Source: Myxococcota bacterium
Lineage (GTDB): Bacteria; Myxococcota_A; Polyangia; Nannocystales; Nannocystaceae
Reading direction: 5' to 3'
DNA length: 64,000 bases
NCBI GenBank assembly: GCA_039028615.1
Contig: JBCCHT010000020.1
Span: 149,307-213,306, forward strand
A program made the translations under genes and the position numbers. Below are positions 1 through 64,000 of this stretch, one piece after another. A model generated the notes under the pieces. That model saw only the letters and a program-made list of their open reading frames with translations. It was not told the DNA's origin and searched no databases. Positions within the stretch are counted from its first letter, which is position 1; every line of letters begins with the position of its first letter.

Positions 1-1
1 C

Positions 2-1420
2 GAGGTCGACCTGTGCAGCAGCAATGCCGACGTCGCCTGGTTCGAGGTGATCGACGGCGCGCCCGTCGACATGCTGGTGTTCCATGGCGAGTCACCGCTC
101 GACGTGGTGCGGCAGCTCGGCGACGAGGTGGGCCGGCCCCCCGTGCCCCCGCAGTGGGCCTGGAGCCCGTGGATCGGGGCCCAGGGCGGCCGAGACACCA
201 TCCTGGCCGAGGCCGACGCACTCGAGGCGGCCGAGATCCCCGTGGGCGCGCTGTGGGTCCAAGACTGGACCGGCGTCCGCCCCAACGCCGACGGAGGGTT
301 TGGCGTCGAATACCGCTGGCTGCCGGACGAGGAGCACTACCCCGACCTCGAGGGCATGATCGCCGAGCTCCACATGCGGGGCTTCCGGTTCCTCACCTAC
401 GCCAACCCGTTCATCGACCCCACCCTCGAGCACTGGGACGAGATGATCGCGGACGACCTGCTCATCCACGACGCCAAGGGCCAGCCCTACCAGCACCTCG
501 CCCCCAACGGGTTTTCGTCCCACCCCGACCTCACCAACGAGGACGCGCGTGAGTACGTCCGGGGCTACCTGCGAGCGATGGTCGAGCAGTACGGCATGGA
601 CGGGTGGATGGCCGACTTCGCCGAGTGGCTGCCCGTCGACTCCGTGTTGTCCGACGGCACCGATGCCTTCGCGTTCCACAACCGCTTCCCCGTGGAGTGG
701 CAACGGATGTCGCGCGAGGTCATGGACGAGCTGCGACCCGATGGCGACTGGGTCGTCTTTGGGCGCTCGGGGTGGACCGGGGCCCAGGGTGTCGCGATGG
801 TGTACTGGGTCGGCGATCAAGAAGCCGACTGGAGCCCCCACGACGGCCTGCCCACCGTGGTGCCCGCCATGCTCAGCCTCGGCCTTTCGGGCGTGCCCTT
901 CACCACCCATGACATCGCGGGCTTCTCCGGCGGTCCCTCGACCAAGGAGCTGTTCCAGCGGTGGACCGAGCTGGGCGCGTTCACGCCGATCATGCGCACG
1001 CACGAGGGCAACCAGAGCGACTTGAACTGGAACTGGGACGGCGACGCCGAGACCACCGAGCACTTCCGTCGCTTCGCCCGCGTCCACGAGGCGCTGGCGC
1101 CCGAGCTCGAGGTGATGGCCGCCGACGGAGCCAGCAGCTCCGTCCCCATGGTTCGCCACCTGATGCTCGAGTTCCCCGACGACGCCGGGAGCCGCACGGT
1201 GAGCGACCAGTTCCTGCTGGGGCCCTCGCTGTTGGTGGCGCCGGTCGTCGAGCAAGGCGCGACCACTCGCAGCGTCTACCTGCCCCCCGGGACTTGGTTC
1301 CACGTGTGGACCGGCGACGAGTACGAGGGCGGCACGACCGTCGACGTCGACGCGCCGATCGGCTCGCCCCCCGTGTTCTCCCGCGACACCGACCGCGCCG
1401 ACCTCCGCGAGATCGAGTAG
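2..1420 (+). CDS. Glycoside hydrolase family 31 (alpha-glucosidase/YihQ-like), 5' end outside window
   Basis: Frame open from base 2; WVQDW, catalytic nucleophile motif GWMADFAEWLP, WVGDQ, HDIAGF, ELFQRWTELGAFTPIMRTHEG, QFLLGPSLLVAPV. Confidence 0.92.
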   Translation, partial: EVDLCSSNADVAWFEVIDGAPVDMLVFHGESPLDVVRQLGDEVGRPPVPPQWAWSPWIGAQGGRDTILAEADALEAAEIPVGALWVQDWTGVRPNADGGFGVEYRWLPDEEHYPDLEGMIAELHMRGFRFLTYANPFIDPTLEHWDEMIADDLLIHDAKGQPYQHLAPNGFSSHPDLTNEDAREYVRGYLRAMVEQYGMDGWMADFAEWLPVDSVLSDGTDAFAFHNRFPVEWQRMSREVMDELRPDGDWVVFGRSGWTGAQGVAMVYWVGDQEADWSPHDGLPTVVPAMLSLGLSGVPFTTHDIAGFSGGPSTKELFQRWTELGAFTPIMRTHEGNQSDLNWNWDGDAETTEHFRRFARVHEALAPELEVMAADGASSSVPMVRHLMLEFPDDAGSRTVSDQFLLGPSLLVAPVVEQGATTRSVYLPPGTWFHVWTGDEYEGGTTVDVDAPIGSPPVFSRDTDRADLREIE

Positions 1421-1433
1421 CGAAGGGCGGGCG

Positions 1434-2018
1434 CTACCCGACCGGCGTGTAGTACTGCGTCCGAAGCTGCCCCTCCCGACGCAGCACGACGGCGACCTCT
1501 TCGGCCTTCTCCACGGTGGGGTAGACGGCCATCATGTCGTCGAACGAAGTCACGGGGTGGCCGGCCACGGACACCAGCTCGTCGCCGGTTTGCAGCGCCA
1601 GCCGAGCCCCGATGCTGCCCGGAGTCACCGTCCGCACCGTCACGACGCCGCCGGTCGGAGCATCAGGGTCCAGCTTCAACAGCGGCACCCCGGGAACCGT
1701 CTCGGGATGCGCGAGCACGCGTCGAATGAGGCTCCGCGGCACGGTGCAGCGCTCGCGAACGCAGACGATCTCGGCCTCGCCTTCGTCGGGCGAGTGCTCG
1801 GCTGCAGCCGTGCCCGGTTCGGCGGCGGCGACCACCATCGGTGCCTTTGCCTCTGCCTCGAGCGCGCTGGCCTGTGCGGCGGCAACGACCCGCTCCTGCC
1901 CCGGCGTCGCCTCGACCACCTCCCCTCGCTCGCACGCCACGGGGGAACCGAGAAACACTCCGAGGCCGAGACACGAGCTCAGCAGCGAAGACCGGGGTCG
2001 ACAGACGCTCTTGGACAT
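1434..2018 (-). CDS. PDZ domain-containing putative lipoprotein (GspC C-terminal PDZ-like)
   Basis: Hydrophobic stretch ending PVAC; C-terminal VTPGSIGARLALQTGDELVSVAGHPV...VVLRREG is a PDZ signature; ATG 2018 sits just after a sigma54 promoter. Confidence 0.7.
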   Translation of the reverse strand: MSKSVCRPRSSLLSSCLGLGVFLGSPVACERGEVVEATPGQERVVAAAQASALEAEAKAPMVVAAAEPGTAAAEHSPDEGEAEIVCVRERCTVPRSLIRRVLAHPETVPGVPLLKLDPDAPTGGVVTVRTVTPGSIGARLALQTGDELVSVAGHPVTSFDDMMAVYPTVEKAEEVAVVLRREGQLRTQYYTPVG

Positions 2019-2030
2019 GACCACGAATAG

Positions 2031-2046
2031 AGCAACGGTCGTGCCA
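2031..2046 (-). promoter_or_regulatory. Sigma54 (-24/-12) promoter for the PDZ gene
   Basis: Minus strand TGGCACG-ACCG-TTGCT, exact consensus, 12 nt upstream of ATG 2018. Confidence 0.75.
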
Positions 2047-2138
2047 ATCCCCGCGGCCAATGATGCCGAAGGGTGCCGCCGGGCGAGCACCCCCTTCGAT
2101 CGTCATCGTGTCACACCGCTCGAGACCCACCGACAAAT

Positions 2139-2178
2139 CGGCCCGGGGTGAAGCCGGGGGTGGCTTCACCCCGGGCCG
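2139..2178. terminator. Perfect 17-bp hairpin downstream of the CRTAC1-like gene
   Basis: CGGCCCGGGGTGAAGCC / GGCTTCACCCCGGGCCG with 6-nt loop, about 35 nt past the stop at 2213; no U-tract. Confidence 0.6.
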
Positions 2179-2212
2179 CGGGGTTAGCGGGGATTGTGTA
2201 CGCGAGAGACGG

Positions 2213-4279
2213 TCAGTCCCAGTACGCCCAGATGGCGCTCACGTAGAGCTTGACCCACTTGTGGGGGCCGATCTCTCCCGCGTAGAACATGTCGTCGAGG
2301 GAGTCGGTGACGCACTGGCGGTAGGACCAGTAGCTGGGCCAGTCCGCGTCGTAGCTGCACGGGATCTCGGGCATGGTGAAGCGCTTGCCCGCCCGAACCC
2401 CGTAGACACGGTTGCGCACGCCTCCGGGCCAGAGGATGTCGAGGCGACCACGGGGGGCCGAACCGAGGCCAAAGACCTGCTCCCGCGCGTGGCTGGAGGC
2501 ATAGGTGGCGCCGTCGACCACGGGGCGGGTGCTGGTATCGCCCCACCGCGGGGTGAAGCTGATCACGGCTCCGATGCCATCGCGGTTGACCCCCGCGCCG
2601 TCGACGATGTCGACCATGCCCTTGGCCTTGATCTTCACCCAGTTGTTGCCGTTGTCGCCGCTGTTGAGCTCGACGGAGACGGTGCCGTCTTCGGGCTCGA
2701 TGCCCGTGAACACGAACTCGCCCGGGCCGATGGGCGCGAAGGTGGGCACGAACGCCGAGTCGTCGAACACCGAGCCATAGGTGCCGCCCTCATAGGGCAC
2801 CAGCGGGATCGGGTCGGGGTTGTCGAGGTTGGAGACGGTCACCACATCGGCGAAGCCGTCGTCGTCGAGGTCACCGACCGCGAGCCCCTGCACGTTGCGA
2901 CGCCGATGATCGGTGCCGCTGGCCACCATGGTGTCCAGCTCGAAGCTCGCCGAGCAGCCCTGGTTCTGCAGCACGACGCCGGCGTTGCTCGCCTCGATGA
3001 AGGGGCCGACGTCGAGACCACCGTGGTAGATGATGTCGTCGTCGCCGTCGTTGTCGTAGTCGTAGATCTGCGAGCCCCAGCCGAATACGGAGGCCACGGT
3101 GGAGCCCACGCCCGGGTCGCTGAAGGTGCCGTCCGGCTGCTGCAGCAGCCACCGCGACGCCGAGTCGCCCAGCGAGTAAAACGGCATGATGGGGATCGGC
3201 ATGTAGTCGCCGATGTTCGAGCCAAAGATGTCGATCTCGCCGTTGCAGTCGAGGTCGCCGAAGGACAGGCTCATCCACTGCCCCTGGAGGTTCGTCTGGG
3301 TGTCCAGGGTGATGTCGGTGAACTGACCCGTGCCGTCGTTGTCGAAGATGTGGATCAGGCCTCGGTCGACGCCCCCGGCAAACTCGGGAGCCACCGCCGC
3401 CTGGTCGTCGGCCTGCACCAAGTCGAGATCGCCATCCTGGTCGATGTCGACGAGCGCGATGGCCCAGGTGATGGTCGCCTCGCCATCGGCGGGGGGTGAG
3501 AACCCGGTGGTCTCCTGGATGCCCGAGACCGCGCTGACGTCGGTAAAGACGCCGTCGCCCTCGTTCATGAACAGCTGGTTGTGTTGGTTGCCCGCGTAGG
3601 GCTCGACGAAGATCGGCGCCTGCTGGGTGAAGTCGGTGTACGCGTTGGCGACCACGACATCGAGCAAGCCGTCTCCGTCGACATCGCCGAACGAACACGA
3701 CGTGCCCATCATGTTGCCGCCGCCGATCTCCGACAACCCGGTGATGTCGGCGAAGGTGCCGTCACCTTGGTTCTCGAGCAGGCGATTGGGCTCCTCGGCG
3801 CCCAAGACCAGCAGGTCGGGATCGCCATCGTTGTCGATGTCGCCGTAGCAGACGCCGTCGCTGTCTTGATCGGTCAGGTCGCTGCCCGACGCCACGCCCA
3901 CGTCGTGAAACTCGACCGTGCCCGTCTGCTCGAGCAGGTTCTTGTAGAGGCTGTTGGCCGCGCCCGGGCCGTTGCTGATGTACATGTCGAGGTCGCCGTC
4001 GCCGTCGTAGTCGAGCAGCGCGACCCCGGGGGCGCCGCGAGACTTGAGCGGCGTGTCGACGACATCGGCCATCGTGTAGACCGGCTGCGCCTTGAGGACG
4101 TCGAACAGATCATCGCGAGGCGACTCGGCCCGGCGATAGTCGATACCCGCACCGTCCCCGGCTGCGATATCGATGAACTCGACTCCGCCGTCGGCCCACG
4201 CCGACGACACTACGAGCAATGAACACACGACTACCAACGATGGACCCATCCTGGATCCACGACCAATCGGTCCCGGCAT
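2213..4279 (-). CDS. Secreted CRTAC1/ASPIC-UnbV family protein with FG-GAP (VCBS) repeats
   Basis: AAGGAG RBS before ATG 4279; signal peptide ending AWA; repeated DxDGDGDLD motifs; NRDGIGA...FGLG...WPGG ASPIC/UnbV tail. Confidence 0.9.
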   Translation of the reverse strand: MPGPIGRGSRMGPSLVVVCSLLVVSSAWADGGVEFIDIAAGDGAGIDYRRAESPRDDLFDVLKAQPVYTMADVVDTPLKSRGAPGVALLDYDGDGDLDMYISNGPGAANSLYKNLLEQTGTVEFHDVGVASGSDLTDQDSDGVCYGDIDNDGDPDLLVLGAEEPNRLLENQGDGTFADITGLSEIGGGNMMGTSCSFGDVDGDGLLDVVVANAYTDFTQQAPIFVEPYAGNQHNQLFMNEGDGVFTDVSAVSGIQETTGFSPPADGEATITWAIALVDIDQDGDLDLVQADDQAAVAPEFAGGVDRGLIHIFDNDGTGQFTDITLDTQTNLQGQWMSLSFGDLDCNGEIDIFGSNIGDYMPIPIMPFYSLGDSASRWLLQQPDGTFSDPGVGSTVASVFGWGSQIYDYDNDGDDDIIYHGGLDVGPFIEASNAGVVLQNQGCSASFELDTMVASGTDHRRRNVQGLAVGDLDDDGFADVVTVSNLDNPDPIPLVPYEGGTYGSVFDDSAFVPTFAPIGPGEFVFTGIEPEDGTVSVELNSGDNGNNWVKIKAKGMVDIVDGAGVNRDGIGAVISFTPRWGDTSTRPVVDGATYASSHAREQVFGLGSAPRGRLDILWPGGVRNRVYGVRAGKRFTMPEIPCSYDADWPSYWSYRQCVTDSLDDMFYAGEIGPHKWVKLYVSAIWAYWD

Positions 4280-4595
4280 AACCAACTCCTTTGGTTCTTG
4301 TTTTTGAACGTCTCCCCTGGGACGGGCAGACATCAGTCAGCGGAGCATGTCGAAGGTGACGGTGCAATTACGCGCAACGGCTTTTTTCACAATGGGACTG
4401 GCACGCGCGGCGGCCCTGTAACGCGTTGTAGGGCCGAGTCTCTCTTGGTCTCCTGACATTCTTTTCGATGACACTGGTGTCGGTCATCTCCACGCTCGAC
4501 CGAGCGCGTCGAGGCGACTGGCCGGTCACCCTTGAGGTTCCCCCGATACGCACGATCCGTGCTCGACGACGCACCGAAACCCGCGACGCCGACGT

Positions 4596-5972
4596 TTGAA
4601 ATCGAATCGAAATGGGCACCAGAGGCGCCGCGTCGTCGCTCGGCCGCGGCGGTTGAGAGAGGCTTGGCGACCGTGTTCAACTCGTAGGGCCTTGCCGTTC
4701 TCCGATCGCCGCGTCGACCCGTCACGAGCCGTTCCCGCCCTGTTGGCGCTCGCGCTGGCGTGGCCCGGCGCGGGGCTCGATGCACGCGCCGCCTCCGAGA
4801 CACACACGCAGATCGACGCGAACGAGGCCGCACCCAAGGCCGGCCAATCGGGCAAGAAGAAGTCCGGCAAGAAAAAGTCGAACAACAAGAAGTCCGGCAA
4901 GAAAAAGTCCGGCAAGAAAAAGTCGAACAACAAGAAGTCCGGCAAGAAAAAGTCGAGCAACCAGTCCAACGAAAACGAGTCGGACGAAGCGGCGCCGGAG
5001 CCAAGTGACGACAACACCGTTTCGGACGCGAACACCGAAGAGACGCTCGAAGCGCTGAAGGAATCGGCGCCGCCCTTGCTTCCCACGACGACGAAAAAGG
5101 AGCCCGAACCGGAACCGGGGGTCAAGGTCGTGACCCCCATTCGGGTCCGAGGCTCCCTGTCTCGCAGCTCGCGGGGCACCTTGGTCAAGCGCCTGGAGGC
5201 CGCGCTCGCGGCCGCCGCTTGGCCCGATGAACCACTGCAAGCGCGGCTCCGGGTCAACGCTTCTCGCAAGCGGCGCTTTGGGATCACCCTGACAATTTCC
5301 GATTTGGAGGGTTCGACCCGGGCCGAAGTCGCCGACGCGTGCGAGTCGTGCTCGGTCGACGATGCCGCCGCGTTGGTCGAAGGACTGGTGGGCAAAGTTG
5401 CGGCCCAGCTACGGCCACCAGAGCCCGTCGCAGGCCCGGCCACGATTACCGTGCGCAGTGACCCGAAGGGGGCATCACTGCGCGTCGATGGCACGCAGCA
5501 TGGAGCCACGCCGCAGACGGTCGAGCTTTCGCCGGGTGACCACGAGCTGGTGCTCGCGAAGCCGGGCTTCACCGAGCTCCGCCAGGCCCTCACCGTAGCC
5601 GCCGACGAGCAACGCGAGCTCGACCTCAAGCTCGTGCCCACGGCGACCGACGACGGACCCAAAGCCGGGCGGGGCTGGACGATCGGTGGCGCCATCGCCC
5701 TCGGCCTCGGCGTGGCCGGAGCCGCCACCGGAGCCGCCTTGATCCTCATCGACGAGAGCGCACCGCCGCTCGAGTGCTCGCCCGACCAGGTCGACTTCCG
5801 CGGCATCTGCCGCCACCGCTACGACACCTTGCTCGGCGGCATCATCGGCGCGGCCGCGGGTGGAGCCGGCATCGCGACCGGCGTCGGCTTGCTCATCAAG
5901 GGCCACCTGGTCTCGGTCAAGGCCCGGGGCAACGCCGAGTCCGCCTCGATGAGCGTCACCCTGCGTTTTTGA
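4596..5972 (+). CDS. PEGA domain-containing membrane protein (true start uncertain, possibly TTG 4692)
   Basis: ITVRSDPKGASLRVDG...GATP...LSPGDHELVLAKPGF PEGA motif; C-terminal Gly-rich TM segments; Lys-rich repeat. Confidence 0.8.
   Translation: MKSNRNGHQRRRVVARPRRLREAWRPCSTRRALPFSDRRVDPSRAVPALLALALAWPGAGLDARAASETHTQIDANEAAPKAGQSGKKKSGKKKSNNKKSGKKKSGKKKSNNKKSGKKKSSNQSNENESDEAAPEPSDDNTVSDANTEETLEALKESAPPLLPTTTKKEPEPEPGVKVVTPIRVRGSLSRSSRGTLVKRLEAALAAAAWPDEPLQARLRVNASRKRRFGITLTISDLEGSTRAEVADACESCSVDDAAALVEGLVGKVAAQLRPPEPVAGPATITVRSDPKGASLRVDGTQHGATPQTVELSPGDHELVLAKPGFTELRQALTVAADEQRELDLKLVPTATDDGPKAGRGWTIGGAIALGLGVAGAATGAALILIDESAPPLECSPDQVDFRGICRHRYDTLLGGIIGAAAGGAGIATGVGLLIKGHLVSVKARGNAESASMSVTLRF
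4851..4955 (+). repeat. Coding tandem repeat, 7 x 15 bp (GKKKS/NNKKS)
   Basis: Units ggcaagaa(a/g)aagtc(c/g) and aacaacaagaagtcc with a duplicated 45-bp higher-order unit. Confidence 0.9.
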
Positions 5973-6596
5973 TCACTCGACGATCAAGTACTCGACGTCG
6001 TCGATGAACAGCCCCGCGCCCTGGTTGTTCGTCGCATCGATGTCGCAGCCGAAGCGGAACCGAAAGCGCAGCATCTGCCCCGGCTCGACCTCGTCGGCCT
6101 CGACATAGTCGTCGTGCCAGGTTCGATCGTTGCCGGACAACACCCCCTCGTTGAGCGACAGCGGCGAGCCGATCACCAGGCTGTCGAGCGAATAGGGGTA
6201 GCCCTCGTGGGTCGGCAGCATGCGCCACGGCTCGTCGTCGACCTGCACCTCGACCACCGCCCCGTCGGCGACGACATCCTCGGAGATCGGCGGGATGTCG
6301 CTGTAGTACGAAAAGCGCAGGAAGCTGCGCTCGCCCGCCTCGAACTCGGGCGTCTGCAGCGACGCGTCACACAGCGAAGGCCAGCTGGTGCCGTCGCCGA
6401 AGCGCCACGACGACTCGCCCTCGCGCGCCTGCTCGGTGGTGCGCGCCCACTCGCCGGGCAGGCCACCTTCGGTGTGCAGCTGCTGCGGCGTGGGCCGGTT
6501 CTCCTCGACGTTGTCGTACCACTGCGAGACCGAGAAGTTCGGGTCGAGCTCCGTACAGCCGCACAGCAGCACGGCCATCACCAAGGCACTACGCAT
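5973..6596 (-). CDS. Lipoprotein with jelly-roll (MAM/immune inhibitor A-like) domain
   Basis: Lipobox LLCGC; ASLQTP...DGAVVEV...LRFRFRFGCD...GLFIDDVEY pattern. Confidence 0.7.
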   Translation of the reverse strand: MRSALVMAVLLCGCTELDPNFSVSQWYDNVEENRPTPQQLHTEGGLPGEWARTTEQAREGESSWRFGDGTSWPSLCDASLQTPEFEAGERSFLRFSYYSDIPPISEDVVADGAVVEVQVDDEPWRMLPTHEGYPYSLDSLVIGSPLSLNEGVLSGNDRTWHDDYVEADEVEPGQMLRFRFRFGCDIDATNNQGAGLFIDDVEYLIVE

Positions 6597-6687
6597 CCGC
6601 GCTCAGTCTAATCCAGGCCCGAGCCCAATTTCCACGCCGACGGGACCTTCGTGGGGACGACCGCGGCGCCCCGCCCCGCGAGCGCCG

Positions 6688-7506
6688 TCACAGTAGTAGC
6701 GACCACGCGGGATGCGTGACCCGGAGCGCCAGGAAGATGAGCGCGTTGCGGCGCTTCTTCTTGCTCCACAAGAACTTGAACTGACCGTCGAGGAAGGGCG
6801 GGCTCAGGAAGGCGCTGGCGACCTGCACCGATTCCTTGGCGTTGACCGCCTCGAGCTCTTCGCGGGTGAACCCCGCGCGGTAGCTCCGGGTCACCCCCTC
6901 CTCGATCCAGCCCTCGGCGATGCGCTGGGCCTCCTCCATGAGCTTTTCGTGGGGCACGACCCAGTTCACCAGCCCGACCTCCTCGGCCTCGGCCGCGGTG
7001 GGCTTCCAGCCCTCCTCGCCGAGCATGCGCTGCGCCGAGTCCCCGAGCAGGCGCGGGAACATCACGCTGGAACAGCCTTCGGGGGGCACGCCGAGCGCAT
7101 CGAAGGGCGTGGAGAAGGTCGCCTTCTCGGACGCGATGATGCCGTTGCACAGCGTCGCCGAGGTCACGCACGCCCCGATCGCAGGCCCGTTGGCCGCGAT
7201 CAGGATCGGCTTGGGAAAATCGATGAACGCATCGAAGAGCGCCTGGTTGTGCTCGACGATGAAGGCGTGCAGCGCCTTGGGATGGCCGAGCTTGATGGTC
7301 GCCCCCAGGTTGACGCCTGCGCAGTAGTACGGGTCCGTACCGGTAAAGATGAGCGCCTTGGTCTCCTCGTCCTTCGCCGCGGCCGCAAACGAGGCCTTGA
7401 GCGCGTCGATCATGTTGGCGGTCCACCCGTTGAGCCGGGCGGGATTGTTCATGGTCAGCGTCGTGACCCCGCGCGTGGTCTTCTTGAGGATGAGGTCCCC
7501 GGGCAT
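6688..7506 (-). CDS. Enoyl-CoA hydratase/isomerase (crotonase family, ECI2-like)
   Basis: TLTMNNPARLN, YYCAGVNL, FPKPILIAANGPAIG, PFDALGVPPEGCSS; start corrected to ATG 7506, 7 nt after TAAGCT. Confidence 0.9.
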   Translation of the reverse strand: MPGDLILKKTTRGVTTLTMNNPARLNGWTANMIDALKASFAAAAKDEETKALIFTGTDPYYCAGVNLGATIKLGHPKALHAFIVEHNQALFDAFIDFPKPILIAANGPAIGACVTSATLCNGIIASEKATFSTPFDALGVPPEGCSSVMFPRLLGDSAQRMLGEEGWKPTAAEAEEVGLVNWVVPHEKLMEEAQRIAEGWIEEGVTRSYRAGFTREELEAVNAKESVQVASAFLSPPFLDGQFKFLWSKKKRRNALIFLALRVTHPAWSLLL

Positions 7507-7939
7507 GCGGCGGAGCTTACCCCGTTCCCGCCGCCGCGCGCCGAGCCGGCCTGCCACCCACGCCCGCCGGGGTTCGTGCGCGAACGTAGGCTCTTCCCCG
7601 ACCGACCTGAATGCGGGTTTGGTGCCGTTACGGCAGACCTCGCAGTGGAATTCGTTTCGGCGACCACCAAAGTGCGACGCGCTGAAACGACCCGACACAT
7701 GGCGGGCCGAGCGTACGCACGCGGTTTCGGTCACCGCCGCGCACCCGAGGCTCGACTTCGGGCCAGGCCCAAAACTGTCGCCCGAGGGTCCCCCAAGGGG
7801 GCGGGCTGGCGCTCGGCTTTCGGGTACCCTGTAAGGCCTGGGGAGCAGCGGCGACAGGCACCAGGACTCGCGGGGGTCCTCGAAGCGATCGGCGGCTGAC
7901 GCGGGCGAACGCCCCGGCGGACGCATCGGTCGTTTCGTC

Positions 7940-10786
7940 GTGGTTTCGCGCCTCGGCGAGGGTGCGATGGGCATGGTCTATCTCGCCTACGATCCGCAGC
8001 TCGATCGCCGCGTCGCCCTGAAGGTCCTGCATCGCCGCGCGCGGTCCAAGCGAGCGACCAAAGAGCGTCAGCAGCGACTACGCCGCGAGGCGCAGGCGAT
8101 GGCCCAGCTCAACCACGGCAACGTCGTCACCGTGCACGACGTGGGCGTCGCGGACGGGCGCGTGTTCCTGGCCATGGACTACGTCGAGGGCAAGACCCTC
8201 CGCGACTGGCTCGAGGTGCGACGCCGCCCGTGGAACGAGGTGCTGCGGGTGCTCGTGTACGCCGCCCAGGGCCTGGCCGCCGCCCACGAAGCCGGGGTGA
8301 TCCACCGCGACTTCAAGCCCGAGAACGTCCTCGTCGGCGACGACGGAGCGGTCAAGGTCATGGACTTCGGCCTCGCTCGCCCGCGCGGCGACGAGCACTC
8401 GTCGGGCATCTCCGACGTGCGCGAAGACGACGACCCCGAGCTCGAGTCCAGCCCCTCTGCTCGCACCGCGGCCGGCGTCCCCGACGAGGTCGAAGAGGCC
8501 AACTCGCAGGGCTGGTGGAAGGGCGAGTCCGGGCTCATCTCCATCGACGGCTCCCCCGACCTGACGCAATCCGGCGACGTGCTCGGCACGCCCAGCTACA
8601 TGGCGCCCGAGCTGTTCGACGGCGGCGAGGCCGATGCCCGCAGCGACCAGTTCGCCCTGTGCGTCGCGATCTACGAGGGCCTGTACGGCGTGCGCCCCTT
8701 CGCGGGGGAGTCGATCGCCGCGCTCGCGTTCAACATGAACCGCAGCCGGCTCACCCCGCCGCCCAAGGACGCCCGGGTCCCCGCCTGGCTCGGCCGGCTC
8801 GTGCGACGCGGCCTGTCCCGTGACCCCGAAAAGCGCCACCCGTCGGTCCAGCACCTCATCGAAGCCTTGATCCAAGGCCGAGGCCGACGACGCGTACGCC
8901 AGACCGGGCTCGCCGCGGTCGGGGTCGTGCTCGCCGGGTGGGGCCTGACCTACGCCGTCACCCCCGACACCGTCCCCTGCCAGGGCGGCGAGGCCCGGGT
9001 GCAGCAGGTCTGGAACGAAGACCGCGCCGCCAAGATCATCGAAGCCGTGCAGGCCACCGGAGCCCCCTATGCCAGCGACGCCATCGATCGCGTCCGCCAG
9101 CGCATCGACGCCTACGCCAGCAGCTGGGTCGGCGTGTACACCGAGGTCTGCGAAGCCACCGCCATCCACGGCACCCAGTCCCCCGAAGAGCTCGACAAGC
9201 GCATCGCCTGCCTCGACGATCGGCTCGAAGAACTCGACGCCTTGCTCGAGGTCTTGAGCGAAGCCGACCGTCGCGTGCCCGAGCGCGCCGCCCAGGCGGC
9301 CAGTGGCCTCCGCGGACCCTCGATGTGCACCGAGGACGAGCTCGAGGAGCGCGCCTCCTCCAACAATCCCGAGCGCCAGCAGCAGCTCGATGCCATCGCC
9401 GGGCGGATGCTCCGGGCCGAAGCGCTCGCCCGAGCCGGCCGCTACGACGACGCCGTCGCTCTCGGCACCGAGATCGCGGCCGAAGCCGCGGGCCTGGGCG
9501 AGGCCTCCCTGCGCGTCGAGGCCCAGATCCAGCTCGGCATCGCCGAGGACATGGCCGGCGACTATGCCTCCGCCGCCGAGCACCTGCGCGACGCCTACTT
9601 CGTCGCCAAGGACGCCAGCCTCGACCTGCTCTCTGCTCAGGCTGCCGTCTCGCTCATCACCACCGAGGGCATCCACCTCGCGCACACCGAAGAGGGCCTC
9701 AGCTGGGCGCGCCATGCCGAAGCTGCCTTCGAGCGGGGCGACCCCGAGCCCGGCATGCGCAGCCGCTACCACCGGGCGCTCGGCTCCCTCTCCTTCCAGC
9801 GCTTCGATCTGGCCAAGGCCCGCGAGAACTACGAGCACGCGCTGGCCATCGACCGCGCCGAGCTCGGTGACGACCACGAAGAAGTCGCCTCCCTGCTCGC
9901 CCTCCTCGGCGCCGTGCAGGAGCAGTCCGGTCGTTCCGAGGACGCCATGGCCTCCTTCGACCGTGCCCTCGAGATCCACCGCAATGCCCTCGGCGCCGAG
10001 CATCCCCAGCTCGCCGTGCTGCACAACAACTACGCCGTCGTCCTCTTCGGTCGCCACGATCTCCCGGGTGCACAGACCCAGCTCGAGAAGGCGCTGGCCA
10101 TCTACCGCAAGTCCATGGGCGAGCACCCCGGCACCGCCACCTTCATGGACAACCTCGGCGGCCTCATGCTCCTGCAAGGCGAGCACGCCCGCGGCCAGGC
10201 CCTCATCGAAGAGGGTCTCGCCATGCGCGAGAAGGTCCTCGGCCCCGAGCACTACACCGTCGCCAACTCCGTCACCAACCTCGGCAACGCCCTCGAGCTG
10301 TCGCGTGACTTCGGCGGTGCCCGCCGCAACTACGAGCGGGCGCTGGCCATCCTCGAAAAGAGCGGCAACCCGGATACGCCCGCCGTGGCGCGGACGCTGT
10401 TCAACCTCGGGGCGCTCGCGCTGCGAGAAGGGGCGATCCAGCGGGGGTACGACCACTGCAAGCGATCGGTGGATATTGTCGAGAAGGTCGCGGGGCCCGA
10501 GCATCCCGAGATGGCGGGGCCGTTGGTGGGGCTGGGGTGGGCTCAGCTGGAGCTGCAGGAGAACGAAGAGGCACTGCTGACGCTCGAGCGGGCGTATGCG
10601 CTGCGGGAGCATGGACAGGCGGATGCGCCTGCCTTGGCGGCGTTGTTGTTGGCGCAGGCGCTGGATCAGACCGGTGGGGACGGGGATCGGGCGAAGCGGC
10701 TGCGGAGTGAAGCGAGGCGGCTGTATCGGAAGTTGCCGAATCAGATTCCCGAGCGTTTGGAAGGCTGGCTCCGCGGGCCCGGGTAG
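7940..10786 (+). CDS. Ser/Thr protein kinase with TM segment and C-terminal TPR repeats (start probably upstream, see findings)
   Basis: LGEGAMGMVY, VALK, HRDFKPEN, DFG, GTPSYMAPE; kinesin-light-chain-type TPRs (LGAEHP..A...NN). Confidence 0.93.
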   Translation: MVSRLGEGAMGMVYLAYDPQLDRRVALKVLHRRARSKRATKERQQRLRREAQAMAQLNHGNVVTVHDVGVADGRVFLAMDYVEGKTLRDWLEVRRRPWNEVLRVLVYAAQGLAAAHEAGVIHRDFKPENVLVGDDGAVKVMDFGLARPRGDEHSSGISDVREDDDPELESSPSARTAAGVPDEVEEANSQGWWKGESGLISIDGSPDLTQSGDVLGTPSYMAPELFDGGEADARSDQFALCVAIYEGLYGVRPFAGESIAALAFNMNRSRLTPPPKDARVPAWLGRLVRRGLSRDPEKRHPSVQHLIEALIQGRGRRRVRQTGLAAVGVVLAGWGLTYAVTPDTVPCQGGEARVQQVWNEDRAAKIIEAVQATGAPYASDAIDRVRQRIDAYASSWVGVYTEVCEATAIHGTQSPEELDKRIACLDDRLEELDALLEVLSEADRRVPERAAQAASGLRGPSMCTEDELEERASSNNPERQQQLDAIAGRMLRAEALARAGRYDDAVALGTEIAAEAAGLGEASLRVEAQIQLGIAEDMAGDYASAAEHLRDAYFVAKDASLDLLSAQAAVSLITTEGIHLAHTEEGLSWARHAEAAFERGDPEPGMRSRYHRALGSLSFQRFDLAKARENYEHALAIDRAELGDDHEEVASLLALLGAVQEQSGRSEDAMASFDRALEIHRNALGAEHPQLAVLHNNYAVVLFGRHDLPGAQTQLEKALAIYRKSMGEHPGTATFMDNLGGLMLLQGEHARGQALIEEGLAMREKVLGPEHYTVANSVTNLGNALELSRDFGGARRNYERALAILEKSGNPDTPAVARTLFNLGALALREGAIQRGYDHCKRSVDIVEKVAGPEHPEMAGPLVGLGWAQLELQENEEALLTLERAYALREHGQADAPALAALLLAQALDQTGGDGDRAKRLRSEARRLYRKLPNQIPERLEGWLRGPG

Positions 10787-10875
10787 GTCGGTCGCTGCGA
10801 ACTCGCGAAGAATCGAATGCGCCGCAGAAATTAAATTCTGACGGTTCGGTGCCGAATTGCCACTAGCTGTTCAGC

Positions 10876-12003
10876 ATGGCACCGGATACCGCAGCAGCCG
10901 ACCTCCAGAACAGTGATGGACCCCAACCGACGTTGCCAACCGAGGGCGAGCGAGACCTCATCCTAGGCTCGGTCCGGCAATCGGTCGGACTCTTCATCGA
11001 TGATCGATTCGTCATTGATCACCCGACCGAAAATGGAGCCCTCGCGATTCACGAAAGTCGCATCAAAGATGGCCGACTGACGCCAGCAACGAAGCTCGAC
11101 CTTCCCGGGGATGAGCACTCGATAAGCCGAAGCACCGGAGTGCTCGTAGACAACGGGCTCGGCCATCGGATCGTAACCGCGGCTCACAATCTCCCAACGA
11201 GCCTCGGCGCGTTGATGAGGGCTCGCTTCATCACCGGACTGCATCCCATCGACGGCTCCTTCGATGGTAGCCAGGTGTTCTTTCCTAGAGGCCTGAGACA
11301 CTTCGAAGAGTCGAACGATAGAGATCTTCTCATCACGACAGCAGAGTCCCTTCGCCCGAGTTCGGTCGCCGCTCCCGCATTCCCAGACGCTCTATTCGAC
11401 TTCCACACCAGCCACCCGATGGAAGTATTCGTCGTCGGATACCCGGAGGGACGGGAACTGAGCATTTTCAAAGGGATCGTCACATCGACGATTCCGGCTC
11501 AGGCCTCAGCAACCCAAGCTCGAGGAATCAACATCCACGCGGCAGGCTTGCTTCCTGGTCTATCCGGAGCGCCAGTCTTCACGTTGAGAGATGGCCAACC
11601 TCAGCTTCTGGCTATCGTACAAGGCAAAGGAGTACGTCAAAAGTGGTTCCGACGACGCCTCATCGAGATCTCCAACATCGACGAAAACGACACCAACGAG
11701 GTGAAGCGTTTCATGGATACCATCGTCGACGCGCTAGTCACCACCGAAGCCATCGTGGAGCACAACCACCAACCGGCTGCGATCTCTCGCATGTTCACAT
11801 CGGTATTCGAGCCCTCGGTAGTCACATACGGATTCCTAGAAAACTACGACGACAATCTGCTTCAACAACTTCTCATTCGCAACTTTCAAGACGAGACGGC
11901 AAGTGAGGTCGTTGAATTATTCAGCTCGGAGACTCCCGTCGAAGAAGCGGGAAAATTTCTGGCGGCGACGCTGCTCCGCGGAATCTTCTCCACGAACATC
12001 TAA
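10876..12003 (+). CDS. Trypsin-like serine protease without signal peptide, with helical C-terminal extension
   Basis: VTAAH, DLLI, VVGYPEG, PGLSGAPVF give an intact H-D-S triad; lower GC than flanks. Confidence 0.8.
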   Translation: MAPDTAAADLQNSDGPQPTLPTEGERDLILGSVRQSVGLFIDDRFVIDHPTENGALAIHESRIKDGRLTPATKLDLPGDEHSISRSTGVLVDNGLGHRIVTAAHNLPTSLGALMRARFITGLHPIDGSFDGSQVFFPRGLRHFEESNDRDLLITTAESLRPSSVAAPAFPDALFDFHTSHPMEVFVVGYPEGRELSIFKGIVTSTIPAQASATQARGINIHAAGLLPGLSGAPVFTLRDGQPQLLAIVQGKGVRQKWFRRRLIEISNIDENDTNEVKRFMDTIVDALVTTEAIVEHNHQPAAISRMFTSVFEPSVVTYGFLENYDDNLLQQLLIRNFQDETASEVVELFSSETPVEEAGKFLAATLLRGIFSTNI

Positions 12004-12051
12004 CCAAGAAGACACTCTGTCTCAGCCACGCAACAAGAGAAAAGAAAGACA

Positions 12052-12444
12052 ATGGCCACCACGACGAAAATCATCAACCAGTCCACCGTAATCGACACAA
12101 TCAGCACTCCATCTGTCAATCTCGTATACGACGGAAAGCTCAAGTACAATCACAACGGCGTACTCAAGATCGTCGATGAGATCGACACCGAAGATGATGT
12201 TGACGGAACCTTCACAGTCGCGATCGCGAATGGCTCCAACCACAAAATCAGAAAAAGCACTCAAGTCTATACTCTCTCGGGCCCGATGGATGATCAGACA
12301 CGGTGGTTCTACAACGGTGCAAACGATACGCTGACGTTCCAAGCCACGTATATGGCGCTCGACGGAGACAAGCTCGTGTGGGATACCGAGAACTCGGACC
12401 AGCCGCCGTTCAGGCTCCGCGTGGTCGTCCGTCGCGTGGGATGA
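12052..12444 (+). CDS. Hypothetical beta-rich protein, probably co-transcribed with the protease
   Basis: Purine-rich leader before ATG; natural composition; same low-GC tract. Confidence 0.7.
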   Translation: MATTTKIINQSTVIDTISTPSVNLVYDGKLKYNHNGVLKIVDEIDTEDDVDGTFTVAIANGSNHKIRKSTQVYTLSGPMDDQTRWFYNGANDTLTFQATYMALDGDKLVWDTENSDQPPFRLRVVVRRVG

Positions 12445-12497
12445 GCCAAAGCACACGACCGCAGGGGCGCGCTCGGTTTGCGAGTGGGTCCCTGTTT

Positions 12498-13874
12498 CTA
12501 TTTGGGCTGCCGTACCGCGCCGACAAGTGAGCGCCAGTGCAGCCCGAGCGCGCCAGCGCGAGCCACATACATGCTCAGCAGCGCAATCCAAACCCCGGTG
12601 TTCCCGAACCGCGGCGCGAGCGTGAAGTCGATCGCGACGTAGATCCCCATCGCCAGCACCGCGGCATTGCGCAACGCCCTGCCCTGCGTGGCCCCGAGAA
12701 ACGCTCCATCGAGCTGCCACGCAGGCACACCAATCACGGGAACCAGCACACAATACGGCAGAAACTCCTGCGCCACCGCCCGCGCCTCAGCATCGCTCAC
12801 CAACCCGTCGATGATCGCAGGCCCGGAAACCACGAACACCACCGAGAACGCCACACCAAACCCAAACGCGAGCTGCGTCGTGGTCGTCATCGCCCCGCGA
12901 AAGCGCTCGAGGCTCCGCATCCCCACCGCTTCGCCGATCTCCTTTTCGGCAACGAAGGCAAACGCGTCGAGCACGAACGCAGAGACGGAGATGAACTGCA
13001 GTAGGATCTCGTTGCCCGCCAGCGCGGCGGTCCCCGCCTGCGCGCCCGAGTTGACGAACCACGCGAACGAAAACAGCAGCGCGAGGGTCCGCACCAAGAT
13101 GTCTCGGTTCGCGGCGAACAACGCCACGAGCGCGCCGCGGTCGAACAGCTGCTCGGGCCAGCCGAGGCTGCGGCGAACCAGCACCAAGCCGAAGCCGAGC
13201 GAGATCCACTCCGCCATCGCAGTCCCGGCACCGATCCCCGCCGGCCCCCAGTGCAGCACCCCGGCGAACCAAGCATCGAGCCCGGCGTTCGATGCATTGA
13301 GCACGATCTGAAACGCGAGCAGCTGCCTCGTTCGACCGGTCCCCAGCAACCATCCGGTCACCGCGTAGCCCATCAACGCCGCGGGGGCTCCCCAGATCCG
13401 CGCACGAACGTATCCACGCGCGAGCGTCTCGACATCGGCGGCGGCATCGAAGGACGCCATGGCCACGGACTCGAGCGGTCTCGCAGCGGCGACGATCACC
13501 ACGCCGAGCACGGCACCGGTCAGCAGCGCTCGCATGAGATGGGCCCGCACGGCGATGGCATCGCCTGCGCCCTGAGCCTGCGCGACCAAGCCGGTGGTCG
13601 ACATACGGAGGAAACCGAAGGCCCAGTAGATGAACGAGAACGAGACGGCAGCGACGCCCACGGCGGCGAGGTCGACCTTGCCGCCCACGCGACCCATGAC
13701 GGCGGTATCGACGACGCTGGTCATCGCGGTGGCCACCTGCGCGAGCACGACGGGCCACGCGAGGGCGAGCACGCGCCCGTGGGTCAACGCGAGGGGAGAC
13801 GACGAGGCGGCGTCCGAGGCACTGGAGCTCGGCTCGGAGGCGGAGCGATCGGGCGGTGGGGAGTCGGGAGGCAT
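12498..13874 (-). CDS. dinF: MATE family efflux transporter (DinF-like)
   Basis: LAWPVVL...VDTAVMG, FGFLRMSTTGLVAQAQG, NRDILVRT, LDAFAF, WQLDGAFLGAT. Confidence 0.9.
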   Translation of the reverse strand: MPPDSPPPDRSASEPSSSASDAASSSPLALTHGRVLALAWPVVLAQVATAMTSVVDTAVMGRVGGKVDLAAVGVAAVSFSFIYWAFGFLRMSTTGLVAQAQGAGDAIAVRAHLMRALLTGAVLGVVIVAAARPLESVAMASFDAAADVETLARGYVRARIWGAPAALMGYAVTGWLLGTGRTRQLLAFQIVLNASNAGLDAWFAGVLHWGPAGIGAGTAMAEWISLGFGLVLVRRSLGWPEQLFDRGALVALFAANRDILVRTLALLFSFAWFVNSGAQAGTAALAGNEILLQFISVSAFVLDAFAFVAEKEIGEAVGMRSLERFRGAMTTTTQLAFGFGVAFSVVFVVSGPAIIDGLVSDAEARAVAQEFLPYCVLVPVIGVPAWQLDGAFLGATQGRALRNAAVLAMGIYVAIDFTLAPRFGNTGVWIALLSMYVARAGALGLHWRSLVGAVRQPK

Positions 13875-14177
13875 GCCGGCGTCGCGGCGGTGACATACGA
13901 CGACGCGCGCTCGCGGTCACCTTCTGCGACGGTGTGCCCCGCGGGCCTCGGTGTCGCGAAAACAAAGACCTCGACCCACGAGCATCACACTGTGGTCGGC
14001 GTAAGGCGGTGGTCGTCGGGGTGGGCCCGGTGCCCACCGAACTTTGGCCCACTCGTGATCTGTCCCGGGTCGGACCGTGGATAGACGTTGAAATCAGTAC
14101 GAAGGCATGGTTGGCTCATTCACGTATTGAGCACCGGATCCTTCGCCCAGGTGGCCGACGATCGCTGTTTGTCCAAC

Positions 14178-14549
14178 ATGAGTTCCAGCGACGAAGGCGA
14201 ACCCGGACCGACTCGTGAGGCGCGAGACAGGCGGCGATTCCCTCGCATCCAGCTCCGCACCACGGTGAAGCTGCACTTTCGTAGCGCTGATGCCGCGATC
14301 GAGAGCAGCACGGTGGACATCAGCGAAGGCGGCGTGTTCATCCGCATGTCGAGACCCCGCGCCGAGGGCACGGGCATCCTGCTCCACCTTCAGCTCGGCG
14401 ACGACCTGCTGGAGATCGGCGGCGTGGTCGTTCGCAGCATCCGTCCGGGCGAAGGCGAAACGCCCGGGATCGGCGTGCTGTTCACGGACATCGAGCCCAA
14501 AGACCTCGAGTACGTGCAGGCGTTGGTGCGGTCATCGCTGGGCGTCTGA
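14178..14549 (+). CDS. PilZ domain protein (myxobacterial TIGR02266-like)
   Basis: RRRFPR and DISEGGVFI c-di-GMP-binding motifs, GIGVLF. Confidence 0.88.
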   Translation: MSSSDEGEPGPTREARDRRRFPRIQLRTTVKLHFRSADAAIESSTVDISEGGVFIRMSRPRAEGTGILLHLQLGDDLLEIGGVVVRSIRPGEGETPGIGVLFTDIEPKDLEYVQALVRSSLGV

Positions 14550-14679
14550 CCGCGGTTTTTGCAGACGGCGACCGTCAAGCGGACTCGAATGTTCCGTGCT
14601 CGTGGCCAGGACGGTCATTGAGAAAGGTTTAGTAGGGCTTTCCGAGCGGGGCACTTCGCGGTAACTCCAGTGACGATCG

Positions 14680-15393
14680 ATGCCCGACGACGCTCGCTAC
14701 CCGTTCATCCCCTACCAGCCCGAACGCGTCTCCGACGAAGAGGCACTCGAGCGCGGCCGCAAGTTCTACGAGCGAATGGACGCTCGACGGAGCGTGCGGC
14801 ACTTCAGCGATGAGCCGGTCCCGCGCGAGGCGATCGAGACGGCGATCCGCACCGCCTCCACGGCGCCCTCGGGCGCGCACCAGCAGCCGTGGCGCTTCGT
14901 GGTCGTCGACGATGCGGAGATCAAAAAGCAGATCCGCATCGCGGCCGAGAAGGAAGAGCACCAGAGCTACGAGGGGGGCCGAATGTCCGAGGAGTGGCGC
15001 CGCGCGCTGGCGCCCCTGGGCACCGACTGGCACAAGCCCTACCTCGAGACGGTGCCGTATATCGTGGTGGTCTTCGAGCAGACCCACGGCTACTTCCCCG
15101 ACGGGACCCATCGCAAGCACTACTACGTGCGCGAGAGCGTGGGCCTGGCGTGCGGCTTGTTCATCGCCTCGCTGCACCAGATGGGGCTATCGACGCTGAC
15201 CCACACGCCGAGCCCGATGGGCTTTTTGCGAGACATCCTCGGTCGGCCCAAGAACGAGCGCCCCTTCATCCTGTTTCCCATCGGATACCCGGCCGACAAC
15301 GCAGAGGTGCCCGACATCCAGCGCAAGCCGCTGGACGAGGTCATGCTCTGGAACCCGACCTCGGCGACGCAGGACGATCCGAAGCAGAGCTGA
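14680..15393 (+). CDS. Nitroreductase family, iodotyrosine deiodinase-like
   Basis: RRSVRHFS, TAPSGAHQQPW, lid EKEEHQSY...WHKPYL, TLTHTPSPMGFL. Confidence 0.88.
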   Translation: MPDDARYPFIPYQPERVSDEEALERGRKFYERMDARRSVRHFSDEPVPREAIETAIRTASTAPSGAHQQPWRFVVVDDAEIKKQIRIAAEKEEHQSYEGGRMSEEWRRALAPLGTDWHKPYLETVPYIVVVFEQTHGYFPDGTHRKHYYVRESVGLACGLFIASLHQMGLSTLTHTPSPMGFLRDILGRPKNERPFILFPIGYPADNAEVPDIQRKPLDEVMLWNPTSATQDDPKQS

Positions 15394-15432
15394 GCGCCGC
15401 GAGGCGTCTTCGACCGCGCTCGAGCGTCGGGC

Positions 15433-15825
15433 TCAGACGCGGCTGGGGGTGCGGCGAGGCGAGAGGCGACGCGCCAGGGTCTGAATCGACGCGCCCGCCA
15501 GCACGGTGCTGCTGCACCAGAACAACAGGTCGGCGACGAACCCGGCACGGAGGATGGTGAGCGAGGTACGGCCGCCATCCCCCATGGTGTCGTAGCCCGT
15601 GCGTACGATCGGCAGAGGAGCGCCGTAGCGAACCTGGTGGAGCTCGGGGGCGTACGACGACAAGAGCAAGGTCGCGAAGGTCACCACGATCCCGAGCAAG
15701 ATCAGCTTGGCCGCGCGACGGCTGCGCAACACGCCGGAGACCACCAATAGCGTGGCGGCCGGCATGGCGAAGGTCAGCCAGTGCAGCAGGTGCGCCCCGC
15801 GGATGGTGGTGTGGACCAGCTCCAT
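15433..15825 (-). CDS. Hypothetical membrane protein
   Basis: GGAG RBS; three hydrophobic segments; YGAPLP...ADLLFW. Confidence 0.6.
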   Translation of the reverse strand: MELVHTTIRGAHLLHWLTFAMPAATLLVVSGVLRSRRAAKLILLGIVVTFATLLLSSYAPELHQVRYGAPLPIVRTGYDTMGDGGRTSLTILRAGFVADLLFWCSSTVLAGASIQTLARRLSPRRTPSRV

Positions 15826-15936
15826 CGTCCGTCTCCCATACGGACGACGGGCGCGTCGCATTTCAACTCGGCCGGAACGAGGCAAAAACCCTGGAGCCGG
15901 CATCCGTACGACGCCCGCCGCGGTCGCGACGAGAAC

Positions 15937-16401
15937 TCAGGGCCGCGCGCGCTGGAGCGGCATGGTGAGGATCTTCTGCAGCTCGGGGTGCCCGAGGCTC
16001 GAGGTCGGGCGGTGATGCTCGCCCGCCAACGCGAGCCTCATCGCGGCCATCCGCTCGATCATCGGCTTGTGGTCGACCGGCGGTACGTCGAGGAAGACCA
16101 GGGGCTCGACCAAGTCGTCGGGGGTGAAGGCTTTGATGCCCAGGCCCGCCCAGTGAAGCGCGGTCACCATGGCGCATGCGACCCGTGACGAGGTCACGAC
16201 CGCACACCGCATGTTGAACTGGGTGACCATCTTGCGCTGCGTTGCGTTCGGCCCGACGCCGTCGGTCAGTACACACGCACCGATGCCACCACTTTCTTGG
16301 AGCTGACGAATCTCCTCGACGTAGTCCGCCCACTCCTGGGGTCGAGGCGGCTCAGCACCATGGACGAGAATCGCCCATCGCTGATACCGCTCGAACAGCA
16401 T
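15937..16401 (-). CDS. Hypothetical protein, myxobacterial STAS/SEC14-like family
   Basis: WADYVE...VLTDGVGPNATQRK...AVVTSSRVA...VTALHW...IKAF pattern. Confidence 0.65.
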   Translation of the reverse strand: MLFERYQRWAILVHGAEPPRPQEWADYVEEIRQLQESGGIGACVLTDGVGPNATQRKMVTQFNMRCAVVTSSRVACAMVTALHWAGLGIKAFTPDDLVEPLVFLDVPPVDHKPMIERMAAMRLALAGEHHRPTSSLGHPELQKILTMPLQRARP

Positions 16402-16624
16402 CGTCGGGTTCGTCACCAAAAGTAACTGTAATCAGGAAAACATCCTTGGATCGAGCCATTGAAGTGTGCACGCTCACTCTTTGTTCGATTTCATCCCTAA
16501 TCCTCGTTCCAAGGGCTCGAGGAGGGCATTGGGCGATAGCGCGCTTCGCTCAGATATCTAATTCGAGCGGTCCGAGCCGCTGATCCTGAAGCAAGACAAA
16601 CGATGTTCGCGGTCCACGCAGCTC

Positions 16625-19600
16625 TCAGGTGTCCACGCTGGGATCGCCCTCGAGACGGACCAGCGAGGCACACACGCCCGGCTTGTCGCGCACCGCTCGG
16701 GCCTCGGCCGCCACCACGGCGTCTCGCTCCCCGAACAGCTCGCCTCGCACCAGCCGAGTCATCGCGGTTTGTGCCGCCTGCTCGTGGCTCAGCGCCATCG
16801 ACAGGCTGGTGTCGAGTTCGGCCCGAGCCAAGCGCGGGTTGCCGGACAGCGCGGCCAGGCGCCCCGCTTCGCGCAACGCATGCGGCAAACCATTGCGGAA
16901 ACGGACCGTCGTCCACAAGGCGCTCCGCAGGCAGCGACGCGCTTGCGCGAGCGCGGTCGCCCGCTCCGAGGCGGTCTCTGCTTTTTGGGCGGCCCGACGC
17001 CAAGCGGTGGTGCGCCAGACATCGAGCTCGGAGAGCAGCTCGGTGCTCATCAGCCCGGTGTCGCGCAGCTCGACCGAGGTCTTGTCGAGGATCGCCACCG
17101 CTTCCACCGGTCGCGAGGCACCGAGCAATCGCAGGCCGTTGGCCATGGTGGCGAGCAGCTTGGTGTAGTGGTGATCGATCTGCTCGGCGATCTCCGCCTG
17201 CACGCGGATCATCATCGAGGGCACGCGTCCCCCAGAGGCCAAGGTCCACACCAGGATGCTCTTGGCCGCCGCGAACATGTCCCCCGAGTCGAGCGACTCT
17301 TCGTGCACGCGGCGGGCAATCCCGGTGGTCTCAGCGCTGCGCCCGACCTGAAGCATGGCCATGGCGGCGTGCAGCAAGGCATCGTGGGCCTCGGCCGCGT
17401 CGCCCATCGACTCGAGGCTCTCGGCCGCCACGGTGGAGACCCGAGCCGCTTCGGCGAACCGAGACGCAGCGTAGAGCACCACGCCCTGCTGATGCAGCGA
17501 CTGCGCCTCACCCCAGCGGTCGCCCAGCCGACGCTGGATCTCGAGGCTGCGGTCGACGTAGGTCAGGCCCCGGCGGAACCAGGGCAGCACGGCGAGCATC
17601 ATGCCGTGCCCCGCGTAAGCGCGACCCATCTCCGGCGTGGGCGGGTGACGCTCGGCCGCGTTGAGCTCCCGCAGGTGCGGCCAAAAGACCTGCATGCCGC
17701 CGCGGCTGAAGTAGTAGGCGTGCGACAGCCGGCTATAGACCCGCATGGCGAGCCGCTCGACCTCGGCGGCGGGCCGCGGTGCCTGGCTGGACGGGAAGTA
17801 GGTGTGACGCAGCTGAACCGCGACCTCGCGCAGGTTCTTGAACAGCAGGTTGGTGCGCCCCTGCGGCACGGGCTCGCCGAGATCGTCGAGCGCCGCCTCG
17901 AGCACGGTGGCCGCGGCCACGACATCACCCCGACCCAGCTCGACCTCGCCCAGCTTGTACAGGACCTTGGCTCGTTGCTCGCCGCGGGTCAGCTGCTCGC
18001 GCACCCGAGACAGCTCGGCCGCGGCCTCGTCGAAGCGACCCTGTCGCATCAACACTTCGGCGTACTCGTTGCGAACCCGAACCTCGTCGGTGGTGCCGAA
18101 CTTGCCCGCCGCCAGTGCTCGTCGGTACAGGTCGGCGGCGCGATCGAAGGCCAAGGTCTGCGAGGCGGCCTCGGCCGCCTGGAGGTAGTGCGGGACGCTC
18201 TGCGCCGGTCGCCCCCCCGCTTCGAGGTGTCGACCGATCCGCTCGTGATCGAGGTTGCCCTCGGCCTGCATCGCGTCGACCAGGCGCAGGTGCCAGGCCT
18301 GACACTCCTGCTCGCCCATCTGCTCGATGACCGCCTGCCGAATGCGATCGTGATAGGTCTCGATGACCTCGACGCCACGCGTGCCCTTGACCCGCAGAAG
18401 GTGTGCGGTACGCAGCTGCACCATCGCGGTGCTCTCTTGCCCGCCGATGTCGGCCGCACGCCGAGCCACCGCGCGCGCGACCGGACCCGCCGCGACCGAG
18501 AGCGTCTCGAGCAAGCGCCGGGCGGGCGGCTCGAGGTGCTTGATGCGAGCCCGCATGACCTCTTCGACGGTGAGGCCCTTGGCCGACAGCGCGGGGCTGT
18601 CGGGGCTCGTGGCGTAGCGCGCCATCTCGACGAGCAAGAACGGATCGCCCTTGGCTTCGGCCGCGACCTCGGTGGGGCCGATCTGCTTGGGGCTGACGAT
18701 GAGCGTGCGCGCCAGGGCCAGCGCGGCGAGAGGCTCGAGCGCCCCGAGATAGATCATCTCGTGATTGGGCTGTGCGGGCAGGAAGTGCCGCAGGAAGTCG
18801 CTGGTGGCCTGGTCCTCGCGGCGGAAGCTGCCCAGCAGCAACAGCGGCGGCATGGGATGGCCGAGCACCTCGGCCAAGACCTGAGCACTGTCGACGTCGC
18901 CCCACTGGAGGTCGTCGATGGAGATGATGAGCGGGGCGTGTCGAGCGAGCGCATGGAGCAGCTGCCCAAGCGCGGCGACGCCCTGCCGACGAATGCGAGC
19001 GGGGTCGGTGGTGAGCGGGACGTCGCCGTCGCGGTTGGACGACGGCGCCCCCACGACGACGGTGGAGCGAGCGGAGAGCCCCGGGTCGACCAGCCGCGGC
19101 TCGCTGCCTCGCGTCGCGGCGGAGAACTGCTGCGCCATCGCGTCGGCCCGCGCATCGGCGTCGAGCTCGGGCGAGTCGAGGCCGCGGGGCTCCGTGACCG
19201 AGATGGTCTGCAGCTGCCGAATCTCCTCCATGGAGTCGGCCGGCTTGCGCTCGACGGTGGAGGGCGCGGGCACGCTGGGCGACTCGAACTGCGCCAGCAC
19301 GGGAAAGAGGCGACCCAGTGCCCAGCGGTGCTTGGGCATGACCTCTTCGCGCTCGTCGGGCGGCATGCTGGCCAAGTGCTGGCACACCGCGTCCATGACC
19401 GCGTCGAGGGCCTTATAAGGCACCGACTCTTGCTCGTAGCAGCGCCCGGTGAGCACGACGGCCCCGTTGCGACGCTGCCGCGCGAGGAACTGGCGCATCA
19501 ATGCGCTCTTGCCCATGCCGGCCCGACCGGTGACGAGCAGGAGCTGGCCTTCGCCGCGGCTCACCGTGCGCATCGCCGACTCGAGCTGCTTGAGCTCGTC

Positions 19601-20629
19601 ATCGCGACCGAGCAGCGGGGTCTCGGTGCGATTGCGGGGTGGCAGCGTACGCTCGGTGTCGCCACACAGAAGATCGAGAATGGCCGGACCCTCGGGGCGG
19701 AGCGCGGGGTCGCGGGCCATCAACGCCAGGCACAGACGATCGAGGTCGACGGGGATGCCCCCGACGACGGCGCTGGGCGGCTCGGGGTCGCGCTCGAGCT
19801 TCTCGCGCACGGGATCGATGCCGGGGTGAGGCAATCGCCCGGTGAGCGCCTCGTAGAGCATCACTCCCACCGCATAGAAGTCGGCGGAGGGGCTGGGGCG
19901 CTCGCCCTGCGCCTGCTCGGGAGACATGTACGCGGGCGTGCCCGCGGCCGCGGCTTGACCCGCCAGCTCCGCCGACACGCCAAAGTCCAGCAACACCGCA
20001 CGCCCCGAGTCGTCGACCATCAGGTTCGAGGGCTTGACGTCGCGATGCACATGACCGGCTTCGTGCAGCGCCATCAGACCGCGCACGAGCTGAGCGGTGA
20101 CCGTGCGCAGGGTGGGCAGCTGCTCTGCCACCAAGGGCGGGAAGTAGGCCAGCTCTCCGGTGAGCGCCGTGGGGACCCGCTCGGGAGCGGCGCCCGACCA
20201 CTCGGCCACGGTGTCGCGATCGGCCACGGGAGGCCGCGGCAGGTCGGACTCCCACGTCGGAATCGCCCCCACCGGACGCCGCACGTAGCCGAGGAAATCG
20301 TTGCCGTCCACCAGCTCCATGGTGAACATCAGGTCCTCCCCCGCGGCGTGCAGCTCGTAGAGCTTCACCAGGTTGGGGTGGGCCAGGTCGGCCATCGATC
20401 GGAACTCTCGCTTGAAGGCGAGCATGCCGGCCGAGCCCTGGACGTTGAGCACCTTGAGAGCGAGCTCGACGCCTCGCTGACGATCGAGCGCCCGGTACAC
20501 CACGCTCGACGTACCCCGCCCGAGCGTCGAGCGGATCTCGAAGCGTTCGTCCCCATCGAAGCTGGGGGGTTGCCTCGGCGAGGAGCCACCGATCCTCGCC
20601 GAAGACCCGTCTGGGGGAGCCGGGTTCAC
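16625..20629 (-). CDS. Ser/Thr kinase-AAA ATPase (STAND)-TPR multidomain protein
   Basis: LGRG..SVVY, HRDVKPSN, LLDFG, YMSPE; LLGRDDEL, Walker A GRAGMGKS, Walker B IISIDDLQWGD, HDRIRQ; start set at GTG 20629 after TAGGAT. Confidence 0.92.
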   Translation of the reverse strand: MNPAPPDGSSARIGGSSPRQPPSFDGDERFEIRSTLGRGTSSVVYRALDRQRGVELALKVLNVQGSAGMLAFKREFRSMADLAHPNLVKLYELHAAGEDLMFTMELVDGNDFLGYVRRPVGAIPTWESDLPRPPVADRDTVAEWSGAAPERVPTALTGELAYFPPLVAEQLPTLRTVTAQLVRGLMALHEAGHVHRDVKPSNLMVDDSGRAVLLDFGVSAELAGQAAAAGTPAYMSPEQAQGERPSPSADFYAVGVMLYEALTGRLPHPGIDPVREKLERDPEPPSAVVGGIPVDLDRLCLALMARDPALRPEGPAILDLLCGDTERTLPPRNRTETPLLGRDDELKQLESAMRTVSRGEGQLLLVTGRAGMGKSALMRQFLARQRRNGAVVLTGRCYEQESVPYKALDAVMDAVCQHLASMPPDEREEVMPKHRWALGRLFPVLAQFESPSVPAPSTVERKPADSMEEIRQLQTISVTEPRGLDSPELDADARADAMAQQFSAATRGSEPRLVDPGLSARSTVVVGAPSSNRDGDVPLTTDPARIRRQGVAALGQLLHALARHAPLIISIDDLQWGDVDSAQVLAEVLGHPMPPLLLLGSFRREDQATSDFLRHFLPAQPNHEMIYLGALEPLAALALARTLIVSPKQIGPTEVAAEAKGDPFLLVEMARYATSPDSPALSAKGLTVEEVMRARIKHLEPPARRLLETLSVAAGPVARAVARRAADIGGQESTAMVQLRTAHLLRVKGTRGVEVIETYHDRIRQAVIEQMGEQECQAWHLRLVDAMQAEGNLDHERIGRHLEAGGRPAQSVPHYLQAAEAASQTLAFDRAADLYRRALAAGKFGTTDEVRVRNEYAEVLMRQGRFDEAAAELSRVREQLTRGEQRAKVLYKLGEVELGRGDVVAAATVLEAALDDLGEPVPQGRTNLLFKNLREVAVQLRHTYFPSSQAPRPAAEVERLAMRVYSRLSHAYYFSRGGMQVFWPHLRELNAAERHPPTPEMGRAYAGHGMMLAVLPWFRRGLTYVDRSLEIQRRLGDRWGEAQSLHQQGVVLYAASRFAEAARVSTVAAESLESMGDAAEAHDALLHAAMAMLQVGRSAETTGIARRVHEESLDSGDMFAAAKSILVWTLASGGRVPSMMIRVQAEIAEQIDHHYTKLLATMANGLRLLGASRPVEAVAILDKTSVELRDTGLMSTELLSELDVWRTTAWRRAAQKAETASERATALAQARRCLRSALWTTVRFRNGLPHALREAGRLAALSGNPRLARAELDTSLSMALSHEQAAQTAMTRLVRGELFGERDAVVAAEARAVRDKPGVCASLVRLEGDPSVDT

Positions 20630-20871
20630 GCCGTACCATCCTAGCTGGTGTCGAGGGCGGGGAACATGTCGCTCGCGGATGAAATCACAGGCCGTCTCGC
20701 ATGCGAAACCAGCCCTACGCTCGCAGCGTTGGGCGATGGGGCAGCTCGCCACGGTTGCCTCCCATTCCCGGCACCGACCACGCCGTTTCGGGACGCCATC
20801 GATCGGCCACGTGCGGACGCTCCCGCCGCCGAGACCTCACTCCCGAGCGACCATTTGGGGGCAATCGACGT

Positions 20872-22752
20872 TCAATCAGCGTACAGCCGCATCCACTGTT
20901 CGAGCACGATGAGCGTCCACAGCCGCAGGCCATGATCCCGTAGGCCACGGCGGTGCTCTTCGACCAGGCGGCCGATGGCTTCGGCATCGAGCAAGTCGCG
21001 TCGGCGCAGCAGCTGCGGCGCGAGCCATTCATCGACCAAACGATCGAGGTCGTTTCGCATCCACACCCCGAGCGGTGCGTTGAAGCCGAGCTTCCGCCGA
21101 CGCAAGACCTGATCCGGCAGGCGCCCGCGCGTGATCTTGCGGAGCACCCGCTTCGACGCCAGCGCGCCCACGCGATGCCGGGCCGGAATCTGCATCGCCA
21201 GCTCGATCAAACGGTGATCACAAAAGGGCACGCGCAGCTCGAGGCCGTGCGCCATGCTCATGCGATCGGAGCCGCGCAGCACGTTCTCGGGGAGGAAGCC
21301 GTGCAGGTCGGCGTACGCCGCTCGCTCGACCAGGCCCGCGGCGGCGGGCCGGTTGAAATGCTCCACCACCGGATCGAGTCGTTCGGTCGCGCGGAGTCGC
21401 TCGCGAAGCGACGCCGTCAGCAAGCGGTCGCGCGCCGCGGGCCGGGCATAGGCCACCCATGATGCGTAGCGCTCGGCGTCGGGCAAGCGCAGGCCTTCGA
21501 GGAACTGCCGGGCCCACCGACGATAGCTGCGGGCGGTGCTCTTCTCCCGCCCCTCGGTCACCCGACTCGCCATGTCGAGCCACGAGCGAGGAATCGAGCG
21601 GCCCACGCCCGACATCCACAGGCCGCGATAGCGAGGGTAGCCGCCGAAGATCTCGTCGCCGCCGTCGCCGGCCAGCGCCACCGTGACGTGCTGGCGAACG
21701 AACTGCGACAGCGCCGAGCTCAGCATCGCAGTGGGGCTCCCGAAGGGCTCGTCGAAGCCACGCACCATCGCCTCGAGCCCGGACAGCACGTCGACGTCGA
21801 GCTCGAGCTCGTGGTGATGGGTGCCGAAGTGCTGCGCCACCACGTTGGCCTCGGAGCGCTCGTCGTAGCTTCGCCCCTCCTCGCCGTAGCCGACGCAGAA
21901 CGTCTTCACCGGGCCGTGACCACGCTCCGACAGCACGGCCACGATCGTCGACGAGTCGAGCCCCCCGGACAAAAAGGCCCCCAGCGGAACGTCGGCGATG
22001 GTGCGGGCCGCGATGGCATCCTCGAGCACGGGCGCGACGATCTCGGCCCAGGTCTCGAGCGAGTGCTGGGGCACGATGGCGGGCTCGGCATCCCAGTAGC
22101 GACGGATCTCGATCTCGCCGTCCTTCCACGTCAGCGTGTGACCGGGGGGCAGCTGACGAATGCCCTCGAACATCGAGAGCGGTGGCGGCACGTAGTACAG
22201 GTCGAGATAGGCATCGACCGCCACCGGGTCGAGTGCGCGCGAGACCTGCGGGCACGCCAGCAGTGCCTTGGGCTCGGACCCGAACGCCAGCGCCGGACCC
22301 TGCGGGCCCTGGAACACCGCGTAGTACAGCGGCTTGATGCCCACCCGATCGCGCGCGAGCAGCAGGCGACGCTCGTCCTCGTCCCACAGCGCAAAGGCAA
22401 ACATGCCGCCGAGGTGGTCGAGCATGGCGTCGCCCCACTGGCGATGGGCGACCAGCAGAATCTCGGTATCCGAGCGGGACTCGAATGTGTGGCCGAGGTC
22501 CTCGAGCTGCGCCCGCAGCTCACGGAAGTTGTAGACCTCGCCGTTGTAGCTGACCCACTGGCCCCGATCGGCGCTGGCCATGGGCTGGGCCCCGCCTTCG
22601 AGGTCGATGATCGACAAGCGTCGATGACCGAGCGCCCAGCCATCGCCATGCGCGTAGCCGTAGGCATCGGGTCCGCGGTGGCGCAGGCTCGCCGTCATCG
22701 CCTCGAGCAGCGAAGGGTCGGAGAACCCGACCATGCCGGTGATGCCGCACAT
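20872..22752 (-). CDS. asnB: Asparagine synthase (glutamine-hydrolysing), polysaccharide amidotransferase type
   Basis: MCGITG, HRGPD, HRRLSIID, FLSGGLDSS, GDGGDEIFGGY, ELRVPFCD. Confidence 0.95.
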   Translation of the reverse strand: MCGITGMVGFSDPSLLEAMTASLRHRGPDAYGYAHGDGWALGHRRLSIIDLEGGAQPMASADRGQWVSYNGEVYNFRELRAQLEDLGHTFESRSDTEILLVAHRQWGDAMLDHLGGMFAFALWDEDERRLLLARDRVGIKPLYYAVFQGPQGPALAFGSEPKALLACPQVSRALDPVAVDAYLDLYYVPPPLSMFEGIRQLPPGHTLTWKDGEIEIRRYWDAEPAIVPQHSLETWAEIVAPVLEDAIAARTIADVPLGAFLSGGLDSSTIVAVLSERGHGPVKTFCVGYGEEGRSYDERSEANVVAQHFGTHHHELELDVDVLSGLEAMVRGFDEPFGSPTAMLSSALSQFVRQHVTVALAGDGGDEIFGGYPRYRGLWMSGVGRSIPRSWLDMASRVTEGREKSTARSYRRWARQFLEGLRLPDAERYASWVAYARPAARDRLLTASLRERLRATERLDPVVEHFNRPAAAGLVERAAYADLHGFLPENVLRGSDRMSMAHGLELRVPFCDHRLIELAMQIPARHRVGALASKRVLRKITRGRLPDQVLRRRKLGFNAPLGVWMRNDLDRLVDEWLAPQLLRRRDLLDAEAIGRLVEEHRRGLRDHGLRLWTLIVLEQWMRLYAD

Positions 22753-22767
22753 GGAACCGAGACGTTA

Positions 22768-22787
22768 CTAGCAGGTCGTTGAAAAGC
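22768..22787. mobile_element. Solitary IS5-family terminal inverted repeat next to a CTAG target
   Basis: CTAG-CAGGTCGTTGAAAAGC closely matches the IS end CTAG-CAGGCTGTTAAAAAGC at 60254. Confidence 0.55.
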
Positions 22788-22929
22788 CCACGCGAGCCGA
22801 GGGCACCCCCTCGCCGCCCTCCAGCGACACGCGCAAAACCGCCAGCAAGCACCGCTCTCGTTGCGGTTTCGGTGCCATCCGGTAAGCCGCGTCCGTGCAC
22901 GGCTCCCTCGTCGACGCTACGGTGTCCGG

Positions 22930-23127
22930 GTGCAGCGCCTGAGATGGACCGTCATCGCCTTCGCGGCCGCTGCCGCTGCCGCTGCCGCTGCGAACGGGTT
23001 CCATGGGTGGTTGCATACGAATCTGAAGATTGACTCCTGTCTCGATTCGGGCGGCTGCTGGGACCACTGCCACTCTCGGTGCGAGCGCGAGAGCCAAGCT
23101 CAGTGCAATCGCTGCAAGCCTGAGTGA
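22930..23127 (+). CDS. Small Cys-rich membrane-anchored protein (DxCLDxGGxW motif)
   Basis: GTG 6 nt after TACGGT; hydrophobic poly-Ala stretch, then IDSCLDSGGCWD and further Cys. Confidence 0.55.
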   Translation: MQRLRWTVIAFAAAAAAAAAANGFHGWLHTNLKIDSCLDSGGCWDHCHSRCERESQAQCNRCKPE

Positions 23128-23372
23128 CCCGAAGATAGAGCCAAGTGCAATGGGCCTGGCTACAGCACTCTCCACGTGGAGATGGCCGGACCAGCCGCCG
23201 CGGGCCGTTTTTGCAGCCGTGCGGACGCGGGGTCGGCGAAACTCGCCCGCAACCGAGCACTTCGGCACCAAGATCGCCGCGCCGCATAACACCTCACGAT
23301 AATAGGGTTTTTCCTGACCCACATGCTCCACCGTGCCCGCAATCCGCGAAACCGCTCGGGGCTACTGGTCGC

Positions 23373-23388
23373 TGGCACGGGCCTTGCT
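23373..23388 (+). promoter_or_regulatory. Sigma54 promoter for the Coq4-like gene
   Basis: TGGCACG-GGCC-TTGCT exact consensus, followed by GAGGGGG RBS and TTG 23419. Confidence 0.75.
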
Positions 23389-23418
23389 GAAATGATCTGA
23401 AAGAGGGGGGACACCAGC

Positions 23419-24144
23419 TTGAAGCACACACTTGGCTTGGCCGGACACGCATACGAACTGACACGACTCTTTGCTCGCTCGGCCTGGACCGGCGACCCGA
23501 CGACGGCCCGCGACATCGAAGGCGTCCTCATGGCCATGGCGCCCCCCAAGGCCCGCGATCGGCTGGCCGAATCGCTCCGCCAGGTACCGGAGTTCGCCGA
23601 CGGGTCCGAGCCCCGCGCTCTTCCTCCGGGCTTTGGCCCCGATCATCTCCGCCGCTGTGAGCCGGGCACTTTGGGCGCGGCCTATCTCCGCCTGATGCGA
23701 GACTTCGACCTCGACCCGGAGTCCTTGCCCACGCTCCACACGAGTAACGACCTCACCTACTTCCGGCGGCGAGTCATGGAGTCCCACGACATCTGGCAGG
23801 TCATCGCCGACTGCCCCGCCGACATCGAGGGTGAGCTGGGCGTGGTGGGCTTTTACTTCGGCCACTTCGCGCGCTACTTGAGCGGGCCAACCGGGACCTA
23901 CAACGCGGTCATCGGCATGAACCTCGCGGCCGGGCTGCTCCACGTCTCACGCACGCGACCGCGACGGCTCCTGCCCATCGTGACTCGCGTGCTCCGCAAC
24001 GTGTACCGGGGCTATCTCGCGGCCCCGCTGTTCTCCCTGCACGGGGAGCAGATGTGGGGGCAACCGGTGACCGAGCTGCTGCCCGACGACGCGGCACGAG
24101 CCGCGATGCCGGCCAACGACGCACCGCGCCTCGTGGTCCACTGA
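23419..24144 (+). CDS. Coq4 family protein
   Basis: PGTLGAAY, YFRRRVMESHDIWQV...DIEGELGVVGF, W-GQPV. Confidence 0.75.
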   Translation: MKHTLGLAGHAYELTRLFARSAWTGDPTTARDIEGVLMAMAPPKARDRLAESLRQVPEFADGSEPRALPPGFGPDHLRRCEPGTLGAAYLRLMRDFDLDPESLPTLHTSNDLTYFRRRVMESHDIWQVIADCPADIEGELGVVGFYFGHFARYLSGPTGTYNAVIGMNLAAGLLHVSRTRPRRLLPIVTRVLRNVYRGYLAAPLFSLHGEQMWGQPVTELLPDDAARAAMPANDAPRLVVH

Positions 24145-24160
24145 GCGTGCTCGGGCCGAT

Positions 24161-25312
24161 CTAGCCCTTGGCGGCGCCGGCCAGGGCATCGGCGAGGCCC
24201 CGGTGGAAGTGCGCCAGCGGGTACTCGATGCTGCCGACGGGGAAGGTCTGGTTGGCGCCCGAGTGCAGCGTGCTCTGGATGCTCTGCGCCGTGGCGAGGT
24301 CTTCTTTCTGGAACACGTTGCCTTCGATGAGGTCGAAGGTCTGATCCCAGTGGTCGCGCGCTTCGGTCGAGACCTCTCCCGCGGGGATCAGCATGCGGTG
24401 CTCGTAGCGCGAGGTCTCGTGCGTCACCGGGGTCATGACGATGTGCGAGATCCAGTCGGGGTGAAACACCAAGATCGTGCTGGGGAACAGGTAGTAGAAG
24501 ACGGTGGTCGTCTTGCGAATGTCCCACTGCTCGGGGGCTTGCGCGTCGAGCTCGTCGATGGTGCGCCGGGCCCCGACCGAGCGCACGTGCTGGCCGAGCA
24601 CGTCGAAGATGAGCCCGTCGGCGTGGAAGAAGCGATAGACCGTGTCGCGGTGCAACGAGCGGAGGTGATAGCCCTCGACGAAGGCGTCGATTACCAGCTT
24701 CCAGTTGCAGTTCAGGGTCTGGCTCACCTTGCGGTGGACCTGGTGCTCGCCGAGCCCGAAGCTCTCGAGCTCGGACCCCAGCGGGCCGAGGAAGGCGTCG
24801 AGGTCGAGGGTGCCCTCGCGCTCGGGGACCGCCCACACGAAGCCGCCCGCGGTGGCGGTGGGCAGCGGGACCAAGCCGCGCTCGGCCTTGTCCATCGAGG
24901 GAAAGCACTCCGCCCGGGGCACGTGAATGAGCGAGCCCCGAAGGTCGTAGGACCACGCGTGATAGGGGCACGTGAAGGCCTTGCGCTTCCCGTAGGGCTC
25001 GGTCACCACCCGGCTGCCCCGGTGGCGACACGCGTTGATGAAGGCCTGCGGTCCCTCGGGGCCACGCACGACCACCATCGGCATGCCGGCCACGTCGTGC
25101 GTCACGAAATCGCCCGACTCGGGGAGCTCGGAGACGTGCGCCACGGGCAGCGGATAGCGGCGAAACAGGACGTCGCGCTCGTGCTGGGCCCGCTGCGGAT
25201 CGGTATAGGTCGACACGTCGACCGAGGCATCGTGGTCACCGAGCTGGGGGGCCTTGTCGGCCACGCTCTGCCGGAGTCGGGTGAGGAGCTCGACTTGGAG
25301 TTCGTGCTGCAT
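24161..25312 (-). CDS. Rieske aromatic ring-hydroxylating oxygenase alpha subunit
   Basis: NACRHRG and CPYHAW Rieske ligands; NWK...EGYHLRSLH and EDLA mononuclear Fe ligands. Confidence 0.92.
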   Translation of the reverse strand: MQHELQVELLTRLRQSVADKAPQLGDHDASVDVSTYTDPQRAQHERDVLFRRYPLPVAHVSELPESGDFVTHDVAGMPMVVVRGPEGPQAFINACRHRGSRVVTEPYGKRKAFTCPYHAWSYDLRGSLIHVPRAECFPSMDKAERGLVPLPTATAGGFVWAVPEREGTLDLDAFLGPLGSELESFGLGEHQVHRKVSQTLNCNWKLVIDAFVEGYHLRSLHRDTVYRFFHADGLIFDVLGQHVRSVGARRTIDELDAQAPEQWDIRKTTTVFYYLFPSTILVFHPDWISHIVMTPVTHETSRYEHRMLIPAGEVSTEARDHWDQTFDLIEGNVFQKEDLATAQSIQSTLHSGANQTFPVGSIEYPLAHFHRGLADALAGAAKG

Positions 25313-25320
25313 GGTGGCGC

Positions 25321-26697
25321 TCAGGCCTCGCGGATCACGAGTCGTAGCTTACCCCGATTGGTGCGAGGCAGCCGGGTCTCCATCACGACCTCCACCTGAA
25401 GCTCTGGACCGAGCCGCTGTCGGACCTCGTCGCGCAGGCGCGCCTCGTGCTCGGGCGTCCACGCGCCTCGAGGTACCACGTGAATGGCGATCGCTCCGGC
25501 TTGCCGCTGGCGGATCTGGGCCTCGTGAATGAAGGTCAGCGCCTTGAAGACATGGTCGAGCCGCCCCACTCGAGCCCCGGTATCGAGCTCGACGTAGTCC
25601 TCGTCGCGCCCATCGATGGACAGCAACCGTCGCCCCGGGGCTCGGCTCTCGTCGGGCTCGTCCTCGACCCGCACCAAGTCTCCCGTCTCGTAGCGAATGA
25701 AGGGCTGGTGCCAGTGATCGAGGCTGGTGCCCACGATGCGCCGCACGCTGGAGTCGTCGCCGTCGTGCTCGAGCAGCTCGATCACCGAGAAATCTTCGTC
25801 GAAGCGCAGCTGACCGTCGGGCCACTCGCAGGCGTTGGCGATGGCCTCGGTCTGGGCGTACAGGTCGCGCGGCACGACCCCGAACGCCTCTTCGATGGTC
25901 TTGCGCGCCACGGGACCCAGGTTCTCCGACGAGGTCGTCACCCAGCGCAGCGCGGGCAAGCGCCGACCGGCCGCCAGCGCGGCCCGGGCCAGCGGCACCA
26001 CCAGCGAGGGATAGCCGTGGATCCACGGCAACGCCCGCTGCTCGATCTCGTCGAGGTACTCCTGCACGGTGTGCGGCCCCAGGTGGTAGCCCGATAGCAG
26101 CACCTGGCGCCCGGGCGCGTTCACTCGCACGTAGGGGCCGTGTTGCTGGTGCAGCGGGACGATCACGCGGCCGCCCAGCTGCGCACACCAGGTGCGGCGC
26201 GTGATGCCGTGCGCCCGACGGTAGCGCCAGCACACCGCCCACTGCTCGCGCAGCGCCGACTCCGAGGCGCGAAACACCAGCCCCGCGCCCGTGGTCCCGC
26301 TGGTCTTGCTCTGCGACATGCGACCGGCGACGGCCGGGACCTCCGACGCCCACATGCGTGACCCCTCGCGCACGATGATGTCCTTGGTCAGCCGCGGCAG
26401 CCGAGCCAGCTCGTCTTCGTGCTGCATGCGATGGGGCGAGAACCCCACCCGCGCGAACAAGTCGCGCCAGTAGGGCACGTGCTGCCCCGCGTGGATCAGC
26501 ATGGTGCGCAGGCGAGCGCGGCGATCGGCCTGACGCTGCGCCTCGGTCCACTGCATCCGCGCCTCGACCTGCCGCACCCGAGTGCTGAAGCCGGGAGGGA
26601 AGCGCTCGAGCTGGATCCGCAACCCCTCGGCGCTGCACGCCAGGTGTTGCGCCCACACGGGCGCGTGACCGTAGAGGCGGGTCACCGTAGCGAGCAC
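25321..26697 (-). CDS. Phenylacetate-CoA ligase/CapK-like adenylate-forming protein
   Basis: VPYWR, LPRLTK, KTSGTTG, HGYPS, YAQTE, PFIRYETGD, IDGRDED, RGKLR; start at GTG 26697 after TACAGT. Confidence 0.88.
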   Translation of the reverse strand: MLATVTRLYGHAPVWAQHLACSAEGLRIQLERFPPGFSTRVRQVEARMQWTEAQRQADRRARLRTMLIHAGQHVPYWRDLFARVGFSPHRMQHEDELARLPRLTKDIIVREGSRMWASEVPAVAGRMSQSKTSGTTGAGLVFRASESALREQWAVCWRYRRAHGITRRTWCAQLGGRVIVPLHQQHGPYVRVNAPGRQVLLSGYHLGPHTVQEYLDEIEQRALPWIHGYPSLVVPLARAALAAGRRLPALRWVTTSSENLGPVARKTIEEAFGVVPRDLYAQTEAIANACEWPDGQLRFDEDFSVIELLEHDGDDSSVRRIVGTSLDHWHQPFIRYETGDLVRVEDEPDESRAPGRRLLSIDGRDEDYVELDTGARVGRLDHVFKALTFIHEAQIRQRQAGAIAIHVVPRGAWTPEHEARLRDEVRQRLGPELQVEVVMETRLPRTNRGKLRLVIREA

Positions 26698-26779
26698 CCG
26701 CGTACTGTAGCGCGACTTCGCCGGGGTCACCCGCAGGAAACTGCCGCCCGCGTACGACGTGTTGGGCGGTAGTCGAGCG

Positions 26780-27604
26780 TCACATCGTCTCGATCGTCGC
26801 CCGGATGCACCAATTGCCCAGGTCGGCCACATCGACGTCCATCACGTCCATCCACCAGGACACGTTGCAGCCGCCCCAGGCGTCGAGCTGAAAGTACGAC
26901 GTCTCGTGCACGAACGAGGCTTCGCTCACCGAGACCCCCAGCGCCCCTTCCGGGTTCGGCGAGGCGATGCCTATGCAGATCTCCTGGCGATCGATCACCA
27001 GGGGAGGATCGAGGGTGATCGTGTTGAGCCCGCGATGTAGCGAGTCCTCGTCGAACTCTTGCTCGGCCAGCAGCGCGCCCGGACCCGTGCCTCCGTTTTC
27101 GCGGACCTGAATGCTCAAGTCGTCGAGATCGCCTTCGAAGCCCCAGACGGAGAACTCGAACTCCCGCAGGACGAAGGGCGTGGGCAGGTCGGCCTCGAAG
27201 CACTCCTGCATCCACTGCTGTTGCCCGGCCGGCTCGTTGATGTCGCCGTACATGATGCACCACAGCGGAAACTCGCAGGCCGAGAAGTCGTGGTGCTCGA
27301 GCACCTGCTGCATCGGCTCTGGCTCGCCCGTGCTGCCCTCGGCTTCGGGCACCGCCCCGGTGGTGGCCGCGTCGCCATCGTCCATGGCCCCGTCGTCCGC
27401 CTCGGCTCCCATGCCCGAGGTGCCGGGCTCGTCCGTGCTCGGATCGCCCGTCTCGTCTTCGATCTCACCCGTGCTCAGGCCGCCCACCACCGTGGGAACG
27501 GGGCCCGTGCCCTGGCTCGCGGAGTAGGGGCTACATGCCGCCGCTCCCAGTCCCGCCGCTGCGATGATCGTCCACCCTGCCGTCCATCGATTGCCACTGC
27601 TCAT
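26780..27604 (-). CDS. Hypothetical lipoprotein with acidic S/T/G linker
   Basis: LGAAAC lipobox-like; low-complexity linker; Cys-containing beta domain ending GNWCIRA. Confidence 0.7.
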   Translation of the reverse strand: MSSGNRWTAGWTIIAAAGLGAAACSPYSASQGTGPVPTVVGGLSTGEIEDETGDPSTDEPGTSGMGAEADDGAMDDGDAATTGAVPEAEGSTGEPEPMQQVLEHHDFSACEFPLWCIMYGDINEPAGQQQWMQECFEADLPTPFVLREFEFSVWGFEGDLDDLSIQVRENGGTGPGALLAEQEFDEDSLHRGLNTITLDPPLVIDRQEICIGIASPNPEGALGVSVSEASFVHETSYFQLDAWGGCNVSWWMDVMDVDVADLGNWCIRATIETM

Positions 27605-28018
27605 CGTCGTCGTTGCTCCACACCGCTCGAGTTCCAACGCGCGCCCTCGACCGCCGCCCTCCAACCGCAGCCCACGCCGAAGACGCTCATCACCGACGGA
27701 GATCCGCCACCGCGCGCACGAAACCCGTGAGCTTCGAACGCACCGCGCAGCCGCCCTGCCCATGACGAAGTCACCTCCGGCGGGCGCAATTATTCAGCTC
27801 GACGTCGATTTCGCCGCCCCTGGGGCGCAACGCCATCCCACGGAGCTCGAGGGCGACGCCGCCCACGGCGTGCGTGTTGAACCGGCGCCCCCGGCCGTGC
27901 GCAAGCGCCATGCGCTCGGCTCGCTCTCGGTCCCTGCCACGCTTGCAGGAGCGACGTTCAACGCTAAATACGACGCCGACACGAGCGGCACCACAACCGG
28001 GTCGCAAGGGATGATGAC

Positions 28019-31000
28019 ATGAGCACGACTACGAGAGCTTCGACGGCCGTCGTTCGCGGAATGCTGGCCTTGGCCCTGACCCTGGGTGCCGGGTGTACGA
28101 TCGACGTCGACCCCGGCGAACTCGAGGCCCTGCCGCTCCAGCCGACCGAGCGCTTCGTGACCGGCTCGACGTTTTTCCTGCCGCTGCCCGAGCAGAGCAA
28201 GTGGACGCTCGCCAGCGCGCCCGAGGGCAACCAAAACGAGGTGGTGGCCGGCAACGATGGCTACGCTCGCTTCACGCCGATCGTCCCCGGTGAGTACGAG
28301 TTCGTGGTCGATGCCACCGACGAGCGGCGCACGCTGACCGCCGTCGAGCAGTTCCCCTACGAGCACTTCAACTACTATCAGACCTCGTCGATGGCGCTGG
28401 TCGACGGCCAGCTGTGGGTCGCCAATCTCTTCGATCCCCATATCAGCCGCGTCGACCCCGACAGCGGGCAGGTGCAGGGCACGGTCCGGGTCGGACCATG
28501 GCCGGTCGCCCTCGCCCATGCCGAAGACCAGGGCGTCGTCTTGGTCGCCCACAAGGCGGGAGACACCGTCGGCTTCGTCGACACGGCCGAGGGAATCCTG
28601 CTCGACTCCGTGTGGGTCGGTGACGAGCCGGCGGAGATCAAGGTCTCGCCCGATGGCGCCACCGCTTACGTCAGCCTCGCCACCGAGGACGCGATCGCCG
28701 TGGTCGACGTGCCGAGCCGCTCCGTCGTCGGCCGGGTCGAGACCAACGCCAACGCCACGTCCATGGCGCTGTCCGACGACGGCCGCACGCTATTCGTGGC
28801 CAGCTACCGCTCGGGGGTCGGCGACCGGCAGATCTTCGACGCCGACGAGCGAGCCGATCGTTTCGACATCGCGGTCGTCGACACCGAGACCCTCGAGGTC
28901 ACCGACTACATCCCCTCCGTGGGCGCGACCATCGGGGGCCTGCTCCTCGACGCGGGCGTCCTCTATGTCGCCGCGACCCGCGTCGCCCTCGAAGAGCTGT
29001 CCCCCCTCAACGAGGACAGCCGCGCCTTCCAGCACGTGGTGGCCGCCTACGACACGTCCATGCTGACCGAGATCGCCTCGGCCGACATCGGGCGTCAGGC
29101 CAGCGCGCCCGACTTCGCGGTGCGCCCCTTCGGGATGACGATGGCCGGGGACACCCTGTGGGTCACCACCGAGGGCTCCGACCTCGTGGTGGGCCTGAGC
29201 CCCGCGGACCTGACCGAGAGCACCCGCTTCTCCGCCGCCGGGCGGCCCCGCACCATCACCTCCGACGGCAACCGCCTCTTCGTCCATGGTGCCCAGGGCT
29301 ACACGGTGACCATGGCGGACGACGTGGGCAACGTGACCGGCACCGCGCAGCTGAGCGGCGACCCGCGACCGGCTGGCGTCGCCGTGGGCCAGGCGATCTA
29401 CACGGGCGTCGGCGAGCGCGGCGGCAACAACCACAGCTGCGCCGACTGCCACGTCGACGGCCTCACCGACGGCAACGTCTGGAACGCCGGCTTCTCGCTG
29501 TCCGCCAGCCGCCCGATGTTCTGGATGGAGGGCACCTCCCCCATCGGCTGGGAGGGCGACGCCTACGACCTGCGCTCCTACCTGTTCGGCAGCCCCGCGC
29601 CCACCATCGGCATCATCCCCAGCACCGAGTCACTCAACGGCGTCTACGACTACCTCGCCGCCTTCGTGCCTCCGCCCGCGGCCAACGGCTGGACGGAGCG
29701 CGACGGCAGCCTCACCGAGGACGGCCTGCGCGGCAAGGCGCTGTTCGACGGCCAGGGCAACTGCGCCAGCTGTCACGCCGGCCCCCTCACCACCCAGGGC
29801 CTGCGCCTGCCCAACGGCGGCACCGACGACGCGCACCCCATCGTCGTCCCCAGCCTGGTGGGCTCCTATCGCCACACCTTCTGGCTGGTGAACGGAGCCG
29901 CGCGCACGCTCGAAGAGGCGGTGGTGGCCATGCTCCCGCTGTCGAACACCACCCTGACCGACGACGAGGTCGTCGACGTGGCCCAGTACCTGCGCGAGCT
30001 GACCGCCCGCGAGTTCTTCGTGCTGTCCACCACCCCGAACACCGGGGCGCAGCAGGCCCGCAACGACGGGCCGATCCTCGCCACGATGTCGCACCCGGTC
30101 TTCGACGACCCCGACAACCTCGCCCGCGTCGGCCTGCGCTCGGAGCAAGGTGACACCGTCGACATCGAGGTCGAGGCGGAGGGCCGTCGCCTCACCATCA
30201 CCCCCGCCGCCGCGCTCGACCCTGGCCTGCGCTACGAGCTGGTCTTCGCCGAGGACTTCGAGGCCTTTGCGGGGTGGACCCTGGGCGCCGAGTCGACCCA
30301 CGCGTTCACCGTCGCGGCTGCGCCCGCGCTGCGGCTCGAGGGCGACTACATCATTACCGTCGAGCACCCCAACATCGACCAGGAGCTCGGCCGCTACGAC
30401 GACAGCGTGACCTTCTCGATCCCGCTGGCCATGACCGCCAACCCCACCAGCTACGGCGCGGTGCTCGACAACCAGCCCACCGAGAACATCGAGTGGAGCT
30501 ATGACGTCGTCGTCGCAGGGGACGTGGCCCATTTCCCGCCCTTTGCGTTCCCCGCGGGGCCCGACGGCTTCCTGAACCGCAGCTTCCCCTCCGAGATCAC
30601 CCTCGTCGACGACGATGGCGACGGCGTGGCGGACAGCGGCTCGAGCACCCTGTTCTTCCGCAGCCCCGGGCTCGAGGCCAACGACGTGCGCTGGACCATC
30701 GAGCGGCCCGGCGAAGCGCCGACCGGCTGCGACGGCCAAGAAGGTGACAACCCGATCGACCTCACCGTCGACGACGCGGGCCGCCCCACCATCGACTGGA
30801 GCGCCGACACGGAGGGCCTGGGCTACTACGTGACCGATCCCGACGCCGTGCCGCCCATGGGCCCCGGCCCGGTCACGGGCGGCGAGACCTACTGGGCCGT
30901 CGGCACCGCGGCCTTCCCCGATGGTTTCCGCGGACCCGTGGTGTACGGCGAGGTGCCCGAGGGCGGCGTCGATGCCAGCGAGGACAGCGATGCGCCCGCG

Positions 31001-31099
31001 GGTGGAGCCGAGCTACCCCCGAGCACGTGCATCAAGCTGACGGTGATCTTCACCGACTTCAGCACCACCACGCTGCGCTACGAGACCCCGGCCGGCTGA
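28019..31099 (+). CDS. Lipoprotein: YVTN/YncE beta-propeller + di-heme cytochrome c (CCP/MauG-like) + Big_5 Ig-like domain
   Basis: LGAGC lipobox; VGPWP/VGDEP propeller blades; CADCH and CASCH; RGKALF; SHPV...LTITPAAALDPGLRYEL. Confidence 0.85.
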   Translation: MSTTTRASTAVVRGMLALALTLGAGCTIDVDPGELEALPLQPTERFVTGSTFFLPLPEQSKWTLASAPEGNQNEVVAGNDGYARFTPIVPGEYEFVVDATDERRTLTAVEQFPYEHFNYYQTSSMALVDGQLWVANLFDPHISRVDPDSGQVQGTVRVGPWPVALAHAEDQGVVLVAHKAGDTVGFVDTAEGILLDSVWVGDEPAEIKVSPDGATAYVSLATEDAIAVVDVPSRSVVGRVETNANATSMALSDDGRTLFVASYRSGVGDRQIFDADERADRFDIAVVDTETLEVTDYIPSVGATIGGLLLDAGVLYVAATRVALEELSPLNEDSRAFQHVVAAYDTSMLTEIASADIGRQASAPDFAVRPFGMTMAGDTLWVTTEGSDLVVGLSPADLTESTRFSAAGRPRTITSDGNRLFVHGAQGYTVTMADDVGNVTGTAQLSGDPRPAGVAVGQAIYTGVGERGGNNHSCADCHVDGLTDGNVWNAGFSLSASRPMFWMEGTSPIGWEGDAYDLRSYLFGSPAPTIGIIPSTESLNGVYDYLAAFVPPPAANGWTERDGSLTEDGLRGKALFDGQGNCASCHAGPLTTQGLRLPNGGTDDAHPIVVPSLVGSYRHTFWLVNGAARTLEEAVVAMLPLSNTTLTDDEVVDVAQYLRELTAREFFVLSTTPNTGAQQARNDGPILATMSHPVFDDPDNLARVGLRSEQGDTVDIEVEAEGRRLTITPAAALDPGLRYELVFAEDFEAFAGWTLGAESTHAFTVAAAPALRLEGDYIITVEHPNIDQELGRYDDSVTFSIPLAMTANPTSYGAVLDNQPTENIEWSYDVVVAGDVAHFPPFAFPAGPDGFLNRSFPSEITLVDDDGDGVADSGSSTLFFRSPGLEANDVRWTIERPGEAPTGCDGQEGDNPIDLTVDDAGRPTIDWSADTEGLGYYVTDPDAVPPMGPGPVTGGETYWAVGTAAFPDGFRGPVVYGEVPEGGVDASEDSDAPAGGAELPPSTCIKLTVIFTDFSTTTLRYETPAG

Positions 31100-31119
31100 G
31101 CCCGCCCGACGTCGTCACC

Positions 31120-31153
31120 ACGCCCGCTCGTCGATGCATCGGCGGGCGGGCGT
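31120..31153. terminator. Hairpin between convergent genes
   Basis: ACGCCCGCTCGTCGAT / ATCGGCGGGCGGGCGT stem with G-U pairs. Confidence 0.5.
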
Positions 31154-31169
31154 TCGTTCGTGGTTTCGG

Positions 31170-31436
31170 CTACCCACCGTCGACGATCTCGTACTCCACG
31201 AGCCATTCGCTGCCATCGGGGAGCGTGTACGAGAACTCGGCGATGCCCTGCCCGACGTGGACGAGGATCTCGGCGCCCACCAGCTCGGGGCGTTTGTCCG
31301 ATTCGTAGACCACGAAGCGGCCCCCCTGGAAGGGCCGCGGCTCATCGCACGACTCCTCGTGACAGGCCGTCGCCCCCACGAAGACGCCCAGCATGAGGCT
31401 CCCGATCACGGTGAAGAGCTTGCCCGCGCGATTCAT
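31170..31436 (-). CDS. Small hypothetical lipoprotein
   Basis: Signal-like segment ending GATAC; ATGA overlap with upstream gene. Confidence 0.65.
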   Translation of the reverse strand: MNRAGKLFTVIGSLMLGVFVGATACHEESCDEPRPFQGGRFVVYESDKRPELVGAEILVHVGQGIAEFSYTLPDGSEWLVEYEIVDGG

Positions 31437-31714
31437 GGCACTCGCTCCGCCCGCAGGCGCCCCGCACCGGCGAGGTCGAACTCGAACGATGCCGTATCCC
31501 CATCGTCGTAGGCCCGGATGGCAAACGTCCAGAAGTCTCGCTCGACGCTAGAGTCTCCATCCCCCTCGATGCGGTGCCGATCGAGTTGAAGTTCTTGGTC
31601 GAGAGGGCAACCCAGCGCGGTCGCAACGGGAAGGGTGCGACCGCCCACTACACCCAGGCCGAACGCCAACCCCACCGCGAGAATCCACGCTCGCTCTACT
31701 AAACCGTAAGTCAT
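31433..31714 (-). CDS. Small hypothetical exported protein
   Basis: N-terminal hydrophobic segment; TAGGCT 9 nt before ATG; stop overlaps next start. Confidence 0.6.
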   Translation of the reverse strand: MTYGLVERAWILAVGLAFGLGVVGGRTLPVATALGCPLDQELQLDRHRIEGDGDSSVERDFWTFAIRAYDDGDTASFEFDLAGAGRLRAERVP

Positions 31715-31767
31715 AACGCTGGAAGCCTAGCCCGAAATTCCACGAACGTCGGCCCAGCTTCGCGCAT

Positions 31768-31801
31768 AAAAAGGGCGCCGCAGGAGCAAACCCGCGGCGC
31801 C
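31768..31801 (-). terminator. Intrinsic terminator of the 31821-34940 gene
   Basis: GGCGCCGC stem pair followed by CTTTTT on the minus strand. Confidence 0.75.
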
Positions 31802-31820
31802 TCTCGGTGATGAACGATGC

Positions 31821-34800
31821 CTACGGCACGACGAAGGTGACCGAACCTTGTTGGAAGCTCGTGCTCAACACCGTGGCCTTCACGCATTCACCGGGCTGGA
31901 GCGTGGCCGGTCCTGCGCCACCGCCCACGACCTCCGTCTCGTCCGCAGCGCCCTCGGGCACCACACCGTAGGTCACCGGTCCGCCGAAGCCGTTCGGGAA
32001 CATGGCCGCCTGCACGGCCCAGAACACCTCGCCGCCCGTCACCTGCTGCCCTGGGCCCGCGGGCGGGAGGGCATCCGGTCCGATGAAGTAGACCCCGAGC
32101 CCGTCGGGCTCCGCGGAGCCCCAGTCGACGACCGGGCCGTCCTTGGTCCACTCCATGGTCACCGCCAAGTCGCCTTCGCTGCCCTCGTTGCAGTCGCCCC
32201 CCGTGGGTGGGCGGGTCAGTCGCCAGACGATGCCCGACTCGAGGAAGCCGGGGCCGGAGATGGTCACCGTGCCCTCGGCGTAGTCGCCCACGCCATCGCC
32301 GTCCTCATCCACGAAGGTCGCCTCCAAGCCAGTGCCGTCGGCAAAGCTCGGGCCGATGGGGATCGGCAGCGGCGGGCTCTTGAGCATGTCGCCGTCGACC
32401 ACGAAGTCGCGCTCGAGCAGAAGGTCCTGACCGTAGTCGACCACCACCGCCCCGCCCGCGTCGGTGGACGTCGCGGAGAAGTCGACCAAGACCGCCAGGG
32501 TGTTGTCGAGATCGAAGGCCTGCGCCTCCAGGTCGGCGGTGGGCATGTCCACCGTCCAGCGGTATGCCCCGTCGAGCCGCAACGAAGGCGCCGCCGCGGT
32601 CCGCAGCGGGATCTCCCACGCCGTCGGCGGGTCGGCGTCGGGGCTCCACAGCGTGCCCTGGTCGAAGCTCTCGAACGCCGGATCGACGACCACCGTGTAC
32701 TCGGTGCCGTGGCTCAGCGCGGAGGTCGGGGTCAGCGTCACATGACGCCCGTCTTCCGAGACCGTTCGGTCGAGCGAGACCTCGGTGCCGTCGGCCGCCA
32801 CCAGGGCCACCAGCGCCAAGTTGGCCGCGTCCTGGAACACCGGGTGCGAGAAGATGACCTCGATGCTCTCGTCGGTCGCAATGGCGTCTTCCCCCGTCCG
32901 CGGCTCGCTCGACAGCACGAAGAAGTCGCGCGCTGTCATCTCGAACAGGTAGCGATCGAGCGCCGCCCGCTCGTCCGTGGTCAGCTGGGGATCGCCGAGG
33001 TTGGCGAACACCTCGTCGACCGCCTCGTGCAGCGAGGTCGCCTCGCCGCGCTTGAGCCACACGCCCAGGCGGTAGCTGCCGATGAGGCCGGGGATGTCGG
33101 TCGTGCCCTCGGTGACCCCCTGGCCGAGCACCGCCCGGGTCGTGGTCAGCGGTAGCGGGTGGCAGCTGGCGCAGTTGGCCTTGCCCTCGTAGATCGCCTT
33201 GCCCTCGAGCCCCAGCTCGGACAGTGAGCCGTCGCGCTCAGTGAGCCCGTTGGCGGCCGGGGGCGGCATCATCGACGACAGGTAGGCCGACAGCGCCTGA
33301 TGCTCGGGCGTCGTCACCCGAATGCCCACGTTCGTGTTCACGGTGAGCGCGTAGTTGTCGATCGAGCTGAGGTACCCGTCCCAGCCCAGCGGGTAGGTGC
33401 CCTCCATCCAGAAGAACGGACGACTGACCTTCTCACCCGAGAAGGGCCCCGCGTTCCACACGATGGTGTCCGAGAGCCCGTCGACATGGCACGCGTTGCA
33501 GGACCAGTTCTGCGCGTACTGACGCCCCGCGCCCGTGAAGTAGGCCTGCCCCGCCGCGACGTCGGTGGGCCGATTGTCCGCGGTCGTCACCGTGCTGCTC
33601 ACCTCGTCGAGGCCGCGAATCCGGGTCAGCGACGTGCCCTGCGAGCCGTGGGCGAACACGTCGCCCGTGGTGGGGTCGGCGGTGACGCTGCGCGGGCGCC
33701 CCGGCACGTCCACCCGACCGAGCTCGGCCAGGCTGTCGGGGTCGAGCGCCACCGCCAGGTCCGAGCTCTCGGCCACCACCCACAGCCGCCCGCCGGCCAG
33801 GGTCATGCCGTGCAGCGACACCGCGAAGCCCGGCGAGCTGTCCTGGCGCCCCACGTCGGTCGAGCGCAGCAGGTCGCCCGTGGCCGGGTCGAACACCGCG
33901 ATCTCGTACATGAAGTTGGCCTCGTCCTCCGCCCCCAGCGAGGCCTCGGTATCGTTGACCAGGCGCGACAGGTAAATTTCGTTGGTGTCCTCGCGGTACA
34001 TCAGGTCGGTCAGCGTCGTGCCGACATCGATCCACCAGTCCACCACCTCGGCCGCCTCGGTATCGATGACCGCGATGTCGCGCTCCTCCTCGATGGGATC
34101 GTCCTCGAAGGGATAGCGGCTCGCCTGCCCCGAGCGATGGCTCGCCACCCACAGCCGGCTGCCGTCGGGCGACAGCGTCATCGCCAGCGGGTCGGTGCCC
34201 ACGTCGATCCGCGCCCGTCGTACCCGCGCCTCGAGGTCGACCACCGCCACCGCGTCTTCTCCCTTGAGCGCCACGTAGGCCGTCGTGCCGTCGGCATCGA
34301 GCACCACGTTGGCCGGCTCGTCACCCACCCAGATCGAGTCGATCAGCCGGCCGCTCTCCACGTCGACCAAGCCCAGCGTGTCCCCGCCGCGCTGGACCAC
34401 CACCGCGAAGCTCATCCCCTCGCGCCAGCCCACCGACACCGGCCACGGGCCGACCTGAATCTCGGCCACCGGCTGCATCGACGCCGGATCGACGCGGGTG
34501 ATCGTCGGCACCTGCACATTGGCCACCCACAGCTCCCCGCCCACCTGCGCCACCGCATGCGACGCGTAGTAGTTGAGGTTGTAGAACGGTCGCTCCGACG
34601 CCGCCACCACGCCCAGCTCCTGCGTGCGCTCCTCGTCGCCGCCGGTCAGCGTCATCGTGTATTGACCGGGCGTCGTGGGCGTCAGCCGCCAATAACCATC
34701 GGCCCCCGCCACCACCACATCTTCGCTCCCCTCCGGCTGATCGCTCAGCGTCCACCGCAACGCCTCACAGCTGCTGTCCTTGGACACTTCTGGCAGGTAG

Positions 34801-34940
34801 TAGGTCTGACCGACCACAAACCGCTCATCGACCTGCCGCGGGAGCTCGGACTCGAGACATGCATCGGTTTCGACCTGGCAGGCGGGCAGCAAAACACCGA
34901 ACAAAGCCGGCGCCGCGAGAAGGCACGCAAGGCGATTCAT
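31821..34940 (-). CDS. Paralog of 28019-31099: beta-propeller + di-heme cytochrome c + Big_5 lipoprotein
   Basis: LLPAC lipobox; CNACH and CASCH; shared blocks DSxWVGDEPA, PPPAANGxTERDGSL, TARxFFVLS, VTGGExxWAV. Confidence 0.85.
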   Translation of the reverse strand: MNRLACLLAAPALFGVLLPACQVETDACLESELPRQVDERFVVGQTYYLPEVSKDSSCEALRWTLSDQPEGSEDVVVAGADGYWRLTPTTPGQYTMTLTGGDEERTQELGVVAASERPFYNLNYYASHAVAQVGGELWVANVQVPTITRVDPASMQPVAEIQVGPWPVSVGWREGMSFAVVVQRGGDTLGLVDVESGRLIDSIWVGDEPANVVLDADGTTAYVALKGEDAVAVVDLEARVRRARIDVGTDPLAMTLSPDGSRLWVASHRSGQASRYPFEDDPIEEERDIAVIDTEAAEVVDWWIDVGTTLTDLMYREDTNEIYLSRLVNDTEASLGAEDEANFMYEIAVFDPATGDLLRSTDVGRQDSSPGFAVSLHGMTLAGGRLWVVAESSDLAVALDPDSLAELGRVDVPGRPRSVTADPTTGDVFAHGSQGTSLTRIRGLDEVSSTVTTADNRPTDVAAGQAYFTGAGRQYAQNWSCNACHVDGLSDTIVWNAGPFSGEKVSRPFFWMEGTYPLGWDGYLSSIDNYALTVNTNVGIRVTTPEHQALSAYLSSMMPPPAANGLTERDGSLSELGLEGKAIYEGKANCASCHPLPLTTTRAVLGQGVTEGTTDIPGLIGSYRLGVWLKRGEATSLHEAVDEVFANLGDPQLTTDERAALDRYLFEMTARDFFVLSSEPRTGEDAIATDESIEVIFSHPVFQDAANLALVALVAADGTEVSLDRTVSEDGRHVTLTPTSALSHGTEYTVVVDPAFESFDQGTLWSPDADPPTAWEIPLRTAAAPSLRLDGAYRWTVDMPTADLEAQAFDLDNTLAVLVDFSATSTDAGGAVVVDYGQDLLLERDFVVDGDMLKSPPLPIPIGPSFADGTGLEATFVDEDGDGVGDYAEGTVTISGPGFLESGIVWRLTRPPTGGDCNEGSEGDLAVTMEWTKDGPVVDWGSAEPDGLGVYFIGPDALPPAGPGQQVTGGEVFWAVQAAMFPNGFGGPVTYGVVPEGAADETEVVGGGAGPATLQPGECVKATVLSTSFQQGSVTFVVP

Positions 34941-35388
34941 GCCCGCCTATATGAAGCACCGAAACAACGTTGTCCACGGAATCGGGCCCCAAATGGGCGT
35001 TGATGGCCTCGCACAGCCCCTCGCGCTCCGCGCCCACGCCATGTCGATGCGCGACATCCACCCTCGCCGCGCGCCCGTCGCGGATCCCTCCCTCTAGATC
35101 CGCGGCTCTACCGCAGCGGGAGGTCCGCTATTGAACGCGCGCGGCACGTGCCAACAACCACCTGGATGAACCGACGGCAGCGATGTGCCGAAGACGACGA
35201 TCGAATGTGGTCGAAGTGGTCCATCCAAGAGGCACTCGATCTACGAAACGAGAGGCCAATCTCGAGAGCGCCCAGATCGAAGGCGCAGTGTTCGACGGTG
35301 CCACCCGGGCTCGGCACGCAGGCCTCGAGACGGCAACCGACCCCCTGGGAGTAGCGAACCTGGTCGCTTCGTCGTGCCCGTCTCGCCG

Positions 35389-37593
35389 CTACTGCAACAT
35401 CGCGGTCAGCGATAGAGAATCGAAGATCACCGGCCTGCTCGGCACGGGGCCATTGTTGTACACCCAGATCTCCAGCGTGACCGACTGCCCGGCGAACGCC
35501 TCCAGATCCATGTCGATGATATCGACCGTGGAGTCGGCACGGGTGACGGTGACCGAGGCGTTTGTGAGCGCGGAGCCGCCGCTGTCACGGACGAGGAAGT
35601 TGACCAGGGCGGTATCGGTGTTGGGCGCGATGAGCGGGAAGCCGACCTCGGCGCGGATATGAGGGGCCAGGACGAAGCCATTGATGAGGTTGAGGTTGGC
35701 GGGGAGCCGCAGGTCGATGCTTCCCGTGGCGTGGCCGAACCAACCGGAGGCGGGGGTCATGCCGAACATCGAGCCGTCCCAGAGCTTGCCGTCCTCCATC
35801 TTCGCCGAGGTGGTTCCGACGCCGGGTGCACCGTTGGGGGCCCCGTACGTCAAGGGTGTCCCCCCCGACCGCCAAGACGAGAAGTTGCCCGCGTAGGGCA
35901 CCAGCGAGAACACCGAGGGGTTGAGGCCGGCGGCGAGATAGGCGACCTCGACCCCGAACAACTCGGTGGAGCCCTCGCCGAATTCGTCGGCGGCGGCGTC
36001 TCGGAGCGCGTCGGCCAACTCCACGGCCGAGACCTCGCCCGGGCTCAGGTAGTTGGTGATCGTCTCGTAGTAGAGGTTGCGGACGTCCTCGCTCCCGATG
36101 GTCGGCACCATGACGTTGGAATGCGGATGAATGCCGCCGTCCTCGCTCGCCAACAAGGCAAAGGGCAAGCTGAGGATCTGAGAATTTGCGTACTGCCAGT
36201 CTGCCGCCGCGACGTACTCGGAGTAGTGGTCGCCGTCGACGGGCGGCTCGAGTAGGTTACGCGTGACGTCGGGCTCGTTGGTTTCTCCGGCGAGGATGAA
36301 GTCCTCTTCGCCCGTGCCATTGCCGAAGTCGAGCTCGACGAGGGTGCCGAACACGTCCGCGACATGCTCGTGGAAGGACTGGCCTTGGTGGGTGTCGTAG
36401 GAATAGCCTTCTTCCAGCAAGACGTCGTGGGTGAACTCGTGCCCGACGACATCCAAGGGCGTCCAAATCTGGTCGTCCACACCGCTGCCGAACCTGAAGA
36501 CGCCGTTGCCGAGCGCCATCGCGTTCCACTGGTACGCGGAGAAACCCGGGTTGTTGAAGCTCGCGTCGTAGCCCATCTTGATGTTGCCCCCGCTACCGTC
36601 GTAGCTGGACCGCCCGAAGCGCGAGTTGAAGAAGTCGAGCACCTTGCCCATGTTGTCGTGACCGAGCACGGGCTGCTCCTGCACCTCTTCGCACCAATGG
36701 TTATCGGTGTCGGTGAAGGGTGCGGCCTGAGTCCACGTGACCGAACCGCCTTGGTCGTACCCGCGGATCTTGCCCGGCCGGGTGCGATCATGGAGGTGGT
36801 ATTGCGCCCCCCACGGGCGGGTGGTGTTGATGCTGATGCTGTTGCCGAAGGGATCGCAGGCGGTCCCGGTGAGCTGGTGGGTGATGAACTTGGAGCGCAG
36901 CACCTCACCCGAGTGCGCGTCGACCATCAACTGAGCACTGCCCGGAAAATCCTCGGCGAGCACGGAGAGCGACCAGACCAGGTGCGCTTCGCCATCGTCC
37001 ACCAGCGCGAGCAGCTCGGGCGTGGTGTACACGTAGAACTCGCCCTCGACCGCGTAGTATTCGCGAACGCGCTGCTCCAGCGCTCCGGCCCCGAGCGTCG
37101 GGATGGGCTCGAATGCTCCGGGCTCGTCGACGCGATGGGTTCGCGCCTGGAGCGACGCGACTCGGCCATCGCCGCGGACATGGACGACGACTTCGCCCTG
37201 GAACACGGGAACCCCGGCGAGTCGTTGCTGGTAGCGAACGTGGGTGACCTCCGAGGTCGAGTCCGTGGTGGCCCGGGTCAGCGAGATGCCGTCTCGCTCG
37301 CGCCAGAGCATCGGCAGCCGCTCGAGGGTTTCATCGGCGATCACCTCGGGCGCGCGCGGATCCGGCTCGTGCAGCGGCCCACGCAGGTGCACCGTGCCCT
37401 CGTCTCGGTCGTAGCTGGCCACCTCCAGCTCGGGACGGGCGACGAGCAGGGCCTCGATCGAAGCCCCGCTGTCGTCAGCCTCCTCGGCCTCTGCTCGCTC
37501 GTCGATCTCGGGGTCGAAGGGCTCCGGCTCGACACACGCCGAGGCCAGACCAAGCAGGGCAAGGCCGGTGAGAGACACGCTATTTCGAGACAT
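35389..37593 (-). CDS. M4 (thermolysin) family metallopeptidase, lipoprotein, with FTP/PepSY propeptide and C-terminal beta domain
   Basis: LASAC; HVRYQQRLAGVPV; VDAHSGEV; FGRSSYDGSG; DVVGHEFTH; HEHVADVFG. Confidence 0.9.
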   Translation of the reverse strand: MSRNSVSLTGLALLGLASACVEPEPFDPEIDERAEAEEADDSGASIEALLVARPELEVASYDRDEGTVHLRGPLHEPDPRAPEVIADETLERLPMLWRERDGISLTRATTDSTSEVTHVRYQQRLAGVPVFQGEVVVHVRGDGRVASLQARTHRVDEPGAFEPIPTLGAGALEQRVREYYAVEGEFYVYTTPELLALVDDGEAHLVWSLSVLAEDFPGSAQLMVDAHSGEVLRSKFITHQLTGTACDPFGNSISINTTRPWGAQYHLHDRTRPGKIRGYDQGGSVTWTQAAPFTDTDNHWCEEVQEQPVLGHDNMGKVLDFFNSRFGRSSYDGSGGNIKMGYDASFNNPGFSAYQWNAMALGNGVFRFGSGVDDQIWTPLDVVGHEFTHDVLLEEGYSYDTHQGQSFHEHVADVFGTLVELDFGNGTGEEDFILAGETNEPDVTRNLLEPPVDGDHYSEYVAAADWQYANSQILSLPFALLASEDGGIHPHSNVMVPTIGSEDVRNLYYETITNYLSPGEVSAVELADALRDAAADEFGEGSTELFGVEVAYLAAGLNPSVFSLVPYAGNFSSWRSGGTPLTYGAPNGAPGVGTTSAKMEDGKLWDGSMFGMTPASGWFGHATGSIDLRLPANLNLINGFVLAPHIRAEVGFPLIAPNTDTALVNFLVRDSGGSALTNASVTVTRADSTVDIIDMDLEAFAGQSVTLEIWVYNNGPVPSRPVIFDSLSLTAMLQ

Positions 37594-37660
37594 GCTCCCT
37601 CATTGCCGCGCCCGATCTGGCCGATGACGAGAAAACCGAGAGAATTTTCGCCACGCCGCG
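37594..37660 (-). promoter_or_regulatory. Conserved upstream region shared by both M4 genes (copy 1)
   Basis: Minus strand CGTCATCG...GGCAATGAGGG..CATG also found at 39923-39970. Confidence 0.55.
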
Positions 37661-37711
37661 ATCGGCTCCGGCGGGCCCGAGTCGTCGTGCCCGCCGGAGT
37701 CCATGCGCGCG

Positions 37712-39922
37712 CTACTGCACGAGCTGGATCATCGACAGCGTGTCGAACATGACCGGCCGCGTCGGCACGGGCCCGGTGTTGTAGACGTAGACCTCGAGCG
37801 TGATCGCCTGACCCGCGAAGGCCTCGAGATCCATGTCGATGACGTCGACGGTGTCGTCGTCCCGGCGAATGGTCCGCGACGAGTTGGTCAGCACGGTGCC
37901 GGCGCTGTCCTTGATCACGAGGTTGACCAGGGCCTCGTCGGTGTCGACGGCGATGAGCGGGAATCCGACCTCCGCGAGGATGTGCGGCGCCAGGACGCTG
38001 CCCCCCAGCGGGATGTTGGCGGGAAGCTGCAGGTCGAAGCTGCCCATGACGCGCCCGAAGAACCCGGCCGCGGGGGTCATGCCGAACATCGAGCCGTCCC
38101 AGAGCTTGCCGTCCTCCATCTTCGCCGAGGTGTTGCCCGCCCCGGGGGAGCTCTGCGCGGACCCGTAGGTCACCGCCGTGCTGCCCGACTCCCAAGTGTC
38201 GAAGTTGCCCACGTAGGGGATGAGCGAGAGGCTCGAGGGCGTGATGCCAGCGGCGAGATAGGCCACCTCGACGCCGAACTTCTCGTCGGAGCTGTCGCCG
38301 AACATGTCCCCCGCCGCATCCGCGAGGCCGGCCCCGAGCTCGCCGAACGAGACCGGACCCGGGCTGAGGTAGTTGGTGATCGTCTCGTAGTAGAGGTCGC
38401 GGACGTCGGACATCCCGATCGACGGCACGATCACGTTCGAGTGCGGGTGCGTGCCCGCGTTGCCGGCCAGCATCGCGAAGGGCAGGCTGAGGATCTGCGA
38501 GTTCGCGTGCTGGGCGTTGCCCGTAGTGTCGAACTCGGAGTAGTGATCGCGACCGGTGGGCGGCGACAGCAAGTCGCGAATCGGCGTCACGCCGTTCACT
38601 TCCTCGCCCATCAGGAAGTTCTCCTGCCCCGAGGCGTTGCCGAAATCGAACTCCACCAAGGTACCGAAGACGTCCGCGCCGTGCTCGTGGAAGGCCGCGC
38701 CCTCATCGGACGTGGTGTCGAGGCCTTCGGCGTGCAGCATGGCGTGGGTGAACTCGTGCCCCACCACGTCCAGCGGCATCCAGACTTCGCCCGCGGCACC
38801 GCCTCCGAACTTGAAGCGCCCGTTGCCGATGGAGGTCGCGTTCCACTGCACCGCCGACGGGCCACCGAAATTGAAGCTCGCGTCGAAGCCCATCTTGATG
38901 TTGCCGCCGCTGCCGTTGTAGCTGGAGCGACCGTAGCGGGAGTCGAAGAAGTCGAGCACCTTGCCCATGTTGTCGTGGCCGAGCACGGCCTCCTCTTGGG
39001 CGGGTGCGCACCAGTCGTTGTCGGTGTCGGTCAGCGGAGCCGACTGCGTCCATGTGAACGAGCCCCCCTGATCGTACCCGCGGATCTTCCCCGGCCGCGT
39101 CTTGTCGTGCAGCTGATACTGCGCCCCGAGCGGCTTGGTGGGGTTGATGAGCAGGTTATTGCCGAAGGGATCACACCCGGTCCCGGTCAGGTGGTCCGCG
39201 ATGAAATCCTCGCGCCGGACTTCGCCCGTGCGAGCGTCGACCAGCAAGTCGGCGCTGCCCGGGAAGTCCTCGGCGAGCACGGACAACGACCAGACCAGGT
39301 TCGCCTCGCCGTCGTCGACGAGGGCAAACAGCTCGGGATCGGTGTACTCCAGGAAGTCGCCCTCGACCGCAAAATGGTCGCGAACGAGCGATTCGAGCTT
39401 CTCCCGGCCGATCGCCGGCTTCGGGTCGAAGGACTCGCCATTGTCGACCCGATGCGCCTGCCCCTGCAGGGACGCGACCCGGCCGTCCTCGCGCACGTGC
39501 ACCACGACCTCGCCCTGATAGACGGGAACATCCGCGACCCGCTGCTCATAGCGGACGTGGGTGACCTTCGAACGCAATCCGGTTTTGGACTCCGAGCGAG
39601 ACAGCGCGACCCGATCTGTGGCCCCCCACAGCACGGAGAACTCGTCGAGCGTCTCGTCGGCGACGACCTCGGGGCTCCGCGAATCGGGCCCGTGCAGCTG
39701 TCCCCGAACGACGAGCGTTCCTGCTCGCTGGTCGAAGGCAGCCACTTCCATCTCGGGGTGAGCGATGCGCAAGGCTTCGATCGCAGAGGCATCGACCTGG
39801 GCCTCGAGTGGCTCCAGGTCGACACGCTCGTCGATCTCGGTTTCGAGGATCAGAGGCTCGGCGCAGGCAGAGACCGACCCGAGTAGCAACAGGCCCTTCA
39901 AGGCTAGGCTTTTTCGCGACAT
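37712..39922 (-). CDS. M4 family metallopeptidase, tandem paralog
   Basis: VSAC; DVVGHEFTHAM; HEHGADVFG; HANSQI; colinear with 35389-37593. Confidence 0.9.
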   Translation of the reverse strand: MSRKSLALKGLLLLGSVSACAEPLILETEIDERVDLEPLEAQVDASAIEALRIAHPEMEVAAFDQRAGTLVVRGQLHGPDSRSPEVVADETLDEFSVLWGATDRVALSRSESKTGLRSKVTHVRYEQRVADVPVYQGEVVVHVREDGRVASLQGQAHRVDNGESFDPKPAIGREKLESLVRDHFAVEGDFLEYTDPELFALVDDGEANLVWSLSVLAEDFPGSADLLVDARTGEVRREDFIADHLTGTGCDPFGNNLLINPTKPLGAQYQLHDKTRPGKIRGYDQGGSFTWTQSAPLTDTDNDWCAPAQEEAVLGHDNMGKVLDFFDSRYGRSSYNGSGGNIKMGFDASFNFGGPSAVQWNATSIGNGRFKFGGGAAGEVWMPLDVVGHEFTHAMLHAEGLDTTSDEGAAFHEHGADVFGTLVEFDFGNASGQENFLMGEEVNGVTPIRDLLSPPTGRDHYSEFDTTGNAQHANSQILSLPFAMLAGNAGTHPHSNVIVPSIGMSDVRDLYYETITNYLSPGPVSFGELGAGLADAAGDMFGDSSDEKFGVEVAYLAAGITPSSLSLIPYVGNFDTWESGSTAVTYGSAQSSPGAGNTSAKMEDGKLWDGSMFGMTPAAGFFGRVMGSFDLQLPANIPLGGSVLAPHILAEVGFPLIAVDTDEALVNLVIKDSAGTVLTNSSRTIRRDDDTVDVIDMDLEAFAGQAITLEVYVYNTGPVPTRPVMFDTLSMIQLVQ

Positions 39923-39970
39923 GGCCCCTCATTGCCCCGGGCCATCCGAGCGATGACGAAGAAATTTTCG
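39923..39970 (-). promoter_or_regulatory. Conserved upstream region shared by both M4 genes (copy 2)
   Basis: CGAAAATTTC...CGTCATCG...GGCAATGAGGGGCCATG. Confidence 0.55.
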
Positions 39971-39973
39971 TGT

Positions 39974-41392
39974 TCAGGGCGCCGCGCACTCAAGCCCTCC
40001 CGTCGGCCCCGCGTTGAAGCAGTACGGCACCGTCTCGTCCAGGGAGGCCCCCTCGATGACCTGGAGATGACGACAGAACATCTCTTCTTCGGTGAAACCG
40101 ACGCACATGGCCTCGCAGTCCGCTCGTGTGCCGTAGCCGTTCTCGACCGGATCGCACAGGGCCATGAAATCCGTACAGAAGAGCGCGCAGTCGGCCGCCG
40201 ATGCTCCACCGCCGCCTCCGCTGCTGCCGCCCTCCGACGAGCTGCTCTCGTCCGAGGAACTGCCTTCGTCGGTGGTTCCACCGCTCGACTCCGTCGAGGA
40301 ATCTGTATCGCCCGTCGTGCCCTCGTCCGACGCCCCCGTATCGCCCTTCGTGCCCTCATCGACCCCGAAGGGATCTTCGAAGAGCCCGTCGCCGACCTCG
40401 GGAATGCCTGCCGCGACGTCCCGCCCCAAGCGAATCGCATTGGCGGTGGGATTGCGAACGCCGTGCAGGTCCCGCAACGCCCGGTCCACATCGACGCGCA
40501 CCGTCGTCGAAAGCGATGAACCATCGGCGTTCGGTATCGTCACGTCGATGTCGTAGCTCAAGCGTGCCCGACTCGCGTCGTCGGGGAACTCGGGATCCGC
40601 CTTGAGATACAGGTGATTGGCGCGCGCATGCGTGACGCCGCGCTCCTCGTTGAGTTCGTCGATCACGTCGTTGGCGGCCTCGACCGCCGGACCGCGCGGC
40701 GCAGTGGTGTTGGGGAAGGGCGAAGGCACGAGCGACAGCGGCGGATCGGCATAGCCCTCGAAGGCCCCCTCTCCCGGCACGGGCACGTTGTCGGCGGGTC
40801 GCTTGAACATCCCTGCGCCCACGTGGCGAACCTGATGCGCGAGCAGATCGAGCAGGAAGAGGCGTTCGACCTCTTTGCGCGCGTCCTCGTTCGCCGACAG
40901 AATGTAGCGCTCCGGGTCGGCGAGGATCACCTCCACGTCGCCCATGTCGATGTGCACCGCGCCATCCAGCTCGCGAGCGAGGATCAGCCCGAGCCCGCCC
41001 GAAGGTCGCACGCCTCGACCCAAGAAGGTCGCCGGGTCGTTCCGATGGACGCGAATCTCGAAGCCACAAAACACGTTGGCGCAGGCCTCCTCGAGCATCC
41101 GGTTGAACACGAAGGACTCCGGGAAGACCGGCCCGCCCATCGTCGCCTGGCCTCCGTTGGCCAGCAGGGTGACCGAGTCCGCGACCTTCTGGACGTCTCG
41201 CGCCGTGCCTCCGATATCCGACTCGATCACGATCGTGCAGTGCGGTCCAGACTCGAGCACGATGCGGAGCCCGTCGTCCGAGGGCGTCGCGGAGGTGATC
41301 CGGGCGTGAGACGACGGCACGGTGGGGCCCGAGAAGCAGAGCAGGCCGGTCAGCGCCAGAGCGACCCGCGAAAATGTCCGCCGAACGCTCAT
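39974..41392 (-). CDS. Secreted hypothetical protein with degenerate zincin motif (HQxxH) and Cys-rich C-terminus
   Basis: GAGGAG RBS; signal peptide ending SHA; LLAHQVRHV; S/T/G linker; CALFC...CEAMC...CRH...C. Confidence 0.7.
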   Translation of the reverse strand: MSVRRTFSRVALALTGLLCFSGPTVPSSHARITSATPSDDGLRIVLESGPHCTIVIESDIGGTARDVQKVADSVTLLANGGQATMGGPVFPESFVFNRMLEEACANVFCGFEIRVHRNDPATFLGRGVRPSGGLGLILARELDGAVHIDMGDVEVILADPERYILSANEDARKEVERLFLLDLLAHQVRHVGAGMFKRPADNVPVPGEGAFEGYADPPLSLVPSPFPNTTAPRGPAVEAANDVIDELNEERGVTHARANHLYLKADPEFPDDASRARLSYDIDVTIPNADGSSLSTTVRVDVDRALRDLHGVRNPTANAIRLGRDVAAGIPEVGDGLFEDPFGVDEGTKGDTGASDEGTTGDTDSSTESSGGTTDEGSSSDESSSSEGGSSGGGGGASAADCALFCTDFMALCDPVENGYGTRADCEAMCVGFTEEEMFCRHLQVIEGASLDETVPYCFNAGPTGGLECAAP

Positions 41393-41925
41393 GACTCCTC
41401 TCCCTGATAGGGAGCCCACACCGCGTAATCCGGCGGCTCCGGCACGCGCAGCATGAGGTCGTCCTGCTGGGCGAAGCCGATCCAGCCGAAGCGCGGGGGC
41501 AGGCGACGGCCCGGCACCGCAATGGCGAGCACCCAGTGCGCCTCGGCATCGTCGCGATACACGAACACGTCCCCCGCGGGGCTGAACAGCTCGCCGTCAT
41601 CGTTGCAGCGCGCGTTTAGCCGCAGGTCGACCCCCAAGCCCTCCAGCCCCTCGACGCTGGTACCCGTGGGCACGGGGGCCGTGGGGTCGGCATCGATGTA
41701 CAGACCGTACGCGAGGAACTCGGCGTCCGTGCAGCGCGGCTGCTCGGCGAAGAACAGCGCCGCGACGACTCGGCGATCGCCGTCGGGCAGCACCCCCGGC
41801 AGATCGTAGACATGGGCGCCGAGCAGCGTCGGGATCGGAGCCGGTGGCGACGTGGACTGACCACATGCGCCGACAGTGGCCGCCATGGCCAACAGCCAGG
41901 CGGAGGGGGAATCGAGCGTGGGCAT
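41389..41925 (-). CDS. Hypothetical lipoprotein
   Basis: TVGAC lipobox-like; YGLYIDAD; ATGA overlap with downstream gene. Confidence 0.65.
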   Translation of the reverse strand: MPTLDSPSAWLLAMAATVGACGQSTSPPAPIPTLLGAHVYDLPGVLPDGDRRVVAALFFAEQPRCTDAEFLAYGLYIDADPTAPVPTGTSVEGLEGLGVDLRLNARCNDDGELFSPAGDVFVYRDDAEAHWVLAIAVPGRRLPPRFGWIGFAQQDDLMLRVPEPPDYAVWAPYQGEES

Positions 41926-42064
41926 ACATTCGGACTACGACTTCGACACGAACGCGGGCACTTAAGGCCGGCTTAAAGCCACCAGTCGGGCCACCAAGGG
42001 CGCCGGAGCATCGTTCGGACGGCACGTTCGTCCTGATGTGCCACCGTCACGCATAATGGCGCGC

Positions 42065-42697
42065 GTGTCCAACCATCCCTTCGTCCGTGAGGAGTCGAAG
42101 AAGCGCCTCGGCCAAGCGGTGCAGGCCGTCGAGTCGCGCTCGTGCGCCGAGATCGTGATCGCGGTCCAACCTCGCTCGAGCAGCTGGGCCGGCGTGGACG
42201 GGGCCGTGGGCTTGGTCGTCGCCTATGCGGCCCTGCTCTACGCTCTGTTTGCCCCGCAGGTCTTCGGCCTGTTGTGGATCGCTCTGATGATCCCCGCCGG
42301 CTTCGGTGCAGGCTACGCGCTATCGCGAGCGTGGGCCGGGCTGCGCCTGGGCTTGGCCGGCCAAAAACGGGTGGACGAGGCCGTACTCCAGGGCGCCCGA
42401 GCCCGCTTCACCGAGCTGCGCGTCAGCGCGACCCGTGAGCGCTCCGGCGTGTTGGTCTACGTATCGCTGGCCGAGCGCAAGGCGGTGGTCATCCCCGACG
42501 TCGGCGTTCTCGCTCGGATCCCCGAAGACGACTGGGCCAAGGGCGTCGCCGCCATCGAGAACGCGATCGCCACCCACGGCGTGAAGCCAGCCGGACTCGA
42601 TGCGCTGTGCAAGGCGGTCGAGGCCCTCGGCGACGTGCTCGAAAAGCCGATGCCCGTCCGCGACGACGACATCAACGAGTTGGAGGACGTGGCATGA
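42065..42697 (+). CDS. TPM domain-containing membrane protein
   Basis: VQAVESRSCAEIV, two TM helices, TRERSGVLVYVSLAERKAVVIPDVG, DDINEL. Confidence 0.85.
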   Translation: MSNHPFVREESKKRLGQAVQAVESRSCAEIVIAVQPRSSSWAGVDGAVGLVVAYAALLYALFAPQVFGLLWIALMIPAGFGAGYALSRAWAGLRLGLAGQKRVDEAVLQGARARFTELRVSATRERSGVLVYVSLAERKAVVIPDVGVLARIPEDDWAKGVAAIENAIATHGVKPAGLDALCKAVEALGDVLEKPMPVRDDDINELEDVA

Positions 42698-44250
42698 AGG
42701 GTTGGCAACGACGACTCTCGTTTGCGCTGTTCGGGCTCACCCTGGGCATGGGCATCTCCACGCTCGTGCACGCGCACTCCGGCGAGCGCCCCGGCGGCGG
42801 TTCTTCCTTCCGCGGAGGTGGTGGTGGTGGCTCCTCGTTCGGTGGAGGCGGAGGCGGAGGCGGCTTCAGCAGCAGCAGCTACAGCAGCAGTAGCTACAGC
42901 GGCGGCGGAGGGGGTGGAGACATCGGCGTGTTCGGCCTCGTGATCATGGTCGGCATGGGCGTCGTGTTCGCCACCATCTCCATGGCCAACCAGGCGAACG
43001 ACGACGACGGCTGGAGCAGCAGCAGCGGCACCGACGACTTCGGGCAGTGGCAGCCGCAGACCAGCTTCAAGCCGGTTCCCGTCAAGCTCGCCCCCCTGCG
43101 GCGACACGACCCCAACTTCTCCCAGATCTTGCTCGAGGACTTCCTCTACGAGCTGTACACCCGTGCCATGGAGGCGCGCGGCAGCAAAGAAGAGCTCGCC
43201 CTGCTCTCGCCCTATCTCGACCCCAAGGTTCGCAACAAGCTCCGCACCCGGGGCAACCGCGCTCCGCTGGCGATCAGCGGCGTCATCGTGGGTGCCATGC
43301 GGGTCTCCAAGTTCGAGATGAAGCAGGACTGGGCCTCCATCGAAGTCATCTACGAGACCAACTACACCGAGGCCTACCCCGCCGATCAGGACAAAGGCCG
43401 CTTGGGCTTCTACGCCAAAGAGCGCTGGCACTTCGTCCGCATGCTCTCCGTGCAGAGCCGCAAGCCCGACGAGACCCGCGGCTTCAACTGCCCCGCCTGC
43501 GGCGCGCCCGTCGAGGAGAGCGAAAACGACGAGTGCAGCCACTGCGGCACCACCCACGGCGTCGGCGACGTCGACTGGCTGTGCAACGGCATCGAGCTCG
43601 TTCGCGAGGAGACCCGCGGCCCTGCCCTCACCGGTTACGCCGAGGAGGTCGGGACCTTCGACCCGAGCGTCGTCGACGACCGCCTGCAGAGCGAGCTGGT
43701 CTCCCTACGCGAGCACGATTCCGAGTTCGACGACCAGCAGTTCTTCGCCCGCGCGAAGATGATCTATCACGAGCTCAACGCCGCCTGGAGCAGCCTCGAC
43801 TGGGACGACGCGCGCCCCTACCTCAGCGATCGGCTCTGGTACTCCATGCGCTACTGGATCCACGCCTACGAAGAGCAGAGCCTGCAGAACCTCATGCTCG
43901 GCGCCAAGATCGATCGCATCGAGATGGTCAAGGTCGCCACCGATCCCTTCTTCCACGCCATCACCATCCGGCTGTGGGCCTCGGCGCTCGACCACACCAT
44001 TCACCGGGGCTCTGGCGCCGTCGTGGGTGGCAACGCCAGCCTGCCCCGCGACTACAGCGAGTACTGGACCTTCATCCGCTCCGCCGAGCGCCGCGGCAGC
44101 GCCTCGACGGACAAGAACTGCCCCAACTGCGGCGCCGCCCTCGAGCTCAACATGGCCGGCAACTGCGAGCACTGCGGGGTGAAGATCACCGCGGGGCAGT
44201 TCGACTGGGTGCTGAGTAAGATCGAGCAGGACGAGGCCTACCAGGGGTAA
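42694..44250 (+). CDS. Membrane protein with tandem Tim44-like domains and two zinc ribbons
   Basis: RPGGGSSF Gly/Ser linker; HDPNFS and HDSEFD Tim44-like starts; ERWHF and EYWTF; CPACG..CSHCG and CPNCG..CEHCG. Confidence 0.82.
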   Translation: MKGWQRRLSFALFGLTLGMGISTLVHAHSGERPGGGSSFRGGGGGGSSFGGGGGGGGFSSSSYSSSSYSGGGGGGDIGVFGLVIMVGMGVVFATISMANQANDDDGWSSSSGTDDFGQWQPQTSFKPVPVKLAPLRRHDPNFSQILLEDFLYELYTRAMEARGSKEELALLSPYLDPKVRNKLRTRGNRAPLAISGVIVGAMRVSKFEMKQDWASIEVIYETNYTEAYPADQDKGRLGFYAKERWHFVRMLSVQSRKPDETRGFNCPACGAPVEESENDECSHCGTTHGVGDVDWLCNGIELVREETRGPALTGYAEEVGTFDPSVVDDRLQSELVSLREHDSEFDDQQFFARAKMIYHELNAAWSSLDWDDARPYLSDRLWYSMRYWIHAYEEQSLQNLMLGAKIDRIEMVKVATDPFFHAITIRLWASALDHTIHRGSGAVVGGNASLPRDYSEYWTFIRSAERRGSASTDKNCPNCGAALELNMAGNCEHCGVKITAGQFDWVLSKIEQDEAYQG

Positions 44251-44461
44251 GCGAGCAGGTACTAAAGGGCCGCTTCCGACGTACATCGCGGCCCAAGATC
44301 AGGGGCGAAGTGCCTTCCACGAGACGGGTGTGCCATCAGCGCAGCCCGCTGACCCGAACGGGCCTGTTGCCCGAAAGCTCGGTCCAATTCGACGTGGATT
44401 CCTCAGTTTATGACCCTCTGGGAGCCGGTCTGGAGGAAAATGAAGAAATTCTAGTCGACAG

Positions 44462-47380
44462 GTGAAACATGACGGTTCGTCGGAACACCAGCAAGCGCCC
44501 TGCAAATCAGAAGGACGGGTGATTGCCAGCGCCCCAACGCTCTTTGGAGCAATGGCGTGCACCCCGCACAAAGATGTTCCAACCGTGCAACCCGATCTAG
44601 AACAGATGCTCAACGAACACCGGCCCAAGGATTCAGGTCACGTCGACCGAGTCCGTGCGCGCCTGTTCGGCACCAGCAATAGCCGCTCGACGAACGCGGC
44701 CTCACGAACGCCCGGCATCGCCGGAGAGTCGAGTATTCCACCACAGTCCGGGAGTCGACACTCTCGCTCCAGCAGAAGATCCAGTCCGATCGATCGCGTG
44801 CGAGAGCGGCTCTTCGGCCATCCCACGCCCAGCATCCCAGAACGATATCGACCTCTCGAGGTCATCAACCGAGGCGGTTTCGGCGAGGTGCTTCTCGCCA
44901 TGGATACCAAGCACGGACGCAAGGTCGCCATTAAGCTGCTTCGCTATCACAGCGAAAAGGGAGAAGCACGAATCAAGCGCGAGGGTGAAGCTCTCGCGCA
45001 GGTCGATCACCCCAACGTCGTCCAGTTCTTCGAGATGGACTCCATCGTAGACGGAGTCTACTACCTCGTCCTCGAATACATCGAAGGCGTGAGCCTCGAC
45101 GCTTGGCTAGCCGAACAACCGCGATCGCGGGACGAGATCTTCGGAGTATTCGTCCAAGCGGCTCGTGGTCTAAATGCAATCCACGCCCGCGGGTTGATCC
45201 ACCGCGACTTCAAACCCTCTAACTTGGTACTCGGTAAAGACGGACGCTGTCGGATCATCGACTTCGGGCTCGCCAGGCGCTTCACCAGCAACATCGGCGA
45301 TAGACTCGATCAAGTGAGAGCATCATCGTCTCTCGCAACGCCCTCCCAGACTTGCTCTGCGACCACGGTCTCGGACAAAACTGTCAATCGCTGCACGGAT
45401 TCCGTTCCGTCGGACTCCACTCGGCGAGAGACTAAATCGTGTACTGCATTAAGTCGGTCCGAACTCGTCGAAGGTGGCACGGAAGGTGACGGACGCTGTG
45501 GACGCCCCTATCTCGACGTGAATCTCACGCAACGCGGCAAGTTCGCGGGTACGCCTGCATACGCGGCTCCCGAACAGATCGCCGGAGAGAAGCTGGACAC
45601 CAGCGCCGACGTGTTCAGTTTCTGCGTCACGCTGTGCGAGGCGCTCTTCGGTGAACGCCCCCCCAACGGCCCAACCCCTCTCGAGCTTCGCCGCTATCTC
45701 CGTAGACGACGAGTGCCTCGAGCAGTTCGACACCTGCTGCGTCGAGGTCTCTCGATACGACCAGAGATTCGCCCCAAAACAATGGGGTCGATCATCGATG
45801 AGCTGGAGACCCGGCTCAGCATGCCGAAGTCGTTGCGTACTGCGTTCAAAACGGTCACCGCCGTTGCGGCCGTCGCAGGCATCGCCGCCGTGAGTTTTTG
45901 GCCGACGAGCCTGGAGAGCGAATGGACTTCCTCCCCCGCTGCGCGAGAGCACATTGCGAAATACCAACCGGGGCTTGCGGCACAACTCGACGCCTTCGAA
46001 CAGTCGTGGCTGTCCATCGCAGCCGACACCTATCCCGCGTTCGGTAGCGCGGAGAAGGTGAACTGCCTGCAAACGGGACAGGAGCAATTCGAGTCCTTTG
46101 TGGCTGCAATCGCCCATTTCCCTCGTCACGCCACATCGACGTTCGAGTCATCGGCCCCCAGCCGTCTGTGGTTCACCACGCTCCTAGCCCCTTCGAGATG
46201 CGCGGAACACAGAATGACCGGTGACGAACGTACGGCGATCGAGTTTCTGCTCGAGTCCCAGTCGCTCCAACTCGAGGGCAGGTACGACGAAGCTCTGAAG
46301 GCCGTCGACTCGGCAACGGAGCTCGAGGTTCCTTTGCTTGGCCGTCTTCGCGGTGCGATCGAAGCTCAGCGCGGCCACATGCAATCTCTGCTTGGAGATC
46401 CTCGGGCTTGGCACACCCTCGGGCTCGCTGCGCAGGCTAACGAAGGCGACCTGGAGTTCCTCGTCGAAGTGCTCTCCCTTCGCGCGATTGATGGTTTCCT
46501 CTCTGGACGTCTCGATGAAAAAGTCGACGAACTCGTGACTCTAAATGCAACCCTCGCGACCTACACGGAGCGCCTTGGGACCGAGAACCTCCGAGCACGA
46601 GCCTGGTACCACATCGTGCAGAGCGAACGCCATGCGGTCAAAGAGCCCGAGTCCGCTTCGGAGCATCTACAGGACGCACGAAGGCTATTCGCAGAGTCGA
46701 CCAGCGGTGCACGTAGAGCACTCCTTCTGTCATATGTCGACCTTCTGGACTCAGCTACGTATACGAGACGCGGCGAGTTCGAGACCGCGGCTCAGTTGGC
46801 GTCGTCCGCCATCGAACGTGTCGATGGTGTCATCGCCTCCGACCATTCTTTCTTGATACGTGCTCGGGTCGACGCGGCGATGTTGGTCGCCAACGCGGGC
46901 TCGACGTTCGCACCCCGTGCCCGGCAGCTCTTGCTCGAGACCATCGAGCACGCGCCTTCGGGATTCCAAGCCGTTCGGGCCCAGGCCGAGCTGCTCTACC
47001 TGGACCTGAAGAAGTCAAAGGCCGAAGACACGGCAAAGAACAACGAGGAGCTGTTCCGTCGCTCAATGGAGATCGAGAAAGCGCTGACTCCGCATCTCGC
47101 CAGTGAGAACCCGGAAGATATTGCATGGATCGCCCTCGCCGTGGCGAAGACTCGGCTGATCACCTTCTTCGATCGAAGCGAGACGCTCGGAGCCGTAACC
47201 CTTTGGATCGACTACGAGAATGACAAGAAACGTCGAGCTGACGCCATCGGCTACCGAAGGATGATCGAGAAAAAAATCCACGACACGGTCTCCCAGGTGA
47301 AAGAAGCCGACACGCGGGGCCACAACCTAAGCGACCCGTTGGGGGCAAGCACCACCCCCCGGCAGCAGGAGCAGCCGTGA
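44462..47380 (+). CDS. Ser/Thr protein kinase with TM segment and degenerate TPR-like region (start uncertain)
   Basis: GGFGEV, VAIK, HPNVV, HRDFKPSN, DFG, GTPAYAAPE; lower GC. Confidence 0.88.
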   Translation: MKHDGSSEHQQAPCKSEGRVIASAPTLFGAMACTPHKDVPTVQPDLEQMLNEHRPKDSGHVDRVRARLFGTSNSRSTNAASRTPGIAGESSIPPQSGSRHSRSSRRSSPIDRVRERLFGHPTPSIPERYRPLEVINRGGFGEVLLAMDTKHGRKVAIKLLRYHSEKGEARIKREGEALAQVDHPNVVQFFEMDSIVDGVYYLVLEYIEGVSLDAWLAEQPRSRDEIFGVFVQAARGLNAIHARGLIHRDFKPSNLVLGKDGRCRIIDFGLARRFTSNIGDRLDQVRASSSLATPSQTCSATTVSDKTVNRCTDSVPSDSTRRETKSCTALSRSELVEGGTEGDGRCGRPYLDVNLTQRGKFAGTPAYAAPEQIAGEKLDTSADVFSFCVTLCEALFGERPPNGPTPLELRRYLRRRRVPRAVRHLLRRGLSIRPEIRPKTMGSIIDELETRLSMPKSLRTAFKTVTAVAAVAGIAAVSFWPTSLESEWTSSPAAREHIAKYQPGLAAQLDAFEQSWLSIAADTYPAFGSAEKVNCLQTGQEQFESFVAAIAHFPRHATSTFESSAPSRLWFTTLLAPSRCAEHRMTGDERTAIEFLLESQSLQLEGRYDEALKAVDSATELEVPLLGRLRGAIEAQRGHMQSLLGDPRAWHTLGLAAQANEGDLEFLVEVLSLRAIDGFLSGRLDEKVDELVTLNATLATYTERLGTENLRARAWYHIVQSERHAVKEPESASEHLQDARRLFAESTSGARRALLLSYVDLLDSATYTRRGEFETAAQLASSAIERVDGVIASDHSFLIRARVDAAMLVANAGSTFAPRARQLLLETIEHAPSGFQAVRAQAELLYLDLKKSKAEDTAKNNEELFRRSMEIEKALTPHLASENPEDIAWIALAVAKTRLITFFDRSETLGAVTLWIDYENDKKRRADAIGYRRMIEKKIHDTVSQVKEADTRGHNLSDPLGASTTPRQQEQP

Positions 47381-48075
47381 GCAACTACTTTCCCACCCAC
47401 CCCTACGAGCTACACATCGTCGTTTCGATCAACGACACCGGTCTCGGCATCGTCCGGGCACTCACGACCCATGACACCGAGAGCGACGCCCCGGCGATCG
47501 AACTCGACGCTAACCATCAACAGCGACTCCGTTTCAGCGGAGTCGCAGCGGCTTCGACCAACGCCTTCGGAGTGCGGGTCACCGCCACGGATGGCGATTG
47601 GCTGGCCCCAAGGTGTCAGCTATGGCTAACCAGCAGAGACGGCCACTTTGCCGAGGGCTCAGGCCAGGTCGTGGTGGGTGATGTCCTGCTGAACGCGATC
47701 ACGGAGTTCGACCTTTCGATTGCACTCGACGGAGAATCCCATCTCTACTCGTTCAGCGTAGGGCCAGCGTCCGCGGGGGACGACGACCCCGACATTCCTC
47801 TGGACGACATCAAGCTCCCGCCACGGCGCCCTCCGCCCAAGGAGAGCAGAACAACCCTTGCCCCCACGAACGGGGACCCTTCCGGGCCCTCGCCTCAAAG
47901 CGATCGTGAAGGATCGTACGGGGGTATGATGAGGGCGAGGACGTCGGCTCCTTCGAACGGAGCGAGTCGTCCCTGTACGCCGGCTCGGGACGCGGTCCAG
48001 ATCAAACAGGAATGCTCGAGCCTGAACGCTGTCGTTCAGAAACGGGTTGCTGGCGGCCACAAAACCAAACACTAG
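47377..48075 (+). CDS. Hypothetical beta-rich protein coupled to the kinase
   Basis: GGAG RBS and GTGA overlap with kinase stop; globular to DPDIPLDDIKLPP, then low complexity. Confidence 0.65.
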   Translation: MSNYFPTHPYELHIVVSINDTGLGIVRALTTHDTESDAPAIELDANHQQRLRFSGVAAASTNAFGVRVTATDGDWLAPRCQLWLTSRDGHFAEGSGQVVVGDVLLNAITEFDLSIALDGESHLYSFSVGPASAGDDDPDIPLDDIKLPPRRPPPKESRTTLAPTNGDPSGPSPQSDREGSYGGMMRARTSAPSNGASRPCTPARDAVQIKQECSSLNAVVQKRVAGGHKTKH

Positions 48076-48114
48076 CTAAGACGATCAATCGCGCCAGAAC
48101 CGGGGGGTTATACA

Positions 48115-48750
48115 TTGGAGATCGAGGAAATCTACGAACTGTACGCAGAGAGGATCATGCGGTTCTTCAGCAACAAGGCCGCGAGCCCCAATGACATCGA
48201 TGACCTCATGCACACGACGTTCTTGAGGTACATCGAGCGTTCTGGTCGAGAGAAGATCCGTCTGCCCCTACGGTTTTTGTATCGGATCGCCCACCACGTC
48301 TTGTTCGAGTACTGGCGCAAGCGCAAGCGGGCCGACCTCCACGACGAGGTCGGCGAACTATCCTTGGCGGACATGGGACCTGGCATCACCTCGCTCATCG
48401 CCAGGGATCAGAAGAAGCAGCAGGTCCTGGATGCCCTACGAAGCCTGAGGCTCGACTACCAAGTTGCGGTGGAGCTTCGATACTGGGAGCGTCTCCCCTA
48501 CGAGGAGATCGCCGAGGTCATGGACACGACGACCGGGACCGTCGGAACCTGGCTCAACCGTAGCCGTAAGCAGCTCGAAAAGAAGCTGGGCGCGCTCTAC
48601 CCGGCTACCCACCGCTCCGACGACCAGTCGAGTTCCAACGCCGGGCAACCGGGACCGGAACACGCACCGGGCCAAGACGACCCTTGCATCCAAGGTCTCA
48701 TGGATGGAGTTCGCGACCTCGCGAGCGGCCGCGACGAAGACGACGCATAG
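48115..48750 (+). CDS. ECF sigma-70 family RNA polymerase sigma factor
   Basis: Region 2 IDDLMHTTFL..FLYRIAHH; region 4 LRYWERLPYEEIAEVMDTTTGTVGTWLNRSR. Confidence 0.88.
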   Translation: MEIEEIYELYAERIMRFFSNKAASPNDIDDLMHTTFLRYIERSGREKIRLPLRFLYRIAHHVLFEYWRKRKRADLHDEVGELSLADMGPGITSLIARDQKKQQVLDALRSLRLDYQVAVELRYWERLPYEEIAEVMDTTTGTVGTWLNRSRKQLEKKLGALYPATHRSDDQSSSNAGQPGPEHAPGQDDPCIQGLMDGVRDLASGRDEDDA

Positions 48751-48915
48751 CCTCGAGCAGTCTGTGGGGGCGGCCGCGGTTCGCTCCGCCGCCATCCGCC
48801 TCCACAGACAGAACAGCAGCGCTGCCCTTCCCTGAACCCGGGAAGGAGAAGCCCGGCCTGGACCCAGGCGGGGAAACTCGCTGCCGCCTCGCGCGTGCTA
48901 GGGTCTCGGGCGAAG

Positions 48916-50115
48916 ATGGTCGGCAGCGTCACCGTGATCGTCAGCCTCTTGCTGACGCTGCTGTTGCCGATCTATCCCGACGGGCTCAGCGCCGACATCG
49001 CGGCGTTTTTCGGGCTGATCGCGCTGGCTGCGGGGGCGGGCATCCTGCATCGGTCGGCGCGGCGGGAGCTGATGGTCATCTCGCCGTGGGCGGGGGTGCT
49101 GCTGCTGGCGATGCTGGTGGGGAGCTTCCGCAGCGGCGAGACGCAGCAGGCGATCGAGGACACGCTGCCCTACATCCTGTTCGTGATGGGGCTGATCGCG
49201 GGCCGAGGGCAGAACAACCCGCGGCGGGTCCTGGTGGTGGCGCTGTGGGTCTGCGCCGCGGACAGCTTCGTGTCGCTGTACTCGATGCCGAGCTACGGGC
49301 CCGAGGTGCGCTCGACCTATACGTACTGGAAGATCACGGCGGGGCTGCCCCTGGTGGGGATGTACCTGTCTTCGCTGCTTCGCAACTCCGACCCCGAGGG
49401 GCGCCCGCCCGCGCTGCTGCTGCGACCGATGCACGCGGCGCTGATGGTGGTGATGTTCCTGGGCATGGTGGCGTCGGTGAGCCGCGGCATGATGCTGGGC
49501 TGGCTGCTGGGGCTCGTCATCACGGCGTATATCCGCAAGCCGTCGCAGATGCTGGGCTTCGCGATCCTCGGGGCCATTGCGCTCTTGGTGTACGGCTCGG
49601 TGTTCGCGGAGTTCGGCACGCGCTACCTCCGGGCGGGCCAGGCGTCGACCATCGAGGGGCGCTTCCGGGAGATCCAGACGGCGTGGGAGACCTTCGTCTC
49701 CTATCCCCTCTTCGGCGCGGGCCTGGGCGCGATGTTCGAGGTCGACGGGTTCTACAAGGCCTTTGTGCACAACATGGCGGCCTACCACCTGTGGAAGTTC
49801 GGCCTGGTGGGCTCGGCCCTGCTGGCGCTGCCGCTGTGGATCATCTCGCGTCAGCTCCACCGCAGCACCCGGGCCCTGCGAGCGATCGCGCTGGGGGGCG
49901 GGCTGGGGATCATCGCGTACCTGGTGACCTGCGCCGCGTACAAGACCTACTACCTGGTGTGGATGTACGGGATCATCATGGGCGCGAGCTTGTCGTGGCT
50001 CGACCAGTGGCGGCGGCAGCAGGCCGCAGCCGCGGACGCCGAAGCGCGGGCCTTGGCCGAGGGCCTTGCCGCTCCATCAACCCCACGGCAAGATTCGCCG
50101 AGCCGCCATGAATGA
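48916..50115 (+). CDS. O-antigen ligase/Wzy polymerase family membrane protein
   Basis: Multiple TM helices; SVSRG, R...YPLFGAGLG, HN...LWKFGLVG. Confidence 0.8.
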   Translation: MVGSVTVIVSLLLTLLLPIYPDGLSADIAAFFGLIALAAGAGILHRSARRELMVISPWAGVLLLAMLVGSFRSGETQQAIEDTLPYILFVMGLIAGRGQNNPRRVLVVALWVCAADSFVSLYSMPSYGPEVRSTYTYWKITAGLPLVGMYLSSLLRNSDPEGRPPALLLRPMHAALMVVMFLGMVASVSRGMMLGWLLGLVITAYIRKPSQMLGFAILGAIALLVYGSVFAEFGTRYLRAGQASTIEGRFREIQTAWETFVSYPLFGAGLGAMFEVDGFYKAFVHNMAAYHLWKFGLVGSALLALPLWIISRQLHRSTRALRAIALGGGLGIIAYLVTCAAYKTYYLVWMYGIIMGASLSWLDQWRRQQAAAADAEARALAEGLAAPSTPRQDSPSRHE

Positions 50116-50941
50116 TCTCGTCGTCATCATCCTCACTCTCGACGAGGCGGTGAACATCGAAAAGGCCATCGCTTCGGTAGGCGACCACGCACCGGTCGTG
50201 GTGGTCGACTCCGAGTCCACCGACGACACGCGCGCGCTGGCCGAAGCGGCGGGCGCCGAGGTCCACGTCAATCCCTTCGTCGACTACGCCAGCCAGCGCA
50301 ACGCGGCGCTCGACCTGGTCAAGGGTCGCTTTCGCTGGGTGTTCTTCCTCGACGCCGACGAGGAAATCCCGCCCGCACTGTGGGACGACATCCACCGCAC
50401 CATCGAGCGGGACGAGGTCGACGGGGCCTACGTGGGGCTGACCTTCCACGTGATGGGGCACGAGCTGCGCCACGGCCCCTTCGGCTCGGCGTCGATCTTG
50501 AGGTTGATGCGCTCGGAGCTGGCGAGATTTACCCGCGGCACCAACGAGCGCGTCGACGACAGCCAGATGAAGGTCACCACGCTCGGCAAGCTCAAGCACG
50601 CCGACGCCAAGCCGCTGGCGCAGTGGTTTCGCAAGCACGTGCGCTACGCCGAGCGAGAGGCTCGGCACTACCTCGAAGACCAGGCGCATCGCCCAGGACT
50701 CGATGGCTTCTCGCTGCGGACCAAGCGGGGGCGGATGGTCGGCATCCGCTGGGCGTACAACAAGATGCCGCTGGTGGTGCGCCCCTTCGTGCACTTCGGG
50801 CGCACGGTGGGGCTGCAATCGGCGTGGCGCGACGGCCTACCCGGGCTCATGTACGCGACCATGCAATCGTTCTGGTACCCGATGTTGATCGACCTGCTCA
50901 TCCTGGAAATGAAGCAGGAACAATCCAAGGGCCGGGGCTGA
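50108..50941 (+). CDS. Glycosyltransferase family 2
   Basis: ILTLDE, VVVDSESTDDT, QRNAAL, WVFFLDADE, KHVRYA, WRDGLPG. Confidence 0.92.
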   Translation: MNDLVVIILTLDEAVNIEKAIASVGDHAPVVVVDSESTDDTRALAEAAGAEVHVNPFVDYASQRNAALDLVKGRFRWVFFLDADEEIPPALWDDIHRTIERDEVDGAYVGLTFHVMGHELRHGPFGSASILRLMRSELARFTRGTNERVDDSQMKVTTLGKLKHADAKPLAQWFRKHVRYAEREARHYLEDQAHRPGLDGFSLRTKRGRMVGIRWAYNKMPLVVRPFVHFGRTVGLQSAWRDGLPGLMYATMQSFWYPMLIDLLILEMKQEQSKGRG

Positions 50942-50945
50942 GCGC

Positions 50946-52454
50946 TCAGCGACGCGGCGGGAGCTCGGCTTCGTCGCGGGCGGCCCACAGGGCCTCCACG
51001 TTGGCGCGATAGCGCTGGGTCTCTTCGCTGAGTTCGGCCTCGCCGCGGAGCGTGGCGCGAAGCCGCGTAGGCCCGCCGTTGTAGGCCGCCGCCGCTCGCC
51101 CGATGGCTTCGTCACCGCCGCCTTCCCCGAAGTTCTTCAGCTGACGGGCGAAAAACCAGGTGCCCATGTCGAGGTTGTAGGCGGGGTCGTCGAGTTCATC
51201 GGCCGTGGGCTCGGCCAGGCCCCGCTCGCGAGCGATGCCCACCGCGGTGCTGGGCGTCACCTGCATCAGGCCACGCGCACCGCTGAAACTACGGGCGGTG
51301 GGATTGCCGTTGGACTCGAGCAGCACGAGGATGGCCACGAGATCGGGCTCGACCCCGTAGCGGTTGCCTGCCTCCACGATCTCGGCCTCGAACCGCCGCA
51401 CGGACTCGGGCAGCCAAGCGATGGACAGCTCGCTCGGCTGTGCCTCTTCGGCATTCGCCGCGGCTGCAACCTCGGCCGGCTCTGCGTTGACTTCGGCCTC
51501 CGGAGCCTCGGTGCCCGCTTCTTCCTTGGGGGCGGAGTCGTAGCGCGCGATGCAACCCACGGCGACGGTGATGCCGAGCACGAGGCCGCCCGCGAGCGGA
51601 GCGAGCCGCGGGGGACGAGACAGCGGGCGAGGTTCACGGGAGACGATGTGACGGATGCGGGACATGAGCTGACCTTGTCGAGCCGCCAGGGCGAGGGCGG
51701 GCACGGGTTGGGGGGTGGCCGCGAGCTCGGCGAGCGCACGGGCGTAGTCGAGGGGAGCGTGGAGGGCATCGACCACGAGGTCGTCGCAGGCCTGCTCGCG
51801 AGTCTGGCGAAGCTCGGCCGAGATCCACCAGACCACGGGATGAAAGAACAGCAGGATTTCGACGACGCGCTGGACGATGCCCAGCAACACGTCGTGGCGT
51901 CGTACGTGCGCGAGTTCGTGGGCGAGCAGCGACTCGACCCAGGCCACGGGCATGCGGGTGGCGAGACCGAGCGGAAGCAAGATCATCGGTCGCACCACGC
52001 CGGTGACCATCGGGGTCTCGACGGCGGGAGACTCGACCACGACGACGCGACGCCGCACGCCGAGGCGCTCGCGCAAGCGATCGACCGGCTCGGCGAGTTC
52101 ACGCAGAGGCAAGCCAGTGGCCCGTAGGGCGAGCAGGCGCCAGAAACCGAGCCCGGTCCGTACCGCGAAGATCGAGGCACCCGCCGCCCATGCGCCGGTC
52201 ACCACCAATGCCCACGGCGGCAGCCAGTTGTCGACGGCAGCGACCGGCCCCGAGAAGCCGGACGATCCCGCGACCAGCCAGGCCATCGTGCCCAGTACGA
52301 TCACGGGTGCCGTGAGCAGCCAGGCGAACTCGATCCCATAGCGAACCGAGGCCGACCGCGAGCGGAGCCACGGACGGACGGCCCAATAGGCAGCCCCGAG
52401 CAACAGCCCCTGCCACAGGAAATGCAGCAACGCGGTGGCGAGCAGGACGATCAT
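50946..52454 (-). CDS. BlaR1-type M56 peptidase fused to a lytic transglycosylase (SLT) domain
   Basis: LLHFLWQG; AHELAHVRRHD; FFHPVVW; EQACD; then LLESNGN, GARGLMQV, AAYNGG. Confidence 0.9.
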   Translation of the reverse strand: MIVLLATALLHFLWQGLLLGAAYWAVRPWLRSRSASVRYGIEFAWLLTAPVIVLGTMAWLVAGSSGFSGPVAAVDNWLPPWALVVTGAWAAGASIFAVRTGLGFWRLLALRATGLPLRELAEPVDRLRERLGVRRRVVVVESPAVETPMVTGVVRPMILLPLGLATRMPVAWVESLLAHELAHVRRHDVLLGIVQRVVEILLFFHPVVWWISAELRQTREQACDDLVVDALHAPLDYARALAELAATPQPVPALALAARQGQLMSRIRHIVSREPRPLSRPPRLAPLAGGLVLGITVAVGCIARYDSAPKEEAGTEAPEAEVNAEPAEVAAAANAEEAQPSELSIAWLPESVRRFEAEIVEAGNRYGVEPDLVAILVLLESNGNPTARSFSGARGLMQVTPSTAVGIARERGLAEPTADELDDPAYNLDMGTWFFARQLKNFGEGGGDEAIGRAAAAYNGGPTRLRATLRGEAELSEETQRYRANVEALWAARDEAELPPRR

Positions 52455-52834
52455 GACGACTTGCCCTCGTCGCTTCGCTCCGCCAAAAACGTACGGATCT
52501 GGTCGAGCTCTTCTTCGCTCACCCGATCGGGAGACAGCGCGCGCATCACCAACGATGCGACCGAGCCCCCGAAGGCCTTGGCCGCCAGATCGTCGACCAA
52601 GCGCTGCTGGATGTCGTCGCGGCTGACGATCGCCTCGTAGACGTGGCTACGGCGTTGGTCGTCGCGTGCGACCAGGCCCTTGTCGAGCATGATCTGCAGC
52701 AGCTTCAGCACCGTGGTGTAGCCGGTGCCCCGCTCGGGCTCGAGCACGGAGTGGACCTGGCGCACCGTACTCGGTCCGCGCTCCCACAACACGCCCAGAA
52801 TGCCCATTTCTGCCTCTGTCGGGCGATTTGGCAT
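52451..52834 (-). CDS. blaI: BlaI/MecI/CopY family repressor
   Basis: PTEAEMGILGVLWERGPSTVRQV, YTTVLKLLQIMLDKGLV, FGGS; ATGA overlap with M56 gene. Confidence 0.92.
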   Translation of the reverse strand: MPNRPTEAEMGILGVLWERGPSTVRQVHSVLEPERGTGYTTVLKLLQIMLDKGLVARDDQRRSHVYEAIVSRDDIQQRLVDDLAAKAFGGSVASLVMRALSPDRVSEEELDQIRTFLAERSDEGKSS

Positions 52835-52845
52835 CGTCGACGCCT

Positions 52846-52887
52846 ATCATACGAAGAGATTCGTAGTTGTCAACGAAAAGCTTCGTA
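52846..52887 (-). promoter_or_regulatory. Sigma70 promoter with two BlaI-type operators
   Basis: TTGACA(52873-52868)-16 nt-TATGAT(52851-52846); palindromes TACGAA-N4-TTCGTA (52850-52865) and AACGAA-N4-TTCGTA (52872-52887). Confidence 0.8.
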
Positions 52888-52911
52888 CTTTGACGGGACC
52901 GCCGTCTCGGC

Positions 52912-54774
52912 TCAGCGTTCGGGGAGCTTCAGGTCGTCGATGCAGATCGGGTAGTCGACGCCACCGACTTCGACGCAGCGGCACGCGGGGGTGTCGTCGT
53001 CGCACGGTCGCACGCAGCGGGAGTCGCCCTCGGGCTGGCCGATGCACTGCGAGCCCAACGAGCAGTCCCGGTTGCCCGTGCACACGCCTCCGGGCCGCGC
53101 GGGGCCGTCGAGCTTGCAGCGATTGAAGTGCTCGTCGGTGCGAGGGTTGAAGTAGGGATGGCAGCTCAAGCCGCGCGGGCAGTCGCCCTCCACGATCTCG
53201 CAGCGACAGGCTTCGCCGGAATAGCACTGGTGCCAGCCCCGACGAAGGGCCAGAGCCTCGCGCATGAGCAGCGCTTGTTGCTCGCTGAACCCGACGCGAC
53301 AGCCGGGGTAGTAGGCCATGATGTTGGTGGGATCGGGCTGCGCCCCGGTCTCGCAGCTCACGGAACACTCGGGGCCGACCGCACACTCGCCAGGGCCGGG
53401 ATCCGGCGGCGTGTCGCAGACCCCGTCGCCTTGTTGGGTGCAGGGTTCGGTGCAAGCGAGCGCGTCGGAGGGATCGCCGGACGCCGCGTCCACGACGACG
53501 ATGGGCGCTGGGTTGTCGCCATGCGTGTGGCACAGGCCGAAGAAGTGACCCATCTCGTGGGTGAGGGTGGTCTTCCAGTGCCGCTTGCCCAGCGCGATGA
53601 GGCCGACGGGGGGCCAACCGTTATTACGAAGCCGACGCTGCCCGCCGCACGTACCGTTGGGGATGGTGGACAAGCCCGGCCGCGGCACACCGTCCACGAG
53701 CACGCGATCGGTGAAGACCACGGGCACAAAGAACTCCTCGCGTACCGGTCGATGCGAGCGGCTCAGGAGCATGGCGTTGAGGTCGTCTTTGTCGAAGTCG
53801 AGCCACTCGGGCGCATCGAGACGGATGACGTCGGCGAGGCGAAACTCGAGGCCGTAGTCGTCGGTCCGCGTGAAGTAGCCATTGAGCATGTCGATCTCGG
53901 TGGCGATGTCCTCGGGGGTGTAGCTACCGCCCCCTTGGCCGTCGACGATGACGATGGCCAAGACGTCCACCACCCCGCACTCGCCGGACTCGTCGATCCA
54001 ACCGTCGCCATCATTGTCGCGACCGTCACAGACCTCCTCGCCACCGGGATCCGGGGGGCAGCCGCAGGCGTCTTCGCACCCATCGAGGCCCACGGGTGGC
54101 GCGGACTGAATACAGGTCGGGGCGGTGCGCCCCGCCGGGCGACCACACAGGGCATCGAAGGCGCGGCAGTCGGTGGTGACGCGGTCACCGTCGACACAAG
54201 TGACGAGTGTGTCGCCCTCGCAGCGGGGCGGGGCGAGCCGCGGGTCACAAGGATTGGCGGCGGGGGCACGGCAGACCGGCCCTCCTTCGGTCAGCTGGCA
54301 TTGCCGGTCCATGGCGCCGCAGTCCACAGCGAAGGGGTGGCCGCCTTCGCAACCACGAGCGATCTGGCCGTCGCAGCGACCCAAGATCGGCTCTCCGCCA
54401 CAATCGGGCGTAGCCTCCGGCTCACAGGCGCCCGCGCGGCACAGCCCGGCCCCGCACTCTTCGGCCTTGGCGTACATGACCCCGCAGCTGTCGACCCACC
54501 ACGCATCACCGTCGCTGCAGCGGCTCTCGGCCTCGGGCAGGCACCCGGGGGCGGGCTCGACGGTAGCCCGCGGCTGCCAGATCTTGGGCGCCACGGGCTC
54601 CGGCTCGGCCGCAGGGGCTTGGGTGTCCTCGGTCGAGGGTCGCGGCCGCCGCTGAAACCACGCGCCGTTGAGCATCCACCAGCCCAACGCACCGGTCACC
54701 AGCAAGATGAGCGCGGGTCGCCAGACCCAGTGCAGCCACCCCCGGCCGTGCGATCGTTGCGGAGGCGCGGACAC
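52912..54774 (-). CDS. Membrane-anchored M43 (pappalysin-like) zinc metalloprotease with Cys-rich repeats
   Basis: N-terminal TM; EEVCDGRDNDGDGWIDE; THEMGHFFGLCHT; GDGVCDTPPD; Met-turn NIMAY. Confidence 0.88.
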   Translation of the reverse strand: MSAPPQRSHGRGWLHWVWRPALILLVTGALGWWMLNGAWFQRRPRPSTEDTQAPAAEPEPVAPKIWQPRATVEPAPGCLPEAESRCSDGDAWWVDSCGVMYAKAEECGAGLCRAGACEPEATPDCGGEPILGRCDGQIARGCEGGHPFAVDCGAMDRQCQLTEGGPVCRAPAANPCDPRLAPPRCEGDTLVTCVDGDRVTTDCRAFDALCGRPAGRTAPTCIQSAPPVGLDGCEDACGCPPDPGGEEVCDGRDNDGDGWIDESGECGVVDVLAIVIVDGQGGGSYTPEDIATEIDMLNGYFTRTDDYGLEFRLADVIRLDAPEWLDFDKDDLNAMLLSRSHRPVREEFFVPVVFTDRVLVDGVPRPGLSTIPNGTCGGQRRLRNNGWPPVGLIALGKRHWKTTLTHEMGHFFGLCHTHGDNPAPIVVVDAASGDPSDALACTEPCTQQGDGVCDTPPDPGPGECAVGPECSVSCETGAQPDPTNIMAYYPGCRVGFSEQQALLMREALALRRGWHQCYSGEACRCEIVEGDCPRGLSCHPYFNPRTDEHFNRCKLDGPARPGGVCTGNRDCSLGSQCIGQPEGDSRCVRPCDDDTPACRCVEVGGVDYPICIDDLKLPER

Positions 54775-55169
54775 GCGTTCGGAGCGTAGCAGGCCCGGCG
54801 CACGAAAGCCGGGGCCGTCTCAGGGGTGACGCATCATGGCCCGTGTCTGGGGTGACGGCGCACGATCGACTCGAGGATCGGAACGTCGACGAACACGCTC
54901 CGCCAAAAGAACCCGCCATGGCCCAACCGCTGCGACCCGAGCAAGACCGGGTCGAGCGCGAGCCCGAAGATGGCGGACGGCCCGGTACCCGAACACGGAC
55001 TGTTTCGCCACCACGCGCAACGGATTGGCACGTTGAGAGAAATGGCGCCGGGCGTCGCCGAAAACCACTCGCTTCGTTCGCCGTAGGCCCGCGTGACCGA
55101 GCCGAAATCGGCGTGAAGGGTGCAAGTGCCGAGCAATGCGAGCTGCTATGGTGAGAGCTCTTAGGACCC

Positions 55170-55976
55170 TTGCTCATGCTCGTACTCGGCACCGTTGCTC
55201 TCGCCTCGCTGTTCGCCCTCGCCCCCGAAGGCCCCGACGACATCTACGAGCCGCCCATGCTCGAGATCGGCGGGCCGCCGCCCTGTGACTTCGACGTGGA
55301 CTGTCGCTGGGAAGAGCGCCCCTTTTGCCACCCCGACACCCAGCAGTGCTCCGAGTGCCTCGGGGACGAGCACTGTGACGAGGGCTGGAGCTGCAACCCG
55401 GTCGGTACTTGCGTCGACGCGTGCGAGACCGACGAGGACTGCGAAGGCGTCAACGACCAGGACACCTGCGATCCCGCGACGAACTCGTGCGTGCAGTGTG
55501 TGACCTCCGACGATTGCGAGGCCGCCGAATACTGCATGGAGTCGTACTGCTACAACGACCACTGCGAGCCGGGCGAGCTGATCTGCGTGGGCAACACCCT
55601 CATGGAGTGCCTGGAGGACGGCGGCTCCATCTCGAAGTACGAGGAGTGCTTTCCCAAGTGCATCTACAACGAGAAGGGTGACGACGAATGCCAAGCCAAG
55701 GGTGGCGACGACGGCTTCGATACCGGAGACGATGGCTTCCCTCCCGCGACCTCGGGTGGAGAACCAACGACGGGCGTCCACCCCACGGGCGGGTCGATGG
55801 ATGGGACGACCCTGCCCCAGGGTGATCCGATGAGCAGCGTGACCTCCGACTCGGGCGACGCGGGTGGAGTGTCGGGGCGAGGCTGCAGCTGCCGCAGCGA
55901 CGGCGACACCCCGGCCGCGCCGTGGGGCGGGCTGGGCTTGGTGGTCCTGCTGGCGCTACGCCGCCGCCGGCACTAG
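55170..55976 (+). CDS. Cys-rich secreted protein with MYXO-CTERM sorting signal
   Basis: Signal peptide; CxxDxDC repeats; C-terminal GCSCR...LGLVVLLALRRRRH. Confidence 0.88.
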   Translation: MLMLVLGTVALASLFALAPEGPDDIYEPPMLEIGGPPPCDFDVDCRWEERPFCHPDTQQCSECLGDEHCDEGWSCNPVGTCVDACETDEDCEGVNDQDTCDPATNSCVQCVTSDDCEAAEYCMESYCYNDHCEPGELICVGNTLMECLEDGGSISKYEECFPKCIYNEKGDDECQAKGGDDGFDTGDDGFPPATSGGEPTTGVHPTGGSMDGTTLPQGDPMSSVTSDSGDAGGVSGRGCSCRSDGDTPAAPWGGLGLVVLLALRRRRH

Positions 55977-56252
55977 TGTGGTGAGTCCTCAACGGAACGA
56001 CGCGGCAAGAAGAACCTGATGGCATGGAACAGCCAAGTAGCCAGTACGGCGCGGCTCGTGATCTGCATGGAGTGCGCAGCGGCTATTCCGTACCGTTCGA
56101 GATCGATGCGCCAGCGTGACGGCAGGTCCGTTGGTACGGGCTCGTTCCCACCGCACCGAAACCACCGAAGTGAGCGCCCACCAGCTTTGCGTGTGACAAC
56201 GGTGGCCACTATGGGCAATCGGACCCGGACCCCGATCTCGAAGTGCGAGCAC

Positions 56253-56615
56253 CTATCGCACGGGGTTTGTCAGCCACTCGTGACATGAGCCATGCTGCGG
56301 AAAATTCGTGTTCTGCCCCCCCGTCAAGGTCGCCTTTACCCACCGCAGATCCCAGTTTTGGCCATTGGAAATCTTGACGGTGAGATCCACGTCCTTATTG
56401 CTCTCGTTTTCAATTCGCTCGCACGCCGTCGGCCCACTTCCCGGTTCATCGCGAAATTCGGGCGTCCTCCTGAACAATTGAGTTTCGATCATCGCAGTAT
56501 AACTCGAGGCCGTATCGATGAGAGTCGAACCTCCAAAAGGCCCGTAAATAGGGGGCACCAGAATCCACCTTGCCATGCCAAGCAGCACAACCCTCCACCG
56601 ACAAAGAGACACCAC
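56253..56615 (-). CDS. Possible small hypothetical protein in low-GC tract (start uncertain)
   Basis: Open frame with plausible composition in its 3' two-thirds; no recognisable family. Confidence 0.3.
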   Translation of the reverse strand: MVSLCRWRVVLLGMARWILVPPIYGPFGGSTLIDTASSYTAMIETQLFRRTPEFRDEPGSGPTACERIENESNKDVDLTVKISNGQNWDLRWVKATLTGGQNTNFPQHGSCHEWLTNPVR

Positions 56616-56739
56616 GACAACCCGCCATAAGTCATCACACTATTGACACAACCCCACTGGCAGGCGCCCACAAGAGAACACCACATTGGCTACCCGTGGG
56701 CATTGATACAATTGCCAAGCAACTCGGAAACGCGTCTGA

Positions 56740-56904
56740 GCGGACAGGTGCCATTCGTTGAAAATTCGGGGTGGCCCAGGCCTACCCACCGCGTCAGACT
56801 CCCCTTCAGCTTCGCCCCTTAAGGCCCGCGTCAGTCCTGAACTACGCCTGCACTCTCCGCAGGTTTACATATGTCGCAATTATCGGCGAAATTCCCGGGT
56901 GCGG
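56740..56904. mobile_element. ~165-bp non-coding element, copy 1 (MITE-like, dif-like site at 56862-56890)
   Basis: Direct repeat of 61234-61399; imperfect terminal inverted repeats; GCGG at both ends. Confidence 0.75.
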
Positions 56905-57476
56905 GCGGCCGAACTCCATGTCGTCTCTGGCCCAACCGTGGCGGCCGTTGCATACGCTGGGGGCGAGGGCGTGTCGCTGGAGGCGGCGCAGATGCTCGGG
57001 ACAGTGGAGGGGGCAGCTAGTGCCGTCGCGACGCAGCCAAAGAGACGCGCATCTCAGCGGACGGCGTCGTCACGGAAGGTCGATCGGATCGCCGACCAAC
57101 GGAGCGCACGTGCCGCAAAAGAGGGAGGGATCGCTGATGACGCATTTGTTGTTCGCGGAGGCGTAGCGACGAAGGAGCAGATCGCAAAGGGCATCGGCCC
57201 GCACCGTGACGTTCCTGGCTTGGAGGGCTTCTCAGCTCAGTCCAGGGCAGGCGCCACGGTGGAGGAACTTGCTGCTACCGGTGGCGTTGGGGGCAGGCCT
57301 TTCCCACATGGGCAAGTCAGCGTTACAACAGCTGGAAACTCAGATGTATAGGGTGCGAGGTAGTGCGGAGTCCTGGAGGTGGTGCGAACCACGTTACCGT
57401 CACCCCAGGGAAGGCAACCCCGGCCGATATTGCCGGTCAGTTTACCCAGCGGCCCAACCCCGCGAGGCGAGAATGA
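56905..57476 (+). pseudogene. Orphan polymorphic (RHS-type) toxin C-terminus, frameshifted
   Basis: No start; FVVRGG...GFSAQS...ELA...PHGQVSVTT; adding one base at the A-run 57336-57338 continues LRCIGCEVVRSPGGGANHVTV to a TGA overlapping the next ATG. Confidence 0.7.
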
Positions 57477-57706
57477 AGGAAATCTACGCAGACTTCAACG
57501 ATGTCGCGGCGGACCGAACGTTGCCTCTCACCTGTGTCGGCAGTCGGACGAGCATTGACGAGCTACCCGAGAACTTGAAAGAGGGAGAGGAAGTCAGGCT
57601 CACGGATGGGGAGCTAGTTGCCGTAGCGACTGTCCACCGTCGGGAAGACGGAATTTGGGAGGCGCGCTCGGATTGGGAGTTCCGGCACAATAAGGAGCAG
57701 GATTGA
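57473..57706 (+). CDS. Putative immunity protein (77 aa)
   Basis: ATGA coupling to toxin frame; MKEIYADFND...LKEGEEVRLTDGEL...WEARSDW; small, acidic. Confidence 0.7.
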   Translation: MKEIYADFNDVAADRTLPLTCVGSRTSIDELPENLKEGEEVRLTDGELVAVATVHRREDGIWEARSDWEFRHNKEQD

Positions 57707-57965
57707 ACGCTCACGCACGGCGGCGAACAGCCTCGACGGCGTGGTTGGTGACGACCTCCCGTTGTGAGCGACGATGCCCTTGCGCTCGCGGCGTGCCACG
57801 AATGCACGCAAACTCATAGTCGGCATTGCGTGATTGGCCTTCGGTGTTCACGGCTTGCTCCCCGTGTTCTTGGCCGGCCGTGTTCATCGCCGTGGAGCCG
57901 TCATCTCATCCAACGAAAGGAAGCCTGGCGCCCTCGTCCTGGCGAGACAGCTCTTCGTTGGCAGC

Positions 57966-58268
57966 CTACTGAACCCGTCGCAGGTCGATTCGATCCAGCA
58001 CCTTCTTGGTCACCGGCCGCTTCTCATCGGGAACCAGCAGCGCCCGCAGCAACGACTGGACCGGCAGCGACTGCAGCTGCTCCAACGCCCGCCGGGCCGC
58101 CCCCTCCTCCTCGAAGCCGATGAAGTAGCAGGTGTCATCCAGCATCATCGGTCGGCCCGACTCGTCCAGGCCGATCAGCGAGAACTCGCTCTTCTCGTAG
58201 AGCCCGGAAATGGCGACCTTCCACGGCGCAAAGGAGTAGGGCCCGAGCCCGAACACGTCGTCGATCAT
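57966..58268 (-). pseudogene. C-terminal fragment of a type II adenine DNA methyltransferase-like gene
   Basis: FGLGPYSFAPWKVAISGLY...PMMLDDTCYF...KRPVTKKVLDRIDL; catalytic motifs absent; recognition from memory. Confidence 0.6.
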
Positions 58269-58378
58269 GGTCCGTGGGAGTTCCTCCTCGGGCGACGCGG
58301 ACGACCTGCATCGGCAAGCTCGACCGGAGACTCACGATCGTTTCTCGACGCCGGCCACCCGACGCACGCACGCTACGC

Positions 58379-60136
58379 TCAGTCCGCGCAGCACATCACG
58401 CCGGCCGTATCATTGTAGTTGCAGCCGCCGAGGTACGCCTGCGGATAGTACAGCTGCGAGACGACGGTCCCACAGCTATGCCAGTTGCACTGGTTTCCCA
58501 TCGGGTCGTCGACCTGAGGCGCACAGACGCGCATCGGCTCCCCCTGTCGACAAGGCGTACCACCGCTCTGCACCGCCATGCAGCTTCCACTCCCCTGGCC
58601 GCCATACTGCAGATTGGTCGATAGCCAGTAGTGGTGGTCGGGAACGACGAGAGGGCCATCGAAGATGCTCACGTTGTTGGCCACGTACTCCTCATGGCTA
58701 CACACATGGTAGCCGTCCGCGCACATGAGATCGCGGACGAACGGAGCGCTCACCACGCTCGCCGCACAGCCATACATCACGTCGGGGACGAACACCTGGG
58801 CCTTGCCCACGCACCCGGTCTCGACCGGGTACTCGTCCATGAGCCACGTCATGATCTCACCCGTCCCGAAGTCGTCGACGTCCTCGTCTGGGTGCGTGCT
58901 CCCGTGCTGATTGGTGAGCACGATGTATGCGTGGTCGCGATCGGGAACGACCCGGAACTTCGAGGTGAACTTCTCGGGGCCGTTCGCACCCGAGTGCGAT
59001 AGATAGTCCGCCCATTCGGTGCGCGCTTCGCCGTCCAGGTGAGTCCAGCCGAACGCGTAGTCGAGGCCAAACGGCGCCGCGTGCAAGGTCTGGAGCGGCT
59101 CCCGCTCGTCCCTCATGTGGTACGCGGCGTACTTCGCCAGGCCATGGACGTCGCAGACCACGTTCTTGGCCGGGTCGTAGAAGTGCGGATACGGATCTCG
59201 GAGACCATAGGTGACGTTCTGCCCCGCCCCCATCACCTCACCCGACCACTGGTGCCCGCGCGCCGTGGGAGGATTCAAGGCATCGATCACGTTGCATTGC
59301 GTCATCCCCAGCGGAGAGAACAACCGCTGGGCGATGTTCCACTCGAAGGTCGTCGAGTTGGTCTTCTCGATCAGTGCACCCGCGACCGCATAGCCGATGT
59401 TGGTGTACTCGTAGTCGGACATCGCGAGCGGATCGATCTCCCCGTCGGCGTCGATGTCCGCGAAGTAGATCCGATCCATGATGAACCCCCAGCGATGATC
59501 GAAACCGGACTCAGGGGCCGGGTTCTGCCAGTCGTAGACCGAGAGGACGGACGACTTCGGATAGCCGCCGTAGTGTGCCAACAAGGCCGTGACCGTGGCT
59601 TGATCGCGATCGTTGCCGAACTCGACGCCCGCGTAGCCGGGATGGCCTGGCGCCATGAGGATGGACCCCACGGTGTCGGTCCACGAGAGCAGGCCGTCGT
59701 CGACCATGTCGCCGAGCACGGTCGCCGTCATGCTCTTCGTGACCGAGCCGATGAGGAAGGTGTCGGTGTCCTCCATGGCCTCGCCGGTCTCGACGTTGGC
59801 CACTCCCGTGACGCCCAGGTGCGTGATGTAGTCCCCCTCCACCACCGCGACCACCGCGCCCGCGACGTGCTCGCCGGCGAGGAACGTTTGGAGGTGCTGG
59901 CTGATGTCCTCCGCGGAGGCCGCATCGCGCGGCGAGGTCAGCACGGCATCGACCGGCTCCATCGTCTCGTGCGACTCGCGCGTCTGCCGCGGTAGCGGTA
60001 GCGGCTCGTCACGCACCTGCGGCTCGTCGTCGATGACCTCCAGCTCATCGTCGAGCTCGACATCCATGCACCCTACGAGCGACGAGACAGCGAGCACGCA
60101 GAGGCCCCTACGGACAATCGTCTTCGGTTCATTCAT
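58379..60136 (-). CDS. Serine hydrolase (beta-lactamase class C-like) lipoprotein with Cys-rich C-terminal domain
   Basis: GGAGG RBS; LVGC lipobox; IGSVTKS (SxxK), YTNIGY (YxN), HSG. Confidence 0.88.
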   Translation of the reverse strand: MNEPKTIVRRGLCVLAVSSLVGCMDVELDDELEVIDDEPQVRDEPLPLPRQTRESHETMEPVDAVLTSPRDAASAEDISQHLQTFLAGEHVAGAVVAVVEGDYITHLGVTGVANVETGEAMEDTDTFLIGSVTKSMTATVLGDMVDDGLLSWTDTVGSILMAPGHPGYAGVEFGNDRDQATVTALLAHYGGYPKSSVLSVYDWQNPAPESGFDHRWGFIMDRIYFADIDADGEIDPLAMSDYEYTNIGYAVAGALIEKTNSTTFEWNIAQRLFSPLGMTQCNVIDALNPPTARGHQWSGEVMGAGQNVTYGLRDPYPHFYDPAKNVVCDVHGLAKYAAYHMRDEREPLQTLHAAPFGLDYAFGWTHLDGEARTEWADYLSHSGANGPEKFTSKFRVVPDRDHAYIVLTNQHGSTHPDEDVDDFGTGEIMTWLMDEYPVETGCVGKAQVFVPDVMYGCAASVVSAPFVRDLMCADGYHVCSHEEYVANNVSIFDGPLVVPDHHYWLSTNLQYGGQGSGSCMAVQSGGTPCRQGEPMRVCAPQVDDPMGNQCNWHSCGTVVSQLYYPQAYLGGCNYNDTAGVMCCAD

Positions 60137-60253
60137 GACAGGTCCCTCCCGGAGGGCGAAAGGCACGTCACACACCACCGTCGCGCGACGGTGGCAGACG
60201 GGCGAGACGCCCCGGTTCCCTCGACTAGGTCCGCGAGCTCGCCGTGCGGATCA

Positions 60254-61233
60254 CTAGCAGGCTGTTAAAAAGCGGGCATCCTTGACGATTTTTCGCTGAG
60301 GTGACCGTGGCTTGACCCTCTCGCGGTTGATTCGGAGCCTCTCGGGGGGGCAGGTCGGTGGCCTGCCCCCCTGCTCCCTCATGTCGTAGCGGCCATCAGC
60401 CGAGATATCCGCAAAATGTTGTAGGCCTTGCCCAGGATGTACGCGGCCATCTGGGTGCGTTCAGTGCCACGGAAGCGAGTTCGGCGTAGTCCTCCTACGG
60501 TCTTGAACCAACCAAAGATCTCCTCGATCCGCCTCCGAACCCTTTGGCTGATGGCGTAGCCAGCGTGACGAGTGGTTCGGCCGTCGATGGCCGAACCTCT
60601 ATGCTCGGTGATGTTCTGCGTGACGTGGGGGGTGAATCCCCTTCGTCGTAGCTCAGCGACGAAAGCCTTGGTGTCGTAGTTTTTGTCCGCCCCGACGGTC
60701 ACGCCAGGGCCTTCACCGACGTTGCATGCGAGCATCTCGAGCGCGGCATCCCGCTCGAGTCGCCCGTTCATGATGTCGATCCGGAAATCGACGAGCAGTC
60801 CGTGGCGGTTCTCCATCAAGGCGTTGCCGCCGAAACACAACTTGGCCTCTCGCCCATTGCCCTTGCGCCACAACCGAGCCTCTGGGTCCGTCTTGGACTC
60901 GTGGGTCTCGTTGCTGCGCTTCTTGCCGCGAAAATCAGACCAGCCGTTGTGGTCGTCGTCGTCATCGTCCTTGGGACGAAAACTCTTCGCCGAAGCCCAA
61001 GCTTCGATCATCGTGCCGTCCACGCTGAAGTGTTCCGAGCTCATCAGCCCTGCTGACCGCGCCTGGTCAACCACCGCGTCGAAGAACCGAACGGCGACCT
61101 CGTGCTCGAGCAGCCGGTCTCGGTTCTTGGCGAAAGTCGAATGATCGAAAGCATCCTCGACCATGTCCATGTCGAGAAACCACCGGTACAGCAGGTTGTA
61201 CTGGAGTTGCTCGCACAACTGCCGCTCGCTGCG
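60254..61233 (-). mobile_element. IS5-family insertion sequence, left end missing
   Basis: CTAG target + CAGGCTGTTAAAAA inverted repeat; hairpin at 60345-60371; transposase reading toward this end. Confidence 0.88.
60379..61233 (-). pseudogene. IS5-family DDE transposase, 5'-truncated
   Basis: RSERQLCEQLQYNLLYRWF, DHSTFAKNR, VDGT, GADKNYD, RRRIEEIFGW; N-terminus replaced by the 165-bp element. Confidence 0.88.
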
Positions 61234-61399
61234 GCGGATAGGTGCCATTCGCTGGAAATTCGGGGTGGCTCCGATGTACCCACCGCGTCAGGCTCACGCT
61301 GAGCTTCGCCCCCTCGAGGCACGCGTCAGTCCTGAACTACGCGTGCACTCTCCGCAGGTTTACATATGTCGCAATTATCGGCGAAATTCCCGGGTGCGG
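61234..61399. mobile_element. ~165-bp non-coding element, copy 2 (dif-like site at 61357-61385)
   Basis: Last 78 bp differ from copy 1 at one base; first half more diverged. Confidence 0.75.
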
Positions 61400-61765
61400 C
61401 CCGCACTGGAGCACGCTGCGGCCCCCCAAAGGGCCCGGGTGCGGGCCGACGAGCGCCGCCGCCTGGTGGAGCCCGAGTCTCGCGTCACCCGCTGCTCGAC
61501 GACGGCCTCGAGGTCGCCTGGTACGAGCTGCCGGCCAACAGCTCCAGCGGCGAGATGTAGGCCAACCGAGCCGGCGTGGTCGAGCTGGTCACCGTGCTCG
61601 ACGGGACCCTCACCCTCGTGCTGGGCGGCGACGAGCACGTGCTCGCCAAGGACGACGGAGCCATGTACTCGCCCACCGCCACCACCGAGTATCGCAACGA
61701 CCAGGCGCGCAAGAAGTGCCGGTTCCTGCTGCTCAGCGACAGCTCCAAGGCCGGCTCCGGCATGA
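61400..61765 (+). pseudogene. Fragment of XRE/cupin transcriptional regulator (cupin part only)
   Basis: LEVAWYELPA...VVELVTVLDGTLTL...YRN; in-frame TAG at 61558-61560, frameshift near 61490, no HTH. Confidence 0.6.
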
Positions 61766-62217
61766 CCGACCCCGCCCCCACCGAGCAGCGCTTCACCTCC
61801 CGCTGGGGCCTCATCCTCAGCGTGCTCGGCATCGCCGTGGGCACCGGCAACATCTGGAGGTTCCCGCGCATCGCCGCCAACAACGGCGGCGAGGCGGGGG
61901 CCGGCGCCTTCTTGGTCGCGTGGGTGGTGTTCCTGCTGGTGTGGAGCCTGCCGCTGATCATCGCCGAGTACGCGCTGGGTCGCTCCGCCCGCAAGGGCGT
62001 GGTGGGCAGCGTGCTCCACCACGGCGGCCCCCGCCGCACCTGGATGGGCGCGTTCGTGGGGCTCACCGCCACCGCGATCATGTTCTACTACTCGGTCGTC
62101 GCCGGCTGGTGCATCCACGACGTGGCCGCCACCAGCCTGCACGACCTGCCCACCACCACCGCCGCCTCCACCGGGATCTGGGAGTCGGTGGGTTGCTGCT
62201 CGCCAACCGGTGGCTGA
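61762..62217 (+). pseudogene. 5' fragment of sodium-dependent transporter (SNF/NSS family)
   Basis: FTSRWGLILSVLGIAVGTGNIWRFP, GAFL, FYYSVVAGW; ends after about three TM helices. Confidence 0.82.
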
Positions 62218-62315
62218 CGCGGCGGCTGGAGTGAGGGTGATGGCCGTTCGAAGAGCGGCCGACGCGAGCATTCGGCTCGCGTCGGCCCCGGTATCGGAGG
62301 AGAGCTCCGGCGAGA

Positions 62316-63686
62316 TCAGATGCACTCGCCGGGCTGGCACTCCACCGCGCCCACGTCCATGTCGTCACCGGGGTTCCGCGACTCCCCCCGCTGGTCGACG
62401 GGGCTCACCCAGACGCCGCCGAACGCGTCGATCATCGGGCTCCCGGGCAGCGGCATCATCGTGGGCGTCGGGCCCCCGTTGTCGGCGAGCGGCCCCACCT
62501 GGAGGTCGGTGTTGGTCAGATCGTTGGGCGCCGTGTCGCAGCTGTCGTCGGCGAACACGTTGTATCCGAACGTGAGGTTCGGCGTCGGGCCACCACATGC
62601 CGGGTTGCCGGGGTGGCCATCGATGGCGTTGAGGACGAAGTCCATCGTCCCACCATTCCGGTAGAACGCCCCGAGGTGAGACGCGTTGTCCACCGCCGTC
62701 ACGTGCGACGCGCCGAACCATCCCGAGTTGTTCACAACCGAGCCCTGCTGCGCCGCGTTGAGAGCAAAGGTGCTGTTGTGCACCATCATGTGGCCATCGC
62801 TCTCCACTCGGATGGTGCCCTGCAGCAGCTGGTTGTGGGAGAACGTGGAGCTCGACACGGTGCCGGTCATGTTGTCGCTCACCCGCACCCCATACTGGCT
62901 CGAGTTGTTGTCGTGGAAGTGCATGTCGTCGATGTCATAAGGCCCCTGCATGTCGACGATGACGTCGCCCTGACAGTCGGAGACCTCCACGCCGTCCATC
63001 GTGGAGTCGTCGTAGTCCACCGACAGGACCGCGCCGCTCCCGTTGGCCTCGTTCGCGGTGAAGGTTGCATCGTAGATCCACGCGAAGCTCGCCCCGCCGA
63101 CGTCCCCGACCCCGCGCACCACGCTCCCACTCGCGGAGTCGGTGGTGTTGCCAGTGAACGTCGTCCCCTGGATCAGCAGGTCGGCATCGTCGGCGTAGAC
63201 CACCTCCGTGTCGTAGTCGAACGAGTGCACCTCGGACTGAGAGAAGTAGACGTACTGGGCGCCGTCGGCATGGATCGCACCTGCATCGGCGGCCACCCCC
63301 TCCACGGAGACGCCGCCGAACATCACCCACGTGTCACTGCCGGTCGCGTGCATCCCGAACTCACCCGGGAGATCCACCTGGATCGTCGTCTGGCCGACCC
63401 CGGCACCCGAGATGAAGATCGCGTCCTTGATGTCGATCGGCCCCTCGACGACATTGTCGATCACATAGGTATCGGCCGAGAGCACGATCGTGTCCCAGTC
63501 GTGCGACTGGCTCGCCCGATAGACGGCGGTCCGCAGCGAGCACATTCCCGGTATCCCAGCGCGACATGCCCCGGGCGTGAAGGTGTCCGCCGTGGTATCG
63601 ACGACGATCGTCGCCGCCAGGGCCGTGGAGCTGGGCAGCACGCCGGCCACGCCGACCAGCAGAGCGATGAGGTTCGAACGCTTCAT
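62316..63686 (-). CDS. Secreted CSLREA/beta-helix protein with choice-of-anchor Q C-terminus
   Basis: Signal peptide ending ALA; VDTTADT...CSLRTAV; LADNGGPTPTMMPLPGSPMIDA...DQRG...DVGAVE. Confidence 0.85.
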   Translation of the reverse strand: MKRSNLIALLVGVAGVLPSSTALAATIVVDTTADTFTPGACRAGIPGMCSLRTAVYRASQSHDWDTIVLSADTYVIDNVVEGPIDIKDAIFISGAGVGQTTIQVDLPGEFGMHATGSDTWVMFGGVSVEGVAADAGAIHADGAQYVYFSQSEVHSFDYDTEVVYADDADLLIQGTTFTGNTTDSASGSVVRGVGDVGGASFAWIYDATFTANEANGSGAVLSVDYDDSTMDGVEVSDCQGDVIVDMQGPYDIDDMHFHDNNSSQYGVRVSDNMTGTVSSSTFSHNQLLQGTIRVESDGHMMVHNSTFALNAAQQGSVVNNSGWFGASHVTAVDNASHLGAFYRNGGTMDFVLNAIDGHPGNPACGGPTPNLTFGYNVFADDSCDTAPNDLTNTDLQVGPLADNGGPTPTMMPLPGSPMIDAFGGVWVSPVDQRGESRNPGDDMDVGAVECQPGECI

Positions 63687-64000
63687 CGAATCTTCCGTTT
63701 CATCTTCGTGGGGTAGCTCGAAGCAACGAGGAAGGCCCCACGCCCTCCCTCGAACGCGACCGTTCGTCGATCGCATCAACGACGGTCCACAATGCCGACG
63801 AGTGGATCACGGATTTTCAAGTGGATCCGATCTTTGGTGGTAGAGCCGATACCGAGCCATCGTAGGTTCGAGAGACACTCGATCGTGGGCCCCTTCGAAC
63901 GGACGCGGGGGGCCGCGCGGCGACAGCCCCGGGGGGGCCCCGGGTGGCGGGGGGGGGCAGAAAATAACACACAAACCCGGAGTGTTTAAAAAGGGCCCCC

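Follow-up and report, generated by a model that had tools for sequence, protein, structure and literature searches.

Two direct repeats at gene breakpoints in a Nannocystaceae genome are probable transposase-free ends of an ISCR-like IS91-family element

The window analysed here is a 64,000-nucleotide stretch of contig JBCCHT010000020.1 from a Myxococcota bacterium of the family Nannocystaceae, in which two copies of a non-coding repeat bracket a 4.3-kb mosaic. Both are assigned to the minus strand, which is the strand of the missing transposase: copy a (56740-56904) is read as 165 bp from the 3' non-coding end of an ISCR-like element of the IS91 family, with its fixed tip, the putative oriIS, at 56740, and copy b (61234-61433) as an end of about 200 bp from the same element, with its fixed tip at 61234. 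Copy a is fused at its ragged end to what is left of an Rhs-type interbacterial toxin, a frameshifted C-terminal tip (56905-57476, plus strand) that lacks its 5' part; tblastn matches this tip in two frames (80% over 69 aa and 55% over 56 aa) to an ORF in L281 with the TIGR03696 Rhs core, and an Atlas search gave weak leads only. The adjoining 77-aa ORF (57473-57706, plus strand), found in no viral contigs, is a putative immunity protein by its position, and its homologue follows the Rhs gene in L281. A 3' gene fragment (57966-58268, minus strand), with a longer paralogue on C40 (71% nucleotide identity), breaks where there is no element end, and the mosaic contains a single long open frame, a beta-lactamase-family (serine hydrolase) gene (58379-60178, minus strand; PF00144, E 7.8e-35).

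The remaining neighbours are also damaged. The IS5-family transposase gene (60379-61233, minus strand) lacks about 74 N-terminal codons, matches NF033581 from profile position 51, and ends precisely at the copy b tip, from which it points away; its homologues continue with an Ile/Val codon at the break, and the missing N-terminus was not found in the source assembly (G000). At the ragged end of copy b, an XRE-cupin pseudogene (61438-61765, plus strand) has lost its HTH (about 77 codons) and carries a further small deletion and a premature stop; its intact paralogue on C7, with HTH_3 and Cupin_2, aligns from 61438 at 79% nucleotide identity. The sodium:neurotransmitter symporter pseudogene that follows (61762-62234, plus strand; paralogue on C7 about 507 aa) has a large internal deletion. 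Because no element end marks the breaks in this gene and in the fragment with the C40 paralogue, ordinary deletion also acts in the island. Homologues and paralogues thus confirm the 5' truncation of three flanks (Rhs tip, IS5 transposase, XRE-cupin) described in the original prediction, which was equally right that no mobilising enzyme lies nearby and that the repeat is part of a mobile element, non-autonomous and present in several copies, which sits at gene breakpoints.

The direct repeats (56740-56904 and 61234-61399) are identical at 148 of 166 aligned columns (blastn E 1.8e-56), and the diverged first half that had been reported for them is real, with 17 mismatches within the first 88 columns and 1 within the last 78 (Fisher p 1e-4). 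In particular, the left half of copy a agrees with copy b and the C25 and C35 copies at only 70-71 of 87 positions, its right half agrees with copy b at 69 of 70, and the left half of copy b matches the C25 copy at 85 of 88. This mosaic identity points to exchange between the copies, as judged from the alignments. A count of copies, proposed with the original prediction, gave 10 in the source assembly, including a and b, with unrelated flanks. The right boundary first assigned did not hold: copy b is homologous to the C85, C80 and G005 copies as far as about 61433, some 35 bp further, and other copies end at about 41, 96-103, 158 and 203 bp, so that the far end is ragged over a range of 41 to more than 200 bp. 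Rfam covariance models gave 0 matches at E up to 1 within 55000-64000.

GCGG does begin both copies and is present at the right end first given for each, and the C35 copy regains it at about the same place as in copy a; it is, however, the element's own tip and not a target. As a target it was rejected, since the GCGG at 61234-61237 is not native to IS5 and the motif is absent from the C15 paralogue of the C35 flank. Nor was any fixed target tetranucleotide found in 24 copies, where the commonest base at positions -4 to -1 reaches only 0.42-0.50. The imperfect inverted match of the termini also stands for the two window copies, at 16/27 and 15/27 (shuffle p 0.0002 and 0.0013 in the register first stated, and 0.002 and 0.012 when 11 registers are allowed), but it falls to 10-14/27 in 14 other copies scored, even at the best of 5 registers.

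The tip is the fixed part. In copies of the window's subfamily it reads CCTATCCGC/CCTACCCTC; the minus-strand form CCTATCCGC agrees with the published ISCR1 oriIS at 7 of its final 9 bases (PMC13023784), and ISCR2 in L277 terminates in the same core. Column conservation across 24 copies, which were chosen from 30 (one row is off by one base) and found with a model starting at the tip, so that it is partly built in, is 0.33-0.54 at positions -8 to -1 and 0.83-1.0 at 7 of the first 9 positions. Flanks beside the tip are likewise variable in G036, G063 and G008. At G005 C156, the tip lies about 320 bp downstream of a transposase stop, and the end behind that stop hits a profile made from G000 copies only (E 0.0017) and aligns along its full length. 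These comparisons suggest that the fixed tip likely serves as a rolling-circle origin, or oriIS; this function rests on position and homology because no complete element of the exact subfamily was recovered. A conserved subterminal hairpin was not found beyond shuffles (z 0.2 to 2.0) and showed no covariation; a 5-bp stem recurs in folds of the ends, again without exceeding shuffles or covarying. Palindromes have been described at oriIS ends in the IS91 family.

A search for longer relatives with the same ends, also proposed originally, was productive: 5 of 30 copies examined in the genus adjoin remnants of a Y2/HUH transposase, namely G000 C17 (C-terminus, E 1.7e-6), G000 C25 (N-terminus, 20/24 identical to P0033), G001 C1322 (76%), G001 C665 and G005 C156. 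Proteins of the parent type (in L179 and L177) score above the cut-offs of PF14319 and PF04986, and the transposase is about 500-580 aa long, with 34-43% identity to plasmid matches, the annotated ones being ISVsa3/ISCR2 or IS91-family. P0033 obtains 361 bits with NF052416 (ISCR clade Ia; curated cut-off 925 bits) versus 88 bits with NF033538 (IS91), below both cut-offs, and by these profiles it is ISCR-like and outside ISCR clade Ia. Features of the broad IS91 family, ISCR included, were found: a Y2/HUH parent, a fixed oriIS-side end downstream of the stop and, judging from the ragged far end and the unrelated flanks, neither terminal inverted repeats nor target-site duplication. Elsewhere in the bacterial family, 56 of 72 genomes contain Y2 transposase matches. 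In the source assembly, no intact transposase was found with PF14319 or with the PF04986 profile, for which 56 relatives were positive and the control of the search was also silent; P0033 detected four transposase fragments there. A weak PF14319 match on C10 was rejected as an opposite-strand frame, and the C18 homologue was rejected as a helper in trans, as it lacks the segment bearing the predicted catalytic tyrosine; G002 has an open homologue, yet no copy of the end. A 174-bp segment common to C25 and C39, a candidate terIS, was not found in 5 relatives, and a proposed join of the C20 end to the C25 start showed no overlap. Pattern scans returned chance hits: 120 stretches for an exact 16-mer in genome contigs, none aligning usefully beyond the pattern, and 2 for a gapped pattern in metagenome contigs, with no transposase.

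Sister subfamilies come from other genera, in which 0 of 67 genomes match the window-subfamily model, and they show how such ends vary. In G036, 13 ends are at least 94% identical to one reference, and 12 of these near-identical (97-100%) copies retain the tip but stop short at 12 different points (133-947 bp); the search was anchored on the tip, and the count is therefore one of tip-bearing fragments. End matches are piled up in G036 (43) and G063 (37). Among 14 sister-subfamily loci the 5' ends are ragged, and three pairs share the element plus upstream DNA (2758, 2239 and 3102 bp) at different tip flanks, the 3102-bp pair spanning two species. No dominant terIS motif was found at 12 and 8 junctions, and a CAG terminator, a post hoc pick among 64 triplets that at first looked strong, was not supported when more junctions gave 5/12 and 3/8. 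The nested truncations and the element-plus-flank units fit one-ended transposition.

Taken together, the repeats are remnants of a known kind of mobile DNA, the oriIS side of an IS91/ISCR-family element, and not a new element, although the ends had not at first been recognised as those of a known IS. They are probably 3' ends, devoid of transposase, of an ISCR-like insertion sequence of the IS91 family that belongs to this genus, likely left by one-ended transposition from the presumed oriIS and then likely reshaped by deletion and recombination. The transposase would nick at the tip (56740, 61234) and join it to a target without duplication and without a fixed sequence, and copying would proceed inward, that is, rightwards in the window, as expected from IS91/ISCR biology. 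With no fixed terminator presumed in this group, an early stop would yield oriIS-only fragments and a late stop the element with neighbouring DNA. Each copy has different genes on its two sides, and the 5' parts of the IS5, Rhs and XRE-cupin genes were therefore probably removed in a further event, whether by strand transfer within the molecule, by ordinary deletion or by crossover from copy to copy. An empty site at C3, one of the checks first proposed, was sought and not found, the neighbours differing in all 4 relatives read, so that no individual insertion is established. Without transposase from an intact element that escaped assembly, the copies would now be inert; a variant at depth 57 was seen that is missing from the assembly.

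The original prediction also raised a composite unit. On this reading, copy a and the 4.3-kb mosaic up to copy b would have been copied from the first origin to the second by a transposase acting in trans and moved together, or would have entered as a circle by crossover within the repeat. The copies are co-oriented, with near-identical right halves, G005 C11 and G001 C402 are arranged alike, element-plus-flank units recur in sister subfamilies, and PMC12772301, citing Yuan 2024, describes an ISCR28 remnant with a second oriIS that captures the intervening gene. At the locus itself, however, nothing shows the mosaic moving as a unit: it consists mostly of pseudogenes with internal breaks of their own, has no second copy in G000, is present in only 1 run, runs X2 and X3 not containing the organism, and has a depth of 20.1, equal to that of its flanks (18-21), with no excision joint listed among the contigs; the idea is therefore regarded as unlikely here. 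It is also rather improbable that whole elements inserted once and that host deletion alone trimmed elements and neighbours, the transposase being uninvolved in the short ends. Such trimming would agree with deletions lacking element ends in the same island, with internal deletions in the C25 mini-element, with transposase pieces on C80 that have neither element end, and with the attribution of most genomic IS801 fragments to rearrangement (PMC3189936); against it, the G036 copies found in a tip-anchored search retain the tip while their other side is missing from 12 different points onwards.

A MITE-like element that has two ends, imperfect inverted repeats at its termini and a GCGG target, and that is moved by a DDE transposase or a recombinase, draws on the inverted match above shuffles and on the GCGG ends of copy a and C35. 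It is highly improbable, as the right end is not fixed, homology continues into a Y2 transposase gene, the GCGG evidence fails as set out above, and left and right flanks are different genes with no duplicated target; the self-contained element first proposed is accordingly abandoned. An assembly artefact or local duplication has a next to negligible probability. The assembly is metagenomic, the window ends at a contig end, and the 54 identical bases exceed the 31-letter word, which leaves the pairing of flanks unproven by contigs; on the other hand, 10 copies have unrelated flanks, and the four element junctions each lie inside one Logan contig at even depth (18-21) with no other letters, in a run that may itself be the source of the assembly.

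For the window locus itself the preferred reading, one-ended transposition followed by deletion and recombination, means little, namely two remnants in a decaying accessory island. Some genomes of the family, by comparison, contain dozens of fragments that are recent, nested and anchored at the origin, and several of these include captured flanks. It is tentatively suggested that ISCR-like elements without a fixed terminator act in this myxobacterial family as a bacterial, Helitron-like shuffling system, in which orphan origins make the DNA behind them copyable cassettes. If so, a few intact copies would continually give rise to orphan origins and origin-plus-cargo units, which would accumulate in islands, and cassettes copied in trans would build the accessory genome of these 10-Mb predators. 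The natural junction series and intact enzymes such as P0033 offer material for testing how the transposition of ISCR-type elements begins and ends and how they take up genes.

Among known systems, truncated non-autonomous Helitrons share rolling-circle HUH chemistry, one fixed end and gene-fragment capture, but are eukaryotic, with a helicase and a defined hairpin terminator. MITEs and TIMEs are likewise short, non-coding, multi-copy, located at breakpoints and able to bracket cargo; unlike them, the present ends have no fixed second end, true inverted repeats or target duplication, and their parent enzyme is HUH, not DDE. IS91, IS801 and IS1294 (PMC13181058, PMC3189936) belong to the same enzyme family and also lack terminal inverted repeats and target duplication; mini-IS91 is mobilised by transposase in trans (PMC13181058, PMC3189936), and right-end pieces of IS801, 229-679 nt long, are able to transpose (PMC3189936), short origin-end pieces of about 200 nt being common to both. 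Their fixed target tetranucleotide and terIS with matching cleavage tetranucleotide were not found here, the latter on sister-subfamily junctions. ISCR elements (ISCR1, ISCR2/ISVsa3, ISCR28) share with the present ones an HUH/Y2 transposase of similar size, an oriIS about 200-320 bp past the stop, a CCTA(T/C) tip core, a far end that is not fixed, truncated genes beside oriIS and cargo bracketed by two co-oriented oriIS. On the top strand, the ISCR1 oriIS most often has a truncated IS transposase as its neighbour, and as of 2018 transposition had not been demonstrated for any ISCR element (PMC6218425). The present elements differ in their setting, chromosomal islands of marine myxobacteria instead of resistance plasmids, in their score below the NF052416 cut-off and their CCTATCCGC/CCTACCCTC tip, in the lack of any coding sequence in most copies, in the absence of an outward promoter at copy a by the sigma-70 consensus and in a cargo that is a mosaic of pseudogenes.

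The two repeats that bracket the 4.3-kb mosaic, copy a (56740-56904) and copy b (61234-61433), belong to a source genome of 12.27 Mb with 68% GC, assembled in 94 contigs and 96.7% complete; the window forms the terminal 64 kb of its contig C20. The stretch occurs in one sequencing run only, a marine metagenome, which is possibly the source of the assembly; in it, the four junctions of a and b each lie within a single contig at a depth of 18-21. Alignment confirmed that a and b are direct repeats (148 of 166 columns identical), with differences unevenly distributed: 17 in columns 1-88 and one in the last 78. The original prediction also described inverted termini; their match exceeds that of shuffled sequences (16/27 and 15/27) but reaches only 10-14/27 in 14 other copies. 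The right boundary proposed for b is not an element end, as its homology with copies on contigs C85 and C80 and in G005, a relative of the same genus, runs to about 61433. An identical counterpart of one G005 protein is recorded as a Paraliomyxa transposase, which makes the host a myxobacterium.

On a G005 contig (C156), the stretch homologous to the repeat is the DNA from a transposase stop codon to about 320 bp on; thus, the repeat represents the 3' non-coding end of an element. Pieces of one transposase adjoin five of the 30 copies examined closely (G000 C17, G000 C25, G001 C1322, G001 C665, and G005 C156). In the source genome (G000), the C17 piece is C-terminal, whereas the C25 piece is N-terminal and 20/24 identical to P0033, an intact Y2/HUH transposase from a relative. 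The original prediction did not recognise the repeat as a known IS end, whereas the transposase remnants adjoining its copies point to the IS91/ISCR family. In a profile search, the parent transposase exceeds the cut-offs of both PF14319 and PF04986; it scores 361 bits against ISCR clade Ia versus 88 against IS91, both values being below the cut-offs. Among its plasmid relatives, those with an annotation are ISVsa3/ISCR2 or IS91-family proteins (42-43% identity). The C25 copy is a miniature, reduced to a 5' leader, a short N-terminal coding remnant, and 103 bp of the repeat. The G000 assembly yielded no intact transposase; however, the run carries a variant at depth 57 that is missing from the assembly, and an intact transposase may therefore be unassembled. 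Three independent remnants (L177 on G001 C842; G000 C80 17237-17350; G000 C17 144593-144709) are interrupted at nearly the same place, a few codons at most from a shared C-terminal motif, by chance or at a preferred break. Segments with 93% identity are shared by island contigs near element ends (C25 818-991 with C39 85936-86109; C85 6765-7107 with C86 1-354) and may be a terminator region or captured DNA.

A sequence-only model of the end, built from eight copies that match by construction, gave 32 matches among 73 genomes, in five genomes, all of the host's genus: ten in G000 (including a and b), 15 in G001, five in G005, and one each in G004 and G003. The 30 copies examined closely are those returned with loci. 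Six of the ten G000 copies lie at most 12 kb from a contig end (the 15-kb end zone makes up 20% of the assembly), and most sit in lower-GC DNA. Among 24 copies with an intact tip (six were dropped for a missing or diverged end, or one at a contig edge; one row is shifted by one base), the most frequent base accounts for 0.83-1.0 of rows at seven of the first nine positions inside the tip, and for 0.33-0.54 at positions -8 to -1 outside it. The far end is ragged and stops anywhere from about 41 to more than 280 bp. Short tandem duplications of the tip itself occur at L145, L169, G005 C158 (L226), G008 C13 53494-53554, and G063 C20 79921-79998.

GCGG, listed in the original prediction as a possible fixed target, instead forms the element's own four starting bases. 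Seven IS5 homologues that reach the junction continue with an Ile or Val codon, so the GCGG in the window is extra to IS5; it is likewise missing from a C15 paralogue of the C35 flank. Because 5-6 bases of the native IS5 site were probably similar to the tip, the exact cut cannot be assigned to a single base. No fixed target sequence was found before the tip in the 24 aligned copies.

The gene truncations noticed in the original prediction were borne out: left of b, an IS5 transposase lacks about 74 codons, which were not found elsewhere in the assembly; right of b, an XRE-cupin gene lacks its HTH; and the right flank of a is a frameshifted Rhs tip, followed by its likely immunity gene. On the tip side of four copies (b, C25, G005 C156, and G001 C665), a truncated gene points away from the element. 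Island breaks devoid of any element end affect a symporter (a large internal deletion) and a 3' fragment of a gene with a C40 paralogue. A beta-helix protein gene (62316-63779) lies at the contig end; its C25 paralogue (137-437) is truncated at the mini-element tip, and further paralogues are found on C15. Elsewhere in the window, paralogous genes form a tandem pair at 35387-39571 (period about 2320 bp, blocks 71-80% identical), and a 15-bp tandem repeat at 4848-4982 reads Ser/Gly/Asn/Lys-rich on the + strand. A diverged IS91-like HUH gene, possibly a domesticated transposase, occupies the same place in all six genomes of the genus (G000 C18 about 51700-52570, L368; L171, L173, L174, L175, and L176 in relatives), just upstream of what we take to be a MATE-like transporter gene. 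It is an open frame of 383-519 aa, stop to stop, in each of the five relatives; in G000, the part that would hold the predicted catalytic tyrosine is missing.

Sister subfamilies in other genera (genomes G008, G036, and G063) display the pattern more cleanly than the subfamily of the window. Matches to their own subfamily's end number 43 in G036 and 37 in G063. The G036 loci examined contain 33 distinct ends; 13 share 94% identity or more with a single reference. Twelve of the 13 retain the tip but are truncated, each at its own point, 133-947 bp away from it. Across 14 near-complete loci, the 5' boundary is ragged, and three pairs share the element and upstream DNA (2758 bp in G008; 2239 bp in G063; 3102 bp between G063 and G036), each with different tip flanks. 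The last pair (L355, G063 C34; L358, G036 C34) comes from two species; its 3102 shared bp are 96.9% identical and include 1.3 kb or more of DNA upstream of the element. Sister ends mostly share one orientation within blocks; orientation is mixed in G036. CAG as a stop signal in a sister subfamily failed to hold on further junctions. Islands rich in recent nested origin-anchored fragments lie at G036 C18 90000-172000, G063 C20 58000-105000, and G008 C13 20000-58000, and some of these fragments have captured flanks in common; one G008 unit carries an ORF that is presumably glyoxalase-like.

We infer that the window likely had the same history: insertion anchored at the origin, followed by loss of DNA neighbouring the copies and by sequence exchange among them. 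Such exchange is suggested by the two halves of a, which differ in their identity to other copies (70-71/87 to b, C25, and C35 on the left; 69/70 to b on the right). The 4.3-kb mosaic may, less probably, have travelled as one unit: the available portions of PMC12772301 (through Yuan 2024) and PMC5737581 offer a precedent for such a unit and an IS91 circle with cargo, respectively, but the mosaic has no second copy in G000, its sequencing depth is not raised, and no a-to-b excision joint is listed among the contigs of the run. Beyond origin-anchored insertion, it seems rather doubtful that ISCR-like elements lacking a fixed terminator build the accessory genome by family-wide shuffling, generating orphan origins and cargo units in islands.

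An orphan ISCR/IS91-type end is an element kind already known; searches of the freely accessible literature, including the accessible part of PMC13393415, turned up no description of this myxobacterial subfamily. According to the text available of PMC13181058, IS91-type transposition starts at oriIS, proceeds without target duplication and fails to terminate in 1-14% of events, and mini-IS91 moves with transposase supplied in trans. For IS801, the available text of PMC3189936 gives right-end fragments of 229, 360, and 679 nt as 26% of insertions and attributes most genomic fragments to rearrangement. At the ISCR1 oriIS, truncated IS transposases are the commonest same-strand neighbours (PMC6218425, in part). 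IS91, IS801, and IS1294 have a fixed target beside the origin (PMC13181058), whereas the tip of the repeat has none. On the transposase strand, the terminal sequence of the repeat is CCTATCCGC, and that of the ISCR1 oriIS is given as CCTATACCC in the accessible part of PMC13023784; the two ends agree at 7/9 positions in register. Among 30 Y2 loci belonging to other genera, five (L148, L149, L151, L160, and L165) have close variants of this tip at their ends, as judged by eye, and the core of ISCR2 in locus L277 is identical to that of the repeat tip.
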